Source: Candidatus Omnitrophota bacterium
Lineage (GTDB): Bacteria > Omnitrophota > Gorgyraeia > Zapsychrales > Zapsychraceae
Assembly: GCA_028280285.1 (NCBI GenBank)
Contig: JANQMA010000017.1
Span: 64,993 to 128,992 of the forward strand
Reading direction: 5' to 3'
Length of the DNA stretch: 64,000 nucleotides
The notes under the pieces were generated by a model. It saw only the letters and a list, made by a program, of their open reading frames with translations. It searched no databases and was not told where the DNA came from. The position numbers and the translations under genes were made by a program. This document shows, piece after piece, positions 1-64,000 of the stretch (positions are counted from its first letter, which is position 1; each line of letters starts with the position of its first letter).

Positions 1-378
1 ACGGTTGATGCATTGTGTTTAAAGCAGAATATTGATTGTATCTTTTCGGTTGGTCCCATTGCCACATTGCATGCTCTTCAAAAAGTAATAGCTAATCACA
101 GGATCAAGCATTTCATTCATTTGGCGGCTATTCTTGACTTTGGACTTAAGCATGACTATGAAAGCACGATCCGTCTAAATGGGCAAAGGACCTATTTAGG
201 ATTTAGTCCGTTGATTTACAGTTCAAAGGATATTGACTTGGGGGATATTCTCATGCAAATACAAACATTAAAGGAGTATGATAATTGTCAGCAATTGATA
301 ACCGAGGAGTCTCGTCAGAAAGGCCTGTCGGGGGCTTTGCCGAGGCTGTTGGCGGGCTTAATAAAAGAAAAGCACTAG
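1..378 (+). CDS. 3' end of an upstream gene running off the window edge (unknown product)
   Basis: Frame open from position 1 to TAG 376-378 (ORF track 13..378); no recognisable motif; would overlap next ORF by 94 nt if that starts at 285. Confidence 0.3.
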   Translation, partial: TVDALCLKQNIDCIFSVGPIATLHALQKVIANHRIKHFIHLAAILDFGLKHDYESTIRLNGQRTYLGFSPLIYSSKDIDLGDILMQIQTLKEYDNCQQLITEESRQKGLSGALPRLLAGLIKEKH

Positions 379-1643
379 AGCATGCCGCTATTATGCTTGC
401 AACCAAAGGGCTTCCGGATCACAGAGATGCGCTTCTTAATATTTCTTTGTATGATTTTCTAAGCAATCTTGCAAACGGTGATATTGCATCGGCGCTTAAG
501 ATCATTAAACAGGAAAATTTCCTGCCGACGGTAACCGGACGTTTTTGCAAAGATCCATTTGAAGAGTTCTGTTTGACCGATAAGGACGGCGAGCGTGTAT
601 CCTTTAGAGCTTTAGAGCAATTTGTCGGTGATTATGGTCCTGACAGGCTGCGGGATGTTAAGATAAATACAACGGGTAAAAGCGTCGCAGTGATTGGATC
701 AGGGGTCTCAGGATTAAGTGCGGCCGGTGGGCTGGCGCAACTAGGCCACAGTGTGACGGTTTTTGAAAAAGATGTTCATTGTGGCGGGGTGCTTCATTGG
801 GGTATTCCGTCCTTTCGCTATCCGCGTAAGATATTTGAAAAGGAAATCAAATACCTTAAAAATCTGAGTGTATTGTTTAGGTGTAATTGTTTGATTGGAC
901 AGACAATTGCCTTTGAAGACATAGTTAATGATTTTGATGCCGTGTATGTGAGCACCGGTGCGGGATTATCTAAAACACTTGATGTCGATGGGGAAGATGC
1001 CCCCGGTGTGTACTACGCCGATGATTTTTTAAGGCGGTTTAATCACTGGCAGTCTTTTCCTCAAAGAAAAGATGAATTTGTCTATCCTTTGGGTGAACGT
1101 ATCGCTATTATTGGCAGCGGTAATACGGCTTGTGATTGTGCGCGGGTCTGCCTGCGTTTAGGACGACGTGTAACGATGATTGTTCGGAAAACAGAACAGG
1201 AAATGGGCGTCAGGCGTCAGGTGTTAAAACTCTTAAAAGAAGAAGGCGTTAAGATAGAGAGTCTTGCGAACGTTATTGAAATATTACGCAATGGTAGTTT
1301 TGGCGCATGCGGAGTTAAGGTACGACGTTTTGATTATGCGGAACCCGAGGGAGAGGATGCCTGGATCCTCAAAGAAGTGGCCGGATCGGAGTTCACCGTT
1401 GAAGCGGATAATGTGATTATTGCTATCGGACATACGGCCGATGCCGCTTTAACAAGCACGGTGCACGATTTACAATTAAATAGCGATGGGACGATTTGGA
1501 CGGAGGGTGATTCTACGCAAACGTCGCTTGAGAAGGTTTTTGCCGGGGGTAATGTCGCTGACGGGCCGGGGCCAATCCTTGCGACGATTCTCTCGGCGAA
1601 ACGCGCGGTTTGTGATATTGATGACTGGTTAAACGATAAATAA
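285..1643 (+). CDS. FAD/NAD(P)-binding oxidoreductase of the glutamate synthase small subunit (GltD/NfnB/SudA-like) family; alternative start ATG 393
   Basis: Two dinucleotide-binding motifs in GltD order: VAVIGSGVSGLSAAGGLAQLGHSVTVFE..GGVLHWGIPSFRYP and IAIIGSGNTACDCA; C-terminal AGGNVADGP; ~450 aa. Confidence 0.6.
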   Translation: MSAIDNRGVSSERPVGGFAEAVGGLNKRKALEHAAIMLATKGLPDHRDALLNISLYDFLSNLANGDIASALKIIKQENFLPTVTGRFCKDPFEEFCLTDKDGERVSFRALEQFVGDYGPDRLRDVKINTTGKSVAVIGSGVSGLSAAGGLAQLGHSVTVFEKDVHCGGVLHWGIPSFRYPRKIFEKEIKYLKNLSVLFRCNCLIGQTIAFEDIVNDFDAVYVSTGAGLSKTLDVDGEDAPGVYYADDFLRRFNHWQSFPQRKDEFVYPLGERIAIIGSGNTACDCARVCLRLGRRVTMIVRKTEQEMGVRRQVLKLLKEEGVKIESLANVIEILRNGSFGACGVKVRRFDYAEPEGEDAWILKEVAGSEFTVEADNVIIAIGHTADAALTSTVHDLQLNSDGTIWTEGDSTQTSLEKVFAGGNVADGPGPILATILSAKRAVCDIDDWLNDK

Positions 1644-1654
1644 ACAAGTATCTT

Positions 1655-1716
1655 GTGTAAAGTGTAATGTGTTATGTGTAATTTAAATTACACTTTACAC
1701 GTTACACATGACACAT
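1655..1716. repeat. Intergenic imperfect dyad repeat (GTGTAAAGTGTAATGTG ... CACATTACACTTTACAC)
   Basis: Arms are reverse complements (GTGTAAAGTGTAAT / ATTACACTTTACAC) around TTTAAA centre; between gltD-like stop and panB. Confidence 0.6.
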
Positions 1717-1724
1717 TTTTAAAA

Positions 1725-2597
1725 ATGACCATCGATCAAATAAAGAATAAAAAAGGTAAAGAAAAGATCACGATGCTGACGGCGTATGATTATCCGACCG
1801 GGGTGTGGTTGGATAAAGCTGGGGTGGATATTGTGCTTGTTGGGGACTCGGTGGCCAACGTTGTGCTGGGGTTAGATTCGACGACGGATATGACAATGGA
1901 TCAAATGATCTATCATGCGCAGGCTGTCCGTCGGGGCGTTGCAAACGCGCTGCTCATTGGAGATATGCCGTATGAGTCGTATCAGGTCGATCGCAATGCC
2001 GCCGTTGATAACGCTAAGCGGTTCATTGATGAAGCCGGGTGCGACGGAGTTAAACTGGAATGGTTTGATTCTCCTTCGCTCAGTCAAGAAACGAGCAGTG
2101 GAGCTTCGGAGGGCTTGCGTGATTGTGTTGAAGTCGCTTCGGCGATTGTTCAGGCTGGCATCCCGGTTATGGGGCATGTTGGCCTTACACCACAGACGGC
2201 TGAACAACTCGGCGGGATGAAGGTGCAGGGGAAAGACGCGGATTCTGCTAAGGCAATACTTAAACATGCTCAAGCATTAGAAAGCACGGGGTGCTTTAGT
2301 TTAGTGATTGAGTGTGTGCCAAGTCAATTGGCCAAACTCATTACAGATTCCGTTAATATTCCGACGATCGGCATCGGTGCGGGCGCTGACTGTGACGGGC
2401 AAGTCTTGGTGACGCATGATATGCTGGGGTTGTTTGACCGCTACCGCCCGAAGTTTGTGAAAAATTATGTTAACTTATCGGAAGCGATTGTGGATGGTGT
2501 GAAGCAGTATTGTAATGAAGTTAAAGGAGGAAAGTTTCCGGCAGGGGAGCATGAGTTTAATATGAATGAGGAAGATCTAAAAAAATTGAAAGAATGA
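1725..2597 (+). CDS. panB: 3-methyl-2-oxobutanoate hydroxymethyltransferase (ketopantoate hydroxymethyltransferase)
   Basis: ITMLTAYDYPTG, DIVLVGDSVANVVLG, IGDMPYESY motifs typical of PanB; ORF-track start 1674 lies inside the upstream dyad repeat so ATG 1725 (MTIDQIK) preferred. Confidence 0.8.
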   Translation: MTIDQIKNKKGKEKITMLTAYDYPTGVWLDKAGVDIVLVGDSVANVVLGLDSTTDMTMDQMIYHAQAVRRGVANALLIGDMPYESYQVDRNAAVDNAKRFIDEAGCDGVKLEWFDSPSLSQETSSGASEGLRDCVEVASAIVQAGIPVMGHVGLTPQTAEQLGGMKVQGKDADSAKAILKHAQALESTGCFSLVIECVPSQLAKLITDSVNIPTIGIGAGADCDGQVLVTHDMLGLFDRYRPKFVKNYVNLSEAIVDGVKQYCNEVKGGKFPAGEHEFNMNEEDLKKLKE

Positions 2598-2602
2598 AAA
2601 GG

Positions 2603-2657
2603 GTGATCTGTAGTCTGTGATCAGTGTTCTGACCACGGACCACAGACCACGGAGCAC
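2603..2657. repeat. Intergenic imperfect dyad repeat (GTGATCTGTAGTCTGTGATCAGTG / CACGGACCACAGACCACGGAGCAC)
   Basis: Tandem GTGATC/GTGGTC-type words on left arm, their complements CCAC(G/A)GACCAC on the right. Confidence 0.55.
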
Positions 2658-2661
2658 TTAA

Positions 2662-3564
2662 ATGAGTACACAATTCAAACACCTCCAACGCGCTTTTGCG
2701 CGCAATATTTTTTATTGTGCCCGTACGGTTATTAAACACATACCTTATCCCGTCTACCGCGTTATTTCTATTTTCTTTCTGTGGCTTGGATATTTAATCA
2801 TGTACAAACGCCGCACAATTATGAAACATAATCTTGATCTGGCGTATGGTGATTCGATTACCTCCGAGGAAAAAAGAGATATTCTCAATCAATGTTACAA
2901 AAATGTCGGCCAGGGCATGATCGATTTGATTTATTTTATCGATCGGCCTGAAGAGGTGAAAAAACGTGTTAGATTTGAAGGCTGGGAAAATTTAGAAAAG
3001 GCGCTTGAGGGCGGTAAGGGGGTTATTTTTTTAAGTGGGCATTTTGGGATTTTTATTCTGCTTTACATCCGTATGGCACTTGCCGGGCATGAAGCGAATG
3101 TGATCATGCGCCCGGTCCGCGATGATGACCTGGAAGAATACATTACCAAATTCCGTAAGGAAAACGGTATTAATACTATCTACGCCTTACCGCCGATGCG
3201 TTGCGTAACCCAGTGCCTTAAAGCGCTGCGTAAAAACGGTGTGCTTTTTATTTTGCTTGATCAGCATTATGGTTCCGAGGGCGGGGTTAAGGTTGATTTT
3301 TTCGGGCAACCGGCGGCTACCGCCACCGGGCCGGTTGTTTTTAATAGCCGCACGGGCTCGCCTGTCCTGCCGATTTTCATTGTCCGTGAAGGCGAGGGCA
3401 ATTATCACAAAATCGTGATTGAGCCTCCGGTTGATATTCAGGAGCATGATGATCCTCAAGAAAAAATCCGCATTAATATCCAAAACATGTCGGACATTAT
3501 CGAAAAGTATGTCCGTGCCTACCCCCACGAGTGGAGCGGCTGGCTGCATAAACGTTGGAAATAA
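2662..3564 (+). CDS. Lipid A biosynthesis acyltransferase family protein (LpxL/HtrB-like lysophospholipid acyltransferase)
   Basis: N-terminal membrane anchor, FLSGHFG motif region and overall ~300 aa architecture of the lipid A lauroyl/myristoyl acyltransferase family. Confidence 0.5.
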   Translation: MSTQFKHLQRAFARNIFYCARTVIKHIPYPVYRVISIFFLWLGYLIMYKRRTIMKHNLDLAYGDSITSEEKRDILNQCYKNVGQGMIDLIYFIDRPEEVKKRVRFEGWENLEKALEGGKGVIFLSGHFGIFILLYIRMALAGHEANVIMRPVRDDDLEEYITKFRKENGINTIYALPPMRCVTQCLKALRKNGVLFILLDQHYGSEGGVKVDFFGQPAATATGPVVFNSRTGSPVLPIFIVREGEGNYHKIVIEPPVDIQEHDDPQEKIRINIQNMSDIIEKYVRAYPHEWSGWLHKRWK

Positions 3565-3689
3565 CCGTAACCGGCACCGGGTGCGGGCACACCGGTTAGC
3601 TAAAGGTAACTAGGTGGGAAATAATCTATTTCCTACTTGTTATTTATCCCACTATATTGTATACTTACTTAGTGAGACAGGAGGGCATT

Positions 3690-3992
3690 ATGATAAAAAA
3701 AAGTGTTATTAAAGATTCCCATTTTCGGGAGGTTACCGAAGTAAAGACGGATGCCAAAAACCGGATTACTTTAGGAAAAAATCTCAAATGGCCTAAAGTG
3801 ACAAGTTATGTTGTCTACACCAATGATCTTGGACAAATTGTCCTTGATCCGCAGGTGTCTATTCCTGCGTACGAGCAATGGTTGTTCAAAAATAAGAAAG
3901 CCGCCAAAATGGTGTTTGATGGGCTAGAAGATGCAAAGAAAGGAAACTTCGTCGACGCTCCCGAAGATTTTTCCAAGTATTTAGATGATTAA
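3690..3992 (+). CDS. Small protein, putative antitoxin partner of the downstream RelE/ParE-like gene
   Basis: 100 aa ORF; SD AGGAGGG 4 nt before ATG 3690; stop 4 nt before next ORF start (operon arrangement antitoxin-toxin); no family recognised. Confidence 0.3.
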   Translation: MIKKSVIKDSHFREVTEVKTDAKNRITLGKNLKWPKVTSYVVYTNDLGQIVLDPQVSIPAYEQWLFKNKKAAKMVFDGLEDAKKGNFVDAPEDFSKYLDD

Positions 3993-3995
3993 TTT

Positions 3996-4295
3996 ATGTT
4001 CGAGTTAATATTTACTAAAGCGGCCAAAAGGCACTTAAAAGAAATTGAAAAAGATAGTTCAAAAGCAGGATTGTGTCGGCAGGTCAAAAAATCACTCGGA
4101 TATCTTCAGACAAATCCCAGACACCCTTCTTTAAATACTCATCCGTATGAGGCAATCGACAATCCTATTAATCTTCGCGAAAAGGCCTTTGAGGCTTATG
4201 CGCAAAATAACACACCGTCGGCGTATCGTATTTTTTTCTGTTATGGGCCTGATAAAAAGCAGATTACAATCATTGCCATAACCCCGCATCCATAA
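3996..4295 (+). CDS. Putative type II toxin, RelE/ParE superfamily
   Basis: 99 aa, basic; C-terminal pattern YRIFFCYGPDKKQITIIAITPH resembles the YRIIY..d...v.Il.I.hR signature of RelE/ParE toxins. Confidence 0.45.
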   Translation: MFELIFTKAAKRHLKEIEKDSSKAGLCRQVKKSLGYLQTNPRHPSLNTHPYEAIDNPINLREKAFEAYAQNNTPSAYRIFFCYGPDKKQITIIAITPHP

Positions 4296-4361
4296 AAATT
4301 TGCATTTTCCCACCTATATGGCATACTTGCTAGATAATTCCTATTAATATTAGTAAATTTT

Positions 4362-7300
4362 ATGATTATTAAAAGCAGATTAAAAGTTATTATTAATAAA
4401 GTGCTTGTGTCTGTGGTGTTGACGGCTTTTATTATGACAAGCATTGTGCCGGTCAATTTTGCCCAGGCGCAGGTGACACCACCCATGGCCTTGCCGGCGG
4501 TAGGCACACTGGTGCCGTTATCAAGCGCGCACACCCCTGTTCATTTACTTGGCCTTACCGTGAGTCCCGATAATCCGCTTGCCTTTGATTTTTTGATCCA
4601 CTCGGGCGACAATCCGCCGGCCGAACAAACCCTCAAACAAGAAGCCGATACCCTGATCCGTTATTTTTTGGCCTCTTTAACAATCCCTGAAAAAGACATG
4701 TGGGTCAACTTATCCCCGTATGAAGAGGACCGGATCATCGAGGATAATTTTGCCCGGACTGCGATGGGCCGCGATCTGTTGGCAGAGGATTACATGTTAA
4801 AGCAGTTGACGGCATCGCTGCTTTATCCTGACGGCGATATCGGCAAAGTCTTCTGGCGGCGTGTCAGGCAAAAGGCCGAGGCGCTGGGCCTTAAAGATAT
4901 CCCAACCGAAACCTTTCATAAGATTTGGATTACGCCGGAGTCGGCGACTGTTTTTGAAGATGGACAGACGGCGTATGTGGTGGAGTCGAAGCTTAAGGTC
5001 TTGCTGGAAGAGGATTACTTAGCGTACAGCGAACAGCGGATAGCGAATAGTAGTGCTCAGCAATCAGTTGATAACTCTCTAAACGCTAAACGCCATACGC
5101 TAAACGCTGATTTAATGCGCGAGGTCATCATTCCCGAAATTACGCACGAAGTGAACTATGGCGCACACTTCGCCCGCCTGCGTCAAATCTATGGCGCGAT
5201 GGTGCTTGCCACCTGGTTTAAACAAAATTTAAAACAAACGCTGCTCGGGCAAATCTACGCCGATCAAAGCAAAGTCAAAGGCATTGATACAGTTAAAGAG
5301 GACGCCCACAAGCGTATTTACGCCCAGTACATCGATTCAATTAAAAAAGGCGCCTACAACCTGATTAAAGAAGACTATGATCCGGTGGCCCAACGGATCG
5401 TTGCCCGCAAACACTTCTCCGGCGGTTTCGCACCTGATGCCGCGGCCATTACAACCGTTAAGACGGAAAGCCTGAATGCTGCCGATGTAACCACGCAAAA
5501 ACAAATCAACGACTTTGCCTTTAATTTTGATGCGGCTGTTGCGCAAAAGGAAGTTTTTAACGTACAGACATCATTAGCCGAATCTAAAGAAGACCCCGCG
5601 GCGATGAAGGGAGTTATTGATTCAGCAGTAATGAATGTTCAGCAACAAGATGGTGACTACATCACCCAGCTAGATAAGACGGCCGATGCAGCGGGTTTGA
5701 GCCGGAAAATTCAGGATCTACGCACAATGCCGACGGCCACATTGCAGGCCTATTTTAGTATTCTTAAGTCTGACTTTATGACGGGGCGGACAAAATACAC
5801 GTATCGTCAGCATTCGAGTATCCTTAGCGAATACTGGTCCAAACTGTCTGAACATGAAAGTGAGCTGAGTAACGAAAAGTTTTATTTACAAGATCGTGTA
5901 GGCAGATTTCTTGATGTGACTAAATATCTCGAGGATCTGGATCAAAGAGGTATAAAAAAGATTAAATTAAACGGGGTTGATATTTTTCATCATCTATCCA
6001 ATCTAAGCGAGCCTGGATTGAATCAGGAGAAAATGCTCGAGGATATTTTACAAAGCTTTGCCGAACTTAAAATGATTCGTCCCCGCACTGATCCTGATCA
6101 AAATAAGATATCCAACAGCATTGAATTTAAAGAACGTGAAATTAAACACATTTTCCTCGCCAGTCCTGATGTCAACCAATTTGCTCCTCAGGAGCCGCTT
6201 GTGTTGAGTGTCTTGCTCCATCAGGATGGGGATTTTGAGATTGTTGAGGGTTTTGATATTACAAATGAGGATAGCCTGCGTATTGTTCTTGAAAAAGGAC
6301 AGAGGCCGTCTTTTCATTACCCATTGCCGTCAAGGTTAGGGGATTCTATCCGGATCAGCTTAGACCCGAATGATGAAAACAGTTTGGTCTTTGATAGGCT
6401 TGAGGCCCCAACCGAGCTTGTCCATTTTGCCTTAACGGCCGATGCAGCGAGTTTGCATCATTCCGCGCGCGGGAGAATGCGGTTGTCTCTCGATGACTTT
6501 AGTCTATATACCAGCCTATTAAACGAGAATCTGCAAAGCAAATATTTGTGGCATATTATTATTCAATTGGCTCGTCATGATCTACTAACTAAAGGGTTTT
6601 GGAGTAATGTGCTTGATTTTTCTGAGTCTTTTATTGCATATGACGGCCAGGAGTTATTTAATATGTTGAAAGAATCTTTTACCAAGAAGGGTCATCTGTA
6701 TCCTCAAGAATACCTTGCCCACGCGATCAACTCTTTAGCGACCATCAAGCGCCTTGCGCATAATCACTCTAATACATTTGAATTTAAACCGGGCGAGACA
6801 CAAAACATTGTTATGAAGGTCATCGGTAATGATAAAGTTGAGCCCTTTGTCCTGACAGCCCGGTATGACCGACAAAGGCAACAGTTTGCTTTTAAACGCC
6901 CGTCTTCTAATACAGAAGAGGTTGTGTCAATGAATCGCAAACAAATCTTTGAGATTCTGGATTTTTATAGGATTGAGTTGCGTCCTAGGTTGTCAGAGGA
7001 TGGCTGGACAGCAATGCTTGAGATGACTAATGCACACACTTATAGAGAGTTGTTTACCTATGCATTTACGCCACAGTATCCTCTTGTGTCGGTTCCATCT
7101 GGATTACTTTGGGATTATCTGACCTATCTCGGCCAAAACAAACGTAAACTTTATAAAACATTAGGGATTTTCTCTGTCAATGTTTTACTGCCGGTTGTCT
7201 TTGAGGGCCAGAAGTTAAAGGATATTAATTTTGATGGAAAAAATTTACTCTCCTTTGATGTTCGATGGCCGCAATATCAGTTTAGGCCGTTAATGGACAC

Positions 7301-10300
7301 GCTGAAAGAAAAACAACTACATGATCTCAAAAGGAATAGCAATTCAGCTGTTGATACCTACGTGTTTTCTAAAGAAGTTTTTAATAAGTTGGGAATAGTA
7401 AACAGGAGCGATGATTTTCATGCTATTTTTGACACATTGAATAGTCTGCGTTTTGTCAATCACCACCAAAGCAGTAAACAGCATGCACTTATTCCTGTTT
7501 CAGACAAACCAAAGAATGTGCATATTATCCTGAGAGAAAATGAGAACACTCAAAAAGAATTAATGGATGCCACCGTGAGTAAGCTGGCCGATGATTTGCT
7601 TAGCCTAAGTTTTAACGATAAATCTGTAACGGATCTTGTGATTATTCAGGATCAACAAATACGTTTGACAATAGATAACGAAATTACGCTTATTTTACGG
7701 CAGATTAAGGGGAACCTTCAGATTACATACATAACCAATGATCAAAGCATGCGCGATATCTTTCGCTTCACAGTTGGCTTTGATTCGGCGAGTTTGGGCA
7801 AGGAGAAGGATCTTGTTGGTGTGAAAGGGGTTGATGAAGATGCAGAAAATATTACCATCAGTCAATTTTTAGAGAATGCACCAAATACCATGGTGGCGGC
7901 CTTTAAAAACGGGTTTAAAAATAGAACTGATCATTTTGGACTTTTGAAACGTTTAAATAATAATGAAATGACAGCCAAATGGATACTTATGGCCGACAAA
8001 GTTCTGAGAGAGACTGCAGGGGCAGAAATCACCTACAGAGATTTTTCCTTAATAGACTTCTTGAAACAAAAAGGTTTTTCAAAATTGAGGCGTAATACGA
8101 TGTTTAGCCCCGATTTATTTATAACAATGGATGGAAAAAAGTATATTGGTGTATACGTCGGATCAAAAGGACTAAAAAGCACATTGGGTCAATTTTCTTT
8201 GTCTTCGGTTAAACGAAAGTGGTATAAGAAAATTTTACAAATGGATGGCAGCGGATTGGAAGGTATTATTTTATTAATGGATACTGATACGCCTGAATAT
8301 CCTGTACGTGAATTAACACCTATTAATGAGATGAAGGGTTTTTATGCCTTTCCATTATTTGAGAAGGCATTAATAGAAGCTCATCATAGGAAAGATGATT
8401 TAATAGGGTTTCCAAGCCTTTTATATGCTCATAATTTCAATTATGCTGAATCTTATCTTAATGATCTTATTTCGGATGTGCACAATTCTATTGCATTAAT
8501 TTCACGGATTAATTATTTCAGTCCACAGGAGCTGGCAGATTTCAAAAAGGATGTTGCCTATTACGAAGCTCGTGCACAGCAGTATTTAAATTATGCCAAA
8601 GAGGGTTTTAAAGAGCATCGAAAAGTTTTTGATAAATATATTAAAGAGTATAAACAAAGAAAAATTCCGGGTATTTATAAATTAGAAGAAATGATATTTA
8701 CGCGCAATATAGATATAGGTAATGTCCTTGTTACAAGTTTATTTGTATTGCAGACAGCTAAAACTTTAGAGCAGCTGGGATTTGATATTATTGAGTTTGA
8801 AACTAATTTAAATAGATCCACTAAACCGGACATTATCGTGGCAAAAAATGGCAGTAAATATATTGTAGAAGCTCATTGGCGTGAAGTGAGCCAATCTAAG
8901 TTTTTCGAAAGAAATAGTAGGGGATTTAAAAAGCCTTCTCAAAAGAGACGTTATAGACAGTATGTAGATGCGCATTCTGATTTTAAGGGCGTTATTCTGT
9001 CTTCATCATATCGATTTCAAACTCAAAAATCTAATGTAATCTTTAAGCATAAAAACGATGACAAAAGGACAAAAAGAATATTTATAGATATAAGTGATGA
9101 TCAGGATTTAATCGCTAGGAATATTGAACAAAGTTTTGATGAAGAAAGTTTAGGGTATGTAGACCATCAGCTGCTTTCTGATCAGAAGAAAGACGGGTTT
9201 TCTGATTATGCATCCATGTCTGTGATAAACGAAAACTTCTTAAAAGCAAATTTGAAGCCAGGTAAAAGATTAGAAAGTTTTAAGGATAGATTAGCTGATT
9301 ATTTAAATGAACAAATCCTCTTTGTTCAATCAGCAAAATCACGTGAAAAAATTTATGATCAAGTTGATCTGTTTTTAAGTGGTATTGATAGTTTGATTGA
9401 GGAGTATTTTTTAGACTCAATTGATGTGGATGAAATGTTAAGCGAATATGGGAAGGAATTAATGGCAGATCTGATGGCAGCAGGTGGAGTGAAAAGTGTT
9501 CAAGAGGCTGCAGTGCTCTTACAACGTCTTTTGGTTGTTGCTTTTGAGATGAATCATCGTTTTCTTGAGTTTAAAAATAATAATATTAAAGACGCTGATA
9601 CGGCGAAAAGGTATATTGATCAGTTTCTTAATCCAGGTATTTTAGAGCTCGCACGTAGGGCAGAACAGATGTATAAAAAATTAAAAGTGGCTTATGACAA
9701 TTTTTCCGTTATGGAGGAGTCTTATGTTCAAAGGAGAGGCTCAAATGAATCATTTGAACTGATGATAAAACGCTTTAAAGATGCGTTTTTTTCTGAATAT
9801 GGTTCGGAAACAATGCAGAAGGCTAAGGCAAGTTTTTCTAAAGGCGGCGTACTGCAAAAGCTTAGGGATTTTAAGTTTTCAAATGACAAACTTACTCAAG
9901 AGCAATTAGATGTACTTATAGAGTATGAGACAGTAGTGGATGAGATTGATCAAACGTTGCGTCCAATTTCTAAATATTGGGAGATTTTAATCACATTTTA
10001 TAATGACTTTGCTAACGATGTGGGAGCACAAGTAATACCGCTTAATGAAGGCCCATCCGTTTCCGTAAATTTCAACTTTCATAATCAATTTTCAGGTTTA
10101 AGTGGGGAAAGAACTAGTCTTAACGACGCGGCGGGGTTAAGTAAACAGGCGCAAGCTATGACGAAACTATCTCTTGGCCCATTGGAAAGACATTTAGAAG
10201 TTCTTGAAGCCTTTGAAGAGAAAGGTGTTTTAACATACTCTCTGGAAAATTACATGGAAGTTATCACAATGGGGGTAAACCCCAATAAAATAGGGGATTT

Positions 10301-13300
10301 GCTGGCAGCACCATTTTATCAACAAACTGATCATTATTGGGTACGAAACTTTACTCAATTTATTTATGAAAGTGTGGGATTAGAAGAACGTCAATCTGAT
10401 ATTCGATTTAATGCAAAGGAAATTTTTGAAAGGGTGAAATCAGATAGGCTTCTTGATAAAAATATGATAAGTGCTATTTTGAACGATTTGGCTGAGTTTA
10501 AATATATTAAAAATCCCAACTACGCTGATTCTAAAAAGACATTTGCTGATATTGAGTTTAATCCGGGAGAATCAAGACAAATTTTCCTTGTTAACCCGTA
10601 TTCGCTTAATATTTATGAAACTATCACTATTTCACATGATAAGAACTCAGGTAGTTTTGCAATTGCTCCACACGCTAATTATTTTTCTGATGCGGAAAAT
10701 GGGCAAGATGTCGAAAGGGCTATTCTTAAAAAACGGGGTAAAATATCTCATGAATATCGTTTATTGAGATCCCAAGAATTGGGTTATTCAATCCGTATTA
10801 GTTTAAATAAAAAAAATGACAACGCGTTGACGTTTGGAGGTGTCCACCCTAAAAATGGATTATTGATTTTTTCATCTGTGTTTGATGAAGCAAGTTTGGG
10901 GCAGGAGGATGAACCTGCCGACCCGGCGGTCTTGAAACAAAAAGATATTATGCAATTAGCGCATTTCGATCCTGATTTAGTTGCAAGGATTAAAACCAAT
11001 CTTTTTCAGGTATCAGAGGTGCCGGTGATTCGTGATAATCCCGCATTTTCCGTTCCTTTTTCTAAGGAGGATGGGTTTTTTGAGGGGATTAATGATTTAA
11101 AGGCATTGATGTACGCTGTCCAGAAGATGAAGGATTCTCTTGAGAACATAAGCCCGAAGTTAAATGCCGAAGGTGTGGGGCAATTATCCCCAACGATAGC
11201 ATCCATACAAAACGATTTCGATTTTCTTGTTGATGTGCAAAACAGATTGCGCTTGCATGAAGGGGTTACAGATACCATGTTTGTTTATAAAGAAGGGTTG
11301 CAACGGTTAATGGAGATTGTGAAATTTGACAATAGAGGCGATTTGTACGTTGTATACGCGGGTTTAGTCATGACGTATTTGCAGTATAAATATTCTAATA
11401 AAATAATTTACAATGATTTCGATCCAACAGATTCGTTCAAACTTAAAAGATTTTTTGATGTATATTCTATGGCTGACCGGTTTGATTTTCCTGCAACAGT
11501 GGTGCAAACCATTAACGGTATCGGCTCCATTGCAGATAAAATAAAAGTGGTACGCGCACTCAACGCGTGGGCCACCATGCGAACCCTGGCAAAAGGCGAA
11601 CAGACGCCGGTGTATTTTGAAACAGAAACCGGTGAACAAATTAAAACCGTTTATCTCAAACCGATTTCTTTTGATGCTTCAGAGCGCGACAAGCTTTTAA
11701 TGATGGAAGTTAAACGTGATCAATCGAACGTTTATTCTGTTCGCCAAAAGGGAAAAGAAAACTGGCAAGTCATCGAGCAGGATGCCCCGCGGACGTTTGG
11801 CTTAATGGGCGTGCATGTGACTTTTATGATTCAAAAGAAAGTGCTGCATATCGAAAATAATAGCCGGCATATTTTTATAGCTAGTATTTCAGAATCTATT
11901 AATGGAAAGACCTATGATGATGCGATGTTGTCTGAATATGCGGCACGAAAAATAATTTTTAGTGCAAAAGATTTTCTTATTATGAATGAGATTCTTAACC
12001 AGGATTATCCTGATTTGGCCAAACGTCACCGGTCTATGCTGTTTGCGCTTGTGCACGGCACGCCGTTAACTGATATTTGGCTATCTCGTCCGAAAAGATT
12101 TGTTGAACCTAACGCTAATTTCATTGTCGAAGAAGCAAGAGTGCGTGCTGCAGAAAACAGACCGTTTAATATTAGTCCTATAGGCGCAAAAATATATCTT
12201 GGTGTTGATGATAATGAGAAGAAAAAGATCAATCGCAGTTTGGTAGCGGATGTTTTAAATACGTGGGGAACGCTTATTCGCATTCATACTCAAGCAGCGT
12301 ACAGCATTCCTGTGTTTATGGAAGAAGGCGAAACACGCCAACTGTATGTTGTTAACAACGAGACCAAAGAATTTATTAAATTACAGATCAATCAGATGCC
12401 TGGTTATTTTGAAGTTATAGATATAAGCAATGGTAAAGAAGGATATGGTTATTGGGTGTTTCCTGATCATGATACCGAGAACGGAGACAATAAGATTTAT
12501 TTTGCCAATGGAAAAGACTATATCATATTGGATGAGGATCAATTTGATCAGTTATCGGTGATTAATGAAACCAATGCTGATTTGACAGCCTTTGCGGTCG
12601 ATCAAGCAAGTTTGGGCAAGGTAGTTAGAGCTGAAGAGGGTCGTTATGTGATTCAGAAAAATGGGGTTAATGTTTATTCAGATGTTACTGAAAGAGACAT
12701 GATTGACGTTTTTTTTAACAATACACCCGATTTGGAGCGACCAGTAGCTGAGGTGGCATTATATCGAAATAGTCGGGAGGATTATTATATTTCTTGGTGG
12801 GGCGGTTGGGCTATTAATGAAACATCTGTGAATGATCAGTCACAATGGTTTGATTGGAATACAGATAAATCACTTGCTGTTCGAAAAAATAAAATTTTAT
12901 ACAAATATGAATTGGAATCTAAAATAAATAAACTTATTGAACAGCGTTCAGATAGCCGAGAACCTCTCTATATTTTAGATTGGGGGTTTGGGGATGGAAC
13001 TGCTATTGATGAATTAGCACAAAAATTTGAACATATCGAAAACTTGTATTTTATTGGCTATGGAATGACACATGATAGTAAATGGAGTACTTTTGGAGAA
13101 ACTTTTAAACGTAAAAATATAATTATTTTTGATCATATTTGGAAATTAGAAAAACATTTAAAGAAAATTTTGAAAGGTAATAAGCTGGCTCTTGTTTATA
13201 GTCATTTTGGTTTAGCTCACTTATTAAGGGATTATCCAGATGATGCCAGGGAACAAATAAAAACTTTAATGAAGTATATGAAAAATGGAGCATCGCTTAT

Positions 13301-16300
13301 AACCAATTACTATTGGAATGATAGCCTTCCTAGTAAATTTGCAAAAGGATTTAGAAAGAAAACTATTAGCCCAAATACATTCAGTGCGTGGGCGATTGTG
13401 GAGATATTTAATGAAGACGCAGCAAGTTTAGGGCAGGAGGATGAATCTACCGACGCGGCGGGATTAGATATGCTGGCTTATATTATGTCACGGCGTGTGT
13501 TTGATCCGGATATTGCTAAAGAACTTGAAATATTGCATGCCCAATGGGCTAATATCGTTGATCAATTTATAAATACAAGTAAATATAATAAAAAATCTCA
13601 AAGACTGGTAGGGCCGACTGGTTGGACAATGTTCAAACGTTATGGTTTTAATAAAAATAAGGAACTGTATTTGGAATATTTTCAACGTCTGGGGGATGAG
13701 GGAGTCATTGATAGTTTTTCAATAAAGGTTACTGATGGGAGGTTAAAATACTTTGCTCCTGGATTGCATCACCATTCAGCTAGTTTTTTTGGTCAAGAAT
13801 ATGCAACAGATAGTGCGCCTCCGCGTTCTGGAAGTTTTGTTGTGCGCGTTTATGAACCTTTTTCGAAGGAACTAGAGGAAGAGATTAGAAAAATTTTTGG
13901 TGAATTTTTGGCGCAATATGGCAGGACTACTGGATTTGAAAATTTTGTTAAAGATTTTGATGAAGGGGTGATGCCAACAGTTGGTTCACAAATCAAGAAA
14001 AATCCCGGTGAGGCAGAAAATATTAAAAAGGCCTACAATGATGTACGAGATATACTTGTTCGAAAAAACAAAGACTACTGGCAAAAACTTCCGCGTCTTA
14101 TGGCAAGATTACAGCAAATACTTATAAGCGGTATTTATGTAAAAGAAGTAATTCATAAAGATGAAAAAAGGTTTAAGGATGCCCCGCCCGCCCGGATTTA
14201 TGCGTATGGAGATATGGGGTTTGAAGATCCGGTTGCATTTATTCAACATTTAAATAAAACAACACCACTGGTAGCGAAACTACTCTTAGGGGAAACATAT
14301 CTTGATCCAACATCGGGTATTGATATTAATGATCCTAGGATAGCAGAGGTTGTTGAAGAGCAGCCGTACTCTGAACAAGGCAAGCCTATCGATGAGGCGA
14401 ATTTGGGCAAGACGGGCGAATCTACCGATGCAGAACCAGAAAGCTTTGATGAAGAGATAAAGGAAGATAAAGATCAGGCGGCGATAACGGCAGTGGATGT
14501 TCATGGGACGCGTGTGCCAGGCGGTGGTATTATTTGGACAAGGATGCCGGCTCAATATTTTAAAGTTCTTCGGTTGCGTAGAGGAGGGAAAGCATACCTG
14601 CGCGAGTCTTCTATTAAGGGTTTAGTTTTGGAGAACGCTTTAGAACGTTATCGGCACAGTGATACTCCCTTACAAAAGGTTAATAATCATTTAGGAATAG
14701 ATTTGGTTGATGAAATTGTGCAATTAGATCAGTTACGTCAACGTGAGAATGAGCCAAACCGTGTGATTACTGTTTTAGATTGGGGTGGCGGCAGTATGCA
14801 GGCCATTAAAGATATTTTAAACGAATTAAAGGCTCAAAATATTAAAAATGTTCGCTTGATTGGTTCTGGGCATAGTACGTACCTGGAGTGGAAGGATATT
14901 CCGGAGGGGATTGAGGTTATTTGGGATGTGGCACAGAAGCTTCATTTATATATTGCTGAGGGCAGTATTGATATTATTTACAGTCATTATGGGATGTATC
15001 ATTTAGATGAACAATTACCGCAGTATTTGATGTATTTAGAGAAACTTCTTAGTCCTCGAGCAAAAATTTTGATATATCCTTTGGATGGAGATTTATCTGA
15101 GCAGTTACCAGGGTGGAAGTTAGAGATAAAAAGAAAGCATAAGAATATTTCTCGGTTGGATGTTAAGACACATAAGAAAAAATTTTGGTCTGGATTGATT
15201 TCTCGTATGATTTGGCCTGCTTCACAAAGAGTATCAGTCCGTAATTTCGCACCATTTAATTATAGTTATGAATTTACTCCGCCTTCTCGAATATCAATTA
15301 AATCGAAAGGCTCTGATCCGCTTGAGGGCCTTATGATTTCATCTTGGAGTGATACCCCAAAGGAGCGCATCATTTTGCCTAAAAGAAGTATGTCAAGTTT
15401 GCGAAGACGGGTGGGTGGACGTGATTTTGCGAGCCTGGAGCGGAAGGATGAGGCTCAAATCGACGCGGCGGGGTTGGATTTTAATGGAAAATTCTCGATG
15501 GCCAGTTATGGAAATAATGAAACTGATGTGATGAGATTAAATAGAATTACGAAAGGTAAAAGGTTGATTGAGAGAGTGCAACCGCAGCACTTTCGTTTGA
15601 ATAGTGCCGGTGTTAATATTTATTCGAGTTTACAAGATGAGGAAATAATAGACATCCTTTCGATATTAGATAGTGAAAAGATTGCTCGGATAAGACTTAA
15701 TAATCGAAATACTACGACAGACTACCACATTAGCTGGGAAAAACCATGGCGTATGAATCGTACACCACTTGATGCGGTTGATATGTTTGCGGGTCTTAAA
15801 TTTTATGAATTGGAGTCGAGAGTAGAAACTATTATTAATAATCGCCAGGATGACGCTGAACCGATTTATATTTTTGACTGGGGTTTTGGAGCAGGGACCG
15901 CGTTAAAAGAGTTGTCTGAGAAATTTGATAATATTCCTAACATATTTTTTATCGGATTTGGTGACGCTTATTATGAAGATTGGCATACACTGCCGAGTAA
16001 TGTCATTATTATTTACGATCAGGCTTGGAGGCTAGAGGAGCATTTATCAAAAATTCTTAAGGGGCATAAAATTGATCTGGCTTTTAGTCATTGGGCGTTA
16101 TCTTCACACTTTTTAGGTGATTATTTTGGCCCAAAAAGAGTATATTTTTTAAGACTTATGGATTTTCTAAAACCTGGTGCTTCCTTTGTTATTGATGCTC
16201 TGAATGATTCCGGTGCAGAGTTGGGCATTAGACGGGATTTTAATGTTCAAAAAATACCAGTGAGCAACTATTATTTCGGCGATATATTTGAAGTAAAAAA

Positions 16301-19300
16301 TGAAGATTCTAGGAGTTTGGGTAAGGAGGTTGCGGATCAAACCGATGCGGCGGGATTGGGTGAAAGTGTTCAGAATTCAGTGTTCGGTGGTCAGCCGGAA
16401 GAAACTGATGCGGCGAATTTCAATGAGTATTTATTTTTATCACCTGAATTAACGTTGGACTATTTTGTTGCCTTACTATCAAACCTTGGAGATAAGACTG
16501 TTTTATCACTTACAGTATATCTTTTAGCTCCGTATATTGGTGCAGCACAATTGACAGATGAGTTTAAGTTAACAAATCCCTTAGCTAATACTTTATACGA
16601 CGTTGTAGTAGCTCAATTAAAAGAAATGTTCGGTAAGGACGAATTATACCCTATGGATATGAGAGGCTATTTGGATCAATTGCCATTGTTAAGCAACGAT
16701 ATTGGCAAGCATGTTTTGGAATCTCTAGGTAGTGTTAGAGCGATGGTCCATGAGTCTGAGCTTAAACATCAACCACCAATATCAATCGGTGTTGGCCAGA
16801 GCAAAAAGCTTATTTTGGCGGAGCGTTATTATACTGATCAGACTGATATGACGACTATGCATTTGTTGGATGTAACACGACTTTCCTCGAATCAATTTAA
16901 ATTGAAGGCAGAGGGGATAGATAGGCAAATTGATTTGAAGCAAGAGAGTTTAATGGGTTTAGAAATGAATTATTTGGATGAGCAAGGGCAGCCTTTTACA
17001 ATGTCAGTTAAGATGCTGTTTTCGAATAATGGTTTTCAAATTTATTATACCAATGATAACTTGGATTTTAATACTATGATCTTTGCGCTTGATTATGAAT
17101 TGATTAATTTTGTTAATGAAGTTGGTGAGCCAAAGCCTTTTCAAGATAATGCGAGTTTGGATAAGGAGAATGAGTTCCAAACCGACGCGGCGGGGTTGGG
17201 GTCTAGTGATCAGTGGTCCCGCGGTCAGTCGGAGAAATTTGATGCAGCGCGTTTAGATAAACAGCAGCTTAAAAAAATATCAAATAAAGCTCTTGGGAAT
17301 ATGTTTTGGAATGATTTTTATCGGGCATTGCTACTTTTGTTTGATAAATCGATAACATTTTATTCGCAGACAGATAAAGGGATTAAACCTTATGTATGGC
17401 ATAAACTAGTTGAACATGATCCAAGTGTTAATTTATCACTATTTGCCAAGATAGCAGTTCCAGGTTTGGATAACGTACGAGTTATAGACTCGAAATATGA
17501 TTATGTTATGAGTATATTAGACAGTTTTAATCCTTCTGCTGAATCTTTTACAAAATCAATGGAGAGCATCAAAGAGATGCTAGAAGATGATAATCAGCAG
17601 TTGGGGCTGGCTGAAAGTAAGCCGATTGCGCATAGGCATTTAATTCGTAGAGCGCTTTATTATTTTACACGTGAACATGATGAAGCCCGAGAGAATGAAA
17701 AGAAGTTGGTAGAGGTATTTGATTATGGAGCCAAAATTATCAATGAAATCAAACGGCGTAATAATATTGCCCAAAAAACATTAAAATCTCATGGAGTAAT
17801 TGTTGATGCCTCTGGTGCGGCAAAGCTGAATAATGGTGATCGATGGGCAGCCCGCCCTGCTGCTTTGCAGAAAAAACCGGAAACTCGCGTGGTCAGTGAT
17901 CAAAAGAAAGGCGGTGACGCGCTGGATTTGAGTAGAGAGAAATCTTTACAAATGTATCCACGAAAAACCTTATCCAATTTTGATTCGATTATTCATGTGT
18001 TATTTGAAGGATACACCCAAAAATTTCAATCTGGGCAAAATCCAATATTATGGAAAACACATGCAAGAAATTTATTGGAAAACGTAAGTTATTATGTGAA
18101 TGAGCATTTTATTTATCCTGAAGTCGCGATGGATACGTTTGTTAATAAAAATAAAGAATTTATCGAAAAGCTAATTGATGAAGGGAATGAACGCTATCTA
18201 TATTCTGCATTTTTAATTTATAAAGGTTTAGCCACAATGGCGGCTAAAGATTTACGTAACATTGCAGATAGTGATAGGTTGTTTGCTCAGCCACGAAAGA
18301 ATCAGCCGGTTCGAAGCTTTAGAAATCAAGCGCATAAGTTGGCTCCTTTGCGCAGGGAATTAGAGCGATTACAAGGAAGATATGTGGAGTTGCGAGAATG
18401 GGCTGAGTTCAATTTATTTTTCAATGATAAATTTCAGAAAGAATCTCAAATTGTTTATGCTTTTGAACATCATACGCAGAATTTAATTAATGTCGTTGGT
18501 GAGGTTGGTTATGATGGAGCGCTGACCTATGGAGAGGTTGATCAGTATGCTATTCAATTGCAAGGCGATGCTTATATTTTAGAAGGTGTTGTGCGTGTAT
18601 TACATGATATTAAGCTTAAGGTAGAAAGAGACTCTGCGAGTTTGGGTGAGGAGGTTGAGTTCCAAGCCGACGCGGCGGGGCTGGATTTAAAAAATTTAGA
18701 AGAAATTTCTGTTGATGAGATGAAAAAACTATTTAACGCTCTATTTTCAGAAGTTTTTTATGCTTTGTTTGAGGGTACTCTCTGGTCTCATGAATACGAA
18801 AATTATAATGAGATTGTTGAGTATGATTGGGAGAGACACAATGATTTGCATAATGTAAAGAATATTAAAGTTAATATCAATAGTGCTATGACTCTATTTG
18901 CTTTGAGGCCCAACTCGAATAAAGAAATAGACATGGCTCTCAGATCAATTGATAGATTTAAAAATGAACTACGTTTGATTGATTACACGAACCGAGAAAG
19001 TGAGTTAGATAGTTTGTTGGATCAAATGGAGGGATACAAAGATTTTGGTTTAAGTGAAGATGAACCAATTGAGTATGCATTGCTTAAACCACGATTTTTT
19101 TATCAAGCATTGCGTGCAGATCCTAATGCAGATGAGAATAGAATTAAAATGTTTACCAAAGTGAACAATTTAAAGTCTGTTATTAATGAATTTAAACGTA
19201 GACTAGAAATTGAAAAGAAAAATTTAGTTGTTACAGGGTCTGAATCTACCGATGCAGCGGGGTTGAAAAGTATTGATAAGCAAGAGTTGCGTAATATGAC

Positions 19301-20180
19301 CGATGGAGGTGTTGGTAAAACATTACGCGATCATTTTAATGAGTTTTCAAATTTGTTTGAAGCGCAAGTGTGGTCGCCTGGTTTGTATACATTGGCTGTT
19401 AGAGATTTTTCATGGACAGAAATAGTAGAGCATCATAGAGCAGATATGCTGAAAAGTATAGATGGTATTATGAATGGATCACTTAAAAATTTTGAAAATA
19501 TGTCGCAGTTAAAGAATTTTTTATGGTTGGTTTATAATTTTATGACGCAGATCAATATTTATCGCAATTTAGCTTCTTTCGATGAACTATTTGAAGAATT
19601 TTTAGAAAAGATGAAGCAATATAGCGACCGGGGAAAAGAATTTGAGAATCCTACAACATATGACCTTCGAGAAGTTAGATTGATTTATTATGTTTTAAAA
19701 GAAGATGTTAATGCAGAAGAAAACAGAAAAAAATTATCTGATACTTTAGAAAATATTAAAATAATTGTTGAAGAGATTGAACATAGAATTGAGCTTAAAT
19801 ATGAATCATTGAAAAAAAATGGTATGGAAGCTGATAAAGAACTAGATAAAATTTTTGAATCTGTAGAAGATGATTTGGGAGCTTTGACGAATATTAAGAG
19901 CTTCGAGCTTCGAGCTCCGAGCTCCGAAGTAGGTGGTATCGACCTTGACTCCAAACACCTTGACCTTCAAATCAAACGTGATGGGCGTGGTGTGGCGCTG
20001 CCGGTTCACATGCAAGATATTCCGAATATTCAGATCGATGGGCTTTATCCGGTGATTATCAATATCACGCCGGTGACCACCGTGCCGCTTATTTTCAGCC
20101 AAATCCTTGGGGAGCAAGGGGATACAGATCACGCCTCAGTAACAGATTATCCGCAGTTGTCGTATGCCATTAAAGAGTAG
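4362..20180 (+). CDS. Giant secreted/surface protein (5272 aa), modular, with repeated ASLG...DAAGL linker motif and three SAM-methyltransferase-like Rossmann modules
   Basis: Single uninterrupted ORF 15.8 kb; N-terminal signal peptide (hydrophobic core + AQAQV); 12 in-frame linker repeats; repeated modules with (I/V)LDWG(F/G)G(D/A)GT motif I-like sequence. Confidence 0.85.
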   Translation: MIIKSRLKVIINKVLVSVVLTAFIMTSIVPVNFAQAQVTPPMALPAVGTLVPLSSAHTPVHLLGLTVSPDNPLAFDFLIHSGDNPPAEQTLKQEADTLIRYFLASLTIPEKDMWVNLSPYEEDRIIEDNFARTAMGRDLLAEDYMLKQLTASLLYPDGDIGKVFWRRVRQKAEALGLKDIPTETFHKIWITPESATVFEDGQTAYVVESKLKVLLEEDYLAYSEQRIANSSAQQSVDNSLNAKRHTLNADLMREVIIPEITHEVNYGAHFARLRQIYGAMVLATWFKQNLKQTLLGQIYADQSKVKGIDTVKEDAHKRIYAQYIDSIKKGAYNLIKEDYDPVAQRIVARKHFSGGFAPDAAAITTVKTESLNAADVTTQKQINDFAFNFDAAVAQKEVFNVQTSLAESKEDPAAMKGVIDSAVMNVQQQDGDYITQLDKTADAAGLSRKIQDLRTMPTATLQAYFSILKSDFMTGRTKYTYRQHSSILSEYWSKLSEHESELSNEKFYLQDRVGRFLDVTKYLEDLDQRGIKKIKLNGVDIFHHLSNLSEPGLNQEKMLEDILQSFAELKMIRPRTDPDQNKISNSIEFKEREIKHIFLASPDVNQFAPQEPLVLSVLLHQDGDFEIVEGFDITNEDSLRIVLEKGQRPSFHYPLPSRLGDSIRISLDPNDENSLVFDRLEAPTELVHFALTADAASLHHSARGRMRLSLDDFSLYTSLLNENLQSKYLWHIIIQLARHDLLTKGFWSNVLDFSESFIAYDGQELFNMLKESFTKKGHLYPQEYLAHAINSLATIKRLAHNHSNTFEFKPGETQNIVMKVIGNDKVEPFVLTARYDRQRQQFAFKRPSSNTEEVVSMNRKQIFEILDFYRIELRPRLSEDGWTAMLEMTNAHTYRELFTYAFTPQYPLVSVPSGLLWDYLTYLGQNKRKLYKTLGIFSVNVLLPVVFEGQKLKDINFDGKNLLSFDVRWPQYQFRPLMDTLKEKQLHDLKRNSNSAVDTYVFSKEVFNKLGIVNRSDDFHAIFDTLNSLRFVNHHQSSKQHALIPVSDKPKNVHIILRENENTQKELMDATVSKLADDLLSLSFNDKSVTDLVIIQDQQIRLTIDNEITLILRQIKGNLQITYITNDQSMRDIFRFTVGFDSASLGKEKDLVGVKGVDEDAENITISQFLENAPNTMVAAFKNGFKNRTDHFGLLKRLNNNEMTAKWILMADKVLRETAGAEITYRDFSLIDFLKQKGFSKLRRNTMFSPDLFITMDGKKYIGVYVGSKGLKSTLGQFSLSSVKRKWYKKILQMDGSGLEGIILLMDTDTPEYPVRELTPINEMKGFYAFPLFEKALIEAHHRKDDLIGFPSLLYAHNFNYAESYLNDLISDVHNSIALISRINYFSPQELADFKKDVAYYEARAQQYLNYAKEGFKEHRKVFDKYIKEYKQRKIPGIYKLEEMIFTRNIDIGNVLVTSLFVLQTAKTLEQLGFDIIEFETNLNRSTKPDIIVAKNGSKYIVEAHWREVSQSKFFERNSRGFKKPSQKRRYRQYVDAHSDFKGVILSSSYRFQTQKSNVIFKHKNDDKRTKRIFIDISDDQDLIARNIEQSFDEESLGYVDHQLLSDQKKDGFSDYASMSVINENFLKANLKPGKRLESFKDRLADYLNEQILFVQSAKSREKIYDQVDLFLSGIDSLIEEYFLDSIDVDEMLSEYGKELMADLMAAGGVKSVQEAAVLLQRLLVVAFEMNHRFLEFKNNNIKDADTAKRYIDQFLNPGILELARRAEQMYKKLKVAYDNFSVMEESYVQRRGSNESFELMIKRFKDAFFSEYGSETMQKAKASFSKGGVLQKLRDFKFSNDKLTQEQLDVLIEYETVVDEIDQTLRPISKYWEILITFYNDFANDVGAQVIPLNEGPSVSVNFNFHNQFSGLSGERTSLNDAAGLSKQAQAMTKLSLGPLERHLEVLEAFEEKGVLTYSLENYMEVITMGVNPNKIGDLLAAPFYQQTDHYWVRNFTQFIYESVGLEERQSDIRFNAKEIFERVKSDRLLDKNMISAILNDLAEFKYIKNPNYADSKKTFADIEFNPGESRQIFLVNPYSLNIYETITISHDKNSGSFAIAPHANYFSDAENGQDVERAILKKRGKISHEYRLLRSQELGYSIRISLNKKNDNALTFGGVHPKNGLLIFSSVFDEASLGQEDEPADPAVLKQKDIMQLAHFDPDLVARIKTNLFQVSEVPVIRDNPAFSVPFSKEDGFFEGINDLKALMYAVQKMKDSLENISPKLNAEGVGQLSPTIASIQNDFDFLVDVQNRLRLHEGVTDTMFVYKEGLQRLMEIVKFDNRGDLYVVYAGLVMTYLQYKYSNKIIYNDFDPTDSFKLKRFFDVYSMADRFDFPATVVQTINGIGSIADKIKVVRALNAWATMRTLAKGEQTPVYFETETGEQIKTVYLKPISFDASERDKLLMMEVKRDQSNVYSVRQKGKENWQVIEQDAPRTFGLMGVHVTFMIQKKVLHIENNSRHIFIASISESINGKTYDDAMLSEYAARKIIFSAKDFLIMNEILNQDYPDLAKRHRSMLFALVHGTPLTDIWLSRPKRFVEPNANFIVEEARVRAAENRPFNISPIGAKIYLGVDDNEKKKINRSLVADVLNTWGTLIRIHTQAAYSIPVFMEEGETRQLYVVNNETKEFIKLQINQMPGYFEVIDISNGKEGYGYWVFPDHDTENGDNKIYFANGKDYIILDEDQFDQLSVINETNADLTAFAVDQASLGKVVRAEEGRYVIQKNGVNVYSDVTERDMIDVFFNNTPDLERPVAEVALYRNSREDYYISWWGGWAINETSVNDQSQWFDWNTDKSLAVRKNKILYKYELESKINKLIEQRSDSREPLYILDWGFGDGTAIDELAQKFEHIENLYFIGYGMTHDSKWSTFGETFKRKNIIIFDHIWKLEKHLKKILKGNKLALVYSHFGLAHLLRDYPDDAREQIKTLMKYMKNGASLITNYYWNDSLPSKFAKGFRKKTISPNTFSAWAIVEIFNEDAASLGQEDESTDAAGLDMLAYIMSRRVFDPDIAKELEILHAQWANIVDQFINTSKYNKKSQRLVGPTGWTMFKRYGFNKNKELYLEYFQRLGDEGVIDSFSIKVTDGRLKYFAPGLHHHSASFFGQEYATDSAPPRSGSFVVRVYEPFSKELEEEIRKIFGEFLAQYGRTTGFENFVKDFDEGVMPTVGSQIKKNPGEAENIKKAYNDVRDILVRKNKDYWQKLPRLMARLQQILISGIYVKEVIHKDEKRFKDAPPARIYAYGDMGFEDPVAFIQHLNKTTPLVAKLLLGETYLDPTSGIDINDPRIAEVVEEQPYSEQGKPIDEANLGKTGESTDAEPESFDEEIKEDKDQAAITAVDVHGTRVPGGGIIWTRMPAQYFKVLRLRRGGKAYLRESSIKGLVLENALERYRHSDTPLQKVNNHLGIDLVDEIVQLDQLRQRENEPNRVITVLDWGGGSMQAIKDILNELKAQNIKNVRLIGSGHSTYLEWKDIPEGIEVIWDVAQKLHLYIAEGSIDIIYSHYGMYHLDEQLPQYLMYLEKLLSPRAKILIYPLDGDLSEQLPGWKLEIKRKHKNISRLDVKTHKKKFWSGLISRMIWPASQRVSVRNFAPFNYSYEFTPPSRISIKSKGSDPLEGLMISSWSDTPKERIILPKRSMSSLRRRVGGRDFASLERKDEAQIDAAGLDFNGKFSMASYGNNETDVMRLNRITKGKRLIERVQPQHFRLNSAGVNIYSSLQDEEIIDILSILDSEKIARIRLNNRNTTTDYHISWEKPWRMNRTPLDAVDMFAGLKFYELESRVETIINNRQDDAEPIYIFDWGFGAGTALKELSEKFDNIPNIFFIGFGDAYYEDWHTLPSNVIIIYDQAWRLEEHLSKILKGHKIDLAFSHWALSSHFLGDYFGPKRVYFLRLMDFLKPGASFVIDALNDSGAELGIRRDFNVQKIPVSNYYFGDIFEVKNEDSRSLGKEVADQTDAAGLGESVQNSVFGGQPEETDAANFNEYLFLSPELTLDYFVALLSNLGDKTVLSLTVYLLAPYIGAAQLTDEFKLTNPLANTLYDVVVAQLKEMFGKDELYPMDMRGYLDQLPLLSNDIGKHVLESLGSVRAMVHESELKHQPPISIGVGQSKKLILAERYYTDQTDMTTMHLLDVTRLSSNQFKLKAEGIDRQIDLKQESLMGLEMNYLDEQGQPFTMSVKMLFSNNGFQIYYTNDNLDFNTMIFALDYELINFVNEVGEPKPFQDNASLDKENEFQTDAAGLGSSDQWSRGQSEKFDAARLDKQQLKKISNKALGNMFWNDFYRALLLLFDKSITFYSQTDKGIKPYVWHKLVEHDPSVNLSLFAKIAVPGLDNVRVIDSKYDYVMSILDSFNPSAESFTKSMESIKEMLEDDNQQLGLAESKPIAHRHLIRRALYYFTREHDEARENEKKLVEVFDYGAKIINEIKRRNNIAQKTLKSHGVIVDASGAAKLNNGDRWAARPAALQKKPETRVVSDQKKGGDALDLSREKSLQMYPRKTLSNFDSIIHVLFEGYTQKFQSGQNPILWKTHARNLLENVSYYVNEHFIYPEVAMDTFVNKNKEFIEKLIDEGNERYLYSAFLIYKGLATMAAKDLRNIADSDRLFAQPRKNQPVRSFRNQAHKLAPLRRELERLQGRYVELREWAEFNLFFNDKFQKESQIVYAFEHHTQNLINVVGEVGYDGALTYGEVDQYAIQLQGDAYILEGVVRVLHDIKLKVERDSASLGEEVEFQADAAGLDLKNLEEISVDEMKKLFNALFSEVFYALFEGTLWSHEYENYNEIVEYDWERHNDLHNVKNIKVNINSAMTLFALRPNSNKEIDMALRSIDRFKNELRLIDYTNRESELDSLLDQMEGYKDFGLSEDEPIEYALLKPRFFYQALRADPNADENRIKMFTKVNNLKSVINEFKRRLEIEKKNLVVTGSESTDAAGLKSIDKQELRNMTDGGVGKTLRDHFNEFSNLFEAQVWSPGLYTLAVRDFSWTEIVEHHRADMLKSIDGIMNGSLKNFENMSQLKNFLWLVYNFMTQINIYRNLASFDELFEEFLEKMKQYSDRGKEFENPTTYDLREVRLIYYVLKEDVNAEENRKKLSDTLENIKIIVEEIEHRIELKYESLKKNGMEADKELDKIFESVEDDLGALTNIKSFELRAPSSEVGGIDLDSKHLDLQIKRDGRGVALPVHMQDIPNIQIDGLYPVIINITPVTTVPLIFSQILGEQGDTDHASVTDYPQLSYAIKE

Positions 20181-20330
20181 CGGCGAAGCAGTGCCTCTGC
20201 CCTAAATAGTACCAAGTTTTGGGTCGACACATTGGTCGGCTTGTACCTATCGGTGTTGTGAAAAATACTTGCCAAATTTTACACTACATTATATTATTAT
20301 ATAAGATATGTAGTGTAAGGAGTGTGGACT

Positions 20331-20636
20331 ATGATTATTTTACAAGAGATTTTAGCTGATAGCAAAAAGCATTATCAAGAAGTCCGAAAGAAAATTCTCA
20401 AAAATCTTTCTTCGCTTCCCCAGGGGAGTGTCAAAAAACGTAAGATTTCTAAGCGTATCTATTATTATCTCCAACAGAGGGTCGGTTCTAAAATTATTCA
20501 TAAATATTTAGGTAAAGAAGAGCCGGAGGAGTTAATTAAAGAGTTAAAATTACGTAAGTCTTTGAAAGCTGAGCTTAAAAAAGTCGATGAGGCTTTAAAG
20601 GTTATACAAAAAGTCCAAGGCAAAAAGTATGGATAA
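20331..20636 (+). CDS. Small basic protein (cassette 1 gene A), possible antitoxin/regulator partner
   Basis: SD AAGGAG 9 nt upstream of ATG 20331 (ORF-track GTG 20322 less likely); 8-nt overlap with the following gene; lysine-rich C-terminus. Confidence 0.4.
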   Translation: MIILQEILADSKKHYQEVRKKILKNLSSLPQGSVKKRKISKRIYYYLQQRVGSKIIHKYLGKEEPEELIKELKLRKSLKAELKKVDEALKVIQKVQGKKYG

Positions 20637-21309
20637 TGTGATTGCCAAAATTCTGAAAGTTTTTGAAAATAATAATCTATTTGAAGAAGGCGTAGAGCTG
20701 ATTGGAAGCTGGTGTTTTTACTTGTATCAAAAACATTTAAAGGCTCCGAGTTTTCCGCTGCGAACACAGGACATTGATTTTCTAATTCCCAATCCATTTA
20801 AGGGCAAAGAGCATAAAGAGTTTATTCAGCAGTTGGAGGACTTGGGTTTTCAGAGTGAATTTAATCGGAGTGGATCGCTTTACCTTTGGAATGTGGATTT
20901 AAAAATAGAATTTATCACGCCGGCAAAAGGCAGAGGCACGGCCGATGCGGTAAAATTTAAAAAGCTGGGACTAGCGGCCGTACCTTTGAGATTTGTTAAT
21001 CTGTTGCTCAATGATCCTATTTATGTTACGGAGAAGGGAGTAAAAACAGCTCTTCCAAATCCTGCTAATTATTGCCTTCATAAGTTGGTGATTGCTAGCC
21101 GTAGAAAGACGAAGGACAAGCAAATGAAAGATTTACAGCAAGCCATATCTACCTACAGTATTGCTGATAAGAGGTATTTAAAAAAACAATTTAACAACTT
21201 TCCCGAAAAATGGAAAGCTACCGCTGTCAGTATGCTTAAAAAGAATCGAGATCAGCTGCCTCTTTTTGATGCGGAGATAGAGCAAATTTTAATTACACTA
21301 CAAAATTAA
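20629..21309 (+). CDS. Putative minimal-nucleotidyltransferase-fold protein (AbiEii/GSU2403-like) (cassette 1 gene B)
   Basis: GSWCFYLYQ...RTQDIDFLI matches the G[SG]x9-13 DhD nucleotidyltransferase signature; translationally coupled to upstream small gene. Confidence 0.35.
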   Translation: MDNVIAKILKVFENNNLFEEGVELIGSWCFYLYQKHLKAPSFPLRTQDIDFLIPNPFKGKEHKEFIQQLEDLGFQSEFNRSGSLYLWNVDLKIEFITPAKGRGTADAVKFKKLGLAAVPLRFVNLLLNDPIYVTEKGVKTALPNPANYCLHKLVIASRRKTKDKQMKDLQQAISTYSIADKRYLKKQFNNFPEKWKATAVSMLKKNRDQLPLFDAEIEQILITLQN

Positions 21310-21358
21310 TAATTTTATATAATGTAGTGTAAAATTTTTTTATAAGTTTGTTGACAGC

Positions 21359-21472
21359 GCGCCGGTGACCACCGTCCCGCTTATTTTTAGCCAAATTCTT
21401 GAAGATCAACAGGATACAGATCACGCCTCGGTGACGGATTATCCGCAGTTGTCGTATGCGATTAAAGAGTGA
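21359..21472 (+). pseudogene. Displaced duplicate of the 3' end of the giant gene (last ~37 codons, no start codon)
   Basis: ~90% nt identity to 20068..20180; encodes APVTTVPLIFSQILEDQQDTDHASVTDYPQLSYAIKE* versus native PVTTVPLIFSQILGEQGDTDHASVTDYPQLSYAIKE*; 8 synonymous vs 3 nonsynonymous differences. Confidence 0.7.
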
Positions 21473-21579
21473 TTGGTGATTTAGAAAGTATATGATATTA
21501 TAAAATTCTAGTGGCTATTCCTCCCCAAAGTATGCTGTAACTTCAAACTATTCGATTTCCCTTACAATATTAATTTTTG

Positions 21580-21608
21580 ACAAGTATACGTCAATGGCGT
21601 ATACTTAC
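21580..21608 (+). promoter_or_regulatory. Sigma-70-type promoter for the HigBA-like pair with overlapping GTATAC palindromes
   Basis: TTGACA - 17 nt - TATACT; spacer contains GTATACGTCAATGGCGTATAC; followed by ACTTACTAAGTAAG palindrome. Confidence 0.4.
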
Positions 21609-21619
21609 TAAGTAAGGGG

Positions 21620-21943
21620 TTGTGCATGGAGATCATTGAAACGCCAATCTTTACAAAAATGATTGGGGATGTTCTTTCAGATGAAGAATATAGAGAATTA
21701 CAATGGGCATTGTTGCTTAATCCGAAGGTAGGTGTTGTTATCCCTGGAGGTGCGGGATTAAGAAAACTACGTTGGCATTTTTCTGGAAGTGGAAAAAGAG
21801 GGGGATTGCGTGTTATTTATTATTTCTATTCAGAAGACGAAGCAATTTATTTGTTGTTTTCGTATAAAAAATCACAACAAAATGCTTTAACGCGGGCACA
21901 AATAAAAATTCTAAGAGAGTATGTTAAGGGAGGTGTGCTGTGA
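21620..21943 (+). CDS. HigB-like toxin (RelE/ParE superfamily, phage-related COG4679-type)
   Basis: WHFSGSGKRGGLRVIYYFYSEDEAIYLLFSYKKSQQ matches the GxxGGxRVIYY..IYLL..Y.K signature; 4-nt ATGA overlap with downstream HTH gene. Confidence 0.6.
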   Translation: MCMEIIETPIFTKMIGDVLSDEEYRELQWALLLNPKVGVVIPGGAGLRKLRWHFSGSGKRGGLRVIYYFYSEDEAIYLLFSYKKSQQNALTRAQIKILREYVKGGVL

Positions 21944-22230
21944 AAGACAAAGATTTTAACAATTTGTTGACGAGTATTGACCAGGCACGAAAGATACATA
22001 AGGGAAAATTAAAACCAAGCCGTGTTTTCATATTTGATCCAGTGATGGTTAAAAACATAAGGAAAAAATTCAAAGTATCTCAATCTGAATTTGCTTATAT
22101 GATTGGTGTGAGTGTGGCGACTTTGCAAAACTGGGAGCAGGGCCGCCGAAAACCTGATGGGCCGGCATTGGCATTGTTGAAGGTTGCAGAAATGAATCCT
22201 GAAATTGTGATGAAAGCTTTGTATGCGTAA
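21940..22230 (+). CDS. HigA-like antitoxin, XRE-family helix-turn-helix protein
   Basis: SQSEFAYMIGVSVATLQNWEQGRRKP is a canonical XRE HTH; toxin-first gene order typical of HigBA. Confidence 0.65.
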   Translation: MKDKDFNNLLTSIDQARKIHKGKLKPSRVFIFDPVMVKNIRKKFKVSQSEFAYMIGVSVATLQNWEQGRRKPDGPALALLKVAEMNPEIVMKALYA

Positions 22231-22270
22231 GGGGATTGAGGGGCTCAATCCTTGAGGAGAAAAAGGAGGT

Positions 22271-22327
22271 ATGAAAAAAGCGGGTTTGCCTGAATACCCC
22301 CAATTATCATACGCAGTAAAAGATTAG
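22271..22327 (+). other. 18-codon mini-ORF (MKKAGLPEYPQLSYAVKD) = third, more decayed copy of the giant gene's C-terminal tail, preceded by a strong SD
   Basis: AAAAGGAGGT 1 nt upstream of ATG; last 11 residues EYPQLSYAVKD vs native DYPQLSYAIKE. Confidence 0.4.
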
Positions 22328-22395
22328 CCGCACCTCTTGTTGAATACAAAAGAATATGTTATACTCTATTAGAACATAAAAGAGGAGATAATATT

Positions 22396-22638
22396 ATGGC
22401 TAAAACTGTGACCTTAAGGCTTTCGGATGAGGAGTACCAAGCGATCCTTGCCTCCGCTCAAACAGAGCACCGGCCTATTTCTAACTTTATTACACATGCT
22501 GTGTTGGCCAAAATTAATGAATCCTTATTTGTGGATCCTGTTGAGATGAATGAAATTAAGTCTGATAAAGAGTTAATGAAGCGGCTTAAAAGTGGATCTA
22601 GTCAGGCCAAAAAGATGAAGGGAAAGTTTGTTGAGTAA
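22396..22638 (+). CDS. Ribbon-helix-helix (CopG/ParD-like) antitoxin
   Basis: MAKTVTLRLSDEEYQAILASA N-terminal beta-strand/helix pattern of RHH antitoxins; overlaps toxin gene by 11 nt. Confidence 0.5.
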   Translation: MAKTVTLRLSDEEYQAILASAQTEHRPISNFITHAVLAKINESLFVDPVEMNEIKSDKELMKRLKSGSSQAKKMKGKFVE

Positions 22639-22909
22639 TTTTCGCATATTTGAGACAGATCAATTTGCAGAAGATTTAGAACAAGATTTTTCCGGACAGC
22701 GTGAACGCATCAAAAAGAAGCTCCAAAGTTTTGTCTATCCACAGCTTCGTGATCAGCCTTATTTCGGTAAAAACATTAAAAAGTTACGTAATTTCTCTCT
22801 GGAAACCTGGCGATATCGCATAGGCGGGTTTCGGTTTTTTTATGAAATTGATGAGGAGCAAAAAATTGTTGTTATGATTGCGGCGAGCAATCGGGAAGGT
22901 GCATATTAA
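22628..22909 (+). CDS. RelE/ParE family toxin
   Basis: WRYRIGGFRFFYEIDEEQKIVVMIAASNR matches RelE/ParE C-terminal signature; TTG start overlapping antitoxin. Confidence 0.6.
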   Translation: MLSNFRIFETDQFAEDLEQDFSGQRERIKKKLQSFVYPQLRDQPYFGKNIKKLRNFSLETWRYRIGGFRFFYEIDEEQKIVVMIAASNREGAY

Positions 22910-22941
22910 AAATAGAAATATATTTATCGAGGTATGTTTAA

Positions 22942-23106
22942 ATGGAAATTGATAGATCAGATCAAGGACGTATTGCGGAAAAGGTCATGAAAGAGGCTGT
23001 CAAAGAAGCGATTGAAGAGCAGCTCAAAAGAGGGGTTCCTGCCGTATTTATGCGTGATGGTAAAATCTGCTACCAAATGCCGGATGGGCGCATTGTCGAG
23101 GCCTAG
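22942..23106 (+). CDS. Small ORF (54 aa, MEIDRSDQGRIAEKVMKEAVKEAIEEQLKRGVPAVFMRDGKICYQMPDGRIVEA), unknown
   Basis: Not in ORF track (below length cut-off); GAGGT 7 nt upstream of ATG; antisense 63-aa ORF 22957..23148 is the alternative. Confidence 0.25.
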   Translation: MEIDRSDQGRIAEKVMKEAVKEAIEEQLKRGVPAVFMRDGKICYQMPDGRIVEA

Positions 23107-23192
23107 CCGATTCTTCCCTATTATTATATCTCCACCCATACCACACAATATTTGCTTGCATTCCAGGGGACTTTTGTTAGAATATCCGTCTC

Positions 23193-24503
23193 ATGGCCAG
23201 CACTGATTTAATGGACAAAATCGTATCTCTCTGTAAACGCCGCGGATTTATCTTCCAATCTTCCGAAATATACGGTGGGCTCGCAAACTCCTGGGACTAC
23301 GGACCTTTGGGCGTTGAGCTGAAAAATAATGTCAAGCAAGCCTGGTGGAAACGCAATGTCCATGGCCGCGATGATATGGTCGGTTTAGACGCCGCGATCT
23401 TTATGCATCCTAATACATGGAAGGCCTCAGGTCATCTCGATACATTCAACGATATGATGGTTGATTGTAAGGATTGTAATAAACGTCTGCGTGAAGATCA
23501 TATTGAAGATAATACATGCCCGGATTGTGGAAGTAGTAACTTTACCGAAGCGCGTCCGTTTAATCTGATGCTTGATTCTTATCTCGGCCCTGTGCGTGAT
23601 GAGTCAGGTAGAACATACCTCAGACCGGAAACCGCTCAGGGTATTTTTGTGAATTTTAAAAATATATTGGATTCGACCTCGCGTAAGCTGCCATTCGGTG
23701 TGGCGCAGATCGGAAAATCATTCCGTAATGAAGTTACCGCCGGTAATTTTACCTTTCGCCAGCGTGAGTTTGAACAGATGGAGATTGAATATTTTTGCCA
23801 TCCGGATCAAGCCGATAAATTTTTTGAAGAGTGGATTGAAAATAGATTTCAGTGGTACAAAGATTTAGGTATTCGTACGGAAAATTTGCAGTTACGCAAA
23901 CATGAAGATGACGAGCTTGCCCATTATGCCAAAGGCTGCACGGATGTTGAATACAAATTTCCATTTGGTTGGTCGGAGCTTGAAGGGATCGCGCATCGCA
24001 GTGACTTTGATTTAAAGCAGCACTCACAACATTCCGGTAAAGAATTAATTTACCGTGATCCGTTCACCAATGAAGTATTTACGCCGTATGTGATCGAGCC
24101 GTCCGGCGGGGTTGATCGCGGGATGCTCGCGTTTTTGGTTGATGCTTATCATGAAGAAGAGGTCGATGGTAAGCCGCGTACGGTGTTAAAACTGCACAAG
24201 GATTTGGTGCCAACGAAAGTGGCGGTGCTGCCGCTGCTTAAGAAAAACACAGAAGTGGTTGAGTTGTGTCAAAAGATCAAGAATGATCTGATAAAAGATA
24301 TGACATGCACCTACAATGATACCGCGGCTATCGGCAAGCTTTATCGTCGTCAGGATGAGGTAGGGACATTTTATTGTGTGACGGTGGATGTCGACTCGCT
24401 TGAAGATAATCAAGTGACCGTGCGCGATAGGGACAGCATGGCGCAAGAGCGCGTTGCGCTGGATCAGTTGAAGCAGTACCTGCGTAATAAGTTTGAGGAC
24501 TAG
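23193..24503 (+). CDS. glyQS: Glycine--tRNA ligase (alpha2 dimeric class II type)
   Basis: Class II motifs and zinc-ribbon insertion (CKDCNKRLRE..CPDCG); FRNE, GIAHRSDFDL, ERVALDQ regions characteristic of GlyQS. Confidence 0.85.
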   Translation: MASTDLMDKIVSLCKRRGFIFQSSEIYGGLANSWDYGPLGVELKNNVKQAWWKRNVHGRDDMVGLDAAIFMHPNTWKASGHLDTFNDMMVDCKDCNKRLREDHIEDNTCPDCGSSNFTEARPFNLMLDSYLGPVRDESGRTYLRPETAQGIFVNFKNILDSTSRKLPFGVAQIGKSFRNEVTAGNFTFRQREFEQMEIEYFCHPDQADKFFEEWIENRFQWYKDLGIRTENLQLRKHEDDELAHYAKGCTDVEYKFPFGWSELEGIAHRSDFDLKQHSQHSGKELIYRDPFTNEVFTPYVIEPSGGVDRGMLAFLVDAYHEEEVDGKPRTVLKLHKDLVPTKVAVLPLLKKNTEVVELCQKIKNDLIKDMTCTYNDTAAIGKLYRRQDEVGTFYCVTVDVDSLEDNQVTVRDRDSMAQERVALDQLKQYLRNKFED

Positions 24504-24530
24504 TGATCGGTGATCAGTGGTCAGTGATCG
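24501..24530. repeat. GTGATC-word repeat arm (left) flanking the four-helix-bundle gene
   Basis: TAGTGATCGGTGATCAGTGGTCAGTGATCG; reverse-complementary to the arm at 24956..25005. Confidence 0.55.
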
Positions 24531-24580
24531 TAAACCAGGTAAAGTAATAATCTATCCCCCAAAAAGAAAGAGGGGGATAA

Positions 24581-24958
24581 ATGCAAATACGTAATTTTCA
24601 AGATTTAGCTATTTGGCAACGGAGTCATCAATTGACTCTAAAAGTTTACAAACTTACCAAGCATCTTCCTGAAGATGAGCGGTATGGAATTACAAATCAG
24701 GTGAGAAGATCATCTGTATCAATCTGTGCGAATATATCTGAAGGTTGCAGCAAGGGAACAAAAGAATTTATCAGATATTTAAATATAGCACGGGGCTCTT
24801 TAGAAGAAACAAAACATTATTTCATATTAATGAAAGATCTTGGTTATTGTTCTGTCGAGCAGTATCAGGTTTTGTTTAGTGAATTAGACCAAATTGGAAA
24901 AATGATTTACGGTCTTAAAATGCGTTTGGTGGAAAAATCCAAAACACTTAAATACTGA
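24581..24958 (+). CDS. Four-helix-bundle protein (TIGR02436 / 23S rRNA intervening-sequence protein family)
   Basis: AIWQRSHQLTLKVYKLTKHLPEDERYGITNQVRRSSVSICANISEG..ARGSLEETKHY matches the family signature; RBS enclosed in ATCCCCC..GGGGGAT hairpin 24553-24577. Confidence 0.7.
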   Translation: MQIRNFQDLAIWQRSHQLTLKVYKLTKHLPEDERYGITNQVRRSSVSICANISEGCSKGTKEFIRYLNIARGSLEETKHYFILMKDLGYCSVEQYQVLFSELDQIGKMIYGLKMRLVEKSKTLKY

Positions 24959-25005
24959 TTCACTGATCACTTTCTGATCACTGATTACTGATCACTGACC
25001 ACTAT
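24956..25005. repeat. GTGATC-word repeat arm (right), inverted relative to 24501..24530
   Basis: TGATTCACTGATCACTTTCTGATCACTGATTACTGATCACTGACCAC. Confidence 0.55.
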
Positions 25006-25029
25006 TTAACAAAACGACAGGAGACCAAT

Positions 25030-27789
25030 ATGGCAAAGAAGTTAGTTTATTCATTCGGCGGTGGTAAAGCTGAAGGCAACGCAACGATGCGTAATCTCTT
25101 AGGAGGCAAGGGCGCTAATCTCGCCGAGATGGCAGGACATAAGAATCTTAAGTTACCGGTACCTCCGGGTTTTACTATTACAACGGATGTTTGTACGCTG
25201 TACTACGCAAACAAGAAAAAATATCCGAAAGAGCTTAAAGCGCAGGTGGAAGCGGCGGTTAAAAAAGCGGAAAAGCTGACCGGCAAAAAATTCGGCGATG
25301 TGAATAATCCACTTCTCGTGTCTATCCGCTCAGGCGCGCGTGCATCTATGCCGGGGATGATGGAAACAATTTTGAATGTCGGTCTAACGGAAAAGACACT
25401 CAAAGGTTTGGCCGCCAAAACAGGCAGCGAGCGTTTTGCGTATGATGCGTATCGACGACTCATTACGATGTATGCCGATGTTGTTATGGAAAAGTCTGCC
25501 GGGATCGAACCGGAAGAAGGTCAAGGCATCCGTAAGCAATTAGACGAAATCCTCGAGGAGACTAAACAGGTTAAAGGGGTCGAAGATGATTCAGACCTTG
25601 ATGTTGAGACGCTTAAAGATTTAATCGCGATCTACAAAGCGAAAATCAAAGATGTGTTAGGTAAACCTTTTCCGGATGATGCCGAAAAGCAGCTGTGGGG
25701 AGGCATTACAGCCGTATTTAATTCATGGAATGGGAAGCGCGCGATTGCTTATCGCGCAATCGAAGGCATTCCGGGTGAATGGGGCACAGCGGTTAATGTT
25801 CAGGTTATGGCCTTTGGTAATTTAGGCGATACATCCTCAACCGGTGTTGCGTTTACACGTAATCCCGGTAATGGCGAAAATAAATTCTACGGCGAGTATT
25901 TGGTTAACGCGCAAGGGGAAGACGTTGTGGCCGGTATTCGTACACCCGCACCGATTAATAAGTATTCCCAATCGGATAATAACAAGCATTTGCTTACTTT
26001 GGAGAAAGAAAATCCAAAAGTGTACAAAGAGCTTGTCGCGATCCAAAAGCGTTTGGAAAAACATTACAAAGATATGCAGGATATCGAGTTTACTGTCGAG
26101 GACGGTACGCTTTATATGCTTCAGTGCCGCAACGGTAAACGTAACGGTCCGGCGGCGGTGCGTATGGCGGTTGATATGGTCCGTGAGAAATTAATCACTA
26201 AAGAAGAAGCGGTTAACCGCGTTACTCCTTCTCAATTAGATGAACTACTTCATCCGATCATCGATCCAAAGCAAGAGGCTGCAGCCTATACATTGGCTAA
26301 AGGTTTGCCGGCAGGTCCAGGTGGAGCTTGCGGTAAGATTGTTTTTACCTCTGATGATGCGGTAGCCTGGCATAAAAAAGGTGAAAAAGTAATCCTTGTG
26401 CGTGAAGAGACTAACCCCGAAGATGTTGAAGGGATGCGCGCCGCTGAAGCGATCTTAACCGCGCGTGGCGGTATGACATCGCACGCAGCGCTTGTTGCCC
26501 GCGGATGGGGTAAATGTTGCATCGTCGGTTGTTCCGACATCGATGTTGATGTGGACGGTAAGAAAATGAAAGTCGGTGGATCGACGTATAAAGAAGGCGA
26601 CACGATCACACTAAATGGGACTAAAGGAACATTTTACGAAGGCGCGCTTGATATGATCGACGGCTCTTCGGAGAATAAGTACTTTAACGAGTTTCTTAAA
26701 ATGTGTGACTCTATACGCACGCTTAAAATCCGCACCAACGGCGAGACACCGGAAGACGCGCAAAAAGCACGTCAATTTGGGGCCGAAGGTATCGGGCTTT
26801 TCCGTACAGAGCATATGTTCTACGGTAAAAACTCCGAAGAGCCGCTTTTTAAAATGCGTAAGATGATTATGTCGAAAGACGAATCAGAAAGGCGCGCAGC
26901 GCTTGATGAGCTTTATCCACATGTGAAGTCGGATATTAAGGCAACGTTAGATGCCATGGCGGGGTTTCCGGTAACGATTCGTCTTTTGGATCCGCCTTTG
27001 CATGAGTTTGTTCCAACGAAAAAAGATGCCATTGATTCGTTGGCTAACAGCTTGGGTATTGATATTCCGGCACTTGAAAAACGCATGGCAGGCCTCCACG
27101 AGGTCAACCCAATGATGGGGCATCGCGGTGTGCGCTTGGGAATCACCTTTCCGGAGGTCACCGAGACCCAAGTCCGTGCGATTTTCGAGGCCACGGTTGA
27201 ATTGATCCAAGCGGGTAAGAAAATTAATCCAGAGATCATGGTGCCGGTTGTCGGGGCGGTGAAAGAGCTTGAGGAAACCAAGAAAATAGTAAATCGGGTT
27301 TACGATGAAGTTAAAAAGAAGTATAATGTGAAAAAAATTCCTTATATGTTTGGGACGATGATCGAAATTCCGCGCGCGGCGCTGACAGCCGATCAATTGG
27401 CCGAATCGGCGGAATTCTTTTCGTTTGGTACAAATGATTTAACACAAATGAGTTTTGGTTTTTCAAGGGATGATATCGGTGGCTTTCTGCCGGAATACCT
27501 TGAAAGTGACATATTGTCAGACGATCCATTCCAAAGCATCGATCAAACCGGTGTTGGGGAATTGATCGACATTGGCGTTACGCGCGGCCGTAAGACGCGC
27601 CAAAAGCTTAAAGTCGGTATTTGCGGTGAGCATGGAGGGGATCCGGCATCGATTGAATTCTGCCAAAAAGTTGGCATGGATTATGTGAGTTGCTCGCCAT
27701 TCCGTGTTCCGATTGCAAGGCTTGCGGCAGCCCAGTCGGCTGTAAGGGCCAAGGCGCAGGCGAAACCGCGTAGAAAAGCGAAGAAGTAG
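25030..27789 (+). CDS. ppdK: Pyruvate, phosphate dikinase
   Basis: Full-length 919 aa; N-terminal ATP-grasp region (GGKGANLAEM), phospho-His domain (GGMTSHAALVARGWGKCCIVG), C-terminal PEP-utilizing domain (CGE..GDP). Confidence 0.9.
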   Translation: MAKKLVYSFGGGKAEGNATMRNLLGGKGANLAEMAGHKNLKLPVPPGFTITTDVCTLYYANKKKYPKELKAQVEAAVKKAEKLTGKKFGDVNNPLLVSIRSGARASMPGMMETILNVGLTEKTLKGLAAKTGSERFAYDAYRRLITMYADVVMEKSAGIEPEEGQGIRKQLDEILEETKQVKGVEDDSDLDVETLKDLIAIYKAKIKDVLGKPFPDDAEKQLWGGITAVFNSWNGKRAIAYRAIEGIPGEWGTAVNVQVMAFGNLGDTSSTGVAFTRNPGNGENKFYGEYLVNAQGEDVVAGIRTPAPINKYSQSDNNKHLLTLEKENPKVYKELVAIQKRLEKHYKDMQDIEFTVEDGTLYMLQCRNGKRNGPAAVRMAVDMVREKLITKEEAVNRVTPSQLDELLHPIIDPKQEAAAYTLAKGLPAGPGGACGKIVFTSDDAVAWHKKGEKVILVREETNPEDVEGMRAAEAILTARGGMTSHAALVARGWGKCCIVGCSDIDVDVDGKKMKVGGSTYKEGDTITLNGTKGTFYEGALDMIDGSSENKYFNEFLKMCDSIRTLKIRTNGETPEDAQKARQFGAEGIGLFRTEHMFYGKNSEEPLFKMRKMIMSKDESERRAALDELYPHVKSDIKATLDAMAGFPVTIRLLDPPLHEFVPTKKDAIDSLANSLGIDIPALEKRMAGLHEVNPMMGHRGVRLGITFPEVTETQVRAIFEATVELIQAGKKINPEIMVPVVGAVKELEETKKIVNRVYDEVKKKYNVKKIPYMFGTMIEIPRAALTADQLAESAEFFSFGTNDLTQMSFGFSRDDIGGFLPEYLESDILSDDPFQSIDQTGVGELIDIGVTRGRKTRQKLKVGICGEHGGDPASIEFCQKVGMDYVSCSPFRVPIARLAAAQSAVRAKAQAKPRRKAKK

Positions 27790-27810
27790 GAGTAATAGAA
27801 AATTGATAAT

Positions 27811-27867
27811 GGTGGTCAGAGTTCAGTGATCGTAGCCCATGATTTCTGACCACTGATCACTGATCAC
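27811..27867. repeat. Self-complementary GTGATC/GTGGTC-word hairpin repeat
   Basis: GGTGGTCAGAGTTCAGTGATCG ... CTGACCACTGATCACTGATCAC. Confidence 0.6.
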
Positions 27868-27874
27868 TAAATAT

Positions 27875-28708
27875 ATGACCGATCCCATCAAGGCCTACCT
27901 CAAAGACGTTCGCCCGATTCCGCTTTTAACGGCGGAGGAAGAAATCGAGCTTGCCAAGCGTATTAAAAAGGGCGACAAAAAAGCGCGCGATAAAATGATC
28001 CGTGCTAACTTGCGTCTTGTTATCAGCATTGCCAAACGCTACACCAATCTAGGTGTTCCTCTGGCGGATTTGATCGAAGAGGGCAATATCGGCCTTATGA
28101 AAAGTGTCGAGAAATTTGATCCGGATAAAGGATTTCGTTTCTCAACCTACGGCGCTTGGTGGATTAAGCAGGGTATATCACGCGCTATCATTGATCAGGG
28201 TAAAATGATCCGTGTGCCCGTTTATATGAATGAGGAAATCTCCAAATATAAAAAGGCCATGGAGCAGTTAACGCACAAATTAAACCGCAAGCCGCGTTTA
28301 GCCGAGATTGCCAAAAAGCTTAAAATCACAATCGAACGGGTACGCGAGCTTGAAGGCGCGATTACAAAAATGTCAAGTCTTGATGCGCCGATTGGGGATG
28401 GCGGCGACGGGCAGGTTATGGATATTATTCAAGATGAAAACGCCACATCACCGGATGAAGAGCTGGAACTCGATTTTAATAAAGAACGTGCCACTGGATT
28501 TCTTGACTTATTAAGCGAACGCGAACAAAAGATTTTAGAGATGAGGTATGGCTTGAAAGATGGAGAAACACGCACATTGGCTGACATTGCCAAAGAGCTT
28601 GGTGTTTCCCGTGAGCGTGTACGCCAGATTGAGGCGGCGACGATCAAAAAGATTCGACAGATCATTGAGCAGCAAGATCAGGAAAAAGAGCAAGAGCAAG
28701 ATAAATAG
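27875..28708 (+). CDS. RNA polymerase sigma factor, sigma-70 family (compact RpoD/SigA-like, no region 1.1)
   Basis: Regions 2 ([35 protein letters not shown]), 3 and 4 ([21 protein letters not shown]) present. Confidence 0.8.
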
Positions 28709-28715
28709 ATATTAA

Positions 28716-28770
28716 GTGGTCTGTGCTCTGTGGTCTGTGATCAGACCACGGACCACGGGCCACGGACCAC
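28716..28770. repeat. Dyad repeat of GTGGTCTGTG / CACGGACCAC words
   Basis: GTGGTCTGTGCTCTGTGGTCTGTGATCAGACCACGGACCACGGGCCACGGACCAC. Confidence 0.6.
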
Positions 28771-28776
28771 ACTAAA

Positions 28777-29631
28777 ATGCCCCGCAAAAGAAAACCAACA
28801 TTTGTCCTCGTTATTCCCCGTTTTGAAGATATTTTTCATTCTTATTATGCCACGGAAGTTATACGGGGGGTCAGTTTAACGGCAAGCCGGATTAATGCCG
28901 ACTTTTTGATTCATATTGTCGACCGCACAACGCACCGTGGATGGCTTGATTCAACACTGCTCGATAAAAACTATATTGACGGGATTTTGTTTGCTGATAT
29001 TGATAATGATTTGAAGGTTGTGAAGCGTGCTATCCGTGTCGGTGTGCCGTGTATGGTGCTTAACAATATCATTGATGAGCCGATTAATTATATTGCGGTA
29101 GATAATAAAAAAGCTGCGTTTAAATCGGTTGAGCATTTGATTACTCAGGGCCACACGCGTATTGCAACCGTTGCTGGGGACGTTTCAACACAGGCTGGGC
29201 TTATGCGTCTGGAAGGCTATCGCGAAGCATTGGAGGGCCATGATATCGCTGCGCCGCGTAACTATGTTAGTTTTGGTGATTTTTTAAGAACGCCGGCGCG
29301 CTCGGCGGCTAAAAAGCTTTTGCGTTTGCGCAATCGTCCAACGGCTATTTTTGCCGCATCTGATGTGATGGCCCTTGAGGTGATGGATGTTGCACGGGAG
29401 TTAATGATTAAGGTTCCGCAAGAACTCTCTATTGTCGGGTTTGACGATAATCCCATGACGCATGGCGCCAGTGTTGAACTAACAACCGTATCGCAGCCGA
29501 TTGCAGAGATGGGCCGCTTAGGCGCTGAGAAGATATTTCAAATAAGCCGCGGCAAAGAGGCGCTTCCAGTTAAAATGACATTGCCTACTAAGTTGATTAA
29601 ACGACAGTCTGTTGGAAAGGCGAAGAAATAA
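28777..29631 (+). CDS. LacI-type periplasmic-binding-fold ligand-binding domain protein lacking the N-terminal HTH
   Basis: IAAPRNYVSFGDF, AIFAASDVMALEVM, LSIVGFDDNPMT match the LacI/GalR sugar-binding core; no DNA-binding helix-turn-helix at N-terminus. Confidence 0.55.
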   Translation: MPRKRKPTFVLVIPRFEDIFHSYYATEVIRGVSLTASRINADFLIHIVDRTTHRGWLDSTLLDKNYIDGILFADIDNDLKVVKRAIRVGVPCMVLNNIIDEPINYIAVDNKKAAFKSVEHLITQGHTRIATVAGDVSTQAGLMRLEGYREALEGHDIAAPRNYVSFGDFLRTPARSAAKKLLRLRNRPTAIFAASDVMALEVMDVARELMIKVPQELSIVGFDDNPMTHGASVELTTVSQPIAEMGRLGAEKIFQISRGKEALPVKMTLPTKLIKRQSVGKAKK

Positions 29632-29632
29632 C

Positions 29633-29791
29633 AGAGTGATAGAGTGATAGTAGTGATAAAGTGGTAGTAATGATAGTTAGAGTTAAGTATAAGATTCAAG
29701 TTGTTTAAGCATTTTTTGTTTGTTTTATTTTTTCTTTAAAATATCACTTTACCACTCTATCACTAACGATCGCTTTACTTATCATTACCAC
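29633..29791. repeat. Long (~160 nt) imperfect hairpin repeat built of GAGTGATAG / CTATCACTC words with AT-rich loop
   Basis: Left arm GAGTGATAGAGTGATAGTAGTGATAAAGTGGTAGTAATGATAG; right arm ATCACTTTACCACTCTATCACT..CTTATCATTACCAC. Confidence 0.6.
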
Positions 29792-29808
29792 TTTTATAGG
29801 AGTTTATC

Positions 29809-30342
29809 ATGAATACAACAATCACTCCAGATTCACTCAAACAGTACATAAGAGATATTCCTGATTTTCCTAAAGAGGGCATTATTTTTAAAGATATTAC
29901 GACATTGCTTGGCAATGGCGAGGCCTTTAAGATATCTATTGATGCGCTGACAGAACAGTATAAAGATCAAAGCATTGATTATGTTGTTGGTGTCGAGGCA
30001 CGCGGCTTTTTGTTTGGGGCGGTCATCGCTTATCAATTAGGTGTTGGTTTTGTGCCGGTGCGCAAGAAGGGAAAACTTCCTTACAAGACACAAAGTGTAA
30101 CCTATGATCTTGAGTATGGGACAGATACAGTAGAAGTCCATGAAGATGGGGTGGAAGCCGGTTCGCGTGTGCTGATCGTTGATGACTTGCTTGCTACAGG
30201 CGGCACTATCAAAGCGGTGGCCGATTTGGTTAGCAAACAAAAGGCCGAGATTGTCAGTCTCGCTTTTCTTGTCGAGCTTACCTTTTTGAACGGTAGAGAT
30301 AAACTTGAGGGTTACGATGTTTATTCGGTTATTCAGTATTAA
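29809..30342 (+). CDS. apt: Adenine phosphoribosyltransferase
   Basis: PRPP-binding motif VLIVDDLLATGGT and APRT N-terminal region (DFPKEGIIFKDIT). Confidence 0.85.
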   Translation: MNTTITPDSLKQYIRDIPDFPKEGIIFKDITTLLGNGEAFKISIDALTEQYKDQSIDYVVGVEARGFLFGAVIAYQLGVGFVPVRKKGKLPYKTQSVTYDLEYGTDTVEVHEDGVEAGSRVLIVDDLLATGGTIKAVADLVSKQKAEIVSLAFLVELTFLNGRDKLEGYDVYSVIQY

Positions 30343-30364
30343 TTATTTTAGGCGTTAATAAATA

Positions 30365-30415
30365 GACGGACTCTGTTTTATGCAACAGTTCATAAAATGG
30401 AGTCCGTTTTTATTT
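30365..30415 (+). terminator. Putative intrinsic terminator after apt
   Basis: Stem ACGGACTC/GAGTCCGT followed by TTTTTATTT; long (26 nt) loop lowers confidence. Confidence 0.45.
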
Positions 30416-30417
30416 CA

Positions 30418-32874
30418 ATGAACAAATTCTTCTACTCCCCAACCAAAAAACAGTCGCTTCTATGTATCGGCATTGTTTTAACAGCTGTTTTTATTTCTTT
30501 TTCCCCGGTATTAAAAGCCGATTTTCTACACTTTAACGATTACACGAATGTTGTTACCAACAATCAAATCCGTTCACTCAGTCTGCAAAACATCAAATCG
30601 ATTTTCCAATCAAAGATCGAAGATATTTATGTGCCGCTGACGGTGCTAACCTGGGCTGTTGAGTACCGGTTTTTTAAACTCAATCCTTTTGTATATCATT
30701 TAAATAATCTGCTTTTGCATTTGGGTGTTGTGGTGCTCATTTATTTGATGGCGCGCAAGTTTGGCCTGTCGATTATTGCGGCGAGTGTCGCCGGGCTTTT
30801 GTTCGGTATTCACCCGGCCCATGTCGAATCGGTGGCCTGGGTCACCGAGCGCAAAGATGTGCTTTATGCGTTTCTCTATGTTGGGGCGCTGTATGCCTAC
30901 ATGTTTTACGTTCAACAGTGTTTGCCCGGTGTCAAACGTCCGGTTAAATCTTATCGGTATTTGATTATTACCACAGTCTTAGGGGCATTAAGCATTTTGG
31001 CTAAACCGATGGCGCTTAGTTTGCCGGTTATTTTGCTTTTGTTTGATTGGTTTAAGGGAAGGCAGCTTTCTTGGGCAGCGATCTTTGAAAAGTTTCCGCT
31101 GATGCTGATTATGGGGGCGGTTACTTGGCTTTCCGATGTGCCCTTTATGCTTAACCGCTGGCGTGGTATGGAAAGTCTTTTGGTTGGGGCATGGTCGGGC
31201 ATTTTTTATATTAAACAATTTATTATGCCGCTTGTTTTGATGCCGATTTACCGTGTGCCGCAACCGGTTGATTTGACTAATACGGAGTATGTGTTTTCGT
31301 GTGTTGTGTTTGTGGTGTTGATCGGGGCATTTATTTATTTCCGTCGGTATAAGTGGTTTGTCTTTGCCATTCTTTATTATCTGTTTTCTATTTTCTTTTT
31401 GCTGCGTGTTAGTGCAGATACTCAAATTAATCTGGTGGCTGACCGATTTATGTATTTGCCGAGTCTCGGTATTTGTCTTCTTTTAAGTTATGCGTTTGAC
31501 CGGCTGATCAACCGTGGGCGGGCATCAACTAATCAATTTGTGCAATTACTTCCGGTTATCTGTATTGCTGTTTTATTTATGCTTCTTGGCATTAAAACGT
31601 TTAAGCAGGCATCTGTCTGGCAGAATGATCAAACGCTGTGGACACATCAGCTTAAAAATAATCCGCAAGAGTACGTTGCCCTGACGCATTTGGCGACATC
31701 CTTGATTGATGATAAAGAATATAGAGAGGCGATTAAACGGCATCGTGAGATCAGGGCGCTTAAACTTTCTTCCGAACAGATAGGAGAGCTTGAAGGTGTG
31801 CATGATATGTTTAAGAAGGTCGACTATATTGAAAGCCTTTTTAAGCGCTCCATTAAAATTAATCCCGAGCAGCCGGAGAGCCATTACAATTTAGGATACT
31901 TTTATGAACTTTTAGGGGTTGTGGATAAAGCGCTTCTTCACTATTCATTGGCGGCAACGCTTAATCCACAGTATTCCGATCTTTATTTGCGTATTGGTGT
32001 TGCCCATATGCTTCTTAATCAGCCTGAAAAGGCTGTGGCGTCTTTTGAAAAACTATTGTCGCAAAATACCGACGATGCTTTTTATATTAAAGTTATTTTG
32101 GCCTATAAAGGTGCAGTTGAGACGGGAAGCAAAGAAAGTATTGCCGTGTATATTCCGGCTCTAAAATCGACGTTGAACCGTTATGTTGCCCTTGTTAACA
32201 GCGGGGGTAAAATCAATGAACAAAGATATTATAATTTAGGTTCTATTTATGGGGTGTTGAGTAACTTTGAGGAGGCCCTCAGGGCTTACAGTATGGTCTT
32301 GGAAGCCAACCCGCAAAATATTGAGGCCTATTTTCATTCCGGTATTTCCTTGCGTCATTTAGGAAGATTTAATGAGGCAATAGAAATGTATGATCAAGCG
32401 CTTAAGATTGATTACCGGCGGGTTGATATTTTGCTCGAAAAAGCGCTACTTCTTTCGAAAATGAAAAGAAGAGAAGAGGCCATTGCCGTCTATGAGGATT
32501 TAATTAAAATTGATTCTGATCAGGCAACGGCGCTGTTTAATCTCGGGTTTTTGTATGAACAAATGGAAGAAATTGTCAAGGCGAAGGGTTTGTATGAAAA
32601 GGCGGTTAAACTGGATTCGTCTAATGCAGATCTTCATTATAATTTAGGTAATATTTATGCGCAAATCGGGAATATTGACAAAGCAAAGGTGCAATATTTA
32701 AAGGCGACGGCAATCAACCCCGGTTATGAAAATGCCTGGGTCAACTTAACGGTGTTGACGTTTCAAGAAGGTAATGTTGAAAAGGCGTATGAGTATTATA
32801 AGCAAGCGCAGGTGTTTGGGTATCTTGCACCGGAAGCGATGCGTGGGGTGTTTGAAAATTTTAAGAATAAATAA
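30418..32874 (+). CDS. Polytopic membrane protein with C-terminal tetratricopeptide repeats (TMTC/PMT-like glycosyltransferase family 39-like architecture)
   Basis: ~11 predicted TM helices in first 400 aa then >=8 TPR units (e.g. YNLGYFYELLG, YNLGNIYAQIG); ORF-track start 30397 lies in the terminator so ATG 30418 preferred. Confidence 0.65.
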   Translation: MNKFFYSPTKKQSLLCIGIVLTAVFISFSPVLKADFLHFNDYTNVVTNNQIRSLSLQNIKSIFQSKIEDIYVPLTVLTWAVEYRFFKLNPFVYHLNNLLLHLGVVVLIYLMARKFGLSIIAASVAGLLFGIHPAHVESVAWVTERKDVLYAFLYVGALYAYMFYVQQCLPGVKRPVKSYRYLIITTVLGALSILAKPMALSLPVILLLFDWFKGRQLSWAAIFEKFPLMLIMGAVTWLSDVPFMLNRWRGMESLLVGAWSGIFYIKQFIMPLVLMPIYRVPQPVDLTNTEYVFSCVVFVVLIGAFIYFRRYKWFVFAILYYLFSIFFLLRVSADTQINLVADRFMYLPSLGICLLLSYAFDRLINRGRASTNQFVQLLPVICIAVLFMLLGIKTFKQASVWQNDQTLWTHQLKNNPQEYVALTHLATSLIDDKEYREAIKRHREIRALKLSSEQIGELEGVHDMFKKVDYIESLFKRSIKINPEQPESHYNLGYFYELLGVVDKALLHYSLAATLNPQYSDLYLRIGVAHMLLNQPEKAVASFEKLLSQNTDDAFYIKVILAYKGAVETGSKESIAVYIPALKSTLNRYVALVNSGGKINEQRYYNLGSIYGVLSNFEEALRAYSMVLEANPQNIEAYFHSGISLRHLGRFNEAIEMYDQALKIDYRRVDILLEKALLLSKMKRREEAIAVYEDLIKIDSDQATALFNLGFLYEQMEEIVKAKGLYEKAVKLDSSNADLHYNLGNIYAQIGNIDKAKVQYLKATAINPGYENAWVNLTVLTFQEGNVEKAYEYYKQAQVFGYLAPEAMRGVFENFKNK

Positions 32875-33018
32875 ATGTCCTGCTTCGTTCAATACTGCGT
32901 TCGTCAAAATTTAAATGTTTACACGTTTAAATTTTGTCGTACTCGTGTTGAACTCCGCAGGTAAATTCGCTCTAACAGCTTACGTTGCTGTCGCTTCCGT
33001 AAGTTGTAGGCTCATTTA

Positions 33019-33092
33019 GTCCCTGTAGCTCAGATGGATAGAGCGCGGCCCTCCTAAGGCCGGCGTCGCCCGTTCGACTCGGGCCAGGGACA
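33019..33092 (+). tRNA. tRNA-Arg (anticodon CCT)
   Basis: Acceptor GTCCCTG/CAGGGAC, D-arm GCTCAGATGGATAGAGC, anticodon stem-loop CGGCC-CTCCTAA-GGCCG, T-arm GCCCGTTCGACTCGGGC, discriminator A; CCA not encoded. Confidence 0.85.
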
Positions 33093-33099
33093 TTATTTT

Positions 33100-33182
33100 G
33101 GTGTTCGGTGTTCAGAGTTCGGTGTTCTGTCAGAACACTGAACACAATTAATTACTTTACTCATCTAGAACACAGAACACTC
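33100..33182. repeat. Dyad repeat of GGTGTTCGGTG / GAACACAGAACAC words immediately 3' of the tRNA
   Basis: GGTGTTCGGTGTTCAGAGTTCGGTGTTCTGTCAGAACACTGAACAC ... GAACACAGAACACTC. Confidence 0.6.
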
Positions 33183-33200
33183 AATAATCATGGAGCATGG

Positions 33201-33980
33201 ATGATACACAAGACTGTCTTAATAACAGGCGCATCAAGCGGTATCGGCGAAGCGTTAGCATGGAAATATGCCGAAGAAGGCTATCGGCTTATTCTTATCG
33301 CCCGGCGAGAGGAGAGGCTTGTGATCTTAAAGCAGGATATTGAAAAAAAATATGGAGGCCATGTTTTCAATATTTCTTGTGATTTAAGTCTGCCGGATAG
33401 CGTGCATAATATTTACAATATTGTTAAGAAAGAAAATATAGCCGTCGATGTGCTTATTAATAATGCCGGTTTTGGCCACTATGGTGCTTTTTGTGAATCT
33501 TCTGTTGAAACAATGACGAAAATGATACAAGTTAATACAATGGCCCTTATGCAGTTAACGCATTATTTTGCGGCCGATATGGTCAAACGGCAAAGCGGGC
33601 ATATTATCAATGTCGGCTCAATTGTCGGTTTTGTGCCGGGGCCGTTTATGGCCATGTATTATGCGACTAAGGCATTTGTCTTGTCATTCTCAGAAGCCTT
33701 AAGTCAGGAACTTGCTTCTAAAAATGTGTGTGTGACTGTCTTTTGTCCGGGGCCTGTCGCATCGGAGTTTAAACAAGTGGCTTACGGGGTTGATCAAAAA
33801 CACGCGATGCATAACACTATACCGTCAAGCGCTAAAGCTGCTGATACGATATTTTATGCCATGCAGAAAAAACAGGTTATTAATCTGTTTACTTTTTCGA
33901 ATCATATTATTTTATTGGTGTTACGCTTTTTACCCCGTGCGGTTATCCGTCGTTTATGGCGGATAGCGCGCAAAAAATAG
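33201..33980 (+). CDS. Short-chain dehydrogenase/reductase (SDR) family oxidoreductase
   Basis: TGASSGIG cofactor motif, NNAG, catalytic YxxxK (YYATKAF); ORF-track start 33108 overlaps tRNA and repeat so ATG 33201 (MIHKTVLITGASSGIG) used. Confidence 0.8.
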   Translation: MIHKTVLITGASSGIGEALAWKYAEEGYRLILIARREERLVILKQDIEKKYGGHVFNISCDLSLPDSVHNIYNIVKKENIAVDVLINNAGFGHYGAFCESSVETMTKMIQVNTMALMQLTHYFAADMVKRQSGHIINVGSIVGFVPGPFMAMYYATKAFVLSFSEALSQELASKNVCVTVFCPGPVASEFKQVAYGVDQKHAMHNTIPSSAKAADTIFYAMQKKQVINLFTFSNHIILLVLRFLPRAVIRRLWRIARKK

Positions 33981-33995
33981 TGATTGGTGACATGA

Positions 33996-34129
33996 GATAA
34001 ATGGTGTCGGATAAATGGTGTCAGATCTCACTAAAGCATTGTCTACCAAATGTTTATGGATAAATGGTTCGGTTCATCTAAATGTAATGTAACTTGTTGG
34101 AGTAAGGTTGCTTGTGAGATCTGACATCA
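33996..34129. repeat. Upstream region of the radical SAM gene with GATAAATGGTGTC direct repeats and a 12-bp inverted repeat (GTCAGATCTCAC / GTGAGATCTGAC)
   Basis: GATAAATGG occurs at ~33997, 34010, 34059; inverted 12-mers at 34020-34031 and 34115-34126. Confidence 0.4.
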
Positions 34130-35496
34130 ATTTTTCCACATCTATTAAATGCTTATCGGTTGCGCTTGTCAATGTGGCTAATCACCATAAAGAATACGGA
34201 GTGCATAAAGATTTAAACGGTGGGTTTGGCACCGCTGATGATTTTGATGGATTTCTGGGTAGCTCCTTTATTAGGTTTTTTAAAAAGCATACTGTTTCGC
34301 TGCCAATTATTAGTTTCGCGCATTTGCAGAGCATCTTTAAACAAAAAGATATGCGAGTTAGTTATATTGAAGAAAATTATTGTGATGAAAATAATTTTGA
34401 TATTGTGCTTATTTATGGCAGCATGGTTGATCACCGTCATGAAAATCAAGTGTGCCGCCTATGGAAGAAAAAAATGCCGCAAGCGCGTGTCGGTATTTTT
34501 GGAAACTTTGCGAAAGTGTGTCCTGAATTTTTCGATGCAGCCGATTTTATCATTAGTGGTGAAGCTGAACATTTTTTCGATCAGGAGTTTAAGAGCCTTG
34601 ATCAGCTTAAAGGCTATGTGCAGGTTCGCGGCATAACCAATTATGATTCTTTACCGGTACCGGATTTAAGCGGATTTCCCATTGATAGTTATCAATATTC
34701 GGTTTCACGCACCTCCAAACGTTTTATTCCTTACCAGAGCAGTAAAGGCTGCCCTTACAGCTGCAGTTATTATTGTACGTATGGAAAATTTCAGGGCCCC
34801 AAAATACGCCAGCGCTCGGCGAAGAATGTGGTTAGGGATCTCATTGAACTTAAAGAAAAATATAATATCGAACGCGTACAGTTTCGTGATCCTGTCTTTG
34901 GCCTTCAAAAAGGTTTTATTGAAGATCTTTGTGAAACGGTCAAAGAAAACAACCTTGATATTATTTGGGGGATGGAGACACGCGCGGACTTGTTAAACGA
35001 AGAAAATTTACGTCTTATGCGTGCGGCTGGCTTAAGACGTGTTAACATTGGCATTGAAACGACGAATGCTAATATTGCCAAAACCAATAAAAGGCCTTTG
35101 ATTAAAGAAACTCATCAAGAAAATGTTGTTCGGTGGTGCAAAGAGTTGGGTATTACTGTTGCGGCATTTTATGTGTTTGGTTTGGATGGTGATACACCAG
35201 AGTCGATTGAACAAACAGTTGATTACGCGATTAAGCTTAATACGCCGATTGCGCGGTTTGCCGTGGCGACACCTTATCCGGGAACCGATTTTTATAAGAA
35301 ATTAAAACAGGAAGATCGTCTTCTCATCGATGATTTAGAAAAATACACGCAGTTTAATCTTGTCTTTAAACATACCCACTTATCACCGCAAGATATTAAG
35401 AAGTTTCTAGGCAAGGCTTATCGTCGCTATTATTTGCGGATCAATTATTGGATTATGATGTTGCGCGGTTATGTGCGGCGACTACTTTTTAAATAA
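34108..35496 (+). CDS. B12-binding-domain radical SAM protein (start uncertain)
   Basis: CX3CX2C radical SAM motif (GCPYSCSYYC) preceded by a Rossmann-like B12-binding-type region (DIVLIYGSMVD...VGIFGNFA); ORF-track TTG start lies in an inverted repeat. Confidence 0.6.
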   Translation: MLVRSDINFSTSIKCLSVALVNVANHHKEYGVHKDLNGGFGTADDFDGFLGSSFIRFFKKHTVSLPIISFAHLQSIFKQKDMRVSYIEENYCDENNFDIVLIYGSMVDHRHENQVCRLWKKKMPQARVGIFGNFAKVCPEFFDAADFIISGEAEHFFDQEFKSLDQLKGYVQVRGITNYDSLPVPDLSGFPIDSYQYSVSRTSKRFIPYQSSKGCPYSCSYYCTYGKFQGPKIRQRSAKNVVRDLIELKEKYNIERVQFRDPVFGLQKGFIEDLCETVKENNLDIIWGMETRADLLNEENLRLMRAAGLRRVNIGIETTNANIAKTNKRPLIKETHQENVVRWCKELGITVAAFYVFGLDGDTPESIEQTVDYAIKLNTPIARFAVATPYPGTDFYKKLKQEDRLLIDDLEKYTQFNLVFKHTHLSPQDIKKFLGKAYRRYYLRINYWIMMLRGYVRRLLFK

Positions 35497-37224
35497 CCCT
35501 ACGTGGATGCCTAATCCTGAGTCCTCATCATCAAAAGGCTCCATTTTAAATCCATAACGTAAATCATTTTCTTTTCTTAAAGCTATGGCCGGATGAGGGT
35601 GCGGTGTACATGGCAACAGCCCGTCCCAACATTGTTCGGAATTAATAGGGACGTAGAGAAGCGTGCCGTCATTGGTTTTAAATTCTCTATATTCGACCGT
35701 TGGTGTAGGATCAAATGTTTGTCTGATTGACCAGTCTTTATTATTTATGACGACATTAAGCATTAAAGCGAACGATACACTTATAAAAATGATCGATTTT
35801 TGTTTGTCATTGAGATGTTTGTTTTCGTCAACGGACAACACAAGTGTTGTTAGCGCCAGGATCCAAAAGAGTGCGCCGGCGTAGCGCGGTTCGGGGATAG
35901 TGACAAGCCAAAGGACAAGCGTGATCAGTGCAATGATGATGATAAGCCAAACCTTGCGTTTGGTAAAATCATAGGCGCGTCCAAAGAAATGGCAGCAAGC
36001 GAAGATAAACGCGGAAACGCAAAAAATAAATAGCGGCATTTGAAAATAAAAAGGATACATCGACAAATTGCGTTTAAGCCAACCGCCGACCCAGTCCCAC
36101 TTGCCTAGCACCTCTTGCCACGGCACATTAGGCATTAATATCCAGCTTTCAAGCCAGTTATTAAGGTTCATTGCACTGGCGGCGGGCACGCGCCAGTCGA
36201 CGTCAAATCCGAACCATGGTTTCGGAAAAAACGGATAGCCTGAAAGAATAATGTTGCGGATCATCCACGGCACGGCACTTAAGATGAATAAAATAATCAT
36301 ATAACGGTATATGTTTTTGTTTCTTTTGATCAAAAGAACAACACCGAGCGACACAAAACCAAAAAGCATAAAGCCTGACTTAACCAGGCATCCGATCATG
36401 ATAAGAAATATAATGGTATAGATTTGTGTGTTATCGGCGGTGTTGTTTTCCAAAAGCATTAACAGCTTCAATGTGATTAAAATGCCGATAAGAAAAACGG
36501 CAAAATCCGGTGTCGGATTAGAAATCGGAATGTTGGCATTTAAAAACAAATAAAAGACAACAGGAATAAAAAGCAAGGCGACACGGTGATGAATGTAATA
36601 AGGTTTATTTTTGTTTGTAAAAAAGTGATTTATCAGTTGGGCTAAGGTGATGAAGATAAAAAGCCCGTTAATGATATGATGTGATTTATTAAGCAGTGGT
36701 CCGAACTCAAGCATGGCCGGATAAAGAAAAAAAGTTCCGGCATTAAAGGCGAGCCGGCTGTTAATAAGTGCAAGGCCTGGCACAATCGGATATTCGGCGC
36801 TGAAGCGAACGGTATTTAAATGATAAAGCCCGCTGTCATAGGACTCGGGAGGCCCTAATGACCCATTAGCGACCCAAATTCCGGTTAATATAAGAAAAGC
36901 AGATAACACCGGCTGGTTTTGCACAAAGGCCATTAGATTCTTGAACAGTACGGCACGGAATATCAAGATATTGACTATCGCGACCATAGAAAGAACGATC
37001 AAGGGTATACCCGAGGCTTTGAAGAAAAAATGCCAAGTTTGAAGAAAAATAAGGCTCGCCCCAAACCCTATCCAAAAGCAGTCCAAAACCGACTGCCGGG
37101 CAGCCTCATGATTTCCTTGCATGAATAGTGAGCGGACACCAAGCCCCACGCCGACAAAGCATAACCCAAGCCAGATCCAGGCCGCCAGGATAATACCTGT
37201 TGTTTCTATATAGATATTAAGCAT
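35482..37224 (-). CDS. Large polytopic membrane protein (>=12 TM helices), possible glycan polymerase/glycosyltransferase-like, function unknown
   Basis: Hydrophobicity pattern throughout; only - strand gene of the cluster; C-terminal soluble ~100 aa region. Confidence 0.5.
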   Translation of the reverse strand: MLNIYIETTGIILAAWIWLGLCFVGVGLGVRSLFMQGNHEAARQSVLDCFWIGFGASLIFLQTWHFFFKASGIPLIVLSMVAIVNILIFRAVLFKNLMAFVQNQPVLSAFLILTGIWVANGSLGPPESYDSGLYHLNTVRFSAEYPIVPGLALINSRLAFNAGTFFLYPAMLEFGPLLNKSHHIINGLFIFITLAQLINHFFTNKNKPYYIHHRVALLFIPVVFYLFLNANIPISNPTPDFAVFLIGILITLKLLMLLENNTADNTQIYTIIFLIMIGCLVKSGFMLFGFVSLGVVLLIKRNKNIYRYMIILFILSAVPWMIRNIILSGYPFFPKPWFGFDVDWRVPAASAMNLNNWLESWILMPNVPWQEVLGKWDWVGGWLKRNLSMYPFYFQMPLFIFCVSAFIFACCHFFGRAYDFTKRKVWLIIIIALITLVLWLVTIPEPRYAGALFWILALTTLVLSVDENKHLNDKQKSIIFISVSFALMLNVVINNKDWSIRQTFDPTPTVEYREFKTNDGTLLYVPINSEQCWDGLLPCTPHPHPAIALRKENDLRYGFKMEPFDDEDSGLGIHVGLFKK

Positions 37225-37286
37225 GGCTGCATTATAAACGAATAAATAGTGCCAGGCACGAATTAAATAATGTATAATCAGACTCC

Positions 37287-38618
37287 ATGAAACAATTTAC
37301 CCCGTCTAAACTTTTTTTTATTCTTACAAGTAGCATCTTAATTCTCGGGACAGCTTTCGGTTATGGGCTTTACCATGCGCATAAGGACACGCGGGTGTTT
37401 AGAGGTATTAGATATGTGATGAAGTCAGTGAAAGGTGTCTTTGCCGAAGCGCCTACGTTAACGGGGGGCCGTCCGCACCATTTTCTTCAGCCTTCACGTC
37501 ACGCGGGAAGTAATGTCACGATTAATAAAGAAGAAGCCGAAAAGACAGATCAAATACTGCTCGCGGGATTTTTTGACAATTCTAATGAAATACGCCTCAT
37601 TAAACGCGACGGCACTGTTGTTAACCGTTGGCCGGTTACTTTTTCCCGAATTTTTCCAGATACTCGTCATATGGGTCTCAAAGCGCCACAAACGGATTGG
37701 AATATTGATATTCATGGTGTCTACGCCTTACGTGACGGATCAGTGGTGTTTAACTTTGAATACGGCGGACTTGTTAAACTTGATCGCTGCAACAATGTTG
37801 TCTGGGCCTTACCTGTGCTGTCGCATCATTCTGTCGAGCCGAGTCAAGACGGGGGATTATGGGTGCCGGGGCAAAGACGCTACACAGGAGATGAACAATC
37901 TATGTTTCCGCCGTTTACAACACCACTCAGTGAAGATACGATTATGAAAATTGCCGCAAATGGGGCAATAAAAAAAGAAATTTCTGTTCCGGAACTATTC
38001 TATAAAAATAACCTGGTATATCTACTTACGTCGACGGGAGAAAGTTTTTACAATAATCTGCAATGGGATGAAGAAATTGTGCATCTCAATAAAATAGAAG
38101 AATTGCCGCGCAACCTGGCGCAGGATTTTTCTTTATTTGATTCCGGAGATCTGCTTTTGTCCCTGCGCAATTACAACATGCTGTTGGTGGTTGACCCGGA
38201 AACGGAAACAATAAAATGGTGGACAGTCGGGCCTTGGGTCCGTCAGCATGATCCTTCCTTTAAAGCCGGAGGGACTATTGTCGTTTTTAATAATAATATT
38301 TACAGAGAAGAAACAACGACGAATTTAGTCAGTAACATTATAGAAATCGATCCCCGGACGAATGATTATAAAGTTATTTACGGCGGTAAAAAGGGCCAAG
38401 AGATGTTGACACGGCTCAGAGGAAAACAAGAGGTAACAATAAAAGGAGGTTTGCTCATCACGGAGTTTGAGGCCGGCCGTGCCTTTGAAACAAATGCCCG
38501 AGGCGATGTTATTTGGGAATTTATTAATCGTTATGATAAAAACAACATTGCAGAAATCACCGAAGCACGCATATATGCTGAAAATTATTTTAACGTCGAG
38601 GACTGGTCATGTATGTAA
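37287..38618 (+). CDS. Membrane-anchored beta-propeller protein, arylsulfotransferase (ASST)-like
   Basis: N-terminal TM helix then repeated beta-strand blades; weak resemblance to the ASST family; low-confidence call. Confidence 0.35.
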   Translation: MKQFTPSKLFFILTSSILILGTAFGYGLYHAHKDTRVFRGIRYVMKSVKGVFAEAPTLTGGRPHHFLQPSRHAGSNVTINKEEAEKTDQILLAGFFDNSNEIRLIKRDGTVVNRWPVTFSRIFPDTRHMGLKAPQTDWNIDIHGVYALRDGSVVFNFEYGGLVKLDRCNNVVWALPVLSHHSVEPSQDGGLWVPGQRRYTGDEQSMFPPFTTPLSEDTIMKIAANGAIKKEISVPELFYKNNLVYLLTSTGESFYNNLQWDEEIVHLNKIEELPRNLAQDFSLFDSGDLLLSLRNYNMLLVVDPETETIKWWTVGPWVRQHDPSFKAGGTIVVFNNNIYREETTTNLVSNIIEIDPRTNDYKVIYGGKKGQEMLTRLRGKQEVTIKGGLLITEFEAGRAFETNARGDVIWEFINRYDKNNIAEITEARIYAENYFNVEDWSCM

Positions 38619-38836
38619 ATATATTATCACTTTCATTTTTTTTAACGTTTATAGTAACAAGTAATGCCTGGGCCTATATTGGGCCGGGAGTTGGATTAAG
38701 TGCGATCGGTGTTGTGATTGCTTTATTAGCAGCGGGTATTCTTTTTATTCTTGGCTTTGTGTGGTATCCGGTTAAACGATTGCTGCTTAAAATGAAAAAA
38801 AATAATGCAAAGAATAAAAAAGACAATGAACTATGA
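38609..38836 (+). CDS. Small membrane protein (75 aa)
   Basis: Signal/TM segments; overlaps neighbours by 10 and 4 nt (translational coupling). Confidence 0.4.
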   Translation: MYVNILSLSFFLTFIVTSNAWAYIGPGVGLSAIGVVIALLAAGILFILGFVWYPVKRLLLKMKKNNAKNKKDNEL

Positions 38837-40284
38837 TAATAATCACTGCTCTTTTCAGTATCTTCGTTTTTCTTTTTTCATGTCATGTCCTTAGAATCCT
38901 ACCGGTAGGAAACAGTGTTTTCAATGTTATAAATGCTTCTTTAGAAGTAGTGTTTGATAAAAATATAGACGATGATGTCAAAGAAAAAGAATTACAGAAA
39001 CAGTCCCTTAGATTATTCGGTATTTTTGGTTCACTTGTTGTGCGTATCGGGCTTGCATTATTATTTTCTTTTGCGCCTGTTTGGGGTATGAGCCAGTTAG
39101 GGTATGTTGTTATTGATGATGTTGTTTCGTTTTTGTTTCGTTGGGATGTGATTGTTACCGGGTCTGTTATTGTAATAGCCGGACTTTATCTTTTAAGAAA
39201 ATCATACACGTCTGTAAACTCAGCGCAGATTAATTATTCTCCTGTAGACCGCATGCTTCATTGCATTGCCTTTTCGGACGCGAAGTTACAATTAACGGCC
39301 GTTGATATCGAGCATAAATTGTTTAGAAAGTATTATCAAAATATAAGTTTAAATCCACCTATTTTTATCACATCTTTGCCGCGTGCCGGCACAACCCTTA
39401 TGCTTGAGATGCTGCATTGTTTTGAGGGTTTAGCGACGAATACTTATCGTGACATGCCGTTTTTACTGTCGCCTGTTTTATGGGACCGTTTGAGCGGCCC
39501 TTTTAGAATAAGTACGGCTCAGGCTGAGCGTGCGCATGGTGATGGCATGCGTATTGGACATGATAGTCCCGAGGCTTTTGACGAGGTTATTTGGCGTAAA
39601 TTTTGGTCCGAGAAATACGGCGAAAGAAATATTGGATTGTGGAGTCCGCAAGACACAAAAAAAGATGCTGTTAGTTTTTTTAATGATTATATGAAAAAAA
39701 TCAGTTTTTTGCGTCGGCCAGGGGGCGTTTCAGGTGTTAGATATATTTCCAAAAATAATGCAAACATAGCAAGAATTGACTTGATTAAAGACATGTTTCC
39801 GGAATCAGAAATATTGGTTATGATCCGCAATCCCTTTGAGCAGGCGCGCTCTTTATTGAGGCAGCACAAAAATTTTACCAAAATTCATGCGGAAGAGCCC
39901 TTTGTTTGCCGCTATATGGCGCATATCGGCCATTATGAGTTTGGACAATTACACCGGCCGATCGCCTTTCCGGGAATCGAAAAGCTGCTTGGCGGCCGGG
40001 ATCGAGAATCGCTTGATTACTGGCTGGCTTATTGGATTGCTGCTTTTGCCTATGTTTTGGAAAGAAAAGACAAGGTTCGCTTAGTGGATTATGAAGCCAT
40101 GTGTTTGGATGGCACGGGGGTACTAACAGACCTTTGTTCCCGGTTGGCTATTTTTGATAAGCAGGCTATCAGTCAAGCGGCAGGTATGATTAAGGTGTCT
40201 TCACCGATTAAGGCCGATGAATCGGGCTTTTGCCCTGATTTGTCTGCCCGCGCCAAAGAAATCCATGCGTCTTTAATGGGGTAG
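38833..40284 (+). CDS. Membrane-anchored sulfotransferase family protein
   Basis: FITSLPRAGTTLMLEML resembles the 5'-PSB P-loop (PKxGTT) of sulfotransferases; N-terminal TM helices. Confidence 0.55.
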   Translation: MIIITALFSIFVFLFSCHVLRILPVGNSVFNVINASLEVVFDKNIDDDVKEKELQKQSLRLFGIFGSLVVRIGLALLFSFAPVWGMSQLGYVVIDDVVSFLFRWDVIVTGSVIVIAGLYLLRKSYTSVNSAQINYSPVDRMLHCIAFSDAKLQLTAVDIEHKLFRKYYQNISLNPPIFITSLPRAGTTLMLEMLHCFEGLATNTYRDMPFLLSPVLWDRLSGPFRISTAQAERAHGDGMRIGHDSPEAFDEVIWRKFWSEKYGERNIGLWSPQDTKKDAVSFFNDYMKKISFLRRPGGVSGVRYISKNNANIARIDLIKDMFPESEILVMIRNPFEQARSLLRQHKNFTKIHAEEPFVCRYMAHIGHYEFGQLHRPIAFPGIEKLLGGRDRESLDYWLAYWIAAFAYVLERKDKVRLVDYEAMCLDGTGVLTDLCSRLAIFDKQAISQAAGMIKVSSPIKADESGFCPDLSARAKEIHASLMG

Positions 40285-40785
40285 TATTTAATTTAAAAAA
40301 TGTTCAATTATTAAAAAAATATTAATATAAATATTAAAAACATTTATTTTTTCTAAAACAACCATGGATCGGTAAAACCGGCACTATGTTGGCAAAAATA
40401 GTTTAATCTAAGCATTTATTAATCCTCGTCGATATAATTAAAAAATACTCAAATTTTACTCAAGTTGTGTTGAGTGAGGGCTGACTGGAAAGCGTTATTT
40501 TGATTATTTTTGTCATTAATTACTAAAATTTGACTAAGTGGCCTTAATTTTTGCTGTTTTTCCGGTTTGGTCAAAATTCTTATAATACACTATGTTGGAG
40601 TAATTTAGAGGGAATTAAGCAATTTTAGAAAAATATAAATTTTTTATAAACCATTGAAAATAAATGCTTTTAGCGCTTAATGAAATAAAAATCAGCATTT
40701 GTCGACGAGAAAGGGGTATTTTAGAAATGCTTTAAAACGGCCTAAATTATGTGACTTTCAGGTAAAAAAAATTTTTACAAAAATG

Positions 40786-40814
40786 TTGACAGGGGTAACC
40801 CTCTGTGTGAGAAT
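40786..40814 (+). promoter_or_regulatory. Sigma-70-type promoter of the outer-membrane protein gene (long ~250 nt leader)
   Basis: TTGACA - 17 nt - GAGAAT. Confidence 0.45.
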
Positions 40815-41065
40815 ACACCACAATCAAGGGGAAACCCTATTTTAACCCGGTGATGATTTTAATAGGACACTGAAAGGAGGTGAACTAACTTTATAGGTCA
40901 GAGATCATCGATAATCCGGATCCCTTATAGTTGAAACCATCTGACGGTGTGAAGAAGCGCCGGGCAGTTACAGTAATATAAAAGTAGCACATAAATTCAA
41001 TTAGAAATTCCTTAAATCTGCGGTGCAAATGTTGTAAAAGCAGATTTAATTGGGAGGAGATAAAA

Positions 41066-42424
41066 ATGAGAAAATTATTTTTCGCGGCTTTAGCAGTAGT
41101 GTTTATGGCAGGTACTGCATCAGCAGCCGTTCAAAACGTTAAGGTAAGCGGGTCGGTTGATTCGACTTATGTTAACAGAAAAAACTTTGATTTAGGTGAG
41201 GATGGTGGTTCTGATCACCGTAAACAAAGTTCTTTTATTACGCAAACGTCATTGAGAGTTGATGCAGATCTAACAGACAATGTGTCTGCAACAATTGCTC
41301 TTTTAAATGAAAGAGCTTGGGAATCATCTCCAGGTTCTACAGCAACAGACATTGAGCTTCAATTGGCTTTTGCTGTATTGCGTGAATTCCTTTATTCACC
41401 ATTAACATTGACAGTGGGTCGTCAGGAATTCATTTTTGGTAATGGATTCATTATGGACTCAGCTGCTGGTAGTGGTGATTCAGCGATTTCTAGTGTTGCT
41501 AGTGACCTTTCTAAGAGATTTGCTCTTGATGCGGTTCGTGCAACATTAGATTACAACCCACTAACACTTGATCTTGTATACTTCCGTGATACAGACGGTG
41601 CTAGTGCTGGTTTCTTTACCGGTAGTTCAACAAGCATCGATGTCTATGGTATTAATGCCAACTATGCGTTGGGTGATACTATGAACTCAATCATCGAAGC
41701 ATACTACTGGAAAAAATGGGACAGAACTGACTCAAACAGCGCGACTGACCAAGAAGATAAGCTTCATGTATATGGTCTTCGCGGAAGCACTAACCCGATT
41801 GAAGGGTTAAGCGTTTCAGCTGAGTGGGCCCATCAAAGTGGTGAATCAGATGATGGTTCTGACCAAGCAAACAAAAATGCTAACGCAGTACAGTTAATTG
41901 CAAACTATCAAGTACCTGTGTTAACTGAATACAATCCTGTGCTTACGTATAGCTTCACTAAGTACTCAGGTGATGTAACAACAGCATCTGATGACCACAG
42001 AGATTCCGGTTGGGATTCATTCTACAATGACCAACTAGAAGGTATTGTGTATACATTATTCTCTAAAACAAACCTACTTGTTCATGATGTTTATCTTGAA
42101 ACAACGCCAATGGAAGATGTAACAGCTGGTTTTAGATGGCAAGGTTTGTGGCTAGATAAGTCATGGGAAGATGGCTCATCAGCGTCTTTTACAATCGGAT
42201 CTAACCATGGTGCTGGTACAGATACATTCACATCAGCTGCTGGTGAAATCGATGAAAAAGAAAGTTACTTAGGTAGTGAGTTTGATTTCGATCTAACGTA
42301 TGACTATACGGAAGACGTTCAAATCGGAACTACTTTAGGTTACTTCTTCCCGGGTGATTTCTTTACAGAAGGAAATGACCTAACAGCAAAACAATGGTTG
42401 GTTAACTTAAACGTTGCATTCTAA
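41066..42424 (+). CDS. Outer-membrane beta-barrel protein (porin-like)
   Basis: Signal peptide ending ASAAVQ, alternating amphipathic beta-strands, aromatic C-terminal residue (..LNVAF). Confidence 0.6.
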   Translation: MRKLFFAALAVVFMAGTASAAVQNVKVSGSVDSTYVNRKNFDLGEDGGSDHRKQSSFITQTSLRVDADLTDNVSATIALLNERAWESSPGSTATDIELQLAFAVLREFLYSPLTLTVGRQEFIFGNGFIMDSAAGSGDSAISSVASDLSKRFALDAVRATLDYNPLTLDLVYFRDTDGASAGFFTGSSTSIDVYGINANYALGDTMNSIIEAYYWKKWDRTDSNSATDQEDKLHVYGLRGSTNPIEGLSVSAEWAHQSGESDDGSDQANKNANAVQLIANYQVPVLTEYNPVLTYSFTKYSGDVTTASDDHRDSGWDSFYNDQLEGIVYTLFSKTNLLVHDVYLETTPMEDVTAGFRWQGLWLDKSWEDGSSASFTIGSNHGAGTDTFTSAAGEIDEKESYLGSEFDFDLTYDYTEDVQIGTTLGYFFPGDFFTEGNDLTAKQWLVNLNVAF

Positions 42425-42446
42425 TTAGTTAATTAACTTAATATAT

Positions 42447-42489
42447 GCCGCCCTCGTCGAAGGAAACTTCAACGAGGGCGGTTTTTTTT
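42447..42489 (+). terminator. Rho-independent terminator
   Basis: Stem CCGCCCTCG/CGAGGGCGG followed by TTTTTTTT. Confidence 0.8.
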
Positions 42490-42498
42490 AATAAGTTA

Positions 42499-42618
42499 GG
42501 GTGTAGGGAATAGGGCATAGGGGTCAGTGAGGGAGTAGGGTTTAGAAAGCCTTAACTGATGCCTAATCCCTAAGCTCTATTCCCTACTAATGCCTATGCC
42601 CTACACCCTATTCCCTAT
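42499..42618. repeat. Dyad repeat of GGGTAGGG/GGGAATAGGG words and complements (CCCTA..)
   Basis: GGTGTAGGGAATAGGGCATAGGGG..GGGAGTAGGG ... CCCTAAGCTCTATTCCCTACTAATGCCTATGCCCTACACCCTATTCCCTAT. Confidence 0.6.
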
Positions 42619-42834
42619 ATTTCTACTTTTGTTTTAATTAGGGGAATCTACATAACTTACAAACCACTTTTCCACGTTGTCGACGAGAAAATTTTAAATT
42701 TTGCTTAAAAATATTTTAAATATTTATTTGCATTAATATTTTATTTGTTATTATTAATATTATCTTCCAAGACCTTCTAACCCGTTGGTTTAGCAGAAGT
42801 TATATAAGTAATACATAAGCAGAAGTGAAGTACG

Positions 42835-43413
42835 ATGACCAGAGATGAAATTTATGACCATCTTGCGCAAGTGTATTTAGGTAAACGCAAGAAAGGTGAA
42901 GATAAAAAGACAGAAAACAGATTTAACGCATGGCTTTTGATTAATATATTAATCACTGTCATCATTTTCGCCAGTGCATTTTATGGATTAACGGCGTTTT
43001 TTACGCATAATAATTCGCTCTTAAAAGATAATGTGATTTATTCGCTTCACCGGGGTGTGGTAACCATGGATTACCGGTTTGACGAAGGATATCCACCGGT
43101 TAAGTCATTTGCGCTGTCGATCCCCGGGATTGATACCTCCAGTTACAGTAATCTGGAGTTTTCGATTCGGGCTCGGGAAGAAGGAACGCCAGGTATTGTT
43201 AAGGTTGTGATCAAGAACATCCGCAACGAAGAATCGGCCTTTTATGTGCAGGGAGTGGATTACAAATGGCAAGAAATTGTGATTCCATTTACCGAATTTC
43301 AGAAAATCACCGATTGGTCACAAGTAACAGATGTGTCTTTTGTCCTTGAAGCATGGAATGTCGATAAACGCAAAGGACTTATATTAATCGACAATATTGG
43401 GTTTTCAAGCTGA
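42835..43413 (+). CDS. Membrane-anchored protein with C-terminal beta-sandwich (carbohydrate-binding-module-like) domain, unknown function
   Basis: Single TM helix after basic N-terminus, then beta-rich region; no specific family recognised. Confidence 0.35.
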   Translation: MTRDEIYDHLAQVYLGKRKKGEDKKTENRFNAWLLINILITVIIFASAFYGLTAFFTHNNSLLKDNVIYSLHRGVVTMDYRFDEGYPPVKSFALSIPGIDTSSYSNLEFSIRAREEGTPGIVKVVIKNIRNEESAFYVQGVDYKWQEIVIPFTEFQKITDWSQVTDVSFVLEAWNVDKRKGLILIDNIGFSS

Positions 43414-43488
43414 GCAGACTGTACTCAGAAGGGCTTGGAGAGGTTTTAACATTTTTAAAATTTTATTTGTCATAAATAAGGAGAGAAA

Positions 43489-44775
43489 ATGAGAATTATA
43501 TCGATAGCCAATCAAAAAGGCGGTTGTGGTAAAACGACCACGGCTATTAATCTTGCTTCTGCTTTGGGGCAGAACGGCAAGAGGGTTTTATTAATCGACC
43601 TTGATCCTCAGGCACATGCATCACTCGGATTGGACATCGAAAGTCAAGATAGTATTTATAATGTCATTTCGAATTTAACACCGCGTAAATTAAAGCTCGA
43701 AAATATCATCCGTCGGGTGGAAGACACGTTTGACATTGTTCCGTCCAATATCCTCGTCGGTACACTTGAGCAGGAGCTAGCCGATGAAATTGGACGTGAA
43801 CTCAAACTTAAGGAAGTCATCGAGCCGGTTTGCGAGCGTTATGATTATGTTTTGATCGATTGCGCGCCAAGTCTTGGTATTTTAACGGTGAATGCGTTAC
43901 GTTTAAGTGATGAATTGATTGTTCCGGTTGAAACATCACGTTTTTCGATGCAAGGGGTTGTTCATTTAACCGATATCGTGAATTTGGTTAAGGAACGTCT
44001 AGGCCACGAACTGAGAACACGCATTTTGGTTACGATGTTTGACTCGCGCCTGCGTCATTCTTTTACGATGCTTGATACCTTTAAAGACGCATTTGGGGAA
44101 AAAATTTATGACACGATTGTCCATGTCAATGTTAAGCTCAAAGAAGCAGCCGTTAATGGGAAATCTGTTTCATCATTCGATAAATATTGCCGGGGCTCTA
44201 AAGATTATTATAGCCTTGCCAAAGAGATTATTTCTCTTGAAGCGAAAAAACAAGATGCGGCGCTTGATCAACTCTCTGCTCAAGAAGTAGAAAAAGTCTT
44301 TCGTTCACCAACGTTTGCTTCAACCTCTCGTGATACAAAAGTAGAGTCAGTCTCTGTTAGAGAAGAAAAGGCGCCTGAGGAAAAAGAAACCTCGACGGTC
44401 AATCCTATCGAAAAAGAAGAAGAGACGATTGAGGCAGAAGAAATTTCTCTTGCCCCTGTCTCTGATAAACTGCAAGAAGTTGTTAGCCGGGAAGTCAAAG
44501 ATTTATTTTCTGTTTCTTTTGCCATTAATGCCCCCGGAGCCAAATCAGTTTATGTGACGGGCAGTTTTAATGACTGGTCGTTGGATGATTCTTGCCGCCT
44601 CAAAGATCGTGATGGGGAAGGCAATTGGGAAACAAAGATTGATCTTCGCCCGGGCACGTATAAATATCAATTCATTATCGACGGTGTATGGCAGGAAGAT
44701 CCTAATAATGCGCAAAAAGAACGCAATTCTTTTGGCGATATTAACTCATTGATTGAAGTCGGAGCTTCTTCTTAA
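43489..44775 (+). CDS. ParA/MinD-family ATPase fused to a C-terminal AMPK-beta/CBM48-like glycogen-binding domain
   Basis: Deviant Walker A KGGCGKTT, ParA core (LLIDLDPQA); acidic/Ser-rich linker; C-terminal FSVSFAINAPGAKSVYVTGSFNDWS..GEGNWETKIDLRPGTYKYQFIIDGVW matches CBM48/AMPK1_CBM fold signature. Confidence 0.7.
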   Translation: MRIISIANQKGGCGKTTTAINLASALGQNGKRVLLIDLDPQAHASLGLDIESQDSIYNVISNLTPRKLKLENIIRRVEDTFDIVPSNILVGTLEQELADEIGRELKLKEVIEPVCERYDYVLIDCAPSLGILTVNALRLSDELIVPVETSRFSMQGVVHLTDIVNLVKERLGHELRTRILVTMFDSRLRHSFTMLDTFKDAFGEKIYDTIVHVNVKLKEAAVNGKSVSSFDKYCRGSKDYYSLAKEIISLEAKKQDAALDQLSAQEVEKVFRSPTFASTSRDTKVESVSVREEKAPEEKETSTVNPIEKEEETIEAEEISLAPVSDKLQEVVSREVKDLFSVSFAINAPGAKSVYVTGSFNDWSLDDSCRLKDRDGEGNWETKIDLRPGTYKYQFIIDGVWQEDPNNAQKERNSFGDINSLIEVGASS

Positions 44776-44799
44776 AGTAAGCTCTCGGAGTGCTCTTTT

Positions 44800-45126
44800 A
44801 TGGTAACTAAAAAAAGTAAAAGCAGTACTCCTGATCCGCAAAGTAAAATCTTCGCACTCATCGGTTACCTTTCGATTTTATGCATTATTCCCCTTGTGAC
44901 TAAACATGATGATGAGTTTGTCCTCTATCATAGCAAGCAAGGACTTGTTTTGTTCTTACTGCAAGTAGCTGCGTTTGTGCTGCATATTATGGTTGGCTAT
45001 TGGCTTTTAAGACTGGTCTTGTTTGTCTCGGGTGTGAGCGCCTTTATTGGAATGATTTTTGTCTTGAAAGGTGAGAGGGTCACTATACCGCTTATCTCCC
45101 GGTTGGCCCAAAAATTGGAAATATAG
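44800..45126 (+). CDS. Small membrane protein (3 TM)
   Basis: Hydrophobic segments; 2 nt from next gene. Confidence 0.4.
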   Translation: MVTKKSKSSTPDPQSKIFALIGYLSILCIIPLVTKHDDEFVLYHSKQGLVLFLLQVAAFVLHIMVGYWLLRLVLFVSGVSAFIGMIFVLKGERVTIPLISRLAQKLEI

Positions 45127-45128
45127 CC

Positions 45129-45608
45129 ATGCCTATCGTTGATGTCCTCCTGGATTCACTCATCAAAAGCCTTCAGAAAATAAAAAAGTCTCATCAACAA
45201 AACAGAAAAAAAAGACAACAAGCTAAAGCCAAGGCGGCAAAAAAGAAGACCGCTCGGAAAAAAACGGCAAAAAAGAAGGCTGCCAAAAAGGTAACTAAAA
45301 AGACAGCGAAAAAGGTAGTTAAAAAATCAAAGCCAAAAGTAAAACCGAAAAAGACGAATGAAAAGCTAATTGGCGAAATTACCCATTATTTTTCCAAAAT
45401 CAAGGTAATTGTCATAAAGATAAGTGCTGCAACACTTAAGGTAGGGGATAAAATCCATATCAAAGGGGCAACGAGCGATTTTACGCAAACTATCAAATCA
45501 ATGCAGATTGAAAGTAAGGATGTCAAAAGCGCGCGTAAGGGGCAGGTTATCGGCCTCAAGGTCACTAAGCAGGCACGGGTGGGAGATAACGTTTTCCTAA
45601 AAAACTAG
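45129..45608 (+). CDS. Lysine/alanine-rich (histone H1-like) protein with C-terminal small beta-barrel domain
   Basis: AKAKAAKKKTARKKTAKKKAAKK repeats; C-terminal VGDKIHIKG..GQVIGLKV..GDNVFL resembles EF-Tu domain-2-like barrels. Confidence 0.4.
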   Translation: MPIVDVLLDSLIKSLQKIKKSHQQNRKKRQQAKAKAAKKKTARKKTAKKKAAKKVTKKTAKKVVKKSKPKVKPKKTNEKLIGEITHYFSKIKVIVIKISAATLKVGDKIHIKGATSDFTQTIKSMQIESKDVKSARKGQVIGLKVTKQARVGDNVFLKN

Positions 45609-45692
45609 TTCTTTTTTAGTCCTTGCATTGGCACAACCGCTACTATATGTTATATTTATCATATAACTTCTATTTCTACTAATAGGCCCGAT

Positions 45693-48600
45693 ATGTCACT
45701 CAAAACTCTCCAAAATCTTATTTTTCAGCAGTTAAGTGATGCCTCTAGGAAGCTTTCCAATAAATCAGGCCAGAATATTGTCGAATATGTTTTGATTCTC
45801 GCAACCGTAGTAACAACGGCTGTTGTGACGTTGGGGCCGGAAGGTATTGTGACTAAAGAAGTTGAGCGGGTTCCAGGCCTAACGATTGACAAGGCCCAGT
45901 GTGTGGCGCGTCAAACATGTTTTAGAGAGGATAACTGTGTCCTGGAGGCTGTCTGCGGCAACAGATGTTGTGAACCTAGTGAAAGTAAGACCAGCTGCCC
46001 TGAAGATTGTGAGGTAGAGAATGAAGAAAGTCATTACTGCGGCGATGGTATTAAGGATCCTGGAGAGACGTGCGGTAATTGCCCGCAAGATATTCCCGAG
46101 TGTTCTTGCGGAGATAATCAATGTGATAAGAATCTTGGAGAAGAGGAAACATGTCCACAGGATTGTACAGTCCCTGAATCATGCGGCGATAATATTTGTG
46201 ATGAAGGGGAGGATTGCAATAATTGTGAGGGAGATTGCGGTTCGTGTGCGTTCTCATGTGATATTGGTTCGCGTTTTTGTAACGGCGGTTGTATTGTGGA
46301 TGGTTCAGCCGGTGAAGGGGAAGAATGTTGCGAATCCGGTAATTGCGCGTCGGGGATTTGTGTAGATAACGTATGCCAAGAAATCTTCAGCTGTACCGGG
46401 GATATTCCGGGCAATACTACCCTATGCCCAGGTGCCGGCAACCCAACAGAAGATACTGCGATTACAATGGTTGAGAGCTGTGGATTGGCCCAGTGTGAGT
46501 ATAGATGTAATCCTGGTGATAGTGATATCTGTTCAGTGTCGGGCATTCCAGAATGCATTGCTGATGGTTCGGTGCCGGATACCGAAGAGTGTTGTGAGTC
46601 ACGTAACTGTTCAGCTGCCTCCGCCTGTGTTGAAGGGCTTTGCCAACCACTACCCGGAGAATGTGTAGGGACACCTTTGGATGGGTGGGATTTATGCTCA
46701 GGGGACGATAGTCCAGAGACTGTGACTTCTATTACTTTGGTGGCTGCCTGCGGTACGCCTGATTGTGAATATACTTGTGATACCGAAAGCTATAGATTTT
46801 GTGATGCAGAGTGTGTGCCTAATCGGTCGCTGCCGCAAGATGCGGTTTGTTGTGAAAATATTAATTGTGTGTCAAATAGTTGTATAGACGGAATCTGTCA
46901 GCCTCTAGCGGGTTCTTGTGGTAATGGCATTATTGAAGAAGGTGAGGTTTGCGACGGAATAGAGGGACTGGAGACTCCTGGCGTTTCTTATTTTGATGGA
47001 GGTAATTGGTATGTTGAAGTATTAGGAGATTGCCAAAATTCTTGTACACAAAGATTTAGATCTACAACGTGTACCGGTGCACCGGATAACGCATTGTGGT
47101 GGGATAATTCAGCTTTCCTTGAGTTTTGTGATAATGGAGTAGGGTCTGGATGTAACAATTGGACAGTGACGGAAAATTCTGCCGGAGAACCTTTGATTAA
47201 CGAAAGTACGCCGGTTTTTTCTGAAACAGATATTGGGAATCGTACATGTGATTATTTTTGTGCGGATGGCACACATTATTGTTTGAATGGATGTATTCCC
47301 AAGAACGATTTAGGAGATGGTTCTGCGTGTTGTGATGATATTAATTGTCAATCGGGTAATTGTCAAAAACAAGAAGGTGAAGATGCAGGGGTTTGTGCAG
47401 TGTCGCTTCCGGCCTGTACCGGTGCTGAGCCGGACAATGCAGAGATTTGTGCAGGCGACGACAGCCCTGCCGTAGATACACTCATTAGTTTAGTTGAGTC
47501 TTGTGGAGTTGATGACTGTGAATATATATGTAATGATGAGTCTGATTTTTGTTCGGGAGAATGTGTTGTCAAAGGTTCACGGTTAGAAAACGCACAGTGC
47601 TGTTCCGACGAGAATTGTGCATCCAATGATTGTGATATTGCAAGCGGCACTTGCCGCCCTGATACACGCTGTACAATTTGTGGGACTGTTTATAATCAAG
47701 GTGAAGAGATTTATAAAATAGAAACATGTATAGCCGGGCCTCCGGATTCTCCGGTTGAGTTGACCTTTTCTTGTGGAGATCCAATACCTGATATTGCCGG
47801 ACTCGGCGCATCACGCAGTGAACTTTGTGCGGGCATAACACCCGCAAGTCCTGAACCGGATACGATTAATTATCTTTGGGAAGGCAATGTTATTACCACG
47901 ACTCCTAGTACAGATATTAACAGTGTGTGTCCTAATGAAATTGCGACTTGTGGCAATGACACTTTGGACTCGGGTGAGGAGTGCGATGATGGTAATACGC
48001 GCGGAGGTGATGGGTGCAGTACAAGTTGCTCGTGGGAGACGAAAAATTTTATATGTTTGCCAACCCCGGAAGGAAACCAATATGTTTTTAATCAAGCCGA
48101 AAGTTATACGCAAACATGTGTTGCATCTAATGGGAATGACTGTACCCAGTGGGATTATCCGGGCGATGTGGTAACGGAGTATAATCCTGTCCCTTCAGTA
48201 ACAGCTTGCCGTTTCACTTGTACAGAAGGACTTGTTTGGACAGGAAACGGCTGTGGGGAACAATGCGAAGATATTAGTGATGGAGCAGCTTGCGGATCTG
48301 CACCACATTGCAGTTGGGATGCCGGTGCCGGAATATGTGTTGATGCGGGGTTACCGATTTGCGCGAACGGAGTAGTTGAAACAGGAGAGGAATGTGATGA
48401 TGGGAATAAGGACAACAAAGATGGATGTAGTAAAAATTGTGATTGGGAAACAAAGAATTTTGCATGCAGCGCGAAGCCTGGTGGTAATGAAACACAAATG
48501 AATACGGTTTTTGCCTATATGCAGACATGTGTTGCTTCTAATGGAGTCACATGTACTGACTGGATTCCGCCGGATGACCCGACGACCGAATATGATGAGA

Positions 48601-49970
48601 CACCATCTTCTACTTCATGTCAGTTTAATTGTAGTGCATCGTATGTCTGGGATAGTACGGCATGTGTCTTAGGCGAAGTTTTATGCGGGAATGGTAGTGT
48701 TGACAGTGGGGAAGAGTGCGATGACGGCAATACACAAGATGGAGATGGTTGTAGTAAAACGTGCGGATGGGAGACGCGGATACATATATGCCCTGATGCT
48801 TTAGCTGATGAAACGACTATGGTTTTTAATACGGTTCTGGCCTATGTACAGACATGTACTGCATCCAATGGAGTCGCGTGCACAAGCTGGAATCCACCGG
48901 ATGACCCGACGACCGAATATAACACTACGCCGGCGACAGATTCCTGCCGTTTCCGCTGTGCCGATAACTACATATGGAATAACGCGGATTGTATTCCTGA
49001 GGCAGTTTGTGGGGACAATCTCATCGAAGGTGCTGAAGAGTGTGATGACGGTAATCAAAATAGTGGAGATGGGTGTTCGGTGAATTGTAATTGGGAGACA
49101 AAAAACTTCCTCTGTAATCCAGCGCCGGATGAGGCAGGTACGCAGGCTAATACGGTGTATGCGTATAACCAAATTTGTATGGCATCCGACGGGACGGCAT
49201 GTACCAGCTGGAATCCACCGGATGATCCGACAACCGAATACAATGAAACGCCTTCAACGACATCGTGTCAATATATATGCGCAGATGGTTACAATCGGGA
49301 AGGTTCACAGTGTGTTCCGGTCGATTGCGGTAATGGACGAATAGATCCTGCTGGGTGTACGGATTCGTGTTTATTTAGATCGGGGCATGATTCAAATTGT
49401 AATGCTATCAGGGATGAGGCGGTATGTAACGGAGCGGCCAACTGTCAATGGAACGCGATTGATGTTAATGCGGGGAGTTATTGTGCAGGATTTAGCAATC
49501 CTCTTGACTGTTTAAATGAGCCGTATGAAAAATGTACATGGTCTTTGCTTTTGGAGGCTTCAGAATGTATCCCGCGCGTCGAAGCCCAAGAAACATTTGA
49601 TGCAAGTAGTTGTGGTTACCAGGTGCAATGTGACCGGCTGCAAGGAGAAGTGAGTTGTTCTTTGGCCAGTGCGCATTGTATTTGGGATGATTGTATCGAA
49701 GAGTGTGATGGAGGCGTTAATTGTACCAGTTGCAAGTGTAATGCGGGGACATATCCAACTTCTCCACCGTCGAGCTCATGCGCCAATTCCTGTTTGACAG
49801 TGCGCAATGAATTTGGAGATTGTTGTCCTTCCGGACGGCCGCTTGTGACAGATTGTTCAGGACACAGTGTATGCATACCATGTGTCCAGCCGGGTGAAAC
49901 ATGGACTGGGAATTGCAGTAATCATGGGCCTTTAAGCGGCATTGAAGGCTGTGAAGTGAAACTTAATTAA
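45693..49970 (+). CDS. 1425-aa cysteine-rich surface protein with Flp/Tad-type prepilin-like N-terminus and tandem Myxococcus-type cysteine-rich repeats (TIGR02232/DUF4215-like)
   Basis: N-terminus ...NKSG/QNIVEYVLILATVVTTAVVTL fits G/xxxxEY class III signal; four tandem units CGNGxxExGEECDDGNxxxGDGCSxxCxWETKNFxC; Cys content ~12%. Confidence 0.75.
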   Translation: MSLKTLQNLIFQQLSDASRKLSNKSGQNIVEYVLILATVVTTAVVTLGPEGIVTKEVERVPGLTIDKAQCVARQTCFREDNCVLEAVCGNRCCEPSESKTSCPEDCEVENEESHYCGDGIKDPGETCGNCPQDIPECSCGDNQCDKNLGEEETCPQDCTVPESCGDNICDEGEDCNNCEGDCGSCAFSCDIGSRFCNGGCIVDGSAGEGEECCESGNCASGICVDNVCQEIFSCTGDIPGNTTLCPGAGNPTEDTAITMVESCGLAQCEYRCNPGDSDICSVSGIPECIADGSVPDTEECCESRNCSAASACVEGLCQPLPGECVGTPLDGWDLCSGDDSPETVTSITLVAACGTPDCEYTCDTESYRFCDAECVPNRSLPQDAVCCENINCVSNSCIDGICQPLAGSCGNGIIEEGEVCDGIEGLETPGVSYFDGGNWYVEVLGDCQNSCTQRFRSTTCTGAPDNALWWDNSAFLEFCDNGVGSGCNNWTVTENSAGEPLINESTPVFSETDIGNRTCDYFCADGTHYCLNGCIPKNDLGDGSACCDDINCQSGNCQKQEGEDAGVCAVSLPACTGAEPDNAEICAGDDSPAVDTLISLVESCGVDDCEYICNDESDFCSGECVVKGSRLENAQCCSDENCASNDCDIASGTCRPDTRCTICGTVYNQGEEIYKIETCIAGPPDSPVELTFSCGDPIPDIAGLGASRSELCAGITPASPEPDTINYLWEGNVITTTPSTDINSVCPNEIATCGNDTLDSGEECDDGNTRGGDGCSTSCSWETKNFICLPTPEGNQYVFNQAESYTQTCVASNGNDCTQWDYPGDVVTEYNPVPSVTACRFTCTEGLVWTGNGCGEQCEDISDGAACGSAPHCSWDAGAGICVDAGLPICANGVVETGEECDDGNKDNKDGCSKNCDWETKNFACSAKPGGNETQMNTVFAYMQTCVASNGVTCTDWIPPDDPTTEYDETPSSTSCQFNCSASYVWDSTACVLGEVLCGNGSVDSGEECDDGNTQDGDGCSKTCGWETRIHICPDALADETTMVFNTVLAYVQTCTASNGVACTSWNPPDDPTTEYNTTPATDSCRFRCADNYIWNNADCIPEAVCGDNLIEGAEECDDGNQNSGDGCSVNCNWETKNFLCNPAPDEAGTQANTVYAYNQICMASDGTACTSWNPPDDPTTEYNETPSTTSCQYICADGYNREGSQCVPVDCGNGRIDPAGCTDSCLFRSGHDSNCNAIRDEAVCNGAANCQWNAIDVNAGSYCAGFSNPLDCLNEPYEKCTWSLLLEASECIPRVEAQETFDASSCGYQVQCDRLQGEVSCSLASAHCIWDDCIEECDGGVNCTSCKCNAGTYPTSPPSSSCANSCLTVRNEFGDCCPSGRPLVTDCSGHSVCIPCVQPGETWTGNCSNHGPLSGIEGCEVKLN

Positions 49971-49979
49971 ATACATATT

Positions 49980-50405
49980 ATGCCTAAACGCAGCGAAAAT
50001 GACTGTCATCTTATCCGCCGTTATCTTATCTGGTGTTATAAAACCACAAAAGAAGATCTTGACCGCATTGATCGATATTATACGCAACTCGATGTGGATG
50101 CATTTTTGCTGAAAACTCTTCGTCGAGGCAAAGATTATAAACGCAAAAAAGATGAGTATTACAGAGGGTTGGTTGATGATTTCGAAAAATACATGCAGAA
50201 GAAAAAAGATAATGTTGATCAGAAAAAGTTTAAAGATGAAAAGTGTAAAGAGTTATCATCTGAGTATTTATATGTGAAAAACAGATTTGATGCGATTGAG
50301 CGAGCTATTGTTGATTTTCTCGGGGAGGAAGAGCTTGATCATATTTGCACACTTTATGAAGAAGAAATGACTTCCCGCATCCTTGCCGCGCGTGAACATT
50401 CTTAA
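49980..50405 (+). CDS. Hypothetical protein (141 aa, charged)
   Basis: ORF only. Confidence 0.35.
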   Translation: MPKRSENDCHLIRRYLIWCYKTTKEDLDRIDRYYTQLDVDAFLLKTLRRGKDYKRKKDEYYRGLVDDFEKYMQKKKDNVDQKKFKDEKCKELSSEYLYVKNRFDAIERAIVDFLGEEELDHICTLYEEEMTSRILAAREHS

Positions 50406-50429
50406 AAAGAGAGTCATTAGTCATTGGTC

Positions 50430-50702
50430 TCATCTTTGTTGCATATCTCTAATTTTTTGCCGCGTATCACGCATCATCTGTTCCTGCTTTCTGCGCTGAT
50501 CGCGTAAAAGGGCGTCTTGATCACGTTTTAATTGGCGGGCTTTTTGAGATTGCATGTCCATCTCTATGCGTGAATTGGGAGTTTCAATCTCACTACTTTG
50601 GGCGACTGATTTTTTAAAGAGGGTGATGGCGCCAGCATATAATACTAGACCAAAAATCCCGGCGATAAGAAAAAGAATTAGAACATCCCACGTATCATCC
50701 AT
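50430..50702 (-). CDS. Small membrane protein with basic coiled-coil C-terminus
   Basis: N-terminal TM helix, RDQRRKQEQMMRDTRQKIRDMQQR tail. Confidence 0.4.
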   Translation of the reverse strand: MDDTWDVLILFLIAGIFGLVLYAGAITLFKKSVAQSSEIETPNSRIEMDMQSQKARQLKRDQDALLRDQRRKQEQMMRDTRQKIRDMQQR

Positions 50703-50712
50703 GAGTCAATTA

Positions 50713-50773
50713 TAGGGACGGACCCTATTTAATTCAACAGTTTACATGATAAATTAAATAGGGTCCGTCCCTA
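50713..50773. repeat. Perfect 22-bp inverted repeat with 17-nt loop
   Basis: TAGGGACGGACCCTATTTAATT ... AATTAAATAGGGTCCGTCCCTA. Confidence 0.8.
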
Positions 50774-50830
50774 GTTTAAATAATGATTCTCGGTGTTGAG
50801 TTTCTTCTTGGGAATTGGTAGAATAATAAA

Positions 50831-50918
50831 AAGGGTTTAGGGGTAAGGGGTTAAAGGGTAAAAAATAATAAGCTCTAAATAAATTTAACCCTATAACCCT
50901 CTAGCCCTTTATCCCTAC
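50831..50918. repeat. Dyad repeat of GGGTTTAGGGG/GGGTAAAGGG words and complements
   Basis: AAGGGTTTAGGGGTAAGGGGTTAAAGGGTA ... AACCCTATAACCCTCTAGCCCTTTATCCCTAC. Confidence 0.6.
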
Positions 50919-50946
50919 TGTATTCTTATTAAATCAGGAGTATAAA

Positions 50947-51297
50947 ATGTCCGCACAATTTGATTACAAAAAAGAGTGGGAAAAGACAAAAAAGCAATTA
51001 ATTAAATTCGGTCAAGAAGCCACTGTTTTGGCCAAAAAGGGCGAGGAAGAGCTGGTTAAGTTTTCTCAAAAAAGTAAACTGCAGGTCGATGTTACGGCAA
51101 CTCATTTAAAGATAGAGAAGTTATACTATTTAATTGGAAAAGAGTATGTCAAAACAAAAGGAAAGGCGCAGTCGGCTGCGTTAACAAAACATTTAAATGA
51201 GTTGGAAAAACTCCTTAAAGAGGAAACTTCTCTTAAGTCGAAATTAAAAGTAAAATCTAAGGCGAAGAAGAAAAGTGCTAAAAAGAAATCTGCTTAA
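50947..51297 (+). CDS. Hypothetical lysine-rich protein
   Basis: ORF; KLKVKSKAKKKSAKKKSA tail. Confidence 0.35.
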   Translation: MSAQFDYKKEWEKTKKQLIKFGQEATVLAKKGEEELVKFSQKSKLQVDVTATHLKIEKLYYLIGKEYVKTKGKAQSAALTKHLNELEKLLKEETSLKSKLKVKSKAKKKSAKKKSA

Positions 51298-51763
51298 ATT
51301 ATCTATATCCGTCGGTATTGCTCTTTTATTTGCAACATTGGCCCAGGCCGCTCAAAATGCAGGGGTTGCATCCAAATCGTTGCAAATATTTGCCAATGGC
51401 AAGTCTTATGGCTCATTTGCCCAGTACCGCTCCGACCGTTTTAAGCGTCAAATGATTGCCGCTATGCCGGAGGCTGAAAGAGTTGCTTTTGACAAATTTT
51501 TGGTGGCCAATAAGGGCTTTAGCTCGATCGATGCCCATGAGGCCGTGGATTATGATCGTTTTGTGGGGTTTTATGATGAGTTTCGCCTCTGGCGTGCCAA
51601 GCCGGCCTCCCAACCTCAGGAACTAACAAAGTCCTACGATCCACTTGCAGAGATGAAGATAATGCTCGATGATCTACAGGCTCAAAATAGGGAAGCTGAG
51701 TCTATCACGCTTGATCCGGATAGGATGAAAACAGTCATTTTAAATAAACCCCAGCAAAAATAG
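51275..51763 (+). CDS. Secreted hypothetical protein
   Basis: Signal peptide ...ATLAQAAQ. Confidence 0.4.
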   Translation: MLKRNLLKLSISVGIALLFATLAQAAQNAGVASKSLQIFANGKSYGSFAQYRSDRFKRQMIAAMPEAERVAFDKFLVANKGFSSIDAHEAVDYDRFVGFYDEFRLWRAKPASQPQELTKSYDPLAEMKIMLDDLQAQNREAESITLDPDRMKTVILNKPQQK

Positions 51764-51839
51764 ACTGCGCAATTGCTCCGTAATGTTGTAAATTATTTAT
51801 TTACAATAACTTATATTTATCCAACCTGATTCTTATCGC

Positions 51840-51868
51840 TTGACTTCAAATATCCCCCCATGTATAAT
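51840..51868 (+). promoter_or_regulatory. Consensus sigma-70 promoter of rpsO
   Basis: TTGACT - 17 nt - TATAAT. Confidence 0.6.
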
Positions 51869-52060
51869 AGCTCCCAAAATATCCCGACACTCGCATTGTT
51901 TGCTCGGTCGGGATTCCGACCTCCAGTAGGAGTGTCGGAACAGGAAAGACAATTACAGGAAATATCCGTCCTACACGCGTGGGGACTGGCCTTAGCTTTT
52001 ATATAGCAAGGCTGGTTAGAATATTTCATGACACATGCATTAGACTAGGAGGATGAAACA
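51869..52060 (+). promoter_or_regulatory. Structured ~190-nt rpsO leader, probable S15 autoregulatory element
   Basis: Hairpins CCCGACACTC..GAGTGTCGG and GTCGGGATTCCGAC; rpsO leaders are S15-binding autoregulatory RNAs in several phyla. Confidence 0.4.
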
Positions 52061-52330
52061 ATGACTATGTTAAAGTCAAGAAAGACCGAAGTAATCGAAG
52101 ACTTCAAAACGCACAGCAATGATACAGGTTCGCCTGTTGTCCAGGTTGCGTTACTGACGGAAAAAATTAATTATCTTACCGAACATTTTAAAGTTCATAA
52201 GAAAGATTTTCATTCACGTCGCGGTTTACTTAAGATGATTGGTAAAAGACGTCGTCTTTTAGCTTACCTTAAGAGCCATAATCCTGAAAAATATCAGGAA
52301 ACGATTCAAAAGTTAAACTTGCGTAAGTAA
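52061..52330 (+). CDS. rpsO: 30S ribosomal protein S15
   Basis: 89 aa; [49 protein letters not shown] diagnostic. Confidence 0.9.
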
Positions 52331-52415
52331 TTATGCACTTCGTGTGCGTTTAAGTGGCAATGTATGTCAGAGCGTGCCCGTCGTAAATTATAGAGTGTAA
52401 AAAGTGAGGTATTAA

Positions 52416-54536
52416 ATGAGTAGTAAAATCGAAATCCCGTTTGGGACGGAAAATTTAATTTTGGAAACTGGTACGTTGGCGAAACAAGCAAATGCGAGCG
52501 TGTTGGCGACAGTAGGCGGGACATCAGTATTAGTTGCGGTGGCGATGTCACCTAAAGCGAGAGAAGGTATTGATTTCTTTCCATTAATGGTTGAGTATCA
52601 AGAAAAAGCTTATGCGGCAGGTAAAATTCCTGGTGGATTTTTCAAGCGTGAAGGGCGTCCAACGGAGAAAGAAACATTAACGGCGCGCATCATTGATAGA
52701 CCAATTAGACCACTCTTCCCGGATGGGTTTTACAATGAAGTGGTTGTGACGTGCAACGTTATCAGTAGTGATGGGGAAAATGACCCTGACATTATTGCGA
52801 CCGTTGCGGCATCAGCAGCCTTGCATATCTCTGATATTCCTTTTGATGGGCCAATTGGTTCAGCCAGAGTAATCAAAAAAGAGGGTGAGGTTATCGTTAA
52901 TCCAACATACGCACAAAGAGAAGAGGCTGATCTTGAAATCTTTGTTGTCAGTGTTAAAGACGGTATTGTTATGATCGAGGGTGAAGGGCGTGAAGTTCCT
53001 GAGGCTGAGGTTGTGGAAGCGCTTGAAAATTGTCATGAAAAGATTCAACCACAAATTGAAGCACAAAATAAATGGCAAAAGGAAGTGGGTAAAGAGAAGC
53101 AAGATGTCGCGCTTTTTAATCCGCATCCTGATCTAAAAGATAAAGTTCGCGCCGCTGCCGGTGACAAACTTAAAGAAATCTATACTACAATTGAAGAAAA
53201 GGGCGCCCGTCAAGAAGCTCTTTCCGCGTTGTGGGATGGTTTAATTGAAGATAAATCACAATTTAATGATTGTTTACGTGAAGGCGAGGAGGAAGTTCCG
53301 ACAGCACATATCTTCACGATTTATGATCATATCGAATACGAAGTTGTACGTGATTTGATTTTTACAAAAAATCAACGTGCCGATGGCCGTAAAACAGATG
53401 AATTGCGTGATCTTGATTCAAAAATCGGTGTTCTTCCACGCACACATGGTTCAGCTGTTTTTACACGCGGTCAAACGCAATCATTGGCGACAACAACATT
53501 GGGAACTAAACGTGATGAGCAAATGATTGAAGGATTAACGGGGCTTAATTACCGTAACTTCATGCTTCATTACAACTTCCCGGCATTTAGTGTGGGGGAA
53601 GCGCGTGGTTCGCGTGGACCTGGTCGTCGTGAAATTGGTCATGGAGCGCTAGCGGCTAAAGCAATCCGTGGCGTTCTTCCTTCTAAAGAAGATTTTCCTT
53701 ATACAATTCGTATTGTATCTGAAATCCTTGAATCAAATGGTTCATCGAGTATGGCGAGCGTTTGTGCCGGCTGTTTGAGTTTGATGGATGCAGGTGTACC
53801 GATTACAAATCCGGTTGCCGGTATTTCGATCGGTTTGGTTCTCGGTGAGGGTGATCAATATGCTCTTTTAACCGATATTATGGGTCTAGAGGATCATCAT
53901 GGTGACATGGATTATAAAATTGCCGGTTCCACTAAAGGGATTACGGCCATTCAGCTTGACTTGAAAGTCAAAGGTCTTCCGATTAAGATTTTGACGGAAG
54001 GGATTGATCAAGCAAAGGTCGCACGCACAAAGATCCTTGAGTGTATGACGGCAACAATTGACAAACCAAAAGATGAATTATCTCAATATGCTCCACGCTT
54101 GGTAATGACGCAAGTTCCAGTTGATAAAATTGGTGAAGTTATCGGCCCGGGTGGTAAAATGATTAAAAGAATTATCGAAGAAACCGGTTGTGAAACAATT
54201 GATATTAACGATGAAGGCCAAGTAACAATCGCATCAATGGATGGTGAATCAGCTGATAAGGCTGTTGCCTTTGTTGATGGTTTAGTGGCTAAGCCTGAAG
54301 TCGGTAAAATATATGATGCTAAAGTAGCCAAGGTTGCTAACTTTGGTGTGTTTGTTGAGTTTATGCCGGGCAAGCAAGGTCTTGTTCATGTCTCGGAGAT
54401 GTCAGAAGAGTATGTCAAAGACGTCAGCACTATTGTCAAAGTTGGCGATGAGTTTAAAGTCAAATTGTTTGAAATTGACAGGCAAGGGCGCGTGAATTTA
54501 AGCAAGAAACGTGCTGAGCAGGAACTTGCTGCTTAA
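52416..54536 (+). CDS. pnp: Polyribonucleotide nucleotidyltransferase (PNPase)
   Basis: Two RNase PH domains, KH (VIGPGGKMIKRI) and S1 (GKIYDAKVAKVANFGVFVEF) domains; rpsO-pnp synteny. Confidence 0.9.
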   Translation: MSSKIEIPFGTENLILETGTLAKQANASVLATVGGTSVLVAVAMSPKAREGIDFFPLMVEYQEKAYAAGKIPGGFFKREGRPTEKETLTARIIDRPIRPLFPDGFYNEVVVTCNVISSDGENDPDIIATVAASAALHISDIPFDGPIGSARVIKKEGEVIVNPTYAQREEADLEIFVVSVKDGIVMIEGEGREVPEAEVVEALENCHEKIQPQIEAQNKWQKEVGKEKQDVALFNPHPDLKDKVRAAAGDKLKEIYTTIEEKGARQEALSALWDGLIEDKSQFNDCLREGEEEVPTAHIFTIYDHIEYEVVRDLIFTKNQRADGRKTDELRDLDSKIGVLPRTHGSAVFTRGQTQSLATTTLGTKRDEQMIEGLTGLNYRNFMLHYNFPAFSVGEARGSRGPGRREIGHGALAAKAIRGVLPSKEDFPYTIRIVSEILESNGSSSMASVCAGCLSLMDAGVPITNPVAGISIGLVLGEGDQYALLTDIMGLEDHHGDMDYKIAGSTKGITAIQLDLKVKGLPIKILTEGIDQAKVARTKILECMTATIDKPKDELSQYAPRLVMTQVPVDKIGEVIGPGGKMIKRIIEETGCETIDINDEGQVTIASMDGESADKAVAFVDGLVAKPEVGKIYDAKVAKVANFGVFVEFMPGKQGLVHVSEMSEEYVKDVSTIVKVGDEFKVKLFEIDRQGRVNLSKKRAEQELAA

Positions 54537-54540
54537 ATAC

Positions 54541-54589
54541 AGTTGCTAGTTGCTAGTTGCCAGCGACAAGCAACTAGTGACTAGCAACT
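54541..54589. repeat. Dyad repeat of AGTTGCT words (terminator-like hairpin after pnp)
   Basis: AGTTGCTAGTTGCTAGTTGCCAGCGACAAGCAACTAGTGACTAGCAACT. Confidence 0.65.
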
Positions 54590-54629
54590 ATATAGCTATC
54601 AAAGCGTTCTATTTTTCATTTCATCCTAT

Positions 54630-56945
54630 ATGAAACCAGAACACATCAGTGAAATTAAAGCTATTATAATACTTGCCGTTGGTATGATTATATTAGCGAG
54701 TTTGATTTCATTTGTCCCGGAAGACCTTCCCTGGTATACCTCCAATCCTAATGTTCCCGCGCAGAATTTAATCCGCATAACAGGCGCTTATTTAGCTGGT
54801 TCGCTTCTGTTTGTGTTTGGCTACAGTGCCTATTTTCTCGTTGTCTTTTTATTTTTTTGGGCCTGGAACAAATTTGCGCTGCGTGAACTTGAATTTACCT
54901 TTGCTAAATTCATCAGTTTTCTTGTGCTTTTTTGTGTTGTCAGTTCTTTATTCAGCATGACAGGTGGGCAGGAATCTATTTACCGGTTTGAACGGGCAGG
55001 TATTGTCGGGATGATTATTTCTGATTTTCTGATTAAGTACCTGGGTGGTGTGGGATCTTATATTGTTCTTCTTATGCTCGGTATTATGGCGCTCATTCTG
55101 ACCGGTGAATTTCTTATCACACCAGTTATTGTTGCTATGATTGAAAAAATTCAAGCGTGGTATGAAGAACAACAAACAGGCAAGAAAGCAGAACCAAAAT
55201 CTAAAGATAAGAAAACAAGTTGGTTAAAACCGAATATCAATATTAATTACGGCAAGAAGGCCGCCCAAGCCAAGGCAGAGGAGGAAGAAGAATACGAAGA
55301 CGATGAGGAATATGAGGATGAGGAAGAGTATGAGGACGACGAAGAATACGAGGATGACGAAGAATATGAAGAGGATGAAGAGTATGATGAAGATGATGAA
55401 GAGTACGAGGATGACGAGGAATACGAGGATAATGAAGAGTATGAAGATGAGGAGGAAGGTGAGCCGAATATTAAGATTCTTAAAGGATCAAAGCGCAAGG
55501 CTGTTAAAGAAAAGAAACCGGTGGGTGAATATAAAATTCCAAGCCTGGATCTTCTGGCGGATCCTCCGGAGATTCCAACCGACAGGATTCAAAGTGATTT
55601 AATCAGTGGCGCCAAATTACTTGAGTCGACCTTGGCCCAGTTCGGTGTGGCAGCCCGTGTGGCCGATATTGAGCGCGGTCCGGCGATCACACGCTATGAG
55701 CTTGAGCCGGGACCGGGGGTCAAGGTACAGAAGTTTACAACCCTTTCTGACGACATTGCGCTTGCCATGAAGGCGCCGGCCGTGCGCATCGTGGCACCAA
55801 TTCCAGGCAAGAACCGTGTTGGGATCGAAGTGCCGAACGGCTCGGCGGCCGCGGTCTTCCTTAAAGATGTCCTTTCCAGTGATGAGTTTCAAAAATCAAA
55901 ATCTAAATTAACCATTTCTTTAGGGAAAGATATTTCCGGTAAGGCGATGGTGGCTGACCTTGCCAGCATGCCGCATTTGCTGATTGCCGGGACCACCGGT
56001 GCCGGAAAGACTGTATGTGTGAACGGAATCATCATGTCGATTCTTCTTAATGCCGCGCCGGATGAGGTTAAGTTTATTATGGTTGATCCGAAGATGGTTG
56101 AGATGGCGCAGTATCAAGACATTCCGCACCTGCTGGCACCGCCTGTGACTGATTCGAAAAAGGCAGCGGCTGTGCTTAATTGGGTCGTTGGCGAGATGGA
56201 AACACGCTATAAACAACTATCGAAAGTAAAGGTGCGTAATATTCAAGGCTATAACGAAAAAAGTAGACAAGAAAAGATGCCGTATATTGTTGTTATTGTC
56301 GATGAGTTAGCGGACTTGATGCAGGTGTCAGCCAAAACAGTGGAAGGCTCTATTGCTCGTTTGGCGCAGCTGTCGCGTGCGGTGGGTATTCATCTTATTC
56401 TTGCCACGCAGCGTCCATCGGTTAATGTTATTACCGGGGTTATTAAAGCGAATTTACCGGCACGTATTTCTTTTAAGGTTGCCTCCAAGGTTGATTCGCG
56501 CACGGTCCTCGATATGAATGGCGCGGAAAGCTTGCTTGGTAAAGGAGACCTTCTTTTTATTCAGCCTGGGGATGCCAAACCAACGCGTGGGCAAGGTAAT
56601 TTTGTCAGTGATGATGAAATTAACAGCGTGATTGATTTCATTAAAGAGCAACGCGAACCTGTTTATGATGATAGTATATTGCAACAGCAAAAGGCAGGTG
56701 CGGCCGGCGGCACGGGGGAAAAAGATGAACTGTATGATGAAGCGGTGCAACTTGTTGTGGAAACGAATCAAGCATCTGTATCTATTCTGCAGCGTCGGAT
56801 GAGATTGGGTTATACACGTGCCGCGCGTCTTATTGACATGATGGAGCAAAATGGTATAGTAGGACCATATTGCGGTAGTAAAGCCCGCGATATCCTTGTT
56901 GATCGTGAACAGTGGATGGTTGAAAACATGGACAAGGACGAATAA
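54630..56945 (+). CDS. ftsK: DNA translocase FtsK/SpoIIIE with acidic EEYEDD-repeat linker
   Basis: N-terminal 4-5 TM helices, Walker A GTTGAGKT, Walker B IVVIVDELADLM, gamma-domain wHTH at C-terminus. Confidence 0.85.
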   Translation: MKPEHISEIKAIIILAVGMIILASLISFVPEDLPWYTSNPNVPAQNLIRITGAYLAGSLLFVFGYSAYFLVVFLFFWAWNKFALRELEFTFAKFISFLVLFCVVSSLFSMTGGQESIYRFERAGIVGMIISDFLIKYLGGVGSYIVLLMLGIMALILTGEFLITPVIVAMIEKIQAWYEEQQTGKKAEPKSKDKKTSWLKPNININYGKKAAQAKAEEEEEYEDDEEYEDEEEYEDDEEYEDDEEYEEDEEYDEDDEEYEDDEEYEDNEEYEDEEEGEPNIKILKGSKRKAVKEKKPVGEYKIPSLDLLADPPEIPTDRIQSDLISGAKLLESTLAQFGVAARVADIERGPAITRYELEPGPGVKVQKFTTLSDDIALAMKAPAVRIVAPIPGKNRVGIEVPNGSAAAVFLKDVLSSDEFQKSKSKLTISLGKDISGKAMVADLASMPHLLIAGTTGAGKTVCVNGIIMSILLNAAPDEVKFIMVDPKMVEMAQYQDIPHLLAPPVTDSKKAAAVLNWVVGEMETRYKQLSKVKVRNIQGYNEKSRQEKMPYIVVIVDELADLMQVSAKTVEGSIARLAQLSRAVGIHLILATQRPSVNVITGVIKANLPARISFKVASKVDSRTVLDMNGAESLLGKGDLLFIQPGDAKPTRGQGNFVSDDEINSVIDFIKEQREPVYDDSILQQQKAGAAGGTGEKDELYDEAVQLVVETNQASVSILQRRMRLGYTRAARLIDMMEQNGIVGPYCGSKARDILVDREQWMVENMDKDE

Positions 56946-57904
56946 TGAGCAAAAAGAAAGATCAAGAAGTGGATGTCGTTGAAGAAAAGTTAACCGGTGG
57001 GGCGCTCCTTAAGTCTGTACGTACGGAAAAAGGTATTTCGCTTGAGACCGTGCATGATGCAACGAAAATTCCCATGGATGCCCTGCGCGCGATTGAAGAG
57101 GGCTATACCGTTCGCACACTGACGCCCTTTTATATGAAGGGTTTCCTTAAAATTTATGCGCAGTACTTGGATGTCGAGGTATCTGAAGTTGTCGAGGATT
57201 ACAGGTCTGAAAAATTACCACCTTATATTAAAAAAGATGTGCATGAGTTTGATATTGTCGAAATAGTTAATAAGAAAATCGATAAAACAACAAAACAGAA
57301 GATCTTTATTGTCTGTGCGTATATTTTATGTTTCTTTTTGATCTTTAAAGTTATTACATTTTTTACCCATGGTAAAGAAAAAGAGCCGCAAGAACCTACG
57401 GCTGTTCAAACGCAGAGTGCTGATTTGATCGCCAAAGAAGAAAAGCTTAAGAAAGAAAAAGCGGCCCAAGAAAAGCAACAGAGGCGTGTAGACGGGCAGA
57501 AAAAGCTCGAAGCAAAACGGAAAAAAGAAGAGCAAGAGCGCAAAAAGGCGGCTGAAGAAAGGCGTAAACAAGCCGCGGCCGTACCTGCCGTTAAACCAAA
57601 GCAGCCGGAGACAGTGACGAGGATTCCTGTTGAGAATGCTATGGATAATGTGACCCTTACGGTGCGGGCTAAGAAAAACAGTTGGCTGCGTGTTTCGGCT
57701 GATGGTAATATTGTTTTTCAATCGACACTGCGTTTAGGATCGGTTGAAACATGGATGGCTGAGGAAAAAATTGAAATTTCAGGAAAAAATATTAATTCGC
57801 TTGAGTTTGAATTAAACGGCAAAATGATCGGCACGCTTGGTCGTGAAGACCGTAAGGCGAAGAAGTTAGTTGTAACTAAGGATGGATTGACGGTTACACA
57901 ATAG
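56945..57904 (+). CDS. rodZ: RodZ-like cytoskeleton protein (XRE HTH - TM - DUF4115)
   Basis: N-terminal HTH (LLKSVRTEKGISLETVHDATKIPMDALRAIEEG), single TM, Lys/Glu-rich linker, C-terminal NSWLRVSADGNIVFQSTLRLGS..EFELNGKMIG; ATGA overlap with ftsK stop. Confidence 0.55.
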   Translation: MSKKKDQEVDVVEEKLTGGALLKSVRTEKGISLETVHDATKIPMDALRAIEEGYTVRTLTPFYMKGFLKIYAQYLDVEVSEVVEDYRSEKLPPYIKKDVHEFDIVEIVNKKIDKTTKQKIFIVCAYILCFFLIFKVITFFTHGKEKEPQEPTAVQTQSADLIAKEEKLKKEKAAQEKQQRRVDGQKKLEAKRKKEEQERKKAAEERRKQAAAVPAVKPKQPETVTRIPVENAMDNVTLTVRAKKNSWLRVSADGNIVFQSTLRLGSVETWMAEEKIEISGKNINSLEFELNGKMIGTLGREDRKAKKLVVTKDGLTVTQ

Positions 57905-57915
57905 AGCAAGAAACA

Positions 57916-58011
57916 GTATTAGTGGTACGTTATCAGTGATACGTGATACGACGCAAACCGTAAACCGAATATCGGATAACGTCGTAGCACATACCACGGA
58001 TCGCGTATCAC
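57916..58011. repeat. Dyad repeat of GTGATACGT / ACGTATCAC-type words
   Basis: GTATTAGTGGTACGTTATCAGTGATACGTGATACGACG ... CGTCGTAGCACATACCACGGATCGCGTATCAC. Confidence 0.6.
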
Positions 58012-58020
58012 TTTTTTATT

Positions 58021-59319
58021 ATGAAAACCACTAAAGACTATATCAATGAGCGCAAGAACGAAGGCCGTAATGTCGGGGTGATTAACCTGGGCTGTGCGCG
58101 TAACCTGGTTGATTCGCAAACGATTATGACTAATCTCAAACGTAACGGTCATAAAATTACAAGCCTGGATCAATCAGATATTGCGATTGTCAATACATGT
58201 TCTTTTATTGATGATGCTAAACAAGAGTCGATTGATACCATTGTGGAGCTCCTTGATAAAAAGAAAAAGGGTGAGCTTAAAAAGGTTATTGTTGCAGGCT
58301 GTTTGGCGCAGCGTTATCATAAAGAATTAGCCGCAGAGTTTAAAGACATCGATGCCATTGTCGGGGCGCAGAAATTAGATTCTCATGCTATTCCATCGCA
58401 GGTGTCGATGACCCCTAAACATTTTGCCTACGTTAAGATTTCCGAGAGCTGTTACAATCATTGCAGTTTTTGCATTATTCCTAAACTTAAGGGTAAGTTT
58501 GTCTCCCGTACAATCGAATCGGTTGTCCAGGAGGTTAAGCAATTAGATGAAAAGGGAGTCAGTGAAATTAATTTGATTGGCCAGGATATAACAGCTTACG
58601 GAATGGATTTGTATAAGGAACTTAAACTCGCAGACTTACTTAAAGAAGTGGTCAAGGTTTGCCACAATATCCAATGGGTGCGTCTGCTTTATGCCTTTCC
58701 GGCGCATGTGACCGATGATCTTATCGATGTGATCGCACGGGAAGAGAAAATTTGTAATTATATTGATATTCCTTTGCAGCACATCAGCGATCATATTTTG
58801 GAAAGTATGAACCGTAATATTACGACGCAAGGCACATATGATTTGATGAATAAGTTTCGCGCTAAGATTCCTCAAGGGAGCCTGCGCACGGCTTTTATCC
58901 TCGGGCTTCCTGGAGAGACGGAGAAAGATTTCGAGGAGCTTATTGATTTTGTCAACGAAGTGAAGTTCGAAAAAGCCGGCGCCTTTGTTTATTCTCATGA
59001 GGAGGGGACGGAGGCTTTCGCTATGGCCGGGCAAGTGTCCGATGAAGTTAAGCGTGAACGGATGAATGAACTGATGCGCGTTCAGCAGCAGGTTTCAAAG
59101 GAAAAACAAGAAAGTATGATCGGCCGCACGCTGCGTGTGATGATTGATGAAATGCAAAAGGGTGAAGAAAACACATATATTGGTCGTAGTGAGTTTGATG
59201 CGCCGGATGTCGACGGAGTTGTGTATGTGCACTCCCGCGATCCGCTTGCGGCGGGGAATTTTGTGGATGTGAAAATTGTCGATGCGTATGAATACGATTT
59301 AGTAGGAGAGGTAATGTGA
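58021..59319 (+). CDS. rimO: Methylthiotransferase of the MiaB/RimO family, RimO-like (ribosomal protein S12 methylthiotransferase)
   Basis: MTTase N-domain cysteines (GCARN..NTCSF..AGC), radical SAM CYNHCSFC, C-terminal TRAM domain; RLLYAFP motif favours RimO over MiaB. Confidence 0.6.
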   Translation: MKTTKDYINERKNEGRNVGVINLGCARNLVDSQTIMTNLKRNGHKITSLDQSDIAIVNTCSFIDDAKQESIDTIVELLDKKKKGELKKVIVAGCLAQRYHKELAAEFKDIDAIVGAQKLDSHAIPSQVSMTPKHFAYVKISESCYNHCSFCIIPKLKGKFVSRTIESVVQEVKQLDEKGVSEINLIGQDITAYGMDLYKELKLADLLKEVVKVCHNIQWVRLLYAFPAHVTDDLIDVIAREEKICNYIDIPLQHISDHILESMNRNITTQGTYDLMNKFRAKIPQGSLRTAFILGLPGETEKDFEELIDFVNEVKFEKAGAFVYSHEEGTEAFAMAGQVSDEVKRERMNELMRVQQQVSKEKQESMIGRTLRVMIDEMQKGEENTYIGRSEFDAPDVDGVVYVHSRDPLAAGNFVDVKIVDAYEYDLVGEVM

Positions 59320-59906
59320 AGTGTGTTCCTAATATCTTGACGACAGCGCGTATTATTCTGACCTTTGTGTTTCTTTATTTGATTCACTTGGAAGGGTTGC
59401 AGGCAAAGGTGTTGGCGGCGAGTGTGTTTTTTGTGGCCGGATGGACGGACTTTTTTGACGGCTATTTCGCGCGTAAATACAATATTGTCTCTGACTTCGG
59501 CAAAATTATGGATCCGATTGCCGATAAGTTTTTTGTTTTGGCCGGTTTTTTTACATTTGTTCAGCTGGACTATATTCCTGTGTGGATGTTTGCCGTGATC
59601 GCGGTCCGTGAAATTTATTTAACGTATCTTCGACTGGTGGCGACACAAAAAGGTCTTGTGTTAGCCGCTGAGGGTGCCGGTAAATATAAAACAGCTTTTC
59701 AGATGCTTACCATCGGGTTTATTTTGTGGGTGATTCTAGCGGAGGAAAAGTTGGGGGGAATTATTACTGCTGCTGATGGTAATCAACATCCTTTTTGGTA
59801 TAATGGGATCGATGTTTTGATGTGGCTCGTTGTGATTCTTACAGTTTACTCAGGGTTGCAGTTTTTGTGGAATAATAAGGATAAACTATATACAAAGAGT
59901 GAGTAG
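59316..59906 (+). CDS. pgsA: CDP-diacylglycerol--glycerol-3-phosphate 3-phosphatidyltransferase
   Basis: CDP-alcohol phosphatidyltransferase motif DGYFARK..G..DPIADK; ~6 TM. Confidence 0.8.
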   Translation: MKCVPNILTTARIILTFVFLYLIHLEGLQAKVLAASVFFVAGWTDFFDGYFARKYNIVSDFGKIMDPIADKFFVLAGFFTFVQLDYIPVWMFAVIAVREIYLTYLRLVATQKGLVLAAEGAGKYKTAFQMLTIGFILWVILAEEKLGGIITAADGNQHPFWYNGIDVLMWLVVILTVYSGLQFLWNNKDKLYTKSE

Positions 59907-60003
59907 GGAATAGTGATTAGGCAGTAGTAGTTGAGTAGGGGGTAGGTTGCCTAATCCCTACGCACTATTGCCTACTAATGCCTGATGCCTACTCACTAAT
60001 CCC
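59901..60003. repeat. Dyad repeat of GAGTAGGG/GTAGG words and CCTA complements
   Basis: GAGTAGGGAATAGTGATTAGGCAGTAGTAGTTGAGTAGGGGGTAGG ... CCTAATCCCTACGCACTATTGCCTACTAATGCCTGATGCCTACTCACTAATCCC. Confidence 0.6.
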
Positions 60004-60030
60004 TTTTAAGTGTTTTACTTGGAGCAAGGT

Positions 60031-60486
60031 ATGTCGGATAAAATGATCAAAATGTTAGCGACCTGGTTTTACGTCGGTAATGCGCCGTTTGCGCCGGGGA
60101 GTATGGCGAGCATTGTCGGGGCGGCCATGGCGGTATTCCTTGCGAATAATCTGTTTTTTTTCTTTGTTGTTTTAATAGCTGTGTGTGTTTTAGGGTTTAT
60201 GGTCTCCGGCCGTATGGAGGAGATATTAAATAAAAAGGATCCGGGTTGTGTTGTCATCGATGAAGTGGCCGGGGTTATGATTGCTTTTTTTATGTTACCT
60301 GCCCAGTGGAATATTATTATTGTTGCGTACTTTTTATTTCGCGCATTTGATATGTTTAAGATTTATCCGGTTAATAAATTTGAAGAACTTGGCGGCGGAA
60401 CTGGTATAATGATGGACGATATTGTAGCAGGGATTTATACGAATGTGGTGATGCACCTGGCGATCAGGTGGGCGAATATAATTTAG
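60031..60486 (+). CDS. pgpA: Phosphatidylglycerophosphatase A
   Basis: PgpA pattern WFYVGNAPFAPGSMASIVG...DEVAG; SD GGAGCAAGG before ATG 60031; ORF-track start 60010 overlaps repeat. Confidence 0.7.
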   Translation: MSDKMIKMLATWFYVGNAPFAPGSMASIVGAAMAVFLANNLFFFFVVLIAVCVLGFMVSGRMEEILNKKDPGCVVIDEVAGVMIAFFMLPAQWNIIIVAYFLFRAFDMFKIYPVNKFEELGGGTGIMMDDIVAGIYTNVVMHLAIRWANII

Positions 60487-60757
60487 AAATTAAAAAGAAA
60501 AAGTAAAAAAGAAAATTAAGAATTAATAAATGTATTTGGTAATTGGTATTTAGTAATTGGAGGTTAATAATTTATCAATCAAATTTGTAATAAAAGTATA
60601 GTTTGAAAAAATCACGTTTTTATTAGATTTTTTTATAAACCAATTACAAATTACTAATTATCAAATACGATTTTTATTTTTTTAATTTCTTTAAATTCTC
60701 ATTTTTCTTTTTAAATTTTTATTTCTCAATTTTTAATTATCAAGCAAGGAGGAAGCA
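60487..60757. repeat. ~270-nt AT-only imperfect inverted repeat filling the intergenic spacer
   Basis: AAATTAAAAAGAAAAAGTAAAAAAGAAAATTAAGAATT vs AAATTCTCATTTTTCTTTTTAAATTTTTATTTCTCAATTTTTAATT; GGTAATTGGTATTTAGTAATTGG vs CCAATTACAAATTACTAATTATC. Confidence 0.55.
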
Positions 60758-60759
60758 AA

Positions 60760-61539
60760 ATGATGCGTTCAGGAAATCCAGCCTTAAGTGATAAGGCTTT
60801 TATGCAGCAAGGAATGTATGATTCAACCAATACCATGACATTGCAAGGAACGGTGAATAAAACGTTTGTTTTGCTCGGTCTTCTTGTATTGTCTGCGGCC
60901 TGGGTTTGGGGCAAGGTTGTCCAGCCGGCAGACGCCTTGGGTTATGAAATGGCAGCTCAATCGACGAGCACAGCGGTTATGCCGCTTATGATGGGAGGCG
61001 CCATCGGTGGTTTTATCTTGGCGATGGTGACCATTTTTAAAAAAGAATGGGCTGGGGTGACCGCGCCGTTATATGCCTTGTGTGAAGGTTTATTTGTCGG
61101 TGGTATCTCCGGAATCTTTGAAATGCAGTTTCCCGGCATTGTGATGCAAGCGGTGGGGCTTACCTTTGGGACGTTGTTTTGTTTGCTTGGGGCGTATAAA
61201 TCCGGTTTGATTAAGGCCACAGAGAATTTCAAACTGGGTGTGGTCGCGGCAACCGGAGGGATATTTGTTATCTATCTAATAAGTTTTATTATGAGTTTCT
61301 TTGGTGCGTCGATTCCACTCATCCATTCGAGCGGTCCGTTTGGCATTGCCTTTAGCCTTTTTGTGGTTGTTGTCGCGGCCCTTAATTTGGTCATGGATTT
61401 TGATTTTATTGAACGCGCGTCGGAAAGCAATGTTCCTAAATATATGGAATGGTATGGCGCTTTTGGGTTAATGGTCACCTTAATCTGGCTTTATATTGAA
61501 ATCCTTCGCTTACTTGCGAAATTACAGAGCCGTAGGTAA
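60760..61539 (+). CDS. Bax inhibitor-1/YccA family membrane protein
   Basis: 7 TM helices, N-terminal MMRSGNPALSDKAF.. and overall BI-1 family layout. Confidence 0.65.
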   Translation: MMRSGNPALSDKAFMQQGMYDSTNTMTLQGTVNKTFVLLGLLVLSAAWVWGKVVQPADALGYEMAAQSTSTAVMPLMMGGAIGGFILAMVTIFKKEWAGVTAPLYALCEGLFVGGISGIFEMQFPGIVMQAVGLTFGTLFCLLGAYKSGLIKATENFKLGVVAATGGIFVIYLISFIMSFFGASIPLIHSSGPFGIAFSLFVVVVAALNLVMDFDFIERASESNVPKYMEWYGAFGLMVTLIWLYIEILRLLAKLQSRR

Positions 61540-61542
61540 GAC

Positions 61543-61580
61543 AAAAAGCCTATTCAACTGACGCAGTTGAATAGGCTTTT
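61543..61580. terminator. Bidirectional rho-independent terminator between convergent genes
   Basis: AAAAAGCCTATTCAACTG-ACG-CAGTTGAATAGGCTTTT. Confidence 0.75.
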
Positions 61581-62046
61581 ATTCTATAAACTCCAATAAC
61601 AATTTCAATGCCTGGGTCGATGCTTTACGTTTGATAGCACTGCGGGTGCCGTCAAATACGCATTTGACGCATAAGGCTTCACTATTGGTGGCGACTGCAA
61701 TGTAGACAAGGCCAACCGGTTTGGTCTTAGTGCCGCCATCAGGACCGGCAATCCCGGTGATCCCAATTCCATAATGAGTTTTAAAGAGCCGGCGGACATT
61801 TTTGGCCATAAGAAGGGCTACTTCTTCATCAACAGCCCCTTTTTTCTTAAGGAGTGTTTTGGGGATATTAAGGACGCGCACCTTAGCTTCATTGCTATAA
61901 GTGGTGATTCCTGCCTGAAAGAAGGCGGAGCTGCCCGGCACATCTGTGAGCCGGCTAGCTAAAAGGCCGCCTGTACAGGATTCAGCTGTGGCCAGGGTTA
62001 GGCGGTCATTTATGAGTAATTGAGCGACTTTTTCTTCTGTTTTCAT
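61579..62046 (-). CDS. CinA C-terminal domain protein / nicotinamide-nucleotide amidohydrolase PncC-like
   Basis: TLATAESCTGGLLASRLTDVPGSS..ITGIAGP signature; start placed at MKTEEK (62046) rather than ORF-track 62157 because upstream region holds hairpin and promoter. Confidence 0.6.
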   Translation of the reverse strand: MKTEEKVAQLLINDRLTLATAESCTGGLLASRLTDVPGSSAFFQAGITTYSNEAKVRVLNIPKTLLKKKGAVDEEVALLMAKNVRRLFKTHYGIGITGIAGPDGGTKTKPVGLVYIAVATNSEALCVKCVFDGTRSAIKRKASTQALKLLLEFIE

Positions 62047-62095
62047 AGCGAAATACCACCACACGAACCTCGTAGGTTCGTGTGGCTTAAATGCC

Positions 62096-62124
62096 TTGAC
62101 AAGAGCGTGGCTTTCCCGTATATT
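62096..62124 (+). promoter_or_regulatory. Sigma-70-type promoter of ribBA-ribH
   Basis: TTGACA - 17 nt - TATATT; leader contains perfect 9-bp inverted repeat AAACTATTT-N6-AAATAGTTT (62175-62198). Confidence 0.45.
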
Positions 62125-62236
62125 TAGAGCTCCAATCTTATTAGTAATAATATACATTATTATATTAGAGCGGTAAACTATTTTATTGCAAATAGTTTTG
62201 TAAATTTCCCATTTAACTCATAAGCGAGGATTAATT

Positions 62237-63385
62237 ATGTTCCATTCTATTGAAGAGGTTTTAGAAGATTTAAGACAGGGTAAGGTTATTATTGTTATGG
62301 ATGATGAAGGGCGAGAGAATGAAGGGGATTTGCTTTGCGCGGCTGAAAAAATCACACCAGATACGATTAATTTTATGGCCCGTCACGCGCGCGGCCTTAT
62401 TTGTGTACCCATGGAATCTGAGCGCTTGGATGCACTGGATCTCCATCCAATGCGCGTTGAGATGGGGCATAAGCATTTGAAGGATGATACGGCCTGGACC
62501 ATTTCAGTTGATGCATCTAAAGGTGTTACGACCGGTATTTCAGCGGCTGACCGGGCACAAACGGTTAAAACACTCATTGATTCTGAATCCACCCCAAAGG
62601 ATTTTATTACCCCTGGTCATCTTTTTCCACTCCGTGCCAAAAAAGGTGGTGTTTTAGTGCGTGCCGGGCACACAGAGGCCTCGGTTGATCTCACACGTTT
62701 GGCGGGTCTCTATCCCGCTGGTGTTATCTGTGAGATTATGAATGAAGATGGGACCATGGCACGTAATCCGGATCTTAAAAAATTCTCACAAGAACACGAC
62801 ATTAAGATTTGCACCATTGATTCATTGATTGAGTACAGACGGCAATCGGAAAAGTTAGTTAAAAAAATCGAAGAGTCAGAAATTACAACAGAGTTTGGGC
62901 CATTTAAACTGAATGTGTATAAATCTCAAGTGGATAATTCAGAGCACATCGCTTTGGTTAAAGGCGATATTAACAGTGATGAATCGACGCTTGTCCGTGT
63001 ACATGCGCAAAATGCGATTGGCGATACATTCCGTGCAACAAATGGTGGTTCGGGACGCTTACCGGCAGCGCTTAAAGCGATTCAAGAAAATGGGTCGGGA
63101 GTGCTTATCTATATGATGCAGGATAGAGAGGGCGTATCCTTATCTGATCAGGTTGCTGCGCTTAATGCCAAAAAAGAAGCGATCAAGGATGATGGCGTTG
63201 AGATGAATATTGCTTTTTCCTCAGAGCTTCGTCATTATGGGGTAGGCGCACAAATTTTGGTTGATCTAGGGGTCACGCAATTGCGCCTTTTAACCAATAA
63301 TCCACGCAAGATTGTCGGGCTGGATGGTTATGGACTGTCGATATCAGAGCGTGTTGCTCTTGAAGGAGAAAAGGTATCCGCGTAA
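62237..63385 (+). CDS. ribBA: 3,4-dihydroxy-2-butanone-4-phosphate synthase with C-terminal GTP cyclohydrolase II-like domain lacking the zinc-binding cysteines
   Basis: RibB N-half (DDEGRENEGDL.., RAGHTEASVDL); C-half aligns with GCH II but RVHAQNAIGDTFRATNGGSGRL replaces RVHSECLTGD..CDCG. Confidence 0.7.
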   Translation: MFHSIEEVLEDLRQGKVIIVMDDEGRENEGDLLCAAEKITPDTINFMARHARGLICVPMESERLDALDLHPMRVEMGHKHLKDDTAWTISVDASKGVTTGISAADRAQTVKTLIDSESTPKDFITPGHLFPLRAKKGGVLVRAGHTEASVDLTRLAGLYPAGVICEIMNEDGTMARNPDLKKFSQEHDIKICTIDSLIEYRRQSEKLVKKIEESEITTEFGPFKLNVYKSQVDNSEHIALVKGDINSDESTLVRVHAQNAIGDTFRATNGGSGRLPAALKAIQENGSGVLIYMMQDREGVSLSDQVAALNAKKEAIKDDGVEMNIAFSSELRHYGVGAQILVDLGVTQLRLLTNNPRKIVGLDGYGLSISERVALEGEKVSA

Positions 63386-63399
63386 TGTTTAGGTGATCT

Positions 63400-63873
63400 A
63401 TGAAAATTATAGAAGGCCAATTAAAAGCCAAGAACAAGAAGATAGCCATTGTTGTTGCGCGGTTTAATGAGTTTATTACCAAGCGTTTATTAGATGGGTG
63501 CTTGGATGAATTGAAGAAACTTGGTGTGGCCGATAAAAATATAACGATTGTGTGGGTGCCGGGGGCTTTTGAAATTCCTGTGACGGCGGCAAAAATTGCG
63601 GCTAAACCGTATCATGCGGTTATTTGTTTAGGGTGTATTTTAAAAGGTGAAACCGATCATTATGATCTGGTTGCACAAGGGGCAACGCAAGGTATTGCAG
63701 AGGTATCGCTCAAAGCCGGTAAACCGGTTATTTTTGAAGTGCTTGCCTGTGAAACGGTTGAGCTCGCCGATAAGCGTTCTAAACCTAAGGGTAATAACAA
63801 AGGACGCGACGCAGCCCAAGTAGCATTAGAAATGATTGATACTCTTTCTCAGATCAATAAGGATGGGAAATAG
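63400..63873 (+). CDS. ribH: 6,7-dimethyl-8-ribityllumazine synthase
   Basis: IAIVVARFNEFIT..VPGAFEIP..GETDHYDLV..G lumazine synthase signature. Confidence 0.85.
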   Translation: MKIIEGQLKAKNKKIAIVVARFNEFITKRLLDGCLDELKKLGVADKNITIVWVPGAFEIPVTAAKIAAKPYHAVICLGCILKGETDHYDLVAQGATQGIAEVSLKAGKPVIFEVLACETVELADKRSKPKGNNKGRDAAQVALEMIDTLSQINKDGK

Positions 63874-63879
63874 CTAATG

Positions 63880-63949
63880 CCGTACTTCGGACATCGTACT
63901 TAGTACATCGTAGATTCACGACGTACGACGTACGAAAAACGAAGTACGC
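63880..63949. repeat. Dyad repeat of CGTACTT / AAGTACG and GTACGTCG words
   Basis: CCGTACTTCGGACATCGTACTTAGTACATCGTAG ... CGACGTACGACGTACGAAAAACGAAGTACG. Confidence 0.6.
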
Positions 63950-64000
63950 TTTAGAACTTTACTTATAAAATTATGCGCAAAAGGACATTAGCCAGAGAAT

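Follow-up and report, generated by a model that had tools for sequence, protein, structure and literature searches.

Three diverged copies of a predicted methyltransferase-fold module in a giant protein of a Candidatus Omnitrophota bacterium

The host protein among the Omnitrophota giants

Methyltransferase domains have been described in giant proteins of Omnitrophota, both in the 'Archaeovorin' type (West-Roberts et al. 2023, bioRxiv 10.1101/2023.11.21.568195) and in a 2026 catalogue, in which PF08241 is present in 137 long proteins (preprint 10.64898/2026.06.07.730766). Because such domains are already published, the finding reported here, of three methyltransferase-fold modules (A, B and C) in one protein of this kind, is a fairly ordinary one. 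The window that we analysed is a stretch of 64,000 nucleotides, and the modules lie in a single open reading frame of 5,272 aa on its + strand. In common with the published giants, the encoded protein comes from Omnitrophota, is very long and multidomain, and carries methyltransferase-fold cassettes among many unannotated regions. Archaeovorin-type proteins, however, are very large, and they are described as having many transmembrane helices together with glycosyltransferase, glycosyl hydrolase, peptidase, NUDIX and SecA-like domains. The host protein fails this description: it has only 5,272 aa, Pfam detected no glycosyltransferase, hydrolase, peptidase or NUDIX domain in it, and, apart from the signal peptide at the N-terminus, a hydropathy scan picked up a single weak hydrophobic stretch, C-terminal, and no internal membrane helices. 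It belongs instead to the minority 'SP-only' class, which makes up 8.6% in the 2026 catalogue (10.64898/2026.06.07.730766), and its methyltransferase cassettes, unlike those of the catalogued giants, are too diverged to be called by Pfam.

The protein is laid out as a signal peptide, a conserved head of ~400 aa, about 14 cassettes with a recurring linker between them, and a conserved C-terminal tail. The putative signal peptide runs from a K/R-rich start through a hydrophobic core to AQA/QV, a layout also present in 48 relatives. Pfam returned no matches on the host protein beyond weak methyltransferase hints, the remaining cassettes showed no recognisable enzyme signature in that search, and the head, tail and modules had no match in NCBIfam. 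The present analysis names and delimits the only enzyme-like parts that can be recognised in a protein otherwise lacking annotation, as follows.

4362-20180, + strand: host gene, one ORF of 5,272 aa, exported multidomain protein of an Omnitrophota-type bacterium
4362-4469, + strand: putative Sec-type signal peptide, aa 1-36, read from the sequence and a hydropathy scan
12600-12620, + strand: linker before A, DQASLGK
12621-13418, + strand: module A, aa 2754-3019, N-terminal beta/alpha subdomain and methyltransferase-fold core (AF2, Foldseek; limits set by the linkers)
12903-13406, + strand: core A, aa 2848-3015, 141.7 bits with a family HMM made from relatives outside the window
13416-13466, + strand: linker after A, DAASLGQEDESTDAAGL
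14391-14438, + strand: linker before B, DEANLGKTGESTDAEP
14436-15431, + strand: module B, aa 3359-3690, N-terminal subdomain, methyltransferase-fold core and ~88-aa tail (AF2, Foldseek)
14694-15179, + strand: core B, aa 3445-3606, 137.7 bits with the same HMM
15168-15431, + strand: tail of module B, aa 3603-3690, ~88 aa, predicted disordered (pLDDT <50)
15423-15476, + strand: linker between B and C, DFASLERKDEAQIDAAGL
15477-16313, + strand: module C, aa 3706-3984, N-terminal subdomain and methyltransferase-fold core
15804-16289, + strand: core C, aa 3815-3976, 146.7 bits with the same HMM
16305-16358, + strand: linker after C, DSRSLGKEVADQTDAAGL

A sequence-only reading of the window had proposed three diverged copies of a Rossmann module at 12780-16360. 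Exactly three copies are present in the ORF, with the quoted peptides in frame 1 where that reading had placed them: EPLYILDWGFGDG starts at nt 12960 and contains DWGFGDG (aa 2873-2879), VITVLDWGGGSM and EPIYIFDWGFGAG hold DWGGGSM (aa 3473-3479) and DWGFGAG (aa 3839-3845), and the segments YYISWWGGW and YHISWEKPW lie at nt 12783-12809 and nt 15723-15749. The limits it gave need revision, as the modules are larger, A beginning at nt 12621 and 16360 marking where the linker that follows C stops. Nor is the upstream segment confined to A and C, since B has it too (VPGGGIIWTRM ... SDTPLQKV). A single antisense ORF in the region (89 aa, 14286-14555), which lies within the giant ORF, was considered as an opposite-strand coding feature and set aside as probably spurious.

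Fold and family of the modules

Each cassette consists of an N-terminal beta/alpha subdomain of ~90 aa, marked in the family by the motifs L-x-x-G-A-x-L-x-T-x-L and W-x4-T-(S/P)-L (in B, Tyr takes the place of the Trp in the latter), followed by ~170 aa with a class I (seven-strand Rossmann-like) methyltransferase fold. The AF2 model of A has a pTM of 0.80 and a core pLDDT of 85-97, with the predicted order beta1 (LYILDW)-loop-alphaA-beta2 (LYFIGYG)-...-beta4 (ALVYS)-...-C-terminal hairpin; the core of B was modelled at pLDDT >90. A Rossmann-like alpha/beta fold ending in an antiparallel hairpin is predicted for both, and C is 41% identical to A. Searched against the PDB with Foldseek, module A gave 330 matches at E<=1e-3, the best 50 of which are all class I SAM-dependent methyltransferases (top match E=7e-7, probability 1.00, target TM-score 0.67-0.69). 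For B, the top 50 are methyltransferases and close SAM-utilising relatives, with a best E of 4.6e-6.

Sequence profiles point the same way. A profile of the three copies matched BamL and PMT2 in the PDB at E~1e-4, and one made from 40 family members matched PMT2 at 1.9e-11 and BamL at 1.2e-9. Seven of the eight Pfam families hit by these 40 members are methyltransferase models, Methyltransf_25 being matched by 15 of the 40 at E<=1e-3, and the remaining one, CMAS, which was hit by one member, comprises SAM-dependent cyclopropane synthases. Relatives P0051, P0054 and P0063 exceed the Pfam gathering scores for Methyltransf_25/11; none of A, B and C reaches a Pfam cut-off, the highest score being 18.4 bits where 27 are required. 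Structure prediction, Foldseek and profiles thus recovered the class I methyltransferase-like Rossmann fold that the sequence-only reading had suggested, and they support assigning all three modules to the class I SAM-dependent methyltransferase-fold domains. The outcome that would have contradicted that reading, a fold other than Rossmann or a lack of likeness to methyltransferases, did not occur.

The modules belong to an unnamed family, here called 'DWG', with the signature (I/V)LDWG(C/A)GxG ... NV(R)LIG(F/Y)(S/G)(D/N) ... EW ... I-x-D ... (I/V)DLIYSHxGLxH. Word-indexed searches recovered almost none of it: module A found zero matches and an alignment of 40 sequences found P0057 alone. An exhaustive profile search recovered the family relatives, giving 292 representatives at E<=1e-3 (50% clustering) and 92 at E<=1e-10. 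Scans of GTDB genomes by pattern found no relative, and tblastn of P0057 against phage genomes gave no match. DWG domains occur as shuffled cassettes in giant proteins of Candidatus Omnitrophota, to which all giant relatives with names belong, and also as standalone proteins of ~180-260 aa, some of them from the DPANN archaea Ca. Iainarchaeum and Diapherotrites. Several of the standalone proteins also begin with signal or lipoprotein-like peptides. One standalone archaeal relative is annotated 'class I SAM-dependent methyltransferase', and the giant relative P0005 'methyltransferase domain-containing protein'. Among the 150 representatives listed, 144 proteins have one copy, 5 have two, and only the host protein has three. 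The family HMM, built from 150 relatives outside the window, finds exactly three domains in the host protein and scores them at 138-147 bits; A, B and C are therefore typical members and not decayed ones.

Among solved structures, those closest in sequence are phosphoethanolamine N-methyltransferases of plants and Plasmodium (5wp5, 4r6w, 3uj6) and BamL, the plantazolicin N-methyltransferase (4kvz, 5dly). That amine N-methyltransferases appear nearest in such comparisons does not fix the substrate of the cassettes. Motif I of the family (ePiviLDWGcGeG) is in register with VLDIGCGQG and VLELGAGIG of solved methyltransferases, and the hydrophobic-Asp strand 4 with the following 'IYS..xLxH' aligns with 'DVIYSRDTILHI' of PMT, which would place the His of GLxH opposite the catalytic His of PfPMT. 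The fold is the same as in methyltransferases of the Methyltransf_11/25 type. Unlike these, the DWG family has a Trp (95%) after the motif-I Asp in place of an aliphatic residue, a near-invariant Gly at strand 2 with the acidic residue moved by one place and 41% conserved, a near-invariant Trp after strand 2, a dedicated N-terminal subdomain of ~90 aa, and repeated cassettes in exported giant proteins; the three copies in the window also differ from relatives of that type in falling under the Pfam cut-offs. It had been proposed that the Trp of motif I replaces a small residue; the aligned solved enzymes have Ile or Leu there (VLDIGCG, VLELGAG). Likewise, the KL..HL.KILKG element that had been taken as part of a methyltransferase layout is merely the helix after strand 3 and no hallmark of these enzymes.

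Cofactor site and kinship of the three copies

Motif I is complete in A (D2873-W-G-F-G-D-G2879, nt 12978-12998) and in C (D3839-W-G-F-G-A-G3845, nt 15876-15896); in B the third Gly is replaced by Met (D3473-W-G-G-G-S-M3479, nt 14778-14798). At the end of strand 2, positioned from the predicted secondary structure, the acidic residue is kept in C (IGFG-D3868) and missing in A (IGYG-M2902) and B (IGSG-H3504). Family-wide, this expected ribose-binding position is D in 41%, N in 28%, K in 10% and H in 8%. All three copies have the Asp after strand 3 that is expected to contact adenine (D2924, D3522 and D3886), a position that is D in 62% of the family, and the Trp after strand 2 (W2908, W3510 and W3874). 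The segment after strand 4 reads YSHFGLAH in A (aa 2946-2953), IDIIYSHYGMYH in B (aa 3536-3547) and IDLAFSHWALSSH in C (aa 3904-3916). Column frequencies in the family are D 90% (with E in another 8%), W 95%, G 99%, G 95% and G 79% for motif I, and G 88% (strand 2), W 93%, S 94%, G 88% and H 75% for the later positions. Nearly all of these residues are retained in the three copies. The near-invariant core set (D-W-G-x-G, strand-2 G, W, the S and G of YSHxG and the H of GLxH) is fully kept in A and B, and C has Ala in place of the G of SHxG. Judged by these residues, only copy C appears to have the full cofactor-site signature. A and B may bind SAM more weakly or differently, because Met2902 in A, and His3504 and Met3479 in B, alter the ribose or loop positions.

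The three copies are real and anciently diverged, and they resemble each other much more than chance would allow. Self-BLAST gives 41% identity across 187 aa for A and C (E=2e-40), 29% across 163 aa for B and C (E=3e-13) and 27% across 115 aa for A and B (E=4e-8); the regions upstream of A and C also match each other (E=1e-7). As whole modules, A and C are mutual best matches (154-155 bits, E~1e-44). The best matches of B are modules of other proteins (P0014, 139 bits; P0015, a standalone relative 42% identical to it, 125 bits), compared with just 44-59 bits against A and C. These comparisons show the A/C pair as the product of a duplication inside the lineage of the host protein, and B as a recruit from another branch of the DWG family. 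A recent triplication is rejected because the modules share no DNA-level repeat, such repeats being present only between the linkers, and because B is closer to modules elsewhere.

Possible functions and their alternatives

Taking these observations together, we consider it probable that the host protein is an exported protein with three paralogous DWG methyltransferase-fold cassettes, which would bind SAM as class I enzymes usually do, with the Gly-rich DWGxGxG loop that follows strand 1 and the Asp that follows strand 3, and methylate some acceptor. The pocket for this acceptor may be lined by the N-terminal subdomain together with the SHxGLxH segment that comes after strand 4. The gene neighbourhoods of relatives gave no clue to the acceptor substrate. 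P0057 is surrounded by small ORFs and a DnaB-like helicase, P0051 adjoins a T2SSE ATPase and an exosortase-like gene, and P0162 adjoins DUF2339. Several points speak against this reading: the scores of all three copies below the Pfam and NCBIfam cut-offs, the weakly conserved acidic position at strand 2 with Met in A and His in B, the Met of B in motif I, and the export signal, which in a protein free of internal membrane helices puts the cassettes where SAM is not expected. A signal peptide and a SAM-dependent fold in one protein raise the question of where the domains meet their cofactor. Since the signal peptide looks cleavable and internal membrane helices are missing, the cassettes would either act beyond the cytoplasm, perhaps once delivered into another cell that has SAM, or have a role that does not depend on catalysis.

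In an explanation that we regard as rather unlikely, and that is close to the degenerate binding domains suggested in the sequence-only reading, the fold was kept and catalysis lost, and the cassettes serve an exported surface protein as units that bind ligands, adhere or only give structure. A location away from cytoplasmic SAM would suit such units, as would the missing acidic residue at strand 2 of A and B, the missing third motif-I Gly of B, the mere 41% Asp at the strand-2 position even across the family, and the lack of a recognisable enzyme signature in any other cassette of the protein. However, the D-W-G-x-G loop is 90-99% conserved in 150 diverged members and the strand-3 Asp and SHxGLxH are kept as well, a pattern typical of a maintained cofactor and active site. 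Moreover, A, B and C fit the family no worse than its ordinary members, relatives exceed the thresholds of curated methyltransferase models, and the signature appears complete in copy C.

With the export signal in mind, one may speculate further, at longer odds, that the protein is a 'cargo train' of a conserved head, interchangeable cassettes and a conserved C-terminal sorting tail. According to this speculation, the cassettes would be freed by cuts at the recurring DxASLG...TDAAGL borders, which read DxAM in relatives, and those of the DWG family would serve as effectors on, or within, prey or host cells that can supply SAM. NleE/OspZ, RomA and Rv1988 are examples of methyltransferase effectors that are secreted and work in a target cell. 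The host protein resembles them in pairing an export signal with a SAM-dependent enzyme fold. Ultrasmall archaeal symbionts have been proposed to hand methyltransferases to their hosts (PMC11001535), and the Omnitrophota lineage has been proposed to be predatory or parasitic; the presence of the DWG family in DPANN archaea would, on this speculation, stem from genes exchanged between predators and ultrasmall episymbionts.

It is very improbable that the cassettes use SAM for another chemistry, such as aminopropyl or aminocarboxypropyl transfer of the spermidine-synthase-like or nocardicin type: the Foldseek matches of module B do include spermidine synthases (6i1n, 8iyi) and a 3-amino-3-carboxypropyl transferase (8zhv, 8zhu) at E~1e-4, but these are a small minority for B, none occurs in the top 50 of module A, and the sequence-profile matches are all methyltransferases. 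A chance likeness, or a generic NAD/FAD-type Rossmann domain with a GxGxG loop, might be entertained since such loops are common and no copy alone reaches a curated Pfam threshold, but it is effectively refuted by inter-copy E-values down to 2e-40, by family-profile matches to solved methyltransferases at 1e-9 to 1e-11 and by Foldseek top 50 lists for A and B that hold no dehydrogenase; the antiparallel hairpin predicted at the C-terminal end, a usual feature of class I methyltransferases, also speaks against it.

The reading that we favour, of DWG methyltransferase-fold cassettes in an exported protein, is not surprising enough to alter the understanding of the phylum. Published work on Omnitrophota giant proteins reported that processing sites are lacking in them, and the sharply defined linker motif of the host protein provides candidates for such sites. 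The DWG family itself is sizeable, spans Omnitrophota and DPANN archaea, and lies mostly under the thresholds of curated models; for this reason, catalogues of Omnitrophota giant-protein domains undercount methyltransferase cassettes.

Position and relatedness of the three modules

The giant protein of 5,272 aa harbours three diverged copies of one module (A, B and C), each made of an N-terminal subdomain and a methyltransferase-fold core. Comparison of the protein with itself in 300-aa windows yielded three related stretches: A (aa 2851-3035) matched C (aa 3817-3999) with 41% identity (E=2e-40), B matched C with 29% identity (E=3e-13), and A matched B with 27% identity (E=4e-8). Because these E-values lie far beyond chance, the three related copies proposed in a sequence-only reading are confirmed, and every peptide that it had quoted was recovered at its coordinates. 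The ~100 aa preceding A also resemble the ~100 aa preceding C (E=1e-7). A recurring linker served to place the module borders.

Giant protein, modules and linkers (nt positions in the window)
4362-20180, + strand: giant-protein ORF, a single ORF of 5,272 aa containing the whole module region
12621-13418: module A, aa 2754-3019, borders from linker
14436-15431: module B, aa 3359-3690, borders from linker
15477-16313: module C, aa 3706-3984, borders from linker
5685, 6441, 7782, 10125, 10884, 12600, 13416-13466, 14391-14438: linker sites
15423-15476, 16305-16358, 17145-17200, 18630-18685, 19251: further linker sites

The start at 12780 given by the sequence-only reading falls within the N-terminal subdomain of A, whose border is at 12621. 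This subdomain, with the motifs LxxGAxLxTxL and W-x4-T-(S/P)-L, is conserved ahead of the core in A, B and C as well as family-wide, standalone proteins included. The linker that recurs at cassette borders, (D/E)xASLG(K/Q)E..(T)DAAGL, is found from aa 442 to aa 4964; in its strict form, D[AS]A[SG]L, it was observed 12 times against 0.026 expected (1,000 shuffles), and at 13432, 15442 and 16324 linkers can also be seen at the DNA level, as repeats of 38 nt. Other giant relatives have a DxAM motif 90-130 aa ahead of DWG in about 19/64 cases, as compared with 0 in a shuffled control. The linkers may be sites of processing or form a structural border strand.

A methyltransferase-like family and its conserved residues

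Taken singly, the copies stayed below threshold in Pfam, where the methyltransferase hints reached 18.4 bits (cut-off 27), and had no match in NCBIfam. When combined into a profile, the three copies matched BamL and PMT2, two class I methyltransferases of solved structure, at E~1e-4, and motif I aligned in register. When 1.84 billion representatives were searched exhaustively with a profile, 292 proteins reached E<=1e-3, of which 92 reached E<=1e-10; we call this the DWG family after the DWGxGxG of motif I. Some of the relatives are large, with up to 7,051 aa, and the others are standalone proteins of roughly 180-260 aa; among the 150 listed, 144 have one copy, 5 have two, and only the giant protein has three. 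A 40-member family profile matched PMT2 at 1.9e-11, BamL at 1.2e-9 and Plasmodium-type phosphoethanolamine N-methyltransferases at ~1e-8. Some standalone members pass the Pfam gathering scores of Methyltransf_25/11, and 15 of the 40 members match Methyltransf_25 at E<=1e-3. Methyltransferase models make up 7 of the 8 Pfam families matched by these members, the eighth, CMAS (one member matching), being a SAM-dependent cyclopropane synthase family.

Predicted structures agree with the methyltransferase-like Rossmann fold suggested earlier. AlphaFold2 modelled A from a 32-sequence alignment with a pTM of 0.80 and core pLDDT of 85-97, and B from 21 sequences with a core pLDDT that exceeded 90; the final ~88 residues of B are predicted to be disordered. 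Both models share the order strand1-GxGxG loop-helix-strand2-...-strand4-...-C-terminal hairpin. The models were searched against the PDB with Foldseek for a non-Rossmann fold or a lack of methyltransferase resemblance, and neither was found, since all 50 of the 50 best matches to A were class I SAM-dependent methyltransferases (best E=7e-7; target TM-score 0.67-0.69), and those to B were methyltransferases and a few SAM-utilising cousins (best 4.6e-6).

An HMM built from 150 domains outside the window gave scores of 141.7 bits for A, 137.7 for B and 146.7 for C, and detected no further DWG-family domain in the giant protein. By this measure the three modules are typical of the family. Family-wide, the motif-I columns hold Asp in 90% (plus Glu in 8%), Trp in 95%, Gly in 99%, Gly in 95% and a third Gly in 79% of members; strand 2 has Gly in 88% and is followed by Trp in 93%, strand 3 is followed by Asp in 62%, and strand 4 by Asp (77%), Ser (94%), Gly (88%) and His (75%). 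The Trp of DWG had been thought to replace a small residue; the aligned solved enzymes instead have an aliphatic Ile or Leu there.

The modules retain almost all of these residues, with three exceptions: the third motif-I Gly is Met in B, the Gly of SHxG is Ala in C, and the residue right after strand 2, in class I enzymes usually the ribose-binding acid, is Met in A, His in B and Asp in C (family-wide, Asp 41% and Asn 28%). As far as the alignment tells, C has the complete canonical signature, and A and B are changed at one or two cofactor-site positions that also vary across the family. Such changes, as read from the sequence, neither prove activity nor exclude it, and the modules may be enzymes or, as the sequence-only reading suggested, degenerate binding domains.

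We have shown the fold, homology, DWG-family membership and conserved residues of the modules. In a catalytic module, the DWGxGxG loop would hold SAM together with the strand-3 Asp, and the N-terminal subdomain would form the acceptor pocket with the SHxGLxH segment. The PMT segment aligned to the SHxGLxH region of the family is DVIYSRDTILHI, which we take to include the catalytic His of PfPMT.

History and distribution of the family

A and C are mutual best matches (154-155 bits over the whole module). The best matches of B lie in other proteins, namely the relative P0014 (41% identity, 139 bits) and the standalone 238-aa P0015 (42%, 125 bits); against A and C it scores merely 44-59 bits. No DNA-level repeat was found between the three modules. 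Because of this pattern, A and C are best read as an old duplication in this lineage, and B as a cassette recruited separately.

All named relatives of the giant protein come from Candidatus Omnitrophota, so that the window itself probably belongs to this phylum, and one of them, P0005, is already annotated as a 'methyltransferase domain-containing protein'. A standalone subgroup (P0051 and P0161-P0164, at loci L003 and L004) starts with MPVFGKGR, has a very basic N-terminus and shares a VVLDWGCG / YGFSKDS / DLIYS signature; the annotation of one member reads 'class I SAM-dependent methyltransferase'. Since the hosts of this subgroup are DPANN archaea (Ca. Iainarchaeum, Diapherotrites), the family, judged by its sequence membership, spans the divide between bacteria and archaea among ultrasmall organisms. 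The gene of P0051 adjoins a T2SSE-type ATPase gene and an exosortase-like gene. Another standalone member, P0057, bears a signal peptide, and its gene shares a 6.3-kb metagenome contig (L002) with a DnaB_C/AAA_25 helicase-like gene and numerous small ORFs that lack annotation. This contig resembles a mobile element or a piece of a phage; tblastn for L002/P0057 in phage genomes gave no match.

Exported setting and genomic surroundings

The giant protein begins with a textbook Sec-type signal peptide, read from the sequence as MIIKSRLKVIINKVLVSVVLTAFIMTSIVPVNFAQA followed by QV. Apart from this and a weak membrane-like segment at aa 5227-5249, a hydropathy scan found no membrane-like segment. 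Several standalone relatives also have signal or lipoprotein-like peptides at the N-terminus. Two readings of this exported setting remain: the cassettes act following delivery into another cell, or their role is non-catalytic.

Family-bearing proteins contain relatives of the first ~400 aa, of the three modules and of the last ~80 aa, but of no other part of the giant protein. The head (4470-5561; aa ~37-400), which follows the signal peptide, has the conserved motif LPxPGxMVxLSP..P..LKGI.V..nPfxFdFI, is common to 33-36 of the 150 family-bearing proteins listed, and has no match in Pfam or NCBIfam. The tail (19932-20177; aa 5191-5272), GGIDL(n)p..l.l.i...g.g..f..dp......GF.PVIINI.Pv.nLp.lLGL, lies near the C-terminus in 32 of the 150 relatives listed and matched no database family; a GGI(D/S/N)F motif follows the signal peptide in several small standalone relatives. 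The tail may serve in sorting or anchoring. Elsewhere the protein has an internal repeat pair (5685-6455 and 10125-10898; aa 442-698 and 1922-2179) and other repeated cassettes at 17229-17855, 18939-19292 and 19239-19835 (aa 4290-4498, 4860-4977 and 4960-5158), all of these with BLAST E from 2.5e-10 to 4e-10, no Pfam match and no relative among methyltransferase-bearing proteins.

The genes that flank the giant gene serve ordinary bacterial housekeeping: they encode ketopantoate hydroxymethyltransferase, a lipid A acyltransferase, a product resembling histidyl-tRNA synthetase, pyruvate phosphate dikinase and a sigma-70 factor. A metagenome contig also carries the locus, and the giant protein is present in the public collection, where it derives from a 129.6-kb contig of an NCBI assembly. 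Right downstream, at ~20331-22909 and 24581-24958 (from gene calls on locus L001, whose coordinates plus 10628 give those of the window), lies a series of small toxin-antitoxin-like genes, with the pairs DUF6788 and NTP_transf_8, RelE-like and MqsA/HTH_3, and DUF6290 and ParE-like, together with a 23S_rRNA_IVP/bAvd-like four-helix protein. Within 8001-22000 the G+C content drops to 0.34-0.40 over most of the giant gene, most flanking DNA being at 0.41-0.48. GC skew is positive throughout the window, and nearly all genes are on the + strand. A second long ORF (45693-49970; 1,425 aa) has three DUF4215 repeats as its sole Pfam match.

Having neither a membrane-helix array nor glycosyl or peptidase domains, the giant protein falls outside the 'Archaeovorin' description, and belongs to the minority signal-peptide-only class. 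Methyltransferase and SAM-dependent methylase domains were already listed as recurrent in Omnitrophota giant proteins (bioRxiv 10.1101/2023.11.21.568195), and PF08241 was counted in 137 long proteins (2026 preprint 10.64898/2026.06.07.730766). To this known occurrence of methyltransferase domains in the giant proteins of Omnitrophota, the copies described here are a diverged addition.

Follow-up and report, generated by a model that had tools for sequence, protein, structure and literature searches.

Why does the end of a giant gene in an uncultured Omnitrophota bacterium recur twice downstream of the gene itself, with a different two-gene module after each gene end? The gene lies in a 64-kb stretch of DNA that was analysed as a whole, from now on referred to as the window, where three autonomous modules (DUF6788 and NTP_transf_8, RelE and NadS, RHH and ParE) are located between and after the displaced copies.

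Gene ends and cassettes in the window

The features of the locus are listed below.

4362..20180, plus strand: giant gene, 5272 codons encoding 5272 aa (from the ORF list)
19917..20180, plus strand: coding sequence of the C-terminal domain and tail (from the alignment)
20068..20180, plus strand: copy 1, the attached, functional and newest gene end
20269..20318, plus strand: left end of cassette 1, promoter-like TTGCCA-17-TATTAT overlapping palindrome P1
20331..20636, plus strand: cassette 1, small basic DUF6788 protein (101 aa)
20629..21309, plus strand: cassette 1, PF12281 NTP_transf_8, 'GSU2403 family' nucleotidyltransferase fold (Pfam, E = 8.6e-26)
21293..21337, plus strand: palindrome P2, right end of cassette 1, with the 10-nt arms of P1 followed by a T-run
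21360..21472, plus strand: copy 2, displaced gene end of 37 codons and a stop, without start codon
21577..22230, plus strand: cassette 2 including its own promoter, TTGACA-17-TATACT
21626-21943, plus strand: cassette 2, RelE/Gp49-like toxin
21940-22230, plus strand: cassette 2, NadS/MqsA-type HTH antitoxin
22247..22327, plus strand: copy 3, the oldest displaced gene end
22396..22909, plus strand: cassette 3, RHH and ParE pair
22396-22638, plus strand: cassette 3, DUF6290/RelB-like RHH antitoxin
22631-22909, plus strand: cassette 3, ParE toxin
22942..23106, plus strand: 54-codon ORF closing the inserted block, also annotated as a gene in the independent assembly L162
23107..24503, plus strand: native downstream sequence, glyS promoter region and glycyl-tRNA synthetase

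The giant protein has a signal-peptide-like N-terminus and consists of conserved N- and C-terminal regions flanking a variable middle with repeated linkers; neither end matched a Pfam or NCBIfam family. The profile of the C-terminal domain (GGIDL..LQIKRDGxGV.LP..GLYPVIINI.PV) matches residues 5185-5268, and the tail ends in DYPQLSYAIKE directly before the stop codon. This domain forms the last part of hundreds of large Omnitrophota proteins, with 396 relatives identified in genomes and 294 in metagenomes. The GC content is 47% across the gene's final 330 nt (19851-20180) and 38% in the gene body.

Copies 1 and 2 form a 111-nt direct repeat (20068-20178 and 21360-21470) with 89% identity, and a 23-mer derived from it occurs exactly twice in the window and never in 100 shuffles. 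A preliminary description of the locus had reported a 113-nt recurrence of ~90% identity at 21359..21472; the repeat is real and in frame up to its stop (21470-21472), with its start at 21360. As also described, copy 2 lacks a start codon, its frame being open only from 21323 without a plausible start. The amino-acid changes comprise G>E, E>D and G>Q, together with T>A at the boundary codon, and synonymous differences are found in seven codons (three nonsynonymous and eight synonymous changes had been counted previously). The differences are spread evenly, without any mosaic, and the longest identical run of 23 nt is marginal for RecA. Copy 3 is weaker. A tblastn search with the last 60 aa of the gene located it at 22256-22324 (E = 8e-6), reading GEKGGMKKAGLPEYPQLSYAVKD, and DNA similarity begins near 22247, upstream of the 22271..22327 interval to which this real, shorter copy had been confined. 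That interval is now an 18-codon mini-ORF (MKKAGLPEYPQLSYAVKD and a stop), whose ATG is preceded by an AAGGAGG motif stemming from the ancestral codons GAGCAAGGGGAT. The array is not an assembly artefact: 20.7 kb spanning it are 100% identical in L162, an independent Logan assembly of run SRR20820735.

The cargo is exclusively toxin-antitoxin-like, in support of the earlier view, and includes the pair of a small basic protein and a nucleotidyltransferase-fold protein between copies 1 and 2. The DUF6788 assignment comes from the precomputed Pfam annotation of L162, where the gene is identical; our own Pfam scan of the window gene gave no match. The PF12281 gene has 425 homologues and was accompanied by a DUF6788 partner in every context read. 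Palindrome P1, TTACACTACA-N20-TGTAGTGTAA, is located at the equivalent position in two homologous modules (L163 and L164), both of which also keep P2, which in the window overlaps the nucleotidyltransferase stop codon. The pair between copies 2 and 3, described earlier as HigB/HigA-like, has RelE/Gp49-like and NadS/MqsA-type components, and the RHH protein behind copy 3 is paired with ParE. A homologue of cassette 3 (57-60% identity) lies directly 3' of another giant gene of the same family (L133). No family was matched by the 54-codon ORF. Every cassette has its own promoter, and the gap to the next remnant is 0-25 nt. DUF6788-nucleotidyltransferase and PIN modules are also found elsewhere in unrelated contexts, indicating that gene end and cassettes move separately. 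The cassette proteins of the window are all confined to the source sample.

Insertion of the block and recurrence at other gene ends

Comparison with the same locus in a related genome, as the preliminary description had proposed, identifies the cassettes as insertions. In the only related genome found (L001), whose glyS is 80% identical at the nucleotide level, 237 nt and no cassette separate the gene end from glyS; the 3 kb block is therefore an insertion. Likewise, in four genomes related to that of a second array, L058, the gene end abuts the downstream gene (L019, L033, L037 and L054), and L039 represents an intermediate state with the older cassette only. The insertions were serial, as had been suggested, with an intact gene end re-created each time. 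In the window, insertion occurred at least twice; cassette 3 is likely to have arrived first, followed by cassette 2 together with copy 2 and finally by cassette 1 together with copy 1.

Testing 177 gene ends with the C-terminal domain for displaced ends revealed four with toxin-antitoxin cargo, namely the window and the loci L058, L103 and L131, whose target genes all carry the same conserved domain. The same displacement thus arose independently in no fewer than three further Omnitrophota genomes. L058 carries a PIN gene with a small ORF, followed by Phd/PIN; L131 carries DUF433/DUF5615, followed by RelB/ParE; and L103 carries HicA paired with a 108-aa ORF that has no significant family match and is HicB-like by eye only. 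A further case, L070, is found at an unrelated permease gene. Gene-end duplications seem enriched at this gene family (3-4 of 151 compared with 1 of 469; p = 0.05-0.01), although these are small numbers.

Origin of the displaced ends and route of insertion

The displaced ends derive from functional homologous genes, since they differ from the attached ends mostly at third codon positions, as expected under purifying selection. Differences at first, second and third positions number 2, 2 and 9 between copies 1 and 2, 1, 0 and 10 between copies 1 and 3 (the third-position share being 10 of 11 across the last 11 codons), 2, 0 and 10 in L058 and 5, 3 and 11 in L131. Third positions account for 19 of the 24 differences in the window (p = 0.003 when tested against free decay of one copy) and for 29 of 36 when L058 is included (p = 1.6e-4), in line with the original proposal that the remnants stem from homologous genes and are not decaying fragments. 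L058 is additionally mosaic: the left 150 nt contain 2 mismatches and the last 30 nt contain 9, nearly all synonymous (QPEAVLSKG compared with QPEAVLSKR). L103 and L070 are mosaic in the same way. Near-identity on the left and divergence in the tail point to a different ancestry for tail and cargo than for the conserved block, similar to rhs tips.

Serial C-terminal displacement is the best explanation of these arrays, to which we assign a probability of roughly 55%. Related Omnitrophota DNA would enter with a compact, self-promoted toxin-antitoxin module directly 3' of a homologous gene end and recombine with the resident gene within the coding sequence of the conserved C-terminal domain, making the first junction homologous. 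The second junction would fall 75-190 nt before the stop codon of the resident gene, formed either through a single crossover by a circularised fragment of gene end and cassette, as proposed for rhs, or through homology-facilitated illegitimate joining or template switching. The result would be an intact gene with the incoming tail, then the cassette, then the old gene end as a dead downstream remnant. No donor genome with tail and cassette in native attachment was found, and the even divergence of copies 1 and 2, with their short identical run, also counts against this reading.

The preliminary description had instead favoured site-specific integration as seen at tRNA and tmRNA genes, a reading that is not supported. 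Tiny integrase-less islands moved by a trans-acting recombinase into an attachment site in the gene's 3' end, with tRNA/tmRNA islands, integron cassettes or Xer-dependent elements as models, we consider unlikely. The direct repeats do correspond to the target gene's 3' end, an empty site exists, and the cargo is compact. The right ends of all cargo are tight, and L058 and L103 agree in their left boundaries to within about 12 nt, hinting at some precision that would be unexpected for a purely illegitimate join. Omnitrophota also possess genuine att arrays of small cassettes: one behind a tmRNA (L167) shows a 140-nt conserved arm and repeated GTGCCCA motifs, and a homologue (69%) of the PIN cassette of L058 is found in arrays of this type. 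However, such an arm or binding motif is wholly absent from the gene-end arrays, and no conserved sequence was found upstream of the displaced copies. Their left edges vary by copy and locus (about 75, 111, 120, 183 and 190 nt before the stop). With the segment that is duplicated in L058 and L103, the window remnants share only the non-conserved tail; since this tail is all that the remnants have in common, a common core is missing. The repeat lacks hairpin potential (z = +1.0 and +1.8), and the unrelated permease gene was also hit. As stated earlier, no integrase was seen: a scan of the cassette genes and of 30 among the roughly 38 remaining likely genes of the window identified no recombinase, and those of the 30 with a family match are housekeeping or metabolic. 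The hallmarks of an integrase are absent, and ordinary homologous recombination fits the evidence better than a dedicated integrase does.

That the remnants are instead the 3' ends of two former neighbours with the same C-terminal domain, their bodies deleted or overwritten by toxin-antitoxin insertions so that only the last codons were left, appears improbable. Tandem arrays of such genes are common (L004, L012, L022, L023, L029, L034, L036, L063 and L078), two adjacent genes in L023 have the same last 237 nt at 88.6% identity, and divergence under purifying selection would also be accounted for. Yet the empty sites of the window (L001) and of L058 contain no paralogue, the mosaics would be left unexplained, and near-complete deletion would be needed separately for each remnant at four loci, leaving just 25-63 codons and replacing each body by exactly one toxin-antitoxin module. 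Slightly less probable still is duplication of the resident end at each insertion, akin to a long target-site duplication or a replication template switch, with decay of the downstream copy and no foreign gene end. The left blocks of L058, L103 and L070 are 97-100% identical, and at the few positions that differ the attached copy has G/C and the remnant A/T; one such change creates an in-frame stop codon in L103. The codon-position pattern largely contradicts this scenario, as the third-position excess is present in all comparisons, even in the near-identical blocks (8 of 9), and tails that differ by ~30% yet encode the same amino acids cannot result from decay. We regard as very improbable that the displaced ends are functional, either as silent alternative C-termini for tail switching, comparable to orphan rhs/cdiA tips and pilS, or as small expressed peptides. 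The mini-ORF of copy 3, a 59-codon TTG ORF in the L058 remnant and a loose [PQ]QL[ST] motif retained near the C-terminus of the tails would fit such a role; the missing start codon of copy 2, the stop in L103, the truncated L131 remnant, the ancestral origin of the AAGGAGG motif and the rarity of remnants among gene ends speak against it.

Relation to known displacement and cassette systems

In tRNA/tmRNA islands with tyrosine integrases, exemplified within the phylum by L167, incoming DNA likewise re-creates the 3' end and displaces the old one, yielding tandem arrays. The gene-end arrays differ in lacking integrase, conserved core and element-borne arm, in their variable repeat boundaries, in their protein-coding target and in units of only 0.8-1.3 kb. 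Chromosomal integrons share very small cassettes tightly packed between repeats, among which toxin-antitoxin modules are frequent and thought to stabilise the array; here, however, the repeats are coding and without attC-like hairpins, IntI and attI are missing, and the cassettes have their own promoters. Homology-facilitated illegitimate recombination, reportedly a feature of naturally transformable bacteria, joins one homologous anchor to one illegitimate junction and places foreign DNA beside a conserved gene. Documented events usually delete rather than duplicate recipient DNA, whereas the L058 and L103 mosaics would need a duplicative topology (circle or sister-strand exchange).

A close parallel is offered by the rhs genes, for which C-terminal displacement by homologous recombination in the conserved region via a circular intermediate has been proposed (Jackson et al. 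2009, PMC2935791). Behind an intact large rhs gene lie several dissociated 3' fragments in a row, with small genes between; the fragments comprise a variable length of the conserved region and an alternative tip, and these tips are conserved and not decaying (PMC2935791). The anatomy of the window array matches all these features, and orphan cdiA-CT/cdiI and mafB arrays are analogous. In contrast to rhs, nothing marks the host gene, here in Omnitrophota, as a polymorphic toxin, and the 'tips', 10-38 residues in length, are tails that lack a toxin domain. What lies between the fragments is not cognate immunity genes but type II toxin-antitoxin pairs, which are autonomous and driven by promoters of their own. 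The cargo of the window array thus consists of addictive modules. DNA between direct repeats of 110-190 nt should be readily deleted by RecA, and addictive modules would make such deletion costly, which may be why the surviving cargo consists of toxin-antitoxin modules.

Repeated ends of the giant gene and their cargo

The 3' end of the giant gene recurs twice further downstream and small gene pairs are found between and behind the copies. This arrangement, claimed in the preliminary description as in-frame recurring gene ends with two-gene modules between and after them, was confirmed by the repeats, tblastn, family matches and an independent assembly of the source run.

Features of the array in the window
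4362-20180: giant gene, 5272 codons
20068-20178 and 21360-21470: copy 1 (attached end) and copy 2 (displaced end), last 111 nt of the giant gene, 89% identity
Between copies 1 and 2: cassette 1, DUF6788 and PF12281 NTP_transf_8
About 22247-22327: copy 3 (displaced end), shorter and more diverged; DNA alignments concur
Between copies 2 and 3: cassette 2, RelE/Gp49-like toxin and NadS/MqsA-type HTH antitoxin
Past copy 3: cassette 3, DUF6290/RelB-type RHH antitoxin and ParE toxin
Downstream of cassette 3: 54-codon ORF, then glyS at 23193

Copy 2 is in frame and carries its own stop codon, with a frame that is open from 21323 only and has no credible start. A 23-nt core of the repeat is found at exactly two positions of the 64 kb, compared with 0 occurrences in 100 shuffles. 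Copy 3 was matched by tblastn using the last 60 residues encoded by the giant gene (E = 8e-6) and reads ..EYPQLSYAVKD followed by a stop. Copy 3, the oldest remnant, today reads as an 18-codon ORF (MKKAGLPEYPQLSYAVKD, stop; 22263-22327) with an ATG seven bases past AAGGAGG; this Shine-Dalgarno-like motif may be due to chance because it derives from ancestral codons. The array is not an assembly artefact, since an independent Logan assembly of run SRR20820735 (L162), which also contains the glyS gene of the window, is 100% identical over 20.7 kb across it.

Cassettes 2 and 3 are predicted type II toxin-antitoxin systems, each representing a small adjacent or overlapping gene pair of known families (NadS in cassette 2, E = 6e-20). 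Cassette 1 has a putative toxin-antitoxin-like architecture and gave no match in a PADLOC scan; we know of no toxin or antitoxin activity for DUF6788 and NTP_transf_8. Promoter-like sites specific to each of cassettes 1 and 2 could be identified while the promoter scan reported none upstream of cassette 3. A homologue of cassette 3 (57-60% identity) is located directly behind another giant gene of the same family (L133). Both ends of cassette 1 carry the palindrome TTACACTACA-N~20-TGTAGTGTAA, at about 20274-20318 (P1, overlapping the cassette-1 promoter) and 21293-21337 (P2, a hairpin followed by a T-run, overlapping the nucleotidyltransferase (NTase) stop codon); the arms with their N20 spacer span 20279-20318 and 21293-21332. 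The same palindrome pair brackets DUF6788 and NTP_transf_8 in L163 (5650-5695, 6665-6705) and L164 (180-222, 1200-1238). The bracketed module is thus found in three unrelated genomes, with the 3' palindrome overlapping the NTase stop, and has more than 400 close homologues across phyla. P1 and P2 were ruled out as recombination sites of the cassette, since they belong to the DUF6788-NTase module itself, also where this occurs in unrelated surroundings lacking a gene-end duplication; they are more likely an operator and a terminator. Further downstream, at 24581-24958, a 23S-rRNA-IVP four-helix-bundle protein is encoded (TIGR02436, E = 5e-37), with weak Avd likeness under the cutoff of the Avd model for diversity-generating retroelements.

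Insertion, recurrence and divergence of the gene ends

The only fairly close relative of the locus is a 2.3-kb ENA contig (L001; gene end 79% and glyS 80% identical at the nucleotide level). Here, the gene end is located 237 nt upstream of glyS with no cassette in between, and the glyS promoter region aligns to window sequence starting right past the 54-codon ORF. By this alignment, the 3 kb behind the gene end in the window is to be read as an insertion. The spacer between the gene and glyS in L001 holds two copies (849-905 and 995-1050) of a REP-like palindrome about 57 nt long (AACCTACGCGGTTAAG...AACCGCGTAGGTT). One copy covers the last codons of the gene, so that the protein ends in ..SYAIEPSQPTRLR instead of ..SYAIKE. 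No close relative suited to the detection of cassette polymorphism was found in the genome and metagenome collections. A protein search with the last 250 amino acids returned 6 matches (best identity 53%), genome and metagenome scans yielded nothing closer than 71% over 63 amino acids, and exact look-ups of the cassette proteins returned the source sample only.

Searching downstream of 177 domain-bearing gene ends (160 loci) by blastn and tblastn revealed the same anatomy in three further independent loci.

Further loci with displaced gene ends
L058: last 191 nt repeated, 92% identity; PIN and 47-codon ORF between copies, Phd/PIN pair past the second copy
L103: remnant 92% identical; 108-aa ORF and HicA toxin before the remnant, groES after it
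L131 (also seen as L129): DUF433/DUF5615, then remnant, RelB/ParE and tyrS

The 108-aa ORF of L103 has no significant family match and is HicB-like by eye only. The insertion history of L058 is readable because its relatives hold the empty and the older-cassette-only states: the gene end abuts the downstream gene in L019, L033, L037 and L054, while in L039 it is followed by the promoter of the older cassette. Together, the empty site in L001 and the L058 relatives, including the L039 intermediate, bear out the proposal of serial insertion re-creating the gene end.

An unbiased self-repeat scan over all loci (1.98 Mb) returned one case at another gene. At L070:14299-17617, a reverse-strand AAA_14/DUF4143 gene corresponding to PADLOC candidate PDC-S01 (E = 2e-154) is flanked by two copies of the final 140 nt of an amino-acid permease gene (98.6% identity). 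Gene-end duplication is therefore not strictly tied to the C-terminal domain, even though it appears to be enriched at domain-bearing ends (3-4 of 151 versus 1 of 469, p = 0.05-0.01). An IS200-like Y1 transposase-related gene is located just past the L070 duplication (17135-17617). As to whether toxin-antitoxin genes are generally enriched immediately downstream of family members, no more than a trend was seen (Pfam-listed: 6 of 82 versus 2 of 83, p = 0.13; 13 versus 3, p = 0.007, by a non-rigorous classification by eye).

The preliminary description noted mostly synonymous changes between copies 1 and 2. Differences between attached and displaced copies fall mostly on third codon positions.

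Differences between attached and displaced ends at codon positions 1, 2 and 3
Window, copies 1 and 2: 2, 2, 9
Window, copies 1 and 3, last 11 codons: 1, 0, 10
L058: 2, 0, 10
L131: 5, 3, 11

If one copy were constrained and the other decayed freely, the expected third-position share would be at most about 0.5. The observed share is 19 of 24 for the window alone (p = 0.003) and 29 of 36 for the window and L058 combined (p = 1.6e-4). Judged by this bias, the displaced copies represent former functional gene ends. The earlier proposal that they stem from homologous genes of other genomes is thus right, although the count for copies 1 and 2 alone would have been only suggestive.

The repeats in L058, L103 and L070 are mosaics. 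In L058, a left block of about 150 nt contains 2 mismatches while the last 30 nt contain 9, nearly all of them synonymous (QPEAVLSKG versus QPEAVLSKR). The left block of L103 (147 nt, 49 codons) contains 6 mismatches and is followed by a tail that is about a third different and carries in-frame indels (SHETQKNPQLTMN versus SNEAPKALQQLSMK). Eight of nine left-block mismatches are located at third positions. Mosaic repeats of this kind are what recombination within the conserved block leaves behind. At these loci, the pattern indicates that tail and stop move together with the cargo; their ancestry is different and older, with the conserved block contributed by a very close relative. Divergence is evenly spread in the window repeat, and decoupled ancestry is not visible there.

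A conserved C-terminal domain in a family of large proteins

A profile of the last 106 residues encoded by the giant gene identified 396 relatives in species-representative genomes and 294 in metagenomes. Among the 80 genome loci listed, nearly all are titled Omnitrophota, with some Planctomycetales labels and a few other titles. What the relatives have in common is a module of roughly 70 C-terminal residues (GGIDL..LQIKRDGxGV.LP...GLYPVIINI.PV), with a short variable tail behind it. This module ends many large proteins, often several in tandem. In the window, it is encoded at 19917-20180 and the conserved N-terminal region at 4362-5711; neither has a Pfam or NCBIfam match (first 450 and last 110 residues scanned). 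Two publications on Omnitrophota giant genes describe neither the C-terminal domain nor gene-end arrays. Our analysis thus defines a conserved, unannotated C-terminal domain at the ends of hundreds of large Omnitrophota proteins. The final 330 nt of the giant gene (19851-20180) have a GC content of 47% versus 38% in the gene body, 38% in the cassettes and 45% in glyS, consistent with a separately conserved module.

Several further features of the family were observed. By-eye comparison of two proteins showed ..VNLSPYE.DRII.. in the conserved N-terminal region (loci L002-L161). A loose [PQ]QL[ST]x(2-5) motif, which may represent a sorting signal, is frequent at the very C-terminal end. Residues 442-4970 of the giant protein contain a recurring linker, D[AESN]A[SN]L[GD]..E..TDAAGL; DAAGL itself is found at about 9 sites, among them 3019/3031, 4262/4275 and 4757/4770. 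The protein also contains three SAM-methyltransferase-like motifs ([LF]DWG[FG]G at 2872, 3472 and 3838). An analogous linker, GSDPAA[MLI]G, separates the blocks of the giant ankyrin-repeat protein of L133. From its sequence, the giant protein looks like a polyprotein or a modular architecture with processing sites. In L023 (9992-10228, 13809-14045) and L118 (2656-2846, 6597-6787), the last 190-237 nt of neighbouring full-length paralogues are 80-89% identical, the usual identity of tandem paralogues being far lower (60-77%). This points to gene conversion or to an exchange of C-terminal modules by the two genes.

Recombination systems and the likeness to C-terminal displacement

Two features of an integrated island are present at these loci, namely direct repeats that correspond to the 3' end of the target gene and an empty site in relatives. 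The integrase mechanism akin to that of tRNA- and tmRNA-targeted islands, as proposed in the preliminary description, is wrong or at the least unsupported. Left edges of different displaced copies lie about 75, 111, 120, 183 and 190 nt before the stop, and neither fixed repeat boundaries nor a shared short core could be found across copies; a common core is absent because the overlap between the window remnants and the stretch duplicated in L058 and L103 is limited to the non-conserved tail. No element-borne arm or repeated binding motif is present beside the remnants and nothing is conserved upstream of them. In line with the preliminary description, which saw no integrase in the window, no recombinase was found among the cassette genes and 30 of about 38 other likely genes of the window (those of the 30 with a family match are housekeeping or metabolic), nor in the examined parts of L058, L103 and L131. 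An integron array with attC-like structure was ruled out, as the repeats have no more folding potential than their shuffled counterparts (z = +1.8 and +1.0) and neither an IntI integrase nor attI was found beside the array among the scanned window genes. A diversity-generating retroelement was considered on account of the gene-end repeat and the nearby bAvd-like gene and was rejected, since the mismatches are of all kinds and not adenine-specific, and no reverse transcriptase was found among the scanned window genes.

A classical att-site array does exist in the phylum and was reached via homologues of the L058 PIN cassette. Located behind smpB and tmRNA in Omnitrophota HK-STAS-OMNI-2 (L167:4471-7770; GCA_020632535.1, JACKFJ010000010.1), it serves as a positive control for a site-specific array. 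Between its small cassettes (PIN and 45-aa ORF, membrane ORF, Phd/PIN, GIY-YIG) lie displaced tmRNA 3' ends (6149-6177, 7200-7229), each preceded by a conserved arm of about 140 nt in which a GTGCCCA motif is repeated. A further copy of the arm is found at L072:17979-18106. No integrase is encoded in the 9 kb examined, up to the contig end. Sharing of this tmRNA att arm with the gene-end arrays was ruled out, none being found on comparison.

The closest likeness is to C-terminal displacement as known from rhs, cdiA and mafB genes. Intact rhs genes are followed by strings of dissociated fragments with small genes between them, each fragment consisting of a variable length of conserved core and an alternative tip, and homologous recombination with a circular molecule carrying core fragment, tip and intervening genes has been proposed as the mechanism, with high core identity needed (Jackson et al. 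2009, PMC2935791). Likewise, the intact genes described here are followed by 3' fragments of variable conserved length with alternative tips, conserved region and tip are decoupled (L058, L103, L070) and the tips are kept rather than decaying. Unlike in rhs systems, the host gene could not be recognised as a toxin gene (scanned: first 450 and last 110 residues), the tips are short tails of 10-38 residues and the passengers are self-sufficient toxin-antitoxin modules instead of immunity genes. On these sequence comparisons, we rate the arrays as probable C-terminal displacement in which a conserved Omnitrophota gene end has acquired toxin-antitoxin passengers, a known kind of process in a new variant.

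We hypothesize that homologous recombination inside the conserved C-terminal-domain block would bring in the incoming tail and cassette, with the second junction formed via a circle or by homology-facilitated illegitimate joining. The mosaic loci require a duplicative topology; in the window, even divergence would fit simple replacement, with copy 1 stemming from the donor over its entire length. Direct repeats of 110-190 nt should invite RecA-mediated deletion of the intervening DNA. As loss of a toxin-antitoxin module is penalised, such modules would remain visible, and the cargo may therefore reflect addiction-based survivorship. The only cargo not of the toxin-antitoxin type, that of L070, lies between the youngest repeats (98.6% identity). 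We consider it improbable that Omnitrophota instead harbour integrase-free mobile cassettes, in which toxin-antitoxin or defence modules would use a short mimic of the coding sequence for the conserved C-terminal domain as a homing arm and be inserted at, and perhaps excised from, the ends of large surface-protein genes. A recombinase of the host, or an unrecognised one, could then act in trans, or a dedicated homology-guided pathway could be responsible, and the DNA of the conserved domain would at the same time provide a distributed landing pad.

The spread and fixation of chromosomal toxin-antitoxin modules with no obvious vehicle has long been a loose end. In four independent genomes of an uncultured phylum, the loci described here keep the scars of insertion: old gene ends remain, and resident and incoming sequence meet at sharp breakpoints. 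With C-terminal displacement as the underlying process, conserved 3' coding sequence would be able to act as a homology handle, the variable tail would move together with the cargo and addiction would account for only such modules persisting between direct repeats. C-terminal displacement, so far described for polymorphic toxin genes, would thereby be extended to a non-toxin gene family.

Follow-up and report, generated by a model that had tools for sequence, protein, structure and literature searches.

A putative self-regulated DUF6788/PF12281 toxin-antitoxin-like operon with two predicted operators downstream of a giant gene

The gene pair and its surroundings

In the window, i.e., the whole stretch of 64,000 nucleotides considered here, an ORF of 5272 amino acids (4362–20180) is followed by a compact two-gene cassette, then by a displaced copy of the end of the same ORF, and by two further modules with family matches to toxin-antitoxin pairs (Table 1). 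A sequence-only reading of this region had described the cassette as a pair of perfect 13-bp inverted repeats that enclose no transposase but two translationally coupled genes, one for a small basic protein and one for a putative minimal nucleotidyltransferase. This description holds: no transposase is found within the span or nearby, the product of gene 1 has a pI of 10.06, the two genes overlap by 8 nt (ATGGATAA), and gene 2 matches PF12281 with an E value of 8.6e-26 (91.7 bits against a cutoff of 26.3, residues 5–188).

Table 1. Features of the cassette and of its flanks, in window coordinates
Feature	Position	Strand	Remarks
Tail1, last 37 codons and TAG of the 5272-aa ORF	20068..20180	+	functional copy of a three-fold direct repeat
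Spacer, giant-gene stop to cassette promoter	20181..20268	+	within the direct repeats; belongs to the inserted segment; no conservation at other loci
Sigma-70-like promoter TTGCCA, 17 nt, TATTAT	20269..20297	+	10/12 consensus matches; P1 left half-site lies in its spacer
P1, promoter operator (predicted)	20279..20318	.	arms are the left 13-mer and the copy earlier read as its hairpin partner
GGAG, Shine-Dalgarno of gene 1	20319..20322	+	GG is the end of ATGTAGTGTAAGG; 8 nt before the ATG at 20331
Gene 1, 101-aa basic DUF6788 protein	20331..20636	+	presumed operator-binding regulator, antitoxin-like partner
Gene 2, 226-aa PF12281 (GSU2403-type) nucleotidyltransferase	20629..21309	+	presumed toxin; Pfam
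P2, second operator (predicted)	21293..21332	.	right arm is the right 13-mer of the earlier reading
27 nt between P2 and displaced gene tail	21333..21359	+	3′ end is the illegitimate junction
Tail2, displaced copy of the last 37 giant-gene codons, with TGA	21360..21472	+	tblastn E 7.8e-19
Next module, RelE/HigB-like (21626–21943) and HTH antitoxin (21940–22230)	21577..22230	+	promoter TTGACA-17-TATACT; own palindrome 21582–21606
Tail3, older frameshifted remnant (ending in GEKGGMKKAGLPEYPQLSYAVKD and a stop)	22248..22327	+	tblastn E 1.8e-5; stop at the homologous position
Third module, RHH antitoxin-like (22396–22638) and ParE-like toxin (22628–22909)	22396..22909	+	family matches

Gene 2 carries the catalytic motif G-S...D-x-D, whose residues G26, S27, D48, and D50 are invariant among 26 sequences, and its AF2 model (pLDDT 78.6) displays a minimal nucleotidyltransferase fold. 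Foldseek relates this model to ANT(2″)-Ia (E 2e-4) and to the MenT1 toxin (E 4e-4), with TM values of 0.45–0.55, and a sequence search of the PDB returned nothing meaningful. The protein had previously been labeled AbiEii/GSU2403-like, and of this label the second half is retained and the first is lost, as PF08843 (DUF1814/AbiEii) gives no match at E ≤ 1. In addition, no PADLOC model fits either protein, and none of the NCBIfam models recognizes the pair.

As for gene 1, its AF2 model (pLDDT 91.8) consists of a helix, a three-stranded sheet, and a helix; structural comparison yields nothing significant for it (best E 0.37) and leaves a DNA-binding fold putative, and the sequence does not match any HTH family. 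The arm-type integrase DNA-binding fold, a candidate with 3jtz and 3rmp as Foldseek matches, is not claimed, these matches being weak (E 0.64 and 1.1, respectively). The DUF6788 family comprises about 1,000 clusters at 50% identity. It also occurs fused to nucleotidyltransferases, with recurrent DUF6788-PF12281 fusion proteins, and once to an HNH nuclease; a fused relative is found on hundreds of rhizobial plasmids, where “GSU2403 family” proteins of 364 amino acids have an N-terminus that is weakly DUF6788-like. A literature search turned up nothing on either the DUF6788 or the PF12281 family.

Two conserved palindromes around the gene pair

The repeated 13-mers lie where the sequence-only reading had placed them, namely TTTTACACTACAT at 20277–20289, ATGTAGTGTAAGG at 20308–20320, overlapping the Shine-Dalgarno sequence of gene 1, and ATGTAGTGTAAAA at 21322–21334. 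The outer two span 1058 bp and enclose the two genes only; in an AT-rich window of 64 kb, a lone inverted pair of 13 bp at a distance of about 1 kb would be unremarkable by itself. There is, however, a further copy that had escaped the earlier reading, TTACACTACAA at 21293–21303 within the end of gene 2, and with this fourth copy the motif resolves into two palindromes of about 40 bp, termed P1 and P2, rather than one pair of termini. Both have the format TTACACTACA-N20-TGTAGTGTAA, with arms of 11 and 10 bp and AT-rich spacers of 18–20 nt, and they form identical 40-bp sites, directly oriented, about 1 kb apart around the gene pair. Allowing at most one mismatch, the 11-mer occurs five times in the window against 0.91 expected, a count reached in none of 100 shuffles.

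The two palindromes occupy different positions with respect to the genes. P1 is embedded in the promoter, in an arrangement also seen at two related loci (L002 and L003). P2 overlaps the 3′ end of gene 2, so placed that its left half-site forms codons T223-L224-Q225 and the stop codon falls inside its spacer.

The best argument for a genuine motif is its conservation: at about 50 further loci, both palindromes recur around the gene pair, with half-site starts exactly 30 bp apart. In these loci gene 2 is 41–74% identical to that of the window and the neighborhoods are unrelated; they span Omnitrophota, Margulisiibacteriota, Armatimonadota, and others. P1 is found 46–59 nt before the start codon of gene 1 in nearly all of 58 loci (one lies at 105 nt), with 537 of 540 half-site cells (99%) canonical, and throughout this set it spans the −35/−10 or an extended −10 element. 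Most relatives have an extended −10, TGnTATAAT, within the P1 spacer, and AGGAG follows P1 in nearly all of them.

Part of P2 is also translated. Its left half-site is always read in frame as T-L-Q, using ACA in 95%, CTA in 98%, and CAA in 89% of the cases, against a top-codon usage of 24–55% at other conserved 4- or 6-fold degenerate residues of gene 2; the stop codon of gene 2 is located 14–32 nt after the start of this half-site in the related loci. Such a freeze of synonymous sites is clean evidence, at the level of sequence comparison, of DNA-level selection inside a coding region. Similarity between loci then ends just outside the palindromes.

A more distant subfamily, in which gene 2 is 30–38% identical, retains the DUF6788 gene. 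Its half-sites differ (e.g., TTACCAGACA, TTGCCTAACA, TGCCCTACA), their spacing is unchanged, and the two palindromes usually lie upstream in tandem, the 3′ end having none. Moreover, the residue that follows the YYYL strand of DUF6788 tracks the center of the operator, with Q, N, and A pairing with ACT, CAG, and CTA, respectively, a covariation that spans three to four lineages only. Taken comparatively, then, the palindromes are best read as operators and not as transposon ends. An operator pair for autoregulation had been offered earlier as a fallback, and it is this reading that the comparison of loci favors.

Predicted regulation and function of the pair

We assign a probability of about 0.68 to the view that the cassette is a self-regulated, two-gene, nucleotidyltransferase toxin-antitoxin-like operon with P1 and P2 as its operators, acquired by recombination and not mobile by itself. 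In this scheme the DUF6788 protein, the presumed ligand of the P1 and P2 half-sites, would bind palindromes in which two half-sites of 10 bp begin 30 bp from each other. Its occupancy of P1 would cover the promoter and repress the operon by shutting off transcription, and P2 would be an auxiliary operator, most likely looping to P1 and/or acting as an obstacle to RNA polymerase where the toxin gene ends. The growth-inhibiting effector is presumed to be the PF12281 enzyme, by analogy with the tRNA-nucleotidylating MenT and AbiEii enzymes, and we infer that its toxicity would be neutralized by the small partner. The location of the module in an array with RelE/HTH and RHH/ParE pairs supports this toxin-antitoxin view. 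On the other side, the fused DUF6788-nucleotidyltransferase proteins fit poorly with a simple picture of an antitoxin that neutralizes a toxin, and a literature search found no described toxin-antitoxin operon that has an operator at its 3′ end.

The same fusions, together with the weak DUF6788 likeness of the 364-aa rhizobial proteins and the lack of any fitting toxin-antitoxin or defense model, lend some weight to an alternative in which the pair is no toxin-antitoxin system at all. It would be a two-subunit, elsewhere fused, DNA-targeted nucleotidyltransferase, e.g., with a housekeeping or defense role, and DUF6788 would serve it as a DNA-binding or regulatory domain instead of neutralizing it. 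We regard this as unlikely, given that the module is located in a toxin-antitoxin array, has a patchy horizontal distribution, and encodes in gene 2 a fold nearest to that of a bona fide toxin, MenT1. Decay confined to the enzyme gene also speaks against it, 7 of 56 loci having a disrupted gene 2 but 0 of 58 a disrupted gene 1, an asymmetry that is marginal (P ~0.08 given the gene lengths) and may include assembly errors. The operator interpretation of the palindromes is the same under this alternative.

Returning to the toxin-antitoxin-like operon, a more specific role of P2 can be envisaged, although we consider it doubtful. At sufficient levels, DUF6788 would bind P2, possibly looped to P1, and halt RNA polymerase before the stop codon, so that the toxin would be made from a stop-less message, tagged by tmRNA, and degraded, whereas the complete regulator would still be made. 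If true, such a transcriptional roadblock would fix the ratio of toxin to antitoxin, with LacI at O3 as its analogue, and it would be a layer missing from the distant subfamily, where both operators are upstream.

Alternatively, P2 could act in the RNA, as a 3′ stem-loop, a terminator, or a shield against exonucleases, with its likeness to P1 either incidental or due to duplication. P2 does fold into a 10-bp stem, with z-scores from −2.9 to −5.4, and in the window it is followed by a run of seven T residues. However, this run is not conserved in the other loci, a terminator scan does not call P2, the loop would have 20 nt, and Rfam finds nothing at this position. Variation within P2 includes 18 broken pairs, 14 G-U pairs, and 2 compensated ones, i.e., no RNA covariation; instead of drifting as a pair, the half-sites each hold the sequence of P1. 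Finally, a hairpin needs neither an exact operator sequence nor a 30-bp spacing maintained across phyla. For these reasons an action in the RNA appears improbable, and termination is rejected as a conserved function of P2, there being no conserved T-run and no scan call. A pairing in the RNA between the right arm of P1 and the left arm of P2 was likewise dropped, because the extended −10 places the start of transcription at or beyond the right arm of P1.

Proposed acquisition of the cassette and comparison with known systems

The cassette is flanked by a direct repeat of 111 nt, tail1 being 89% identical to 21360–21470. The homology of tail2 to the giant gene stops exactly at the stop codon, and its beginning corresponds to position 20068; tail3, which follows the RelE/HTH pair, begins about 28 nt further in. 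The differences between the copies accumulate at third codon positions: for codon positions one, two, and three, they amount to 1/3/10 between tail1 and tail2 (a distribution that on its own is only marginal against a model of duplication in situ, P ~0.05), to 7/3/19 between tail1 and tail3, and to 7/6/19 and 2/0/5 at two other loci (L029 and L020). In tail3, all seven YPQLSYA codons are changed synonymously. This third-position bias points to alleles that diverged while functional rather than to duplication in place, and leads to a view of sequential displacement by homology-anchored recombination. Similar flanking gene-end repeats are present at about 10 other loci, and no recombinase or integrase is encoded nearby. 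A metagenome scan with the last 110 amino acids of the giant gene yielded no orthologous locus, donor, or empty site; its matches were all distant domain relatives (no more than 71% over 63 amino acids).

In the sequence of events that we propose, the cassette would not have moved by itself but arrived with the 3′ end of a donor's copy of the 5272-aa gene, through homology-anchored recombination with an illegitimate far junction, and in doing so it would have pushed the resident gene tail and the older toxin-antitoxin modules downstream. That the gene tail contains a fixed att core for site-specific integration is disfavored, as tail2 and tail3 start at different points, the genes involved differ at other loci, and no integrase is found.

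Another possibility is that P1 and P2 are directly oriented recombination sites, from which the gene pair is excised as a circle, in the manner of integron or dif modules, and re-integrated at a solo palindrome. Two identical 40-bp direct sites do flank the cassette, and six distinct solo palindromes (7 loci) occur in viral contigs without the genes, four of the six at the exact 30-bp spacing. Yet a direct-repeat control of the same composition gave 10 viral matches, so the number of solo sites is not above chance; these sites are probably fortuitous rather than phage decoys or vacant sites. DUF6788 is not encoded by any viral contig, and the operator of the other subfamily has 0 matches in viral contigs. 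The half-sites TTACACTACA with their 20-nt spacer lack GTTRRRY, attC, or dif cores, spacers of this length do not suit the core sites of tyrosine recombinases, and neither a recombinase nor an integrase accompanies them. The insertion junctions of the window lie away from the palindromes, and the distant subfamily carries its palindromes in tandem upstream; all this makes excision through P1 and P2 very improbable.

A MITE-like or trans-mobilized cassette, the first proposal of the sequence-only reading, fares even worse. The palindromes would here be the ends of a non-autonomous element (MITE-like or of the IS200/IS605 PATE type) recognized by a transposase supplied in trans, in keeping with a conserved unit that is bounded by palindromes on both sides, outside which similarity stops, and that is found in many different neighborhoods. 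This idea can be considered largely refuted, since the 13-mers merely represent the outer arms of a pair of internal palindromes; no target-site duplication or other short direct repeat is seen in the 12-nt flanks directly outside the palindromes at 49 loci; each cassette has exactly two palindromes, with no additional or dispersed ones in the window, in the ~6-kb neighborhoods of 80 cassette loci, or in 80 unrelated loci; the insertion junctions are found not at the palindrome edges but, in the window, 100 nt ahead of P1 and 27 nt beyond P2, and 0–200 nt outside the palindromes, at diverged gene-end repeats of 40–250 nt, when the ~10 other loci are included; tandem upstream palindromes, as in the distant subfamily, cannot define the ends of an element; P1 carries the promoter, and its 20-nt spacer is unlike the hairpin sites of recombinases or TnpA; and no transposase is nearby. 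The motif is not confined to this locus, but wherever it recurs it does so with the same gene pair and never with different cargo, as expected of an operator and not of a cargo-independent terminal inverted repeat.

These findings remove a false transposon lead and replace it with a testable DUF6788/PF12281 system, a pair that is uncharacterized yet widespread. The presumed regulator, for which no structural homologue is seen, appears to recognize half-sites of 10 bp separated by three helical turns. Within one large subfamily, the second predicted operator has shifted onto the final codons of the presumed toxin gene, where synonymous sites are frozen across phyla, and this placement makes a control of the toxin by looping or roadblock directly testable. 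In addition, the three nested tail copies document how toxin-antitoxin modules pile up behind a conserved gene without a recombinase, a pattern that scans for terminal inverted repeats should learn to recognize.

Among the systems already described, the AbiE and MenAT pairs (AbiEi-AbiEii, MenA-MenT, Rv2827c-Rv2826c) are similar in being bicistronic, with a small upstream partner and a minimal nucleotidyltransferase of the pol-β type. Their antitoxins autoregulate through inverted repeats in the promoter (PMC7319586; PMC3985639), and for Rv2827c, an antitoxin of the AbiEi type, two sets of inverted repeats are reported (PMC7319586). In contrast, the enzyme described here belongs to PF12281 and not to DUF1814/PF08843, the partner is a DUF6788 protein (helix, sheet, helix) instead of the two-domain winged-helix AbiEi, the half-sites are 30 bp apart, and the second predicted operator is located not in the promoter but on the final codons of the presumed toxin gene.

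This latter feature recalls the lac operon, where O3 (at the 3′ end of lacI) and O2 (in lacZ) are repressor sites far from the main operator; O3, like the putative site P2, overlaps the 3′ end of a gene. In lac, the outcome is both looping and a roadblock that truncates the lacI mRNA, followed by SsrA tagging (PMC3711431, citing Abo et al. 2000; PMC13584721). The protein family is, however, unrelated, and the putative site described here is at the end of the presumed toxin gene and not of the regulator gene.

As for the mode of acquisition, the closest parallels are the effector-immunity arrays of the V. cholerae T6SS and the displacement of Rhs C-termini, in which cargo is likewise added right after a conserved upstream anchor gene. 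Such arrays grow by homology-facilitated illegitimate recombination that pushes older modules downstream and leaves direct orphan fragments, with no integrase (PMC5361080). In the present case, the displaced piece is instead the conserved 3′ extremity of a giant gene; the cargo, made of toxin-antitoxin-like modules, is not obviously tied in function to the anchor. The resemblance to MITEs and other transposons with terminal inverted repeats is limited to two perfect inverted repeats of 13 bp that lie about 1 kb from each other without an intervening transposase; in contrast to MITEs, there are no target-site duplications and no dispersed copies, the cargo is constant, the junctions fall beyond the repeats, and the latter are halves of predicted operators located in the promoter and embedded in coding sequence.

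The cassette and its genes

The two-gene cassette in the window is an uncharacterised nucleotidyltransferase (NTase) family, toxin-antitoxin-like, with an unusual split operator pair, and it lies in an array built by recombination. The sequence-only reading had described it as a MITE-like or trans-mobilised element bounded by 13-bp terminal inverted repeats. The three 13-mers are found exactly where that reading placed them, and a fourth copy, which it overlooked, lies within the last codons of gene 2, the NTase gene. The motif copies build two palindromes of ~40 bp with the form TTACACTACA-N20-TGTAGTGTAA, one at the promoter (P1) and one over the last codons and the stop codon of gene 2 (P2), and the supposed terminal inverted repeat is the left arm of P1 and the right arm of P2, merely paired up. 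A lone 13-bp inverted pair inside 1 kb would not be significant for an AT-rich window of 64 kb; the 11-mer, with one mismatch or none, occurs five times in the window against 0.91 expected, a count reached in 0/100 shuffles.

Coordinates of the features discussed, in the window
Feature	Coordinates	Sequence or detail
Giant gene	4362-20180	single ORF, 5272 aa
111-nt repeat, first copy (tail1)	20068-20178	
13-mer copy 1	20277-20289	TTTTACACTACAT
P1	20279-20318	
13-mer copy 2	20308-20320	ATGTAGTGTAAGG
Gene 1	20331-20636	101 aa, pI 10.06
Gene 2	20629-21309	226 aa
Fourth copy	21293-21303	TTACACTACAA
P2	21293-21332	
13-mer copy 3	21322-21334	ATGTAGTGTAAAA
111-nt repeat, second copy	21360-21470	
tail2	21360-21472	displaced, decaying giant-gene tail
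RelE/HTH promoter	21577-21606	TTGACA-17-TATACT
tail3	22248-22327	older displaced, decaying copy
23S rRNA-intervening-sequence protein	24581-24958	PF05635, E 1e-38

Only two genes, overlapping by 8 nt, lie between the 13-mers. Gene 1 belongs to the DUF6788 family, and its confident model (pLDDT 91.8) consists of a helix (2-28), a three-stranded sheet (33-61), and a second helix (66-97), with no significant structural match, the top ones being prefoldin (E 0.37) and integrase arm-binding domains (E 0.6-1.1). A DUF6788 profile search returned 1,076 cluster representatives (50% identity), some of which are DUF6788-PF12281 fusions. A single protein from this search, P0233, carries DUF6788 fused to an HNH endonuclease domain, which suggests that DUF6788 may be a portable nucleic-acid-binding module. 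On rhizobial plasmids, 364-aa proteins labelled "GSU2403 family" have a weakly DUF6788-like N-terminus fused to the enzyme; genes of this type occur in 266 plasmid records, chiefly of conjugative rhizobial plasmids, and the one on Rhizobium etli p42d (NC_004041.2, 18892-19986; L182) has a perfect palindrome, GGTTATACTGTTTTT-G-AAAAACAGTATAACC, directly 5' of its ribosome-binding site.

The proposal that gene 2 encodes an AbiEii/GSU2403-like NTase held for its second half. The protein matches PF12281 (NTP_transf_8) in Pfam with E 8.6e-26, and its homologues, the majority from Omnitrophota MAGs, are labelled by their sources "GSU2403 family nucleotidyltransferase fold protein". The AbiEii half fell away, with no Pfam match to PF08843; none of the NCBIfam models or PADLOC defence models matched either. 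Residues G26, S27, D48, and D50 are invariant. Sequence search found no solved structure for any relative, and the AF2 model (pLDDT 78.6) is nearest to the aminoglycoside nucleotidyltransferase ANT(2'')-Ia and the Mycobacterium tuberculosis toxin MenT1 (E 2-4e-4, TM about 0.5). A literature search returned nothing on the DUF6788 or PF12281 family.

Conservation of the two palindromes

The cassette was compared with three close relatives, reached via their proteins, and with 80 genome loci from a protein-pattern scan. Both palindromes are kept in about 50 loci, where gene 2 is 41-74% identical to that of the window and the half-sites are spaced exactly 30 bp, start to start. They belong to Omnitrophota or derive from MAGs with the labels Planctomycetia, Margulisiibacteriota, Armatimonadota, and others, and their neighbourhoods are unrelated. 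Almost all of them have P1 46-59 nt 5' of the start codon of gene 1 (105 nt in one), followed by AGGAG. The P1 spacer usually contains an extended -10 element, TGnTATAAT, whose final T also opens the right half-site; the window and the two relatives closest to it instead carry a TTGCCA-17-TATTAT promoter around the left half-site. P1 is virtually invariant, with 537/540 half-site cells canonical.

The left half-site of P2 always reads in frame as the codons T-L-Q close to the C-terminus of gene 2, and the stop codon follows at a variable 14-32 nt, sometimes as a TAG within the right half-site, beyond which the related loci have no conservation and no general T-run. T223 is encoded by ACA in 95% of cases, L224 by CTA in 98%, and Q225 by CAA in 89%; at other conserved four- or six-fold degenerate residues of gene 2, the commonest codon reaches only 24-55%. 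This codon test shows a constraint on P2 that works at the DNA level. The rare variants of P2 are mainly uncompensated (18 broken pairs, 14 G-U, and 2 compensated), so it is not being kept as an RNA stem, despite its ability to fold as one.

The transposon reading, for which the inverted 13-mers had spoken, is rejected. No short matching repeats indicative of target-site duplication lie just outside the palindromes in 49 loci, every palindrome-flanked cassette carries the same cargo and exactly two palindromes, and the rest of the window, the ~6-kb neighbourhoods, and 80 unrelated loci contain no further ones; nor is there a transposase or integrase among the neighbouring genes of the window. 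A scan of viral contigs (IMG/VR, L085-L091) found solo palindromes in seven loci, six of them distinct, without the gene pair. The spacing is exactly 30 bp in four of the six; one site adjoins a tRNA gene and another lies upstream of a terminase gene. These are probably chance matches, since a control pattern of the same composition gave 10, a number the solo sites do not exceed, and no viral contig encodes DUF6788.

Flanking gene tails and the array

The giant gene upstream contains repeated linker motifs (..D[AS]ASLG..TDAAGL..), and its first 700 and last 400 aa matched no Pfam family. Its C-terminal block of ~60 aa (GGIDLD...IINITPV) is also found at the ends of many large proteins from metagenomes, on some contigs in several copies. 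Giant genes have been reported in Omnitrophota (bioRxiv 10.1101/2023.11.21.568195).

A 111-nt direct repeat (89% identical) flanks the cassette, whose junctions lie 100 nt 5' of P1 and 27 nt 3' of P2. The repeat corresponds to the final 37 codons of the giant gene, and the homology runs up to the stop codon and no further (TAG in one copy, TGA in the other). A third tail copy after the RelE/HTH pair (22256-22327, tblastn E 1.8e-5) retains a stop at the homologous position, with a frameshift further upstream. By codon position 1/2/3, tail1 differs from tail2 at 1/3/10 sites and from tail3 at 7/3/19, and all seven YPQLSYA codons are synonymously changed between tail1 and tail3. Because the differences concentrate on third positions, the displaced tails are diverged functional alleles and not in-situ duplicates; taken by itself, tail1 against tail2 is only marginal (P about 0.05 under the in-situ model). 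Gene-end repeats (39-248 nt, 75-98% identity) also bracket the cassette beside other genes in about 10 other loci, and the third-position bias is repeated in two loci, L029 (7/6/19) and L020 (2/0/5). In L020 (2347-2679, 3716-4570), the cassette lies between repeats (248 nt, 97% identical) that match the 5' portion of the gene downstream, with a truncated 5' copy left upstream, the mirror image of the layout in the window.

The array reads giant gene-tail1, DUF6788/NTase, tail2, RelE/HTH, tail3, RHH/ParE, and each toxin-antitoxin-like module appears to have come with its own copy of the giant-gene end. A separate 12-bp palindrome, AAGTATACGTCA/TGGCGTATACTT, overlaps the near-consensus RelE/HTH promoter and looks like a conventional operator. 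Within 15181-28000, G+C is 36-39% in the array and in the final 5 kb of the giant gene, and 45% beginning with the glycyl-tRNA synthetase gene; the gene for the 23S rRNA-intervening-sequence protein comes just after the synthetase gene. The array matches a model proposed for Vibrio cholerae T6SS effector-immunity arrays and Rhs loci, sequential displacement via homology-facilitated illegitimate recombination (PMC5361080), by which the cassette would have been brought in, displacing the resident tail and modules. No donor or empty site was found, a metagenome scan with the giant-gene tail returning only distant domain relatives; paralogues at other sites in this genome are possible donors.

Putative operators and the possible role of P2

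In a distant subfamily (30-38% identity; Actinomycetota, Atribacterota, Spirochaetes, Cloacimonadota), the DUF6788 gene and the half-site spacing are retained with different half-sites: TTACCAGACA, TTACCTAACA, TTGCCTAACA, and TGCCCTACA. Typically, this subfamily has tandem upstream palindromes, one on a TTGACA/TATAAT promoter and the other 5' of the SD, and lacks the 3'-end palindrome. The DUF6788 residue following the conserved YYYL strand covaries with the half-site centre: Q is paired with ACT, N with CAG, and A with CTA. Palindrome conservation, the freeze of the P2 codons, this layout, and the covariation together fit operators that would be read by the DUF6788 sheet; the operator pair that the sequence-only reading had kept as its fallback is supported and extended. 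The two-operator design appears to be ancestral, and in the subfamily of the window the second operator lies at the opposite end of the operon; two sets of inverted repeats are likewise known for the AbiEi-type antitoxin Rv2827c (PMC7319586).

With moderate confidence, we infer that DUF6788 binds P1 and P2, and that binding at P1 would repress the promoter. With less confidence, gene 2 may be a MenT-like growth inhibitor held in check by gene 1, as suggested by the toxin-antitoxin array, the fold similarity, and disruption confined to gene 2 (7/56 loci, against 0/58 for gene 1). Gene 2 is truncated, frameshifted, or internally deleted in L040, L044, L048, L055, L059, L060, and L078, the last two with a ~184-bp deletion; the DUF6788 gene is intact in all of these, and both palindromes usually are.

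For P2, the best-precedented candidate roles are looping or a roadblock, both known for LacI at the auxiliary operator O3, from which it loops to the main operator and also blocks transcription, so that the mRNA ends short of the stop codon and SsrA tagging follows (PMC3711431; see also PMC13584721). Since the left arm of P2 is in every case 5' of the gene 2 stop codon, a roadblock at P2 would leave the regulator intact and destroy only the toxin, a reading we consider unlikely. The likeness to the lac system lies in an operator at the end of a gene, lacI in the one case and gene 2 in the other.
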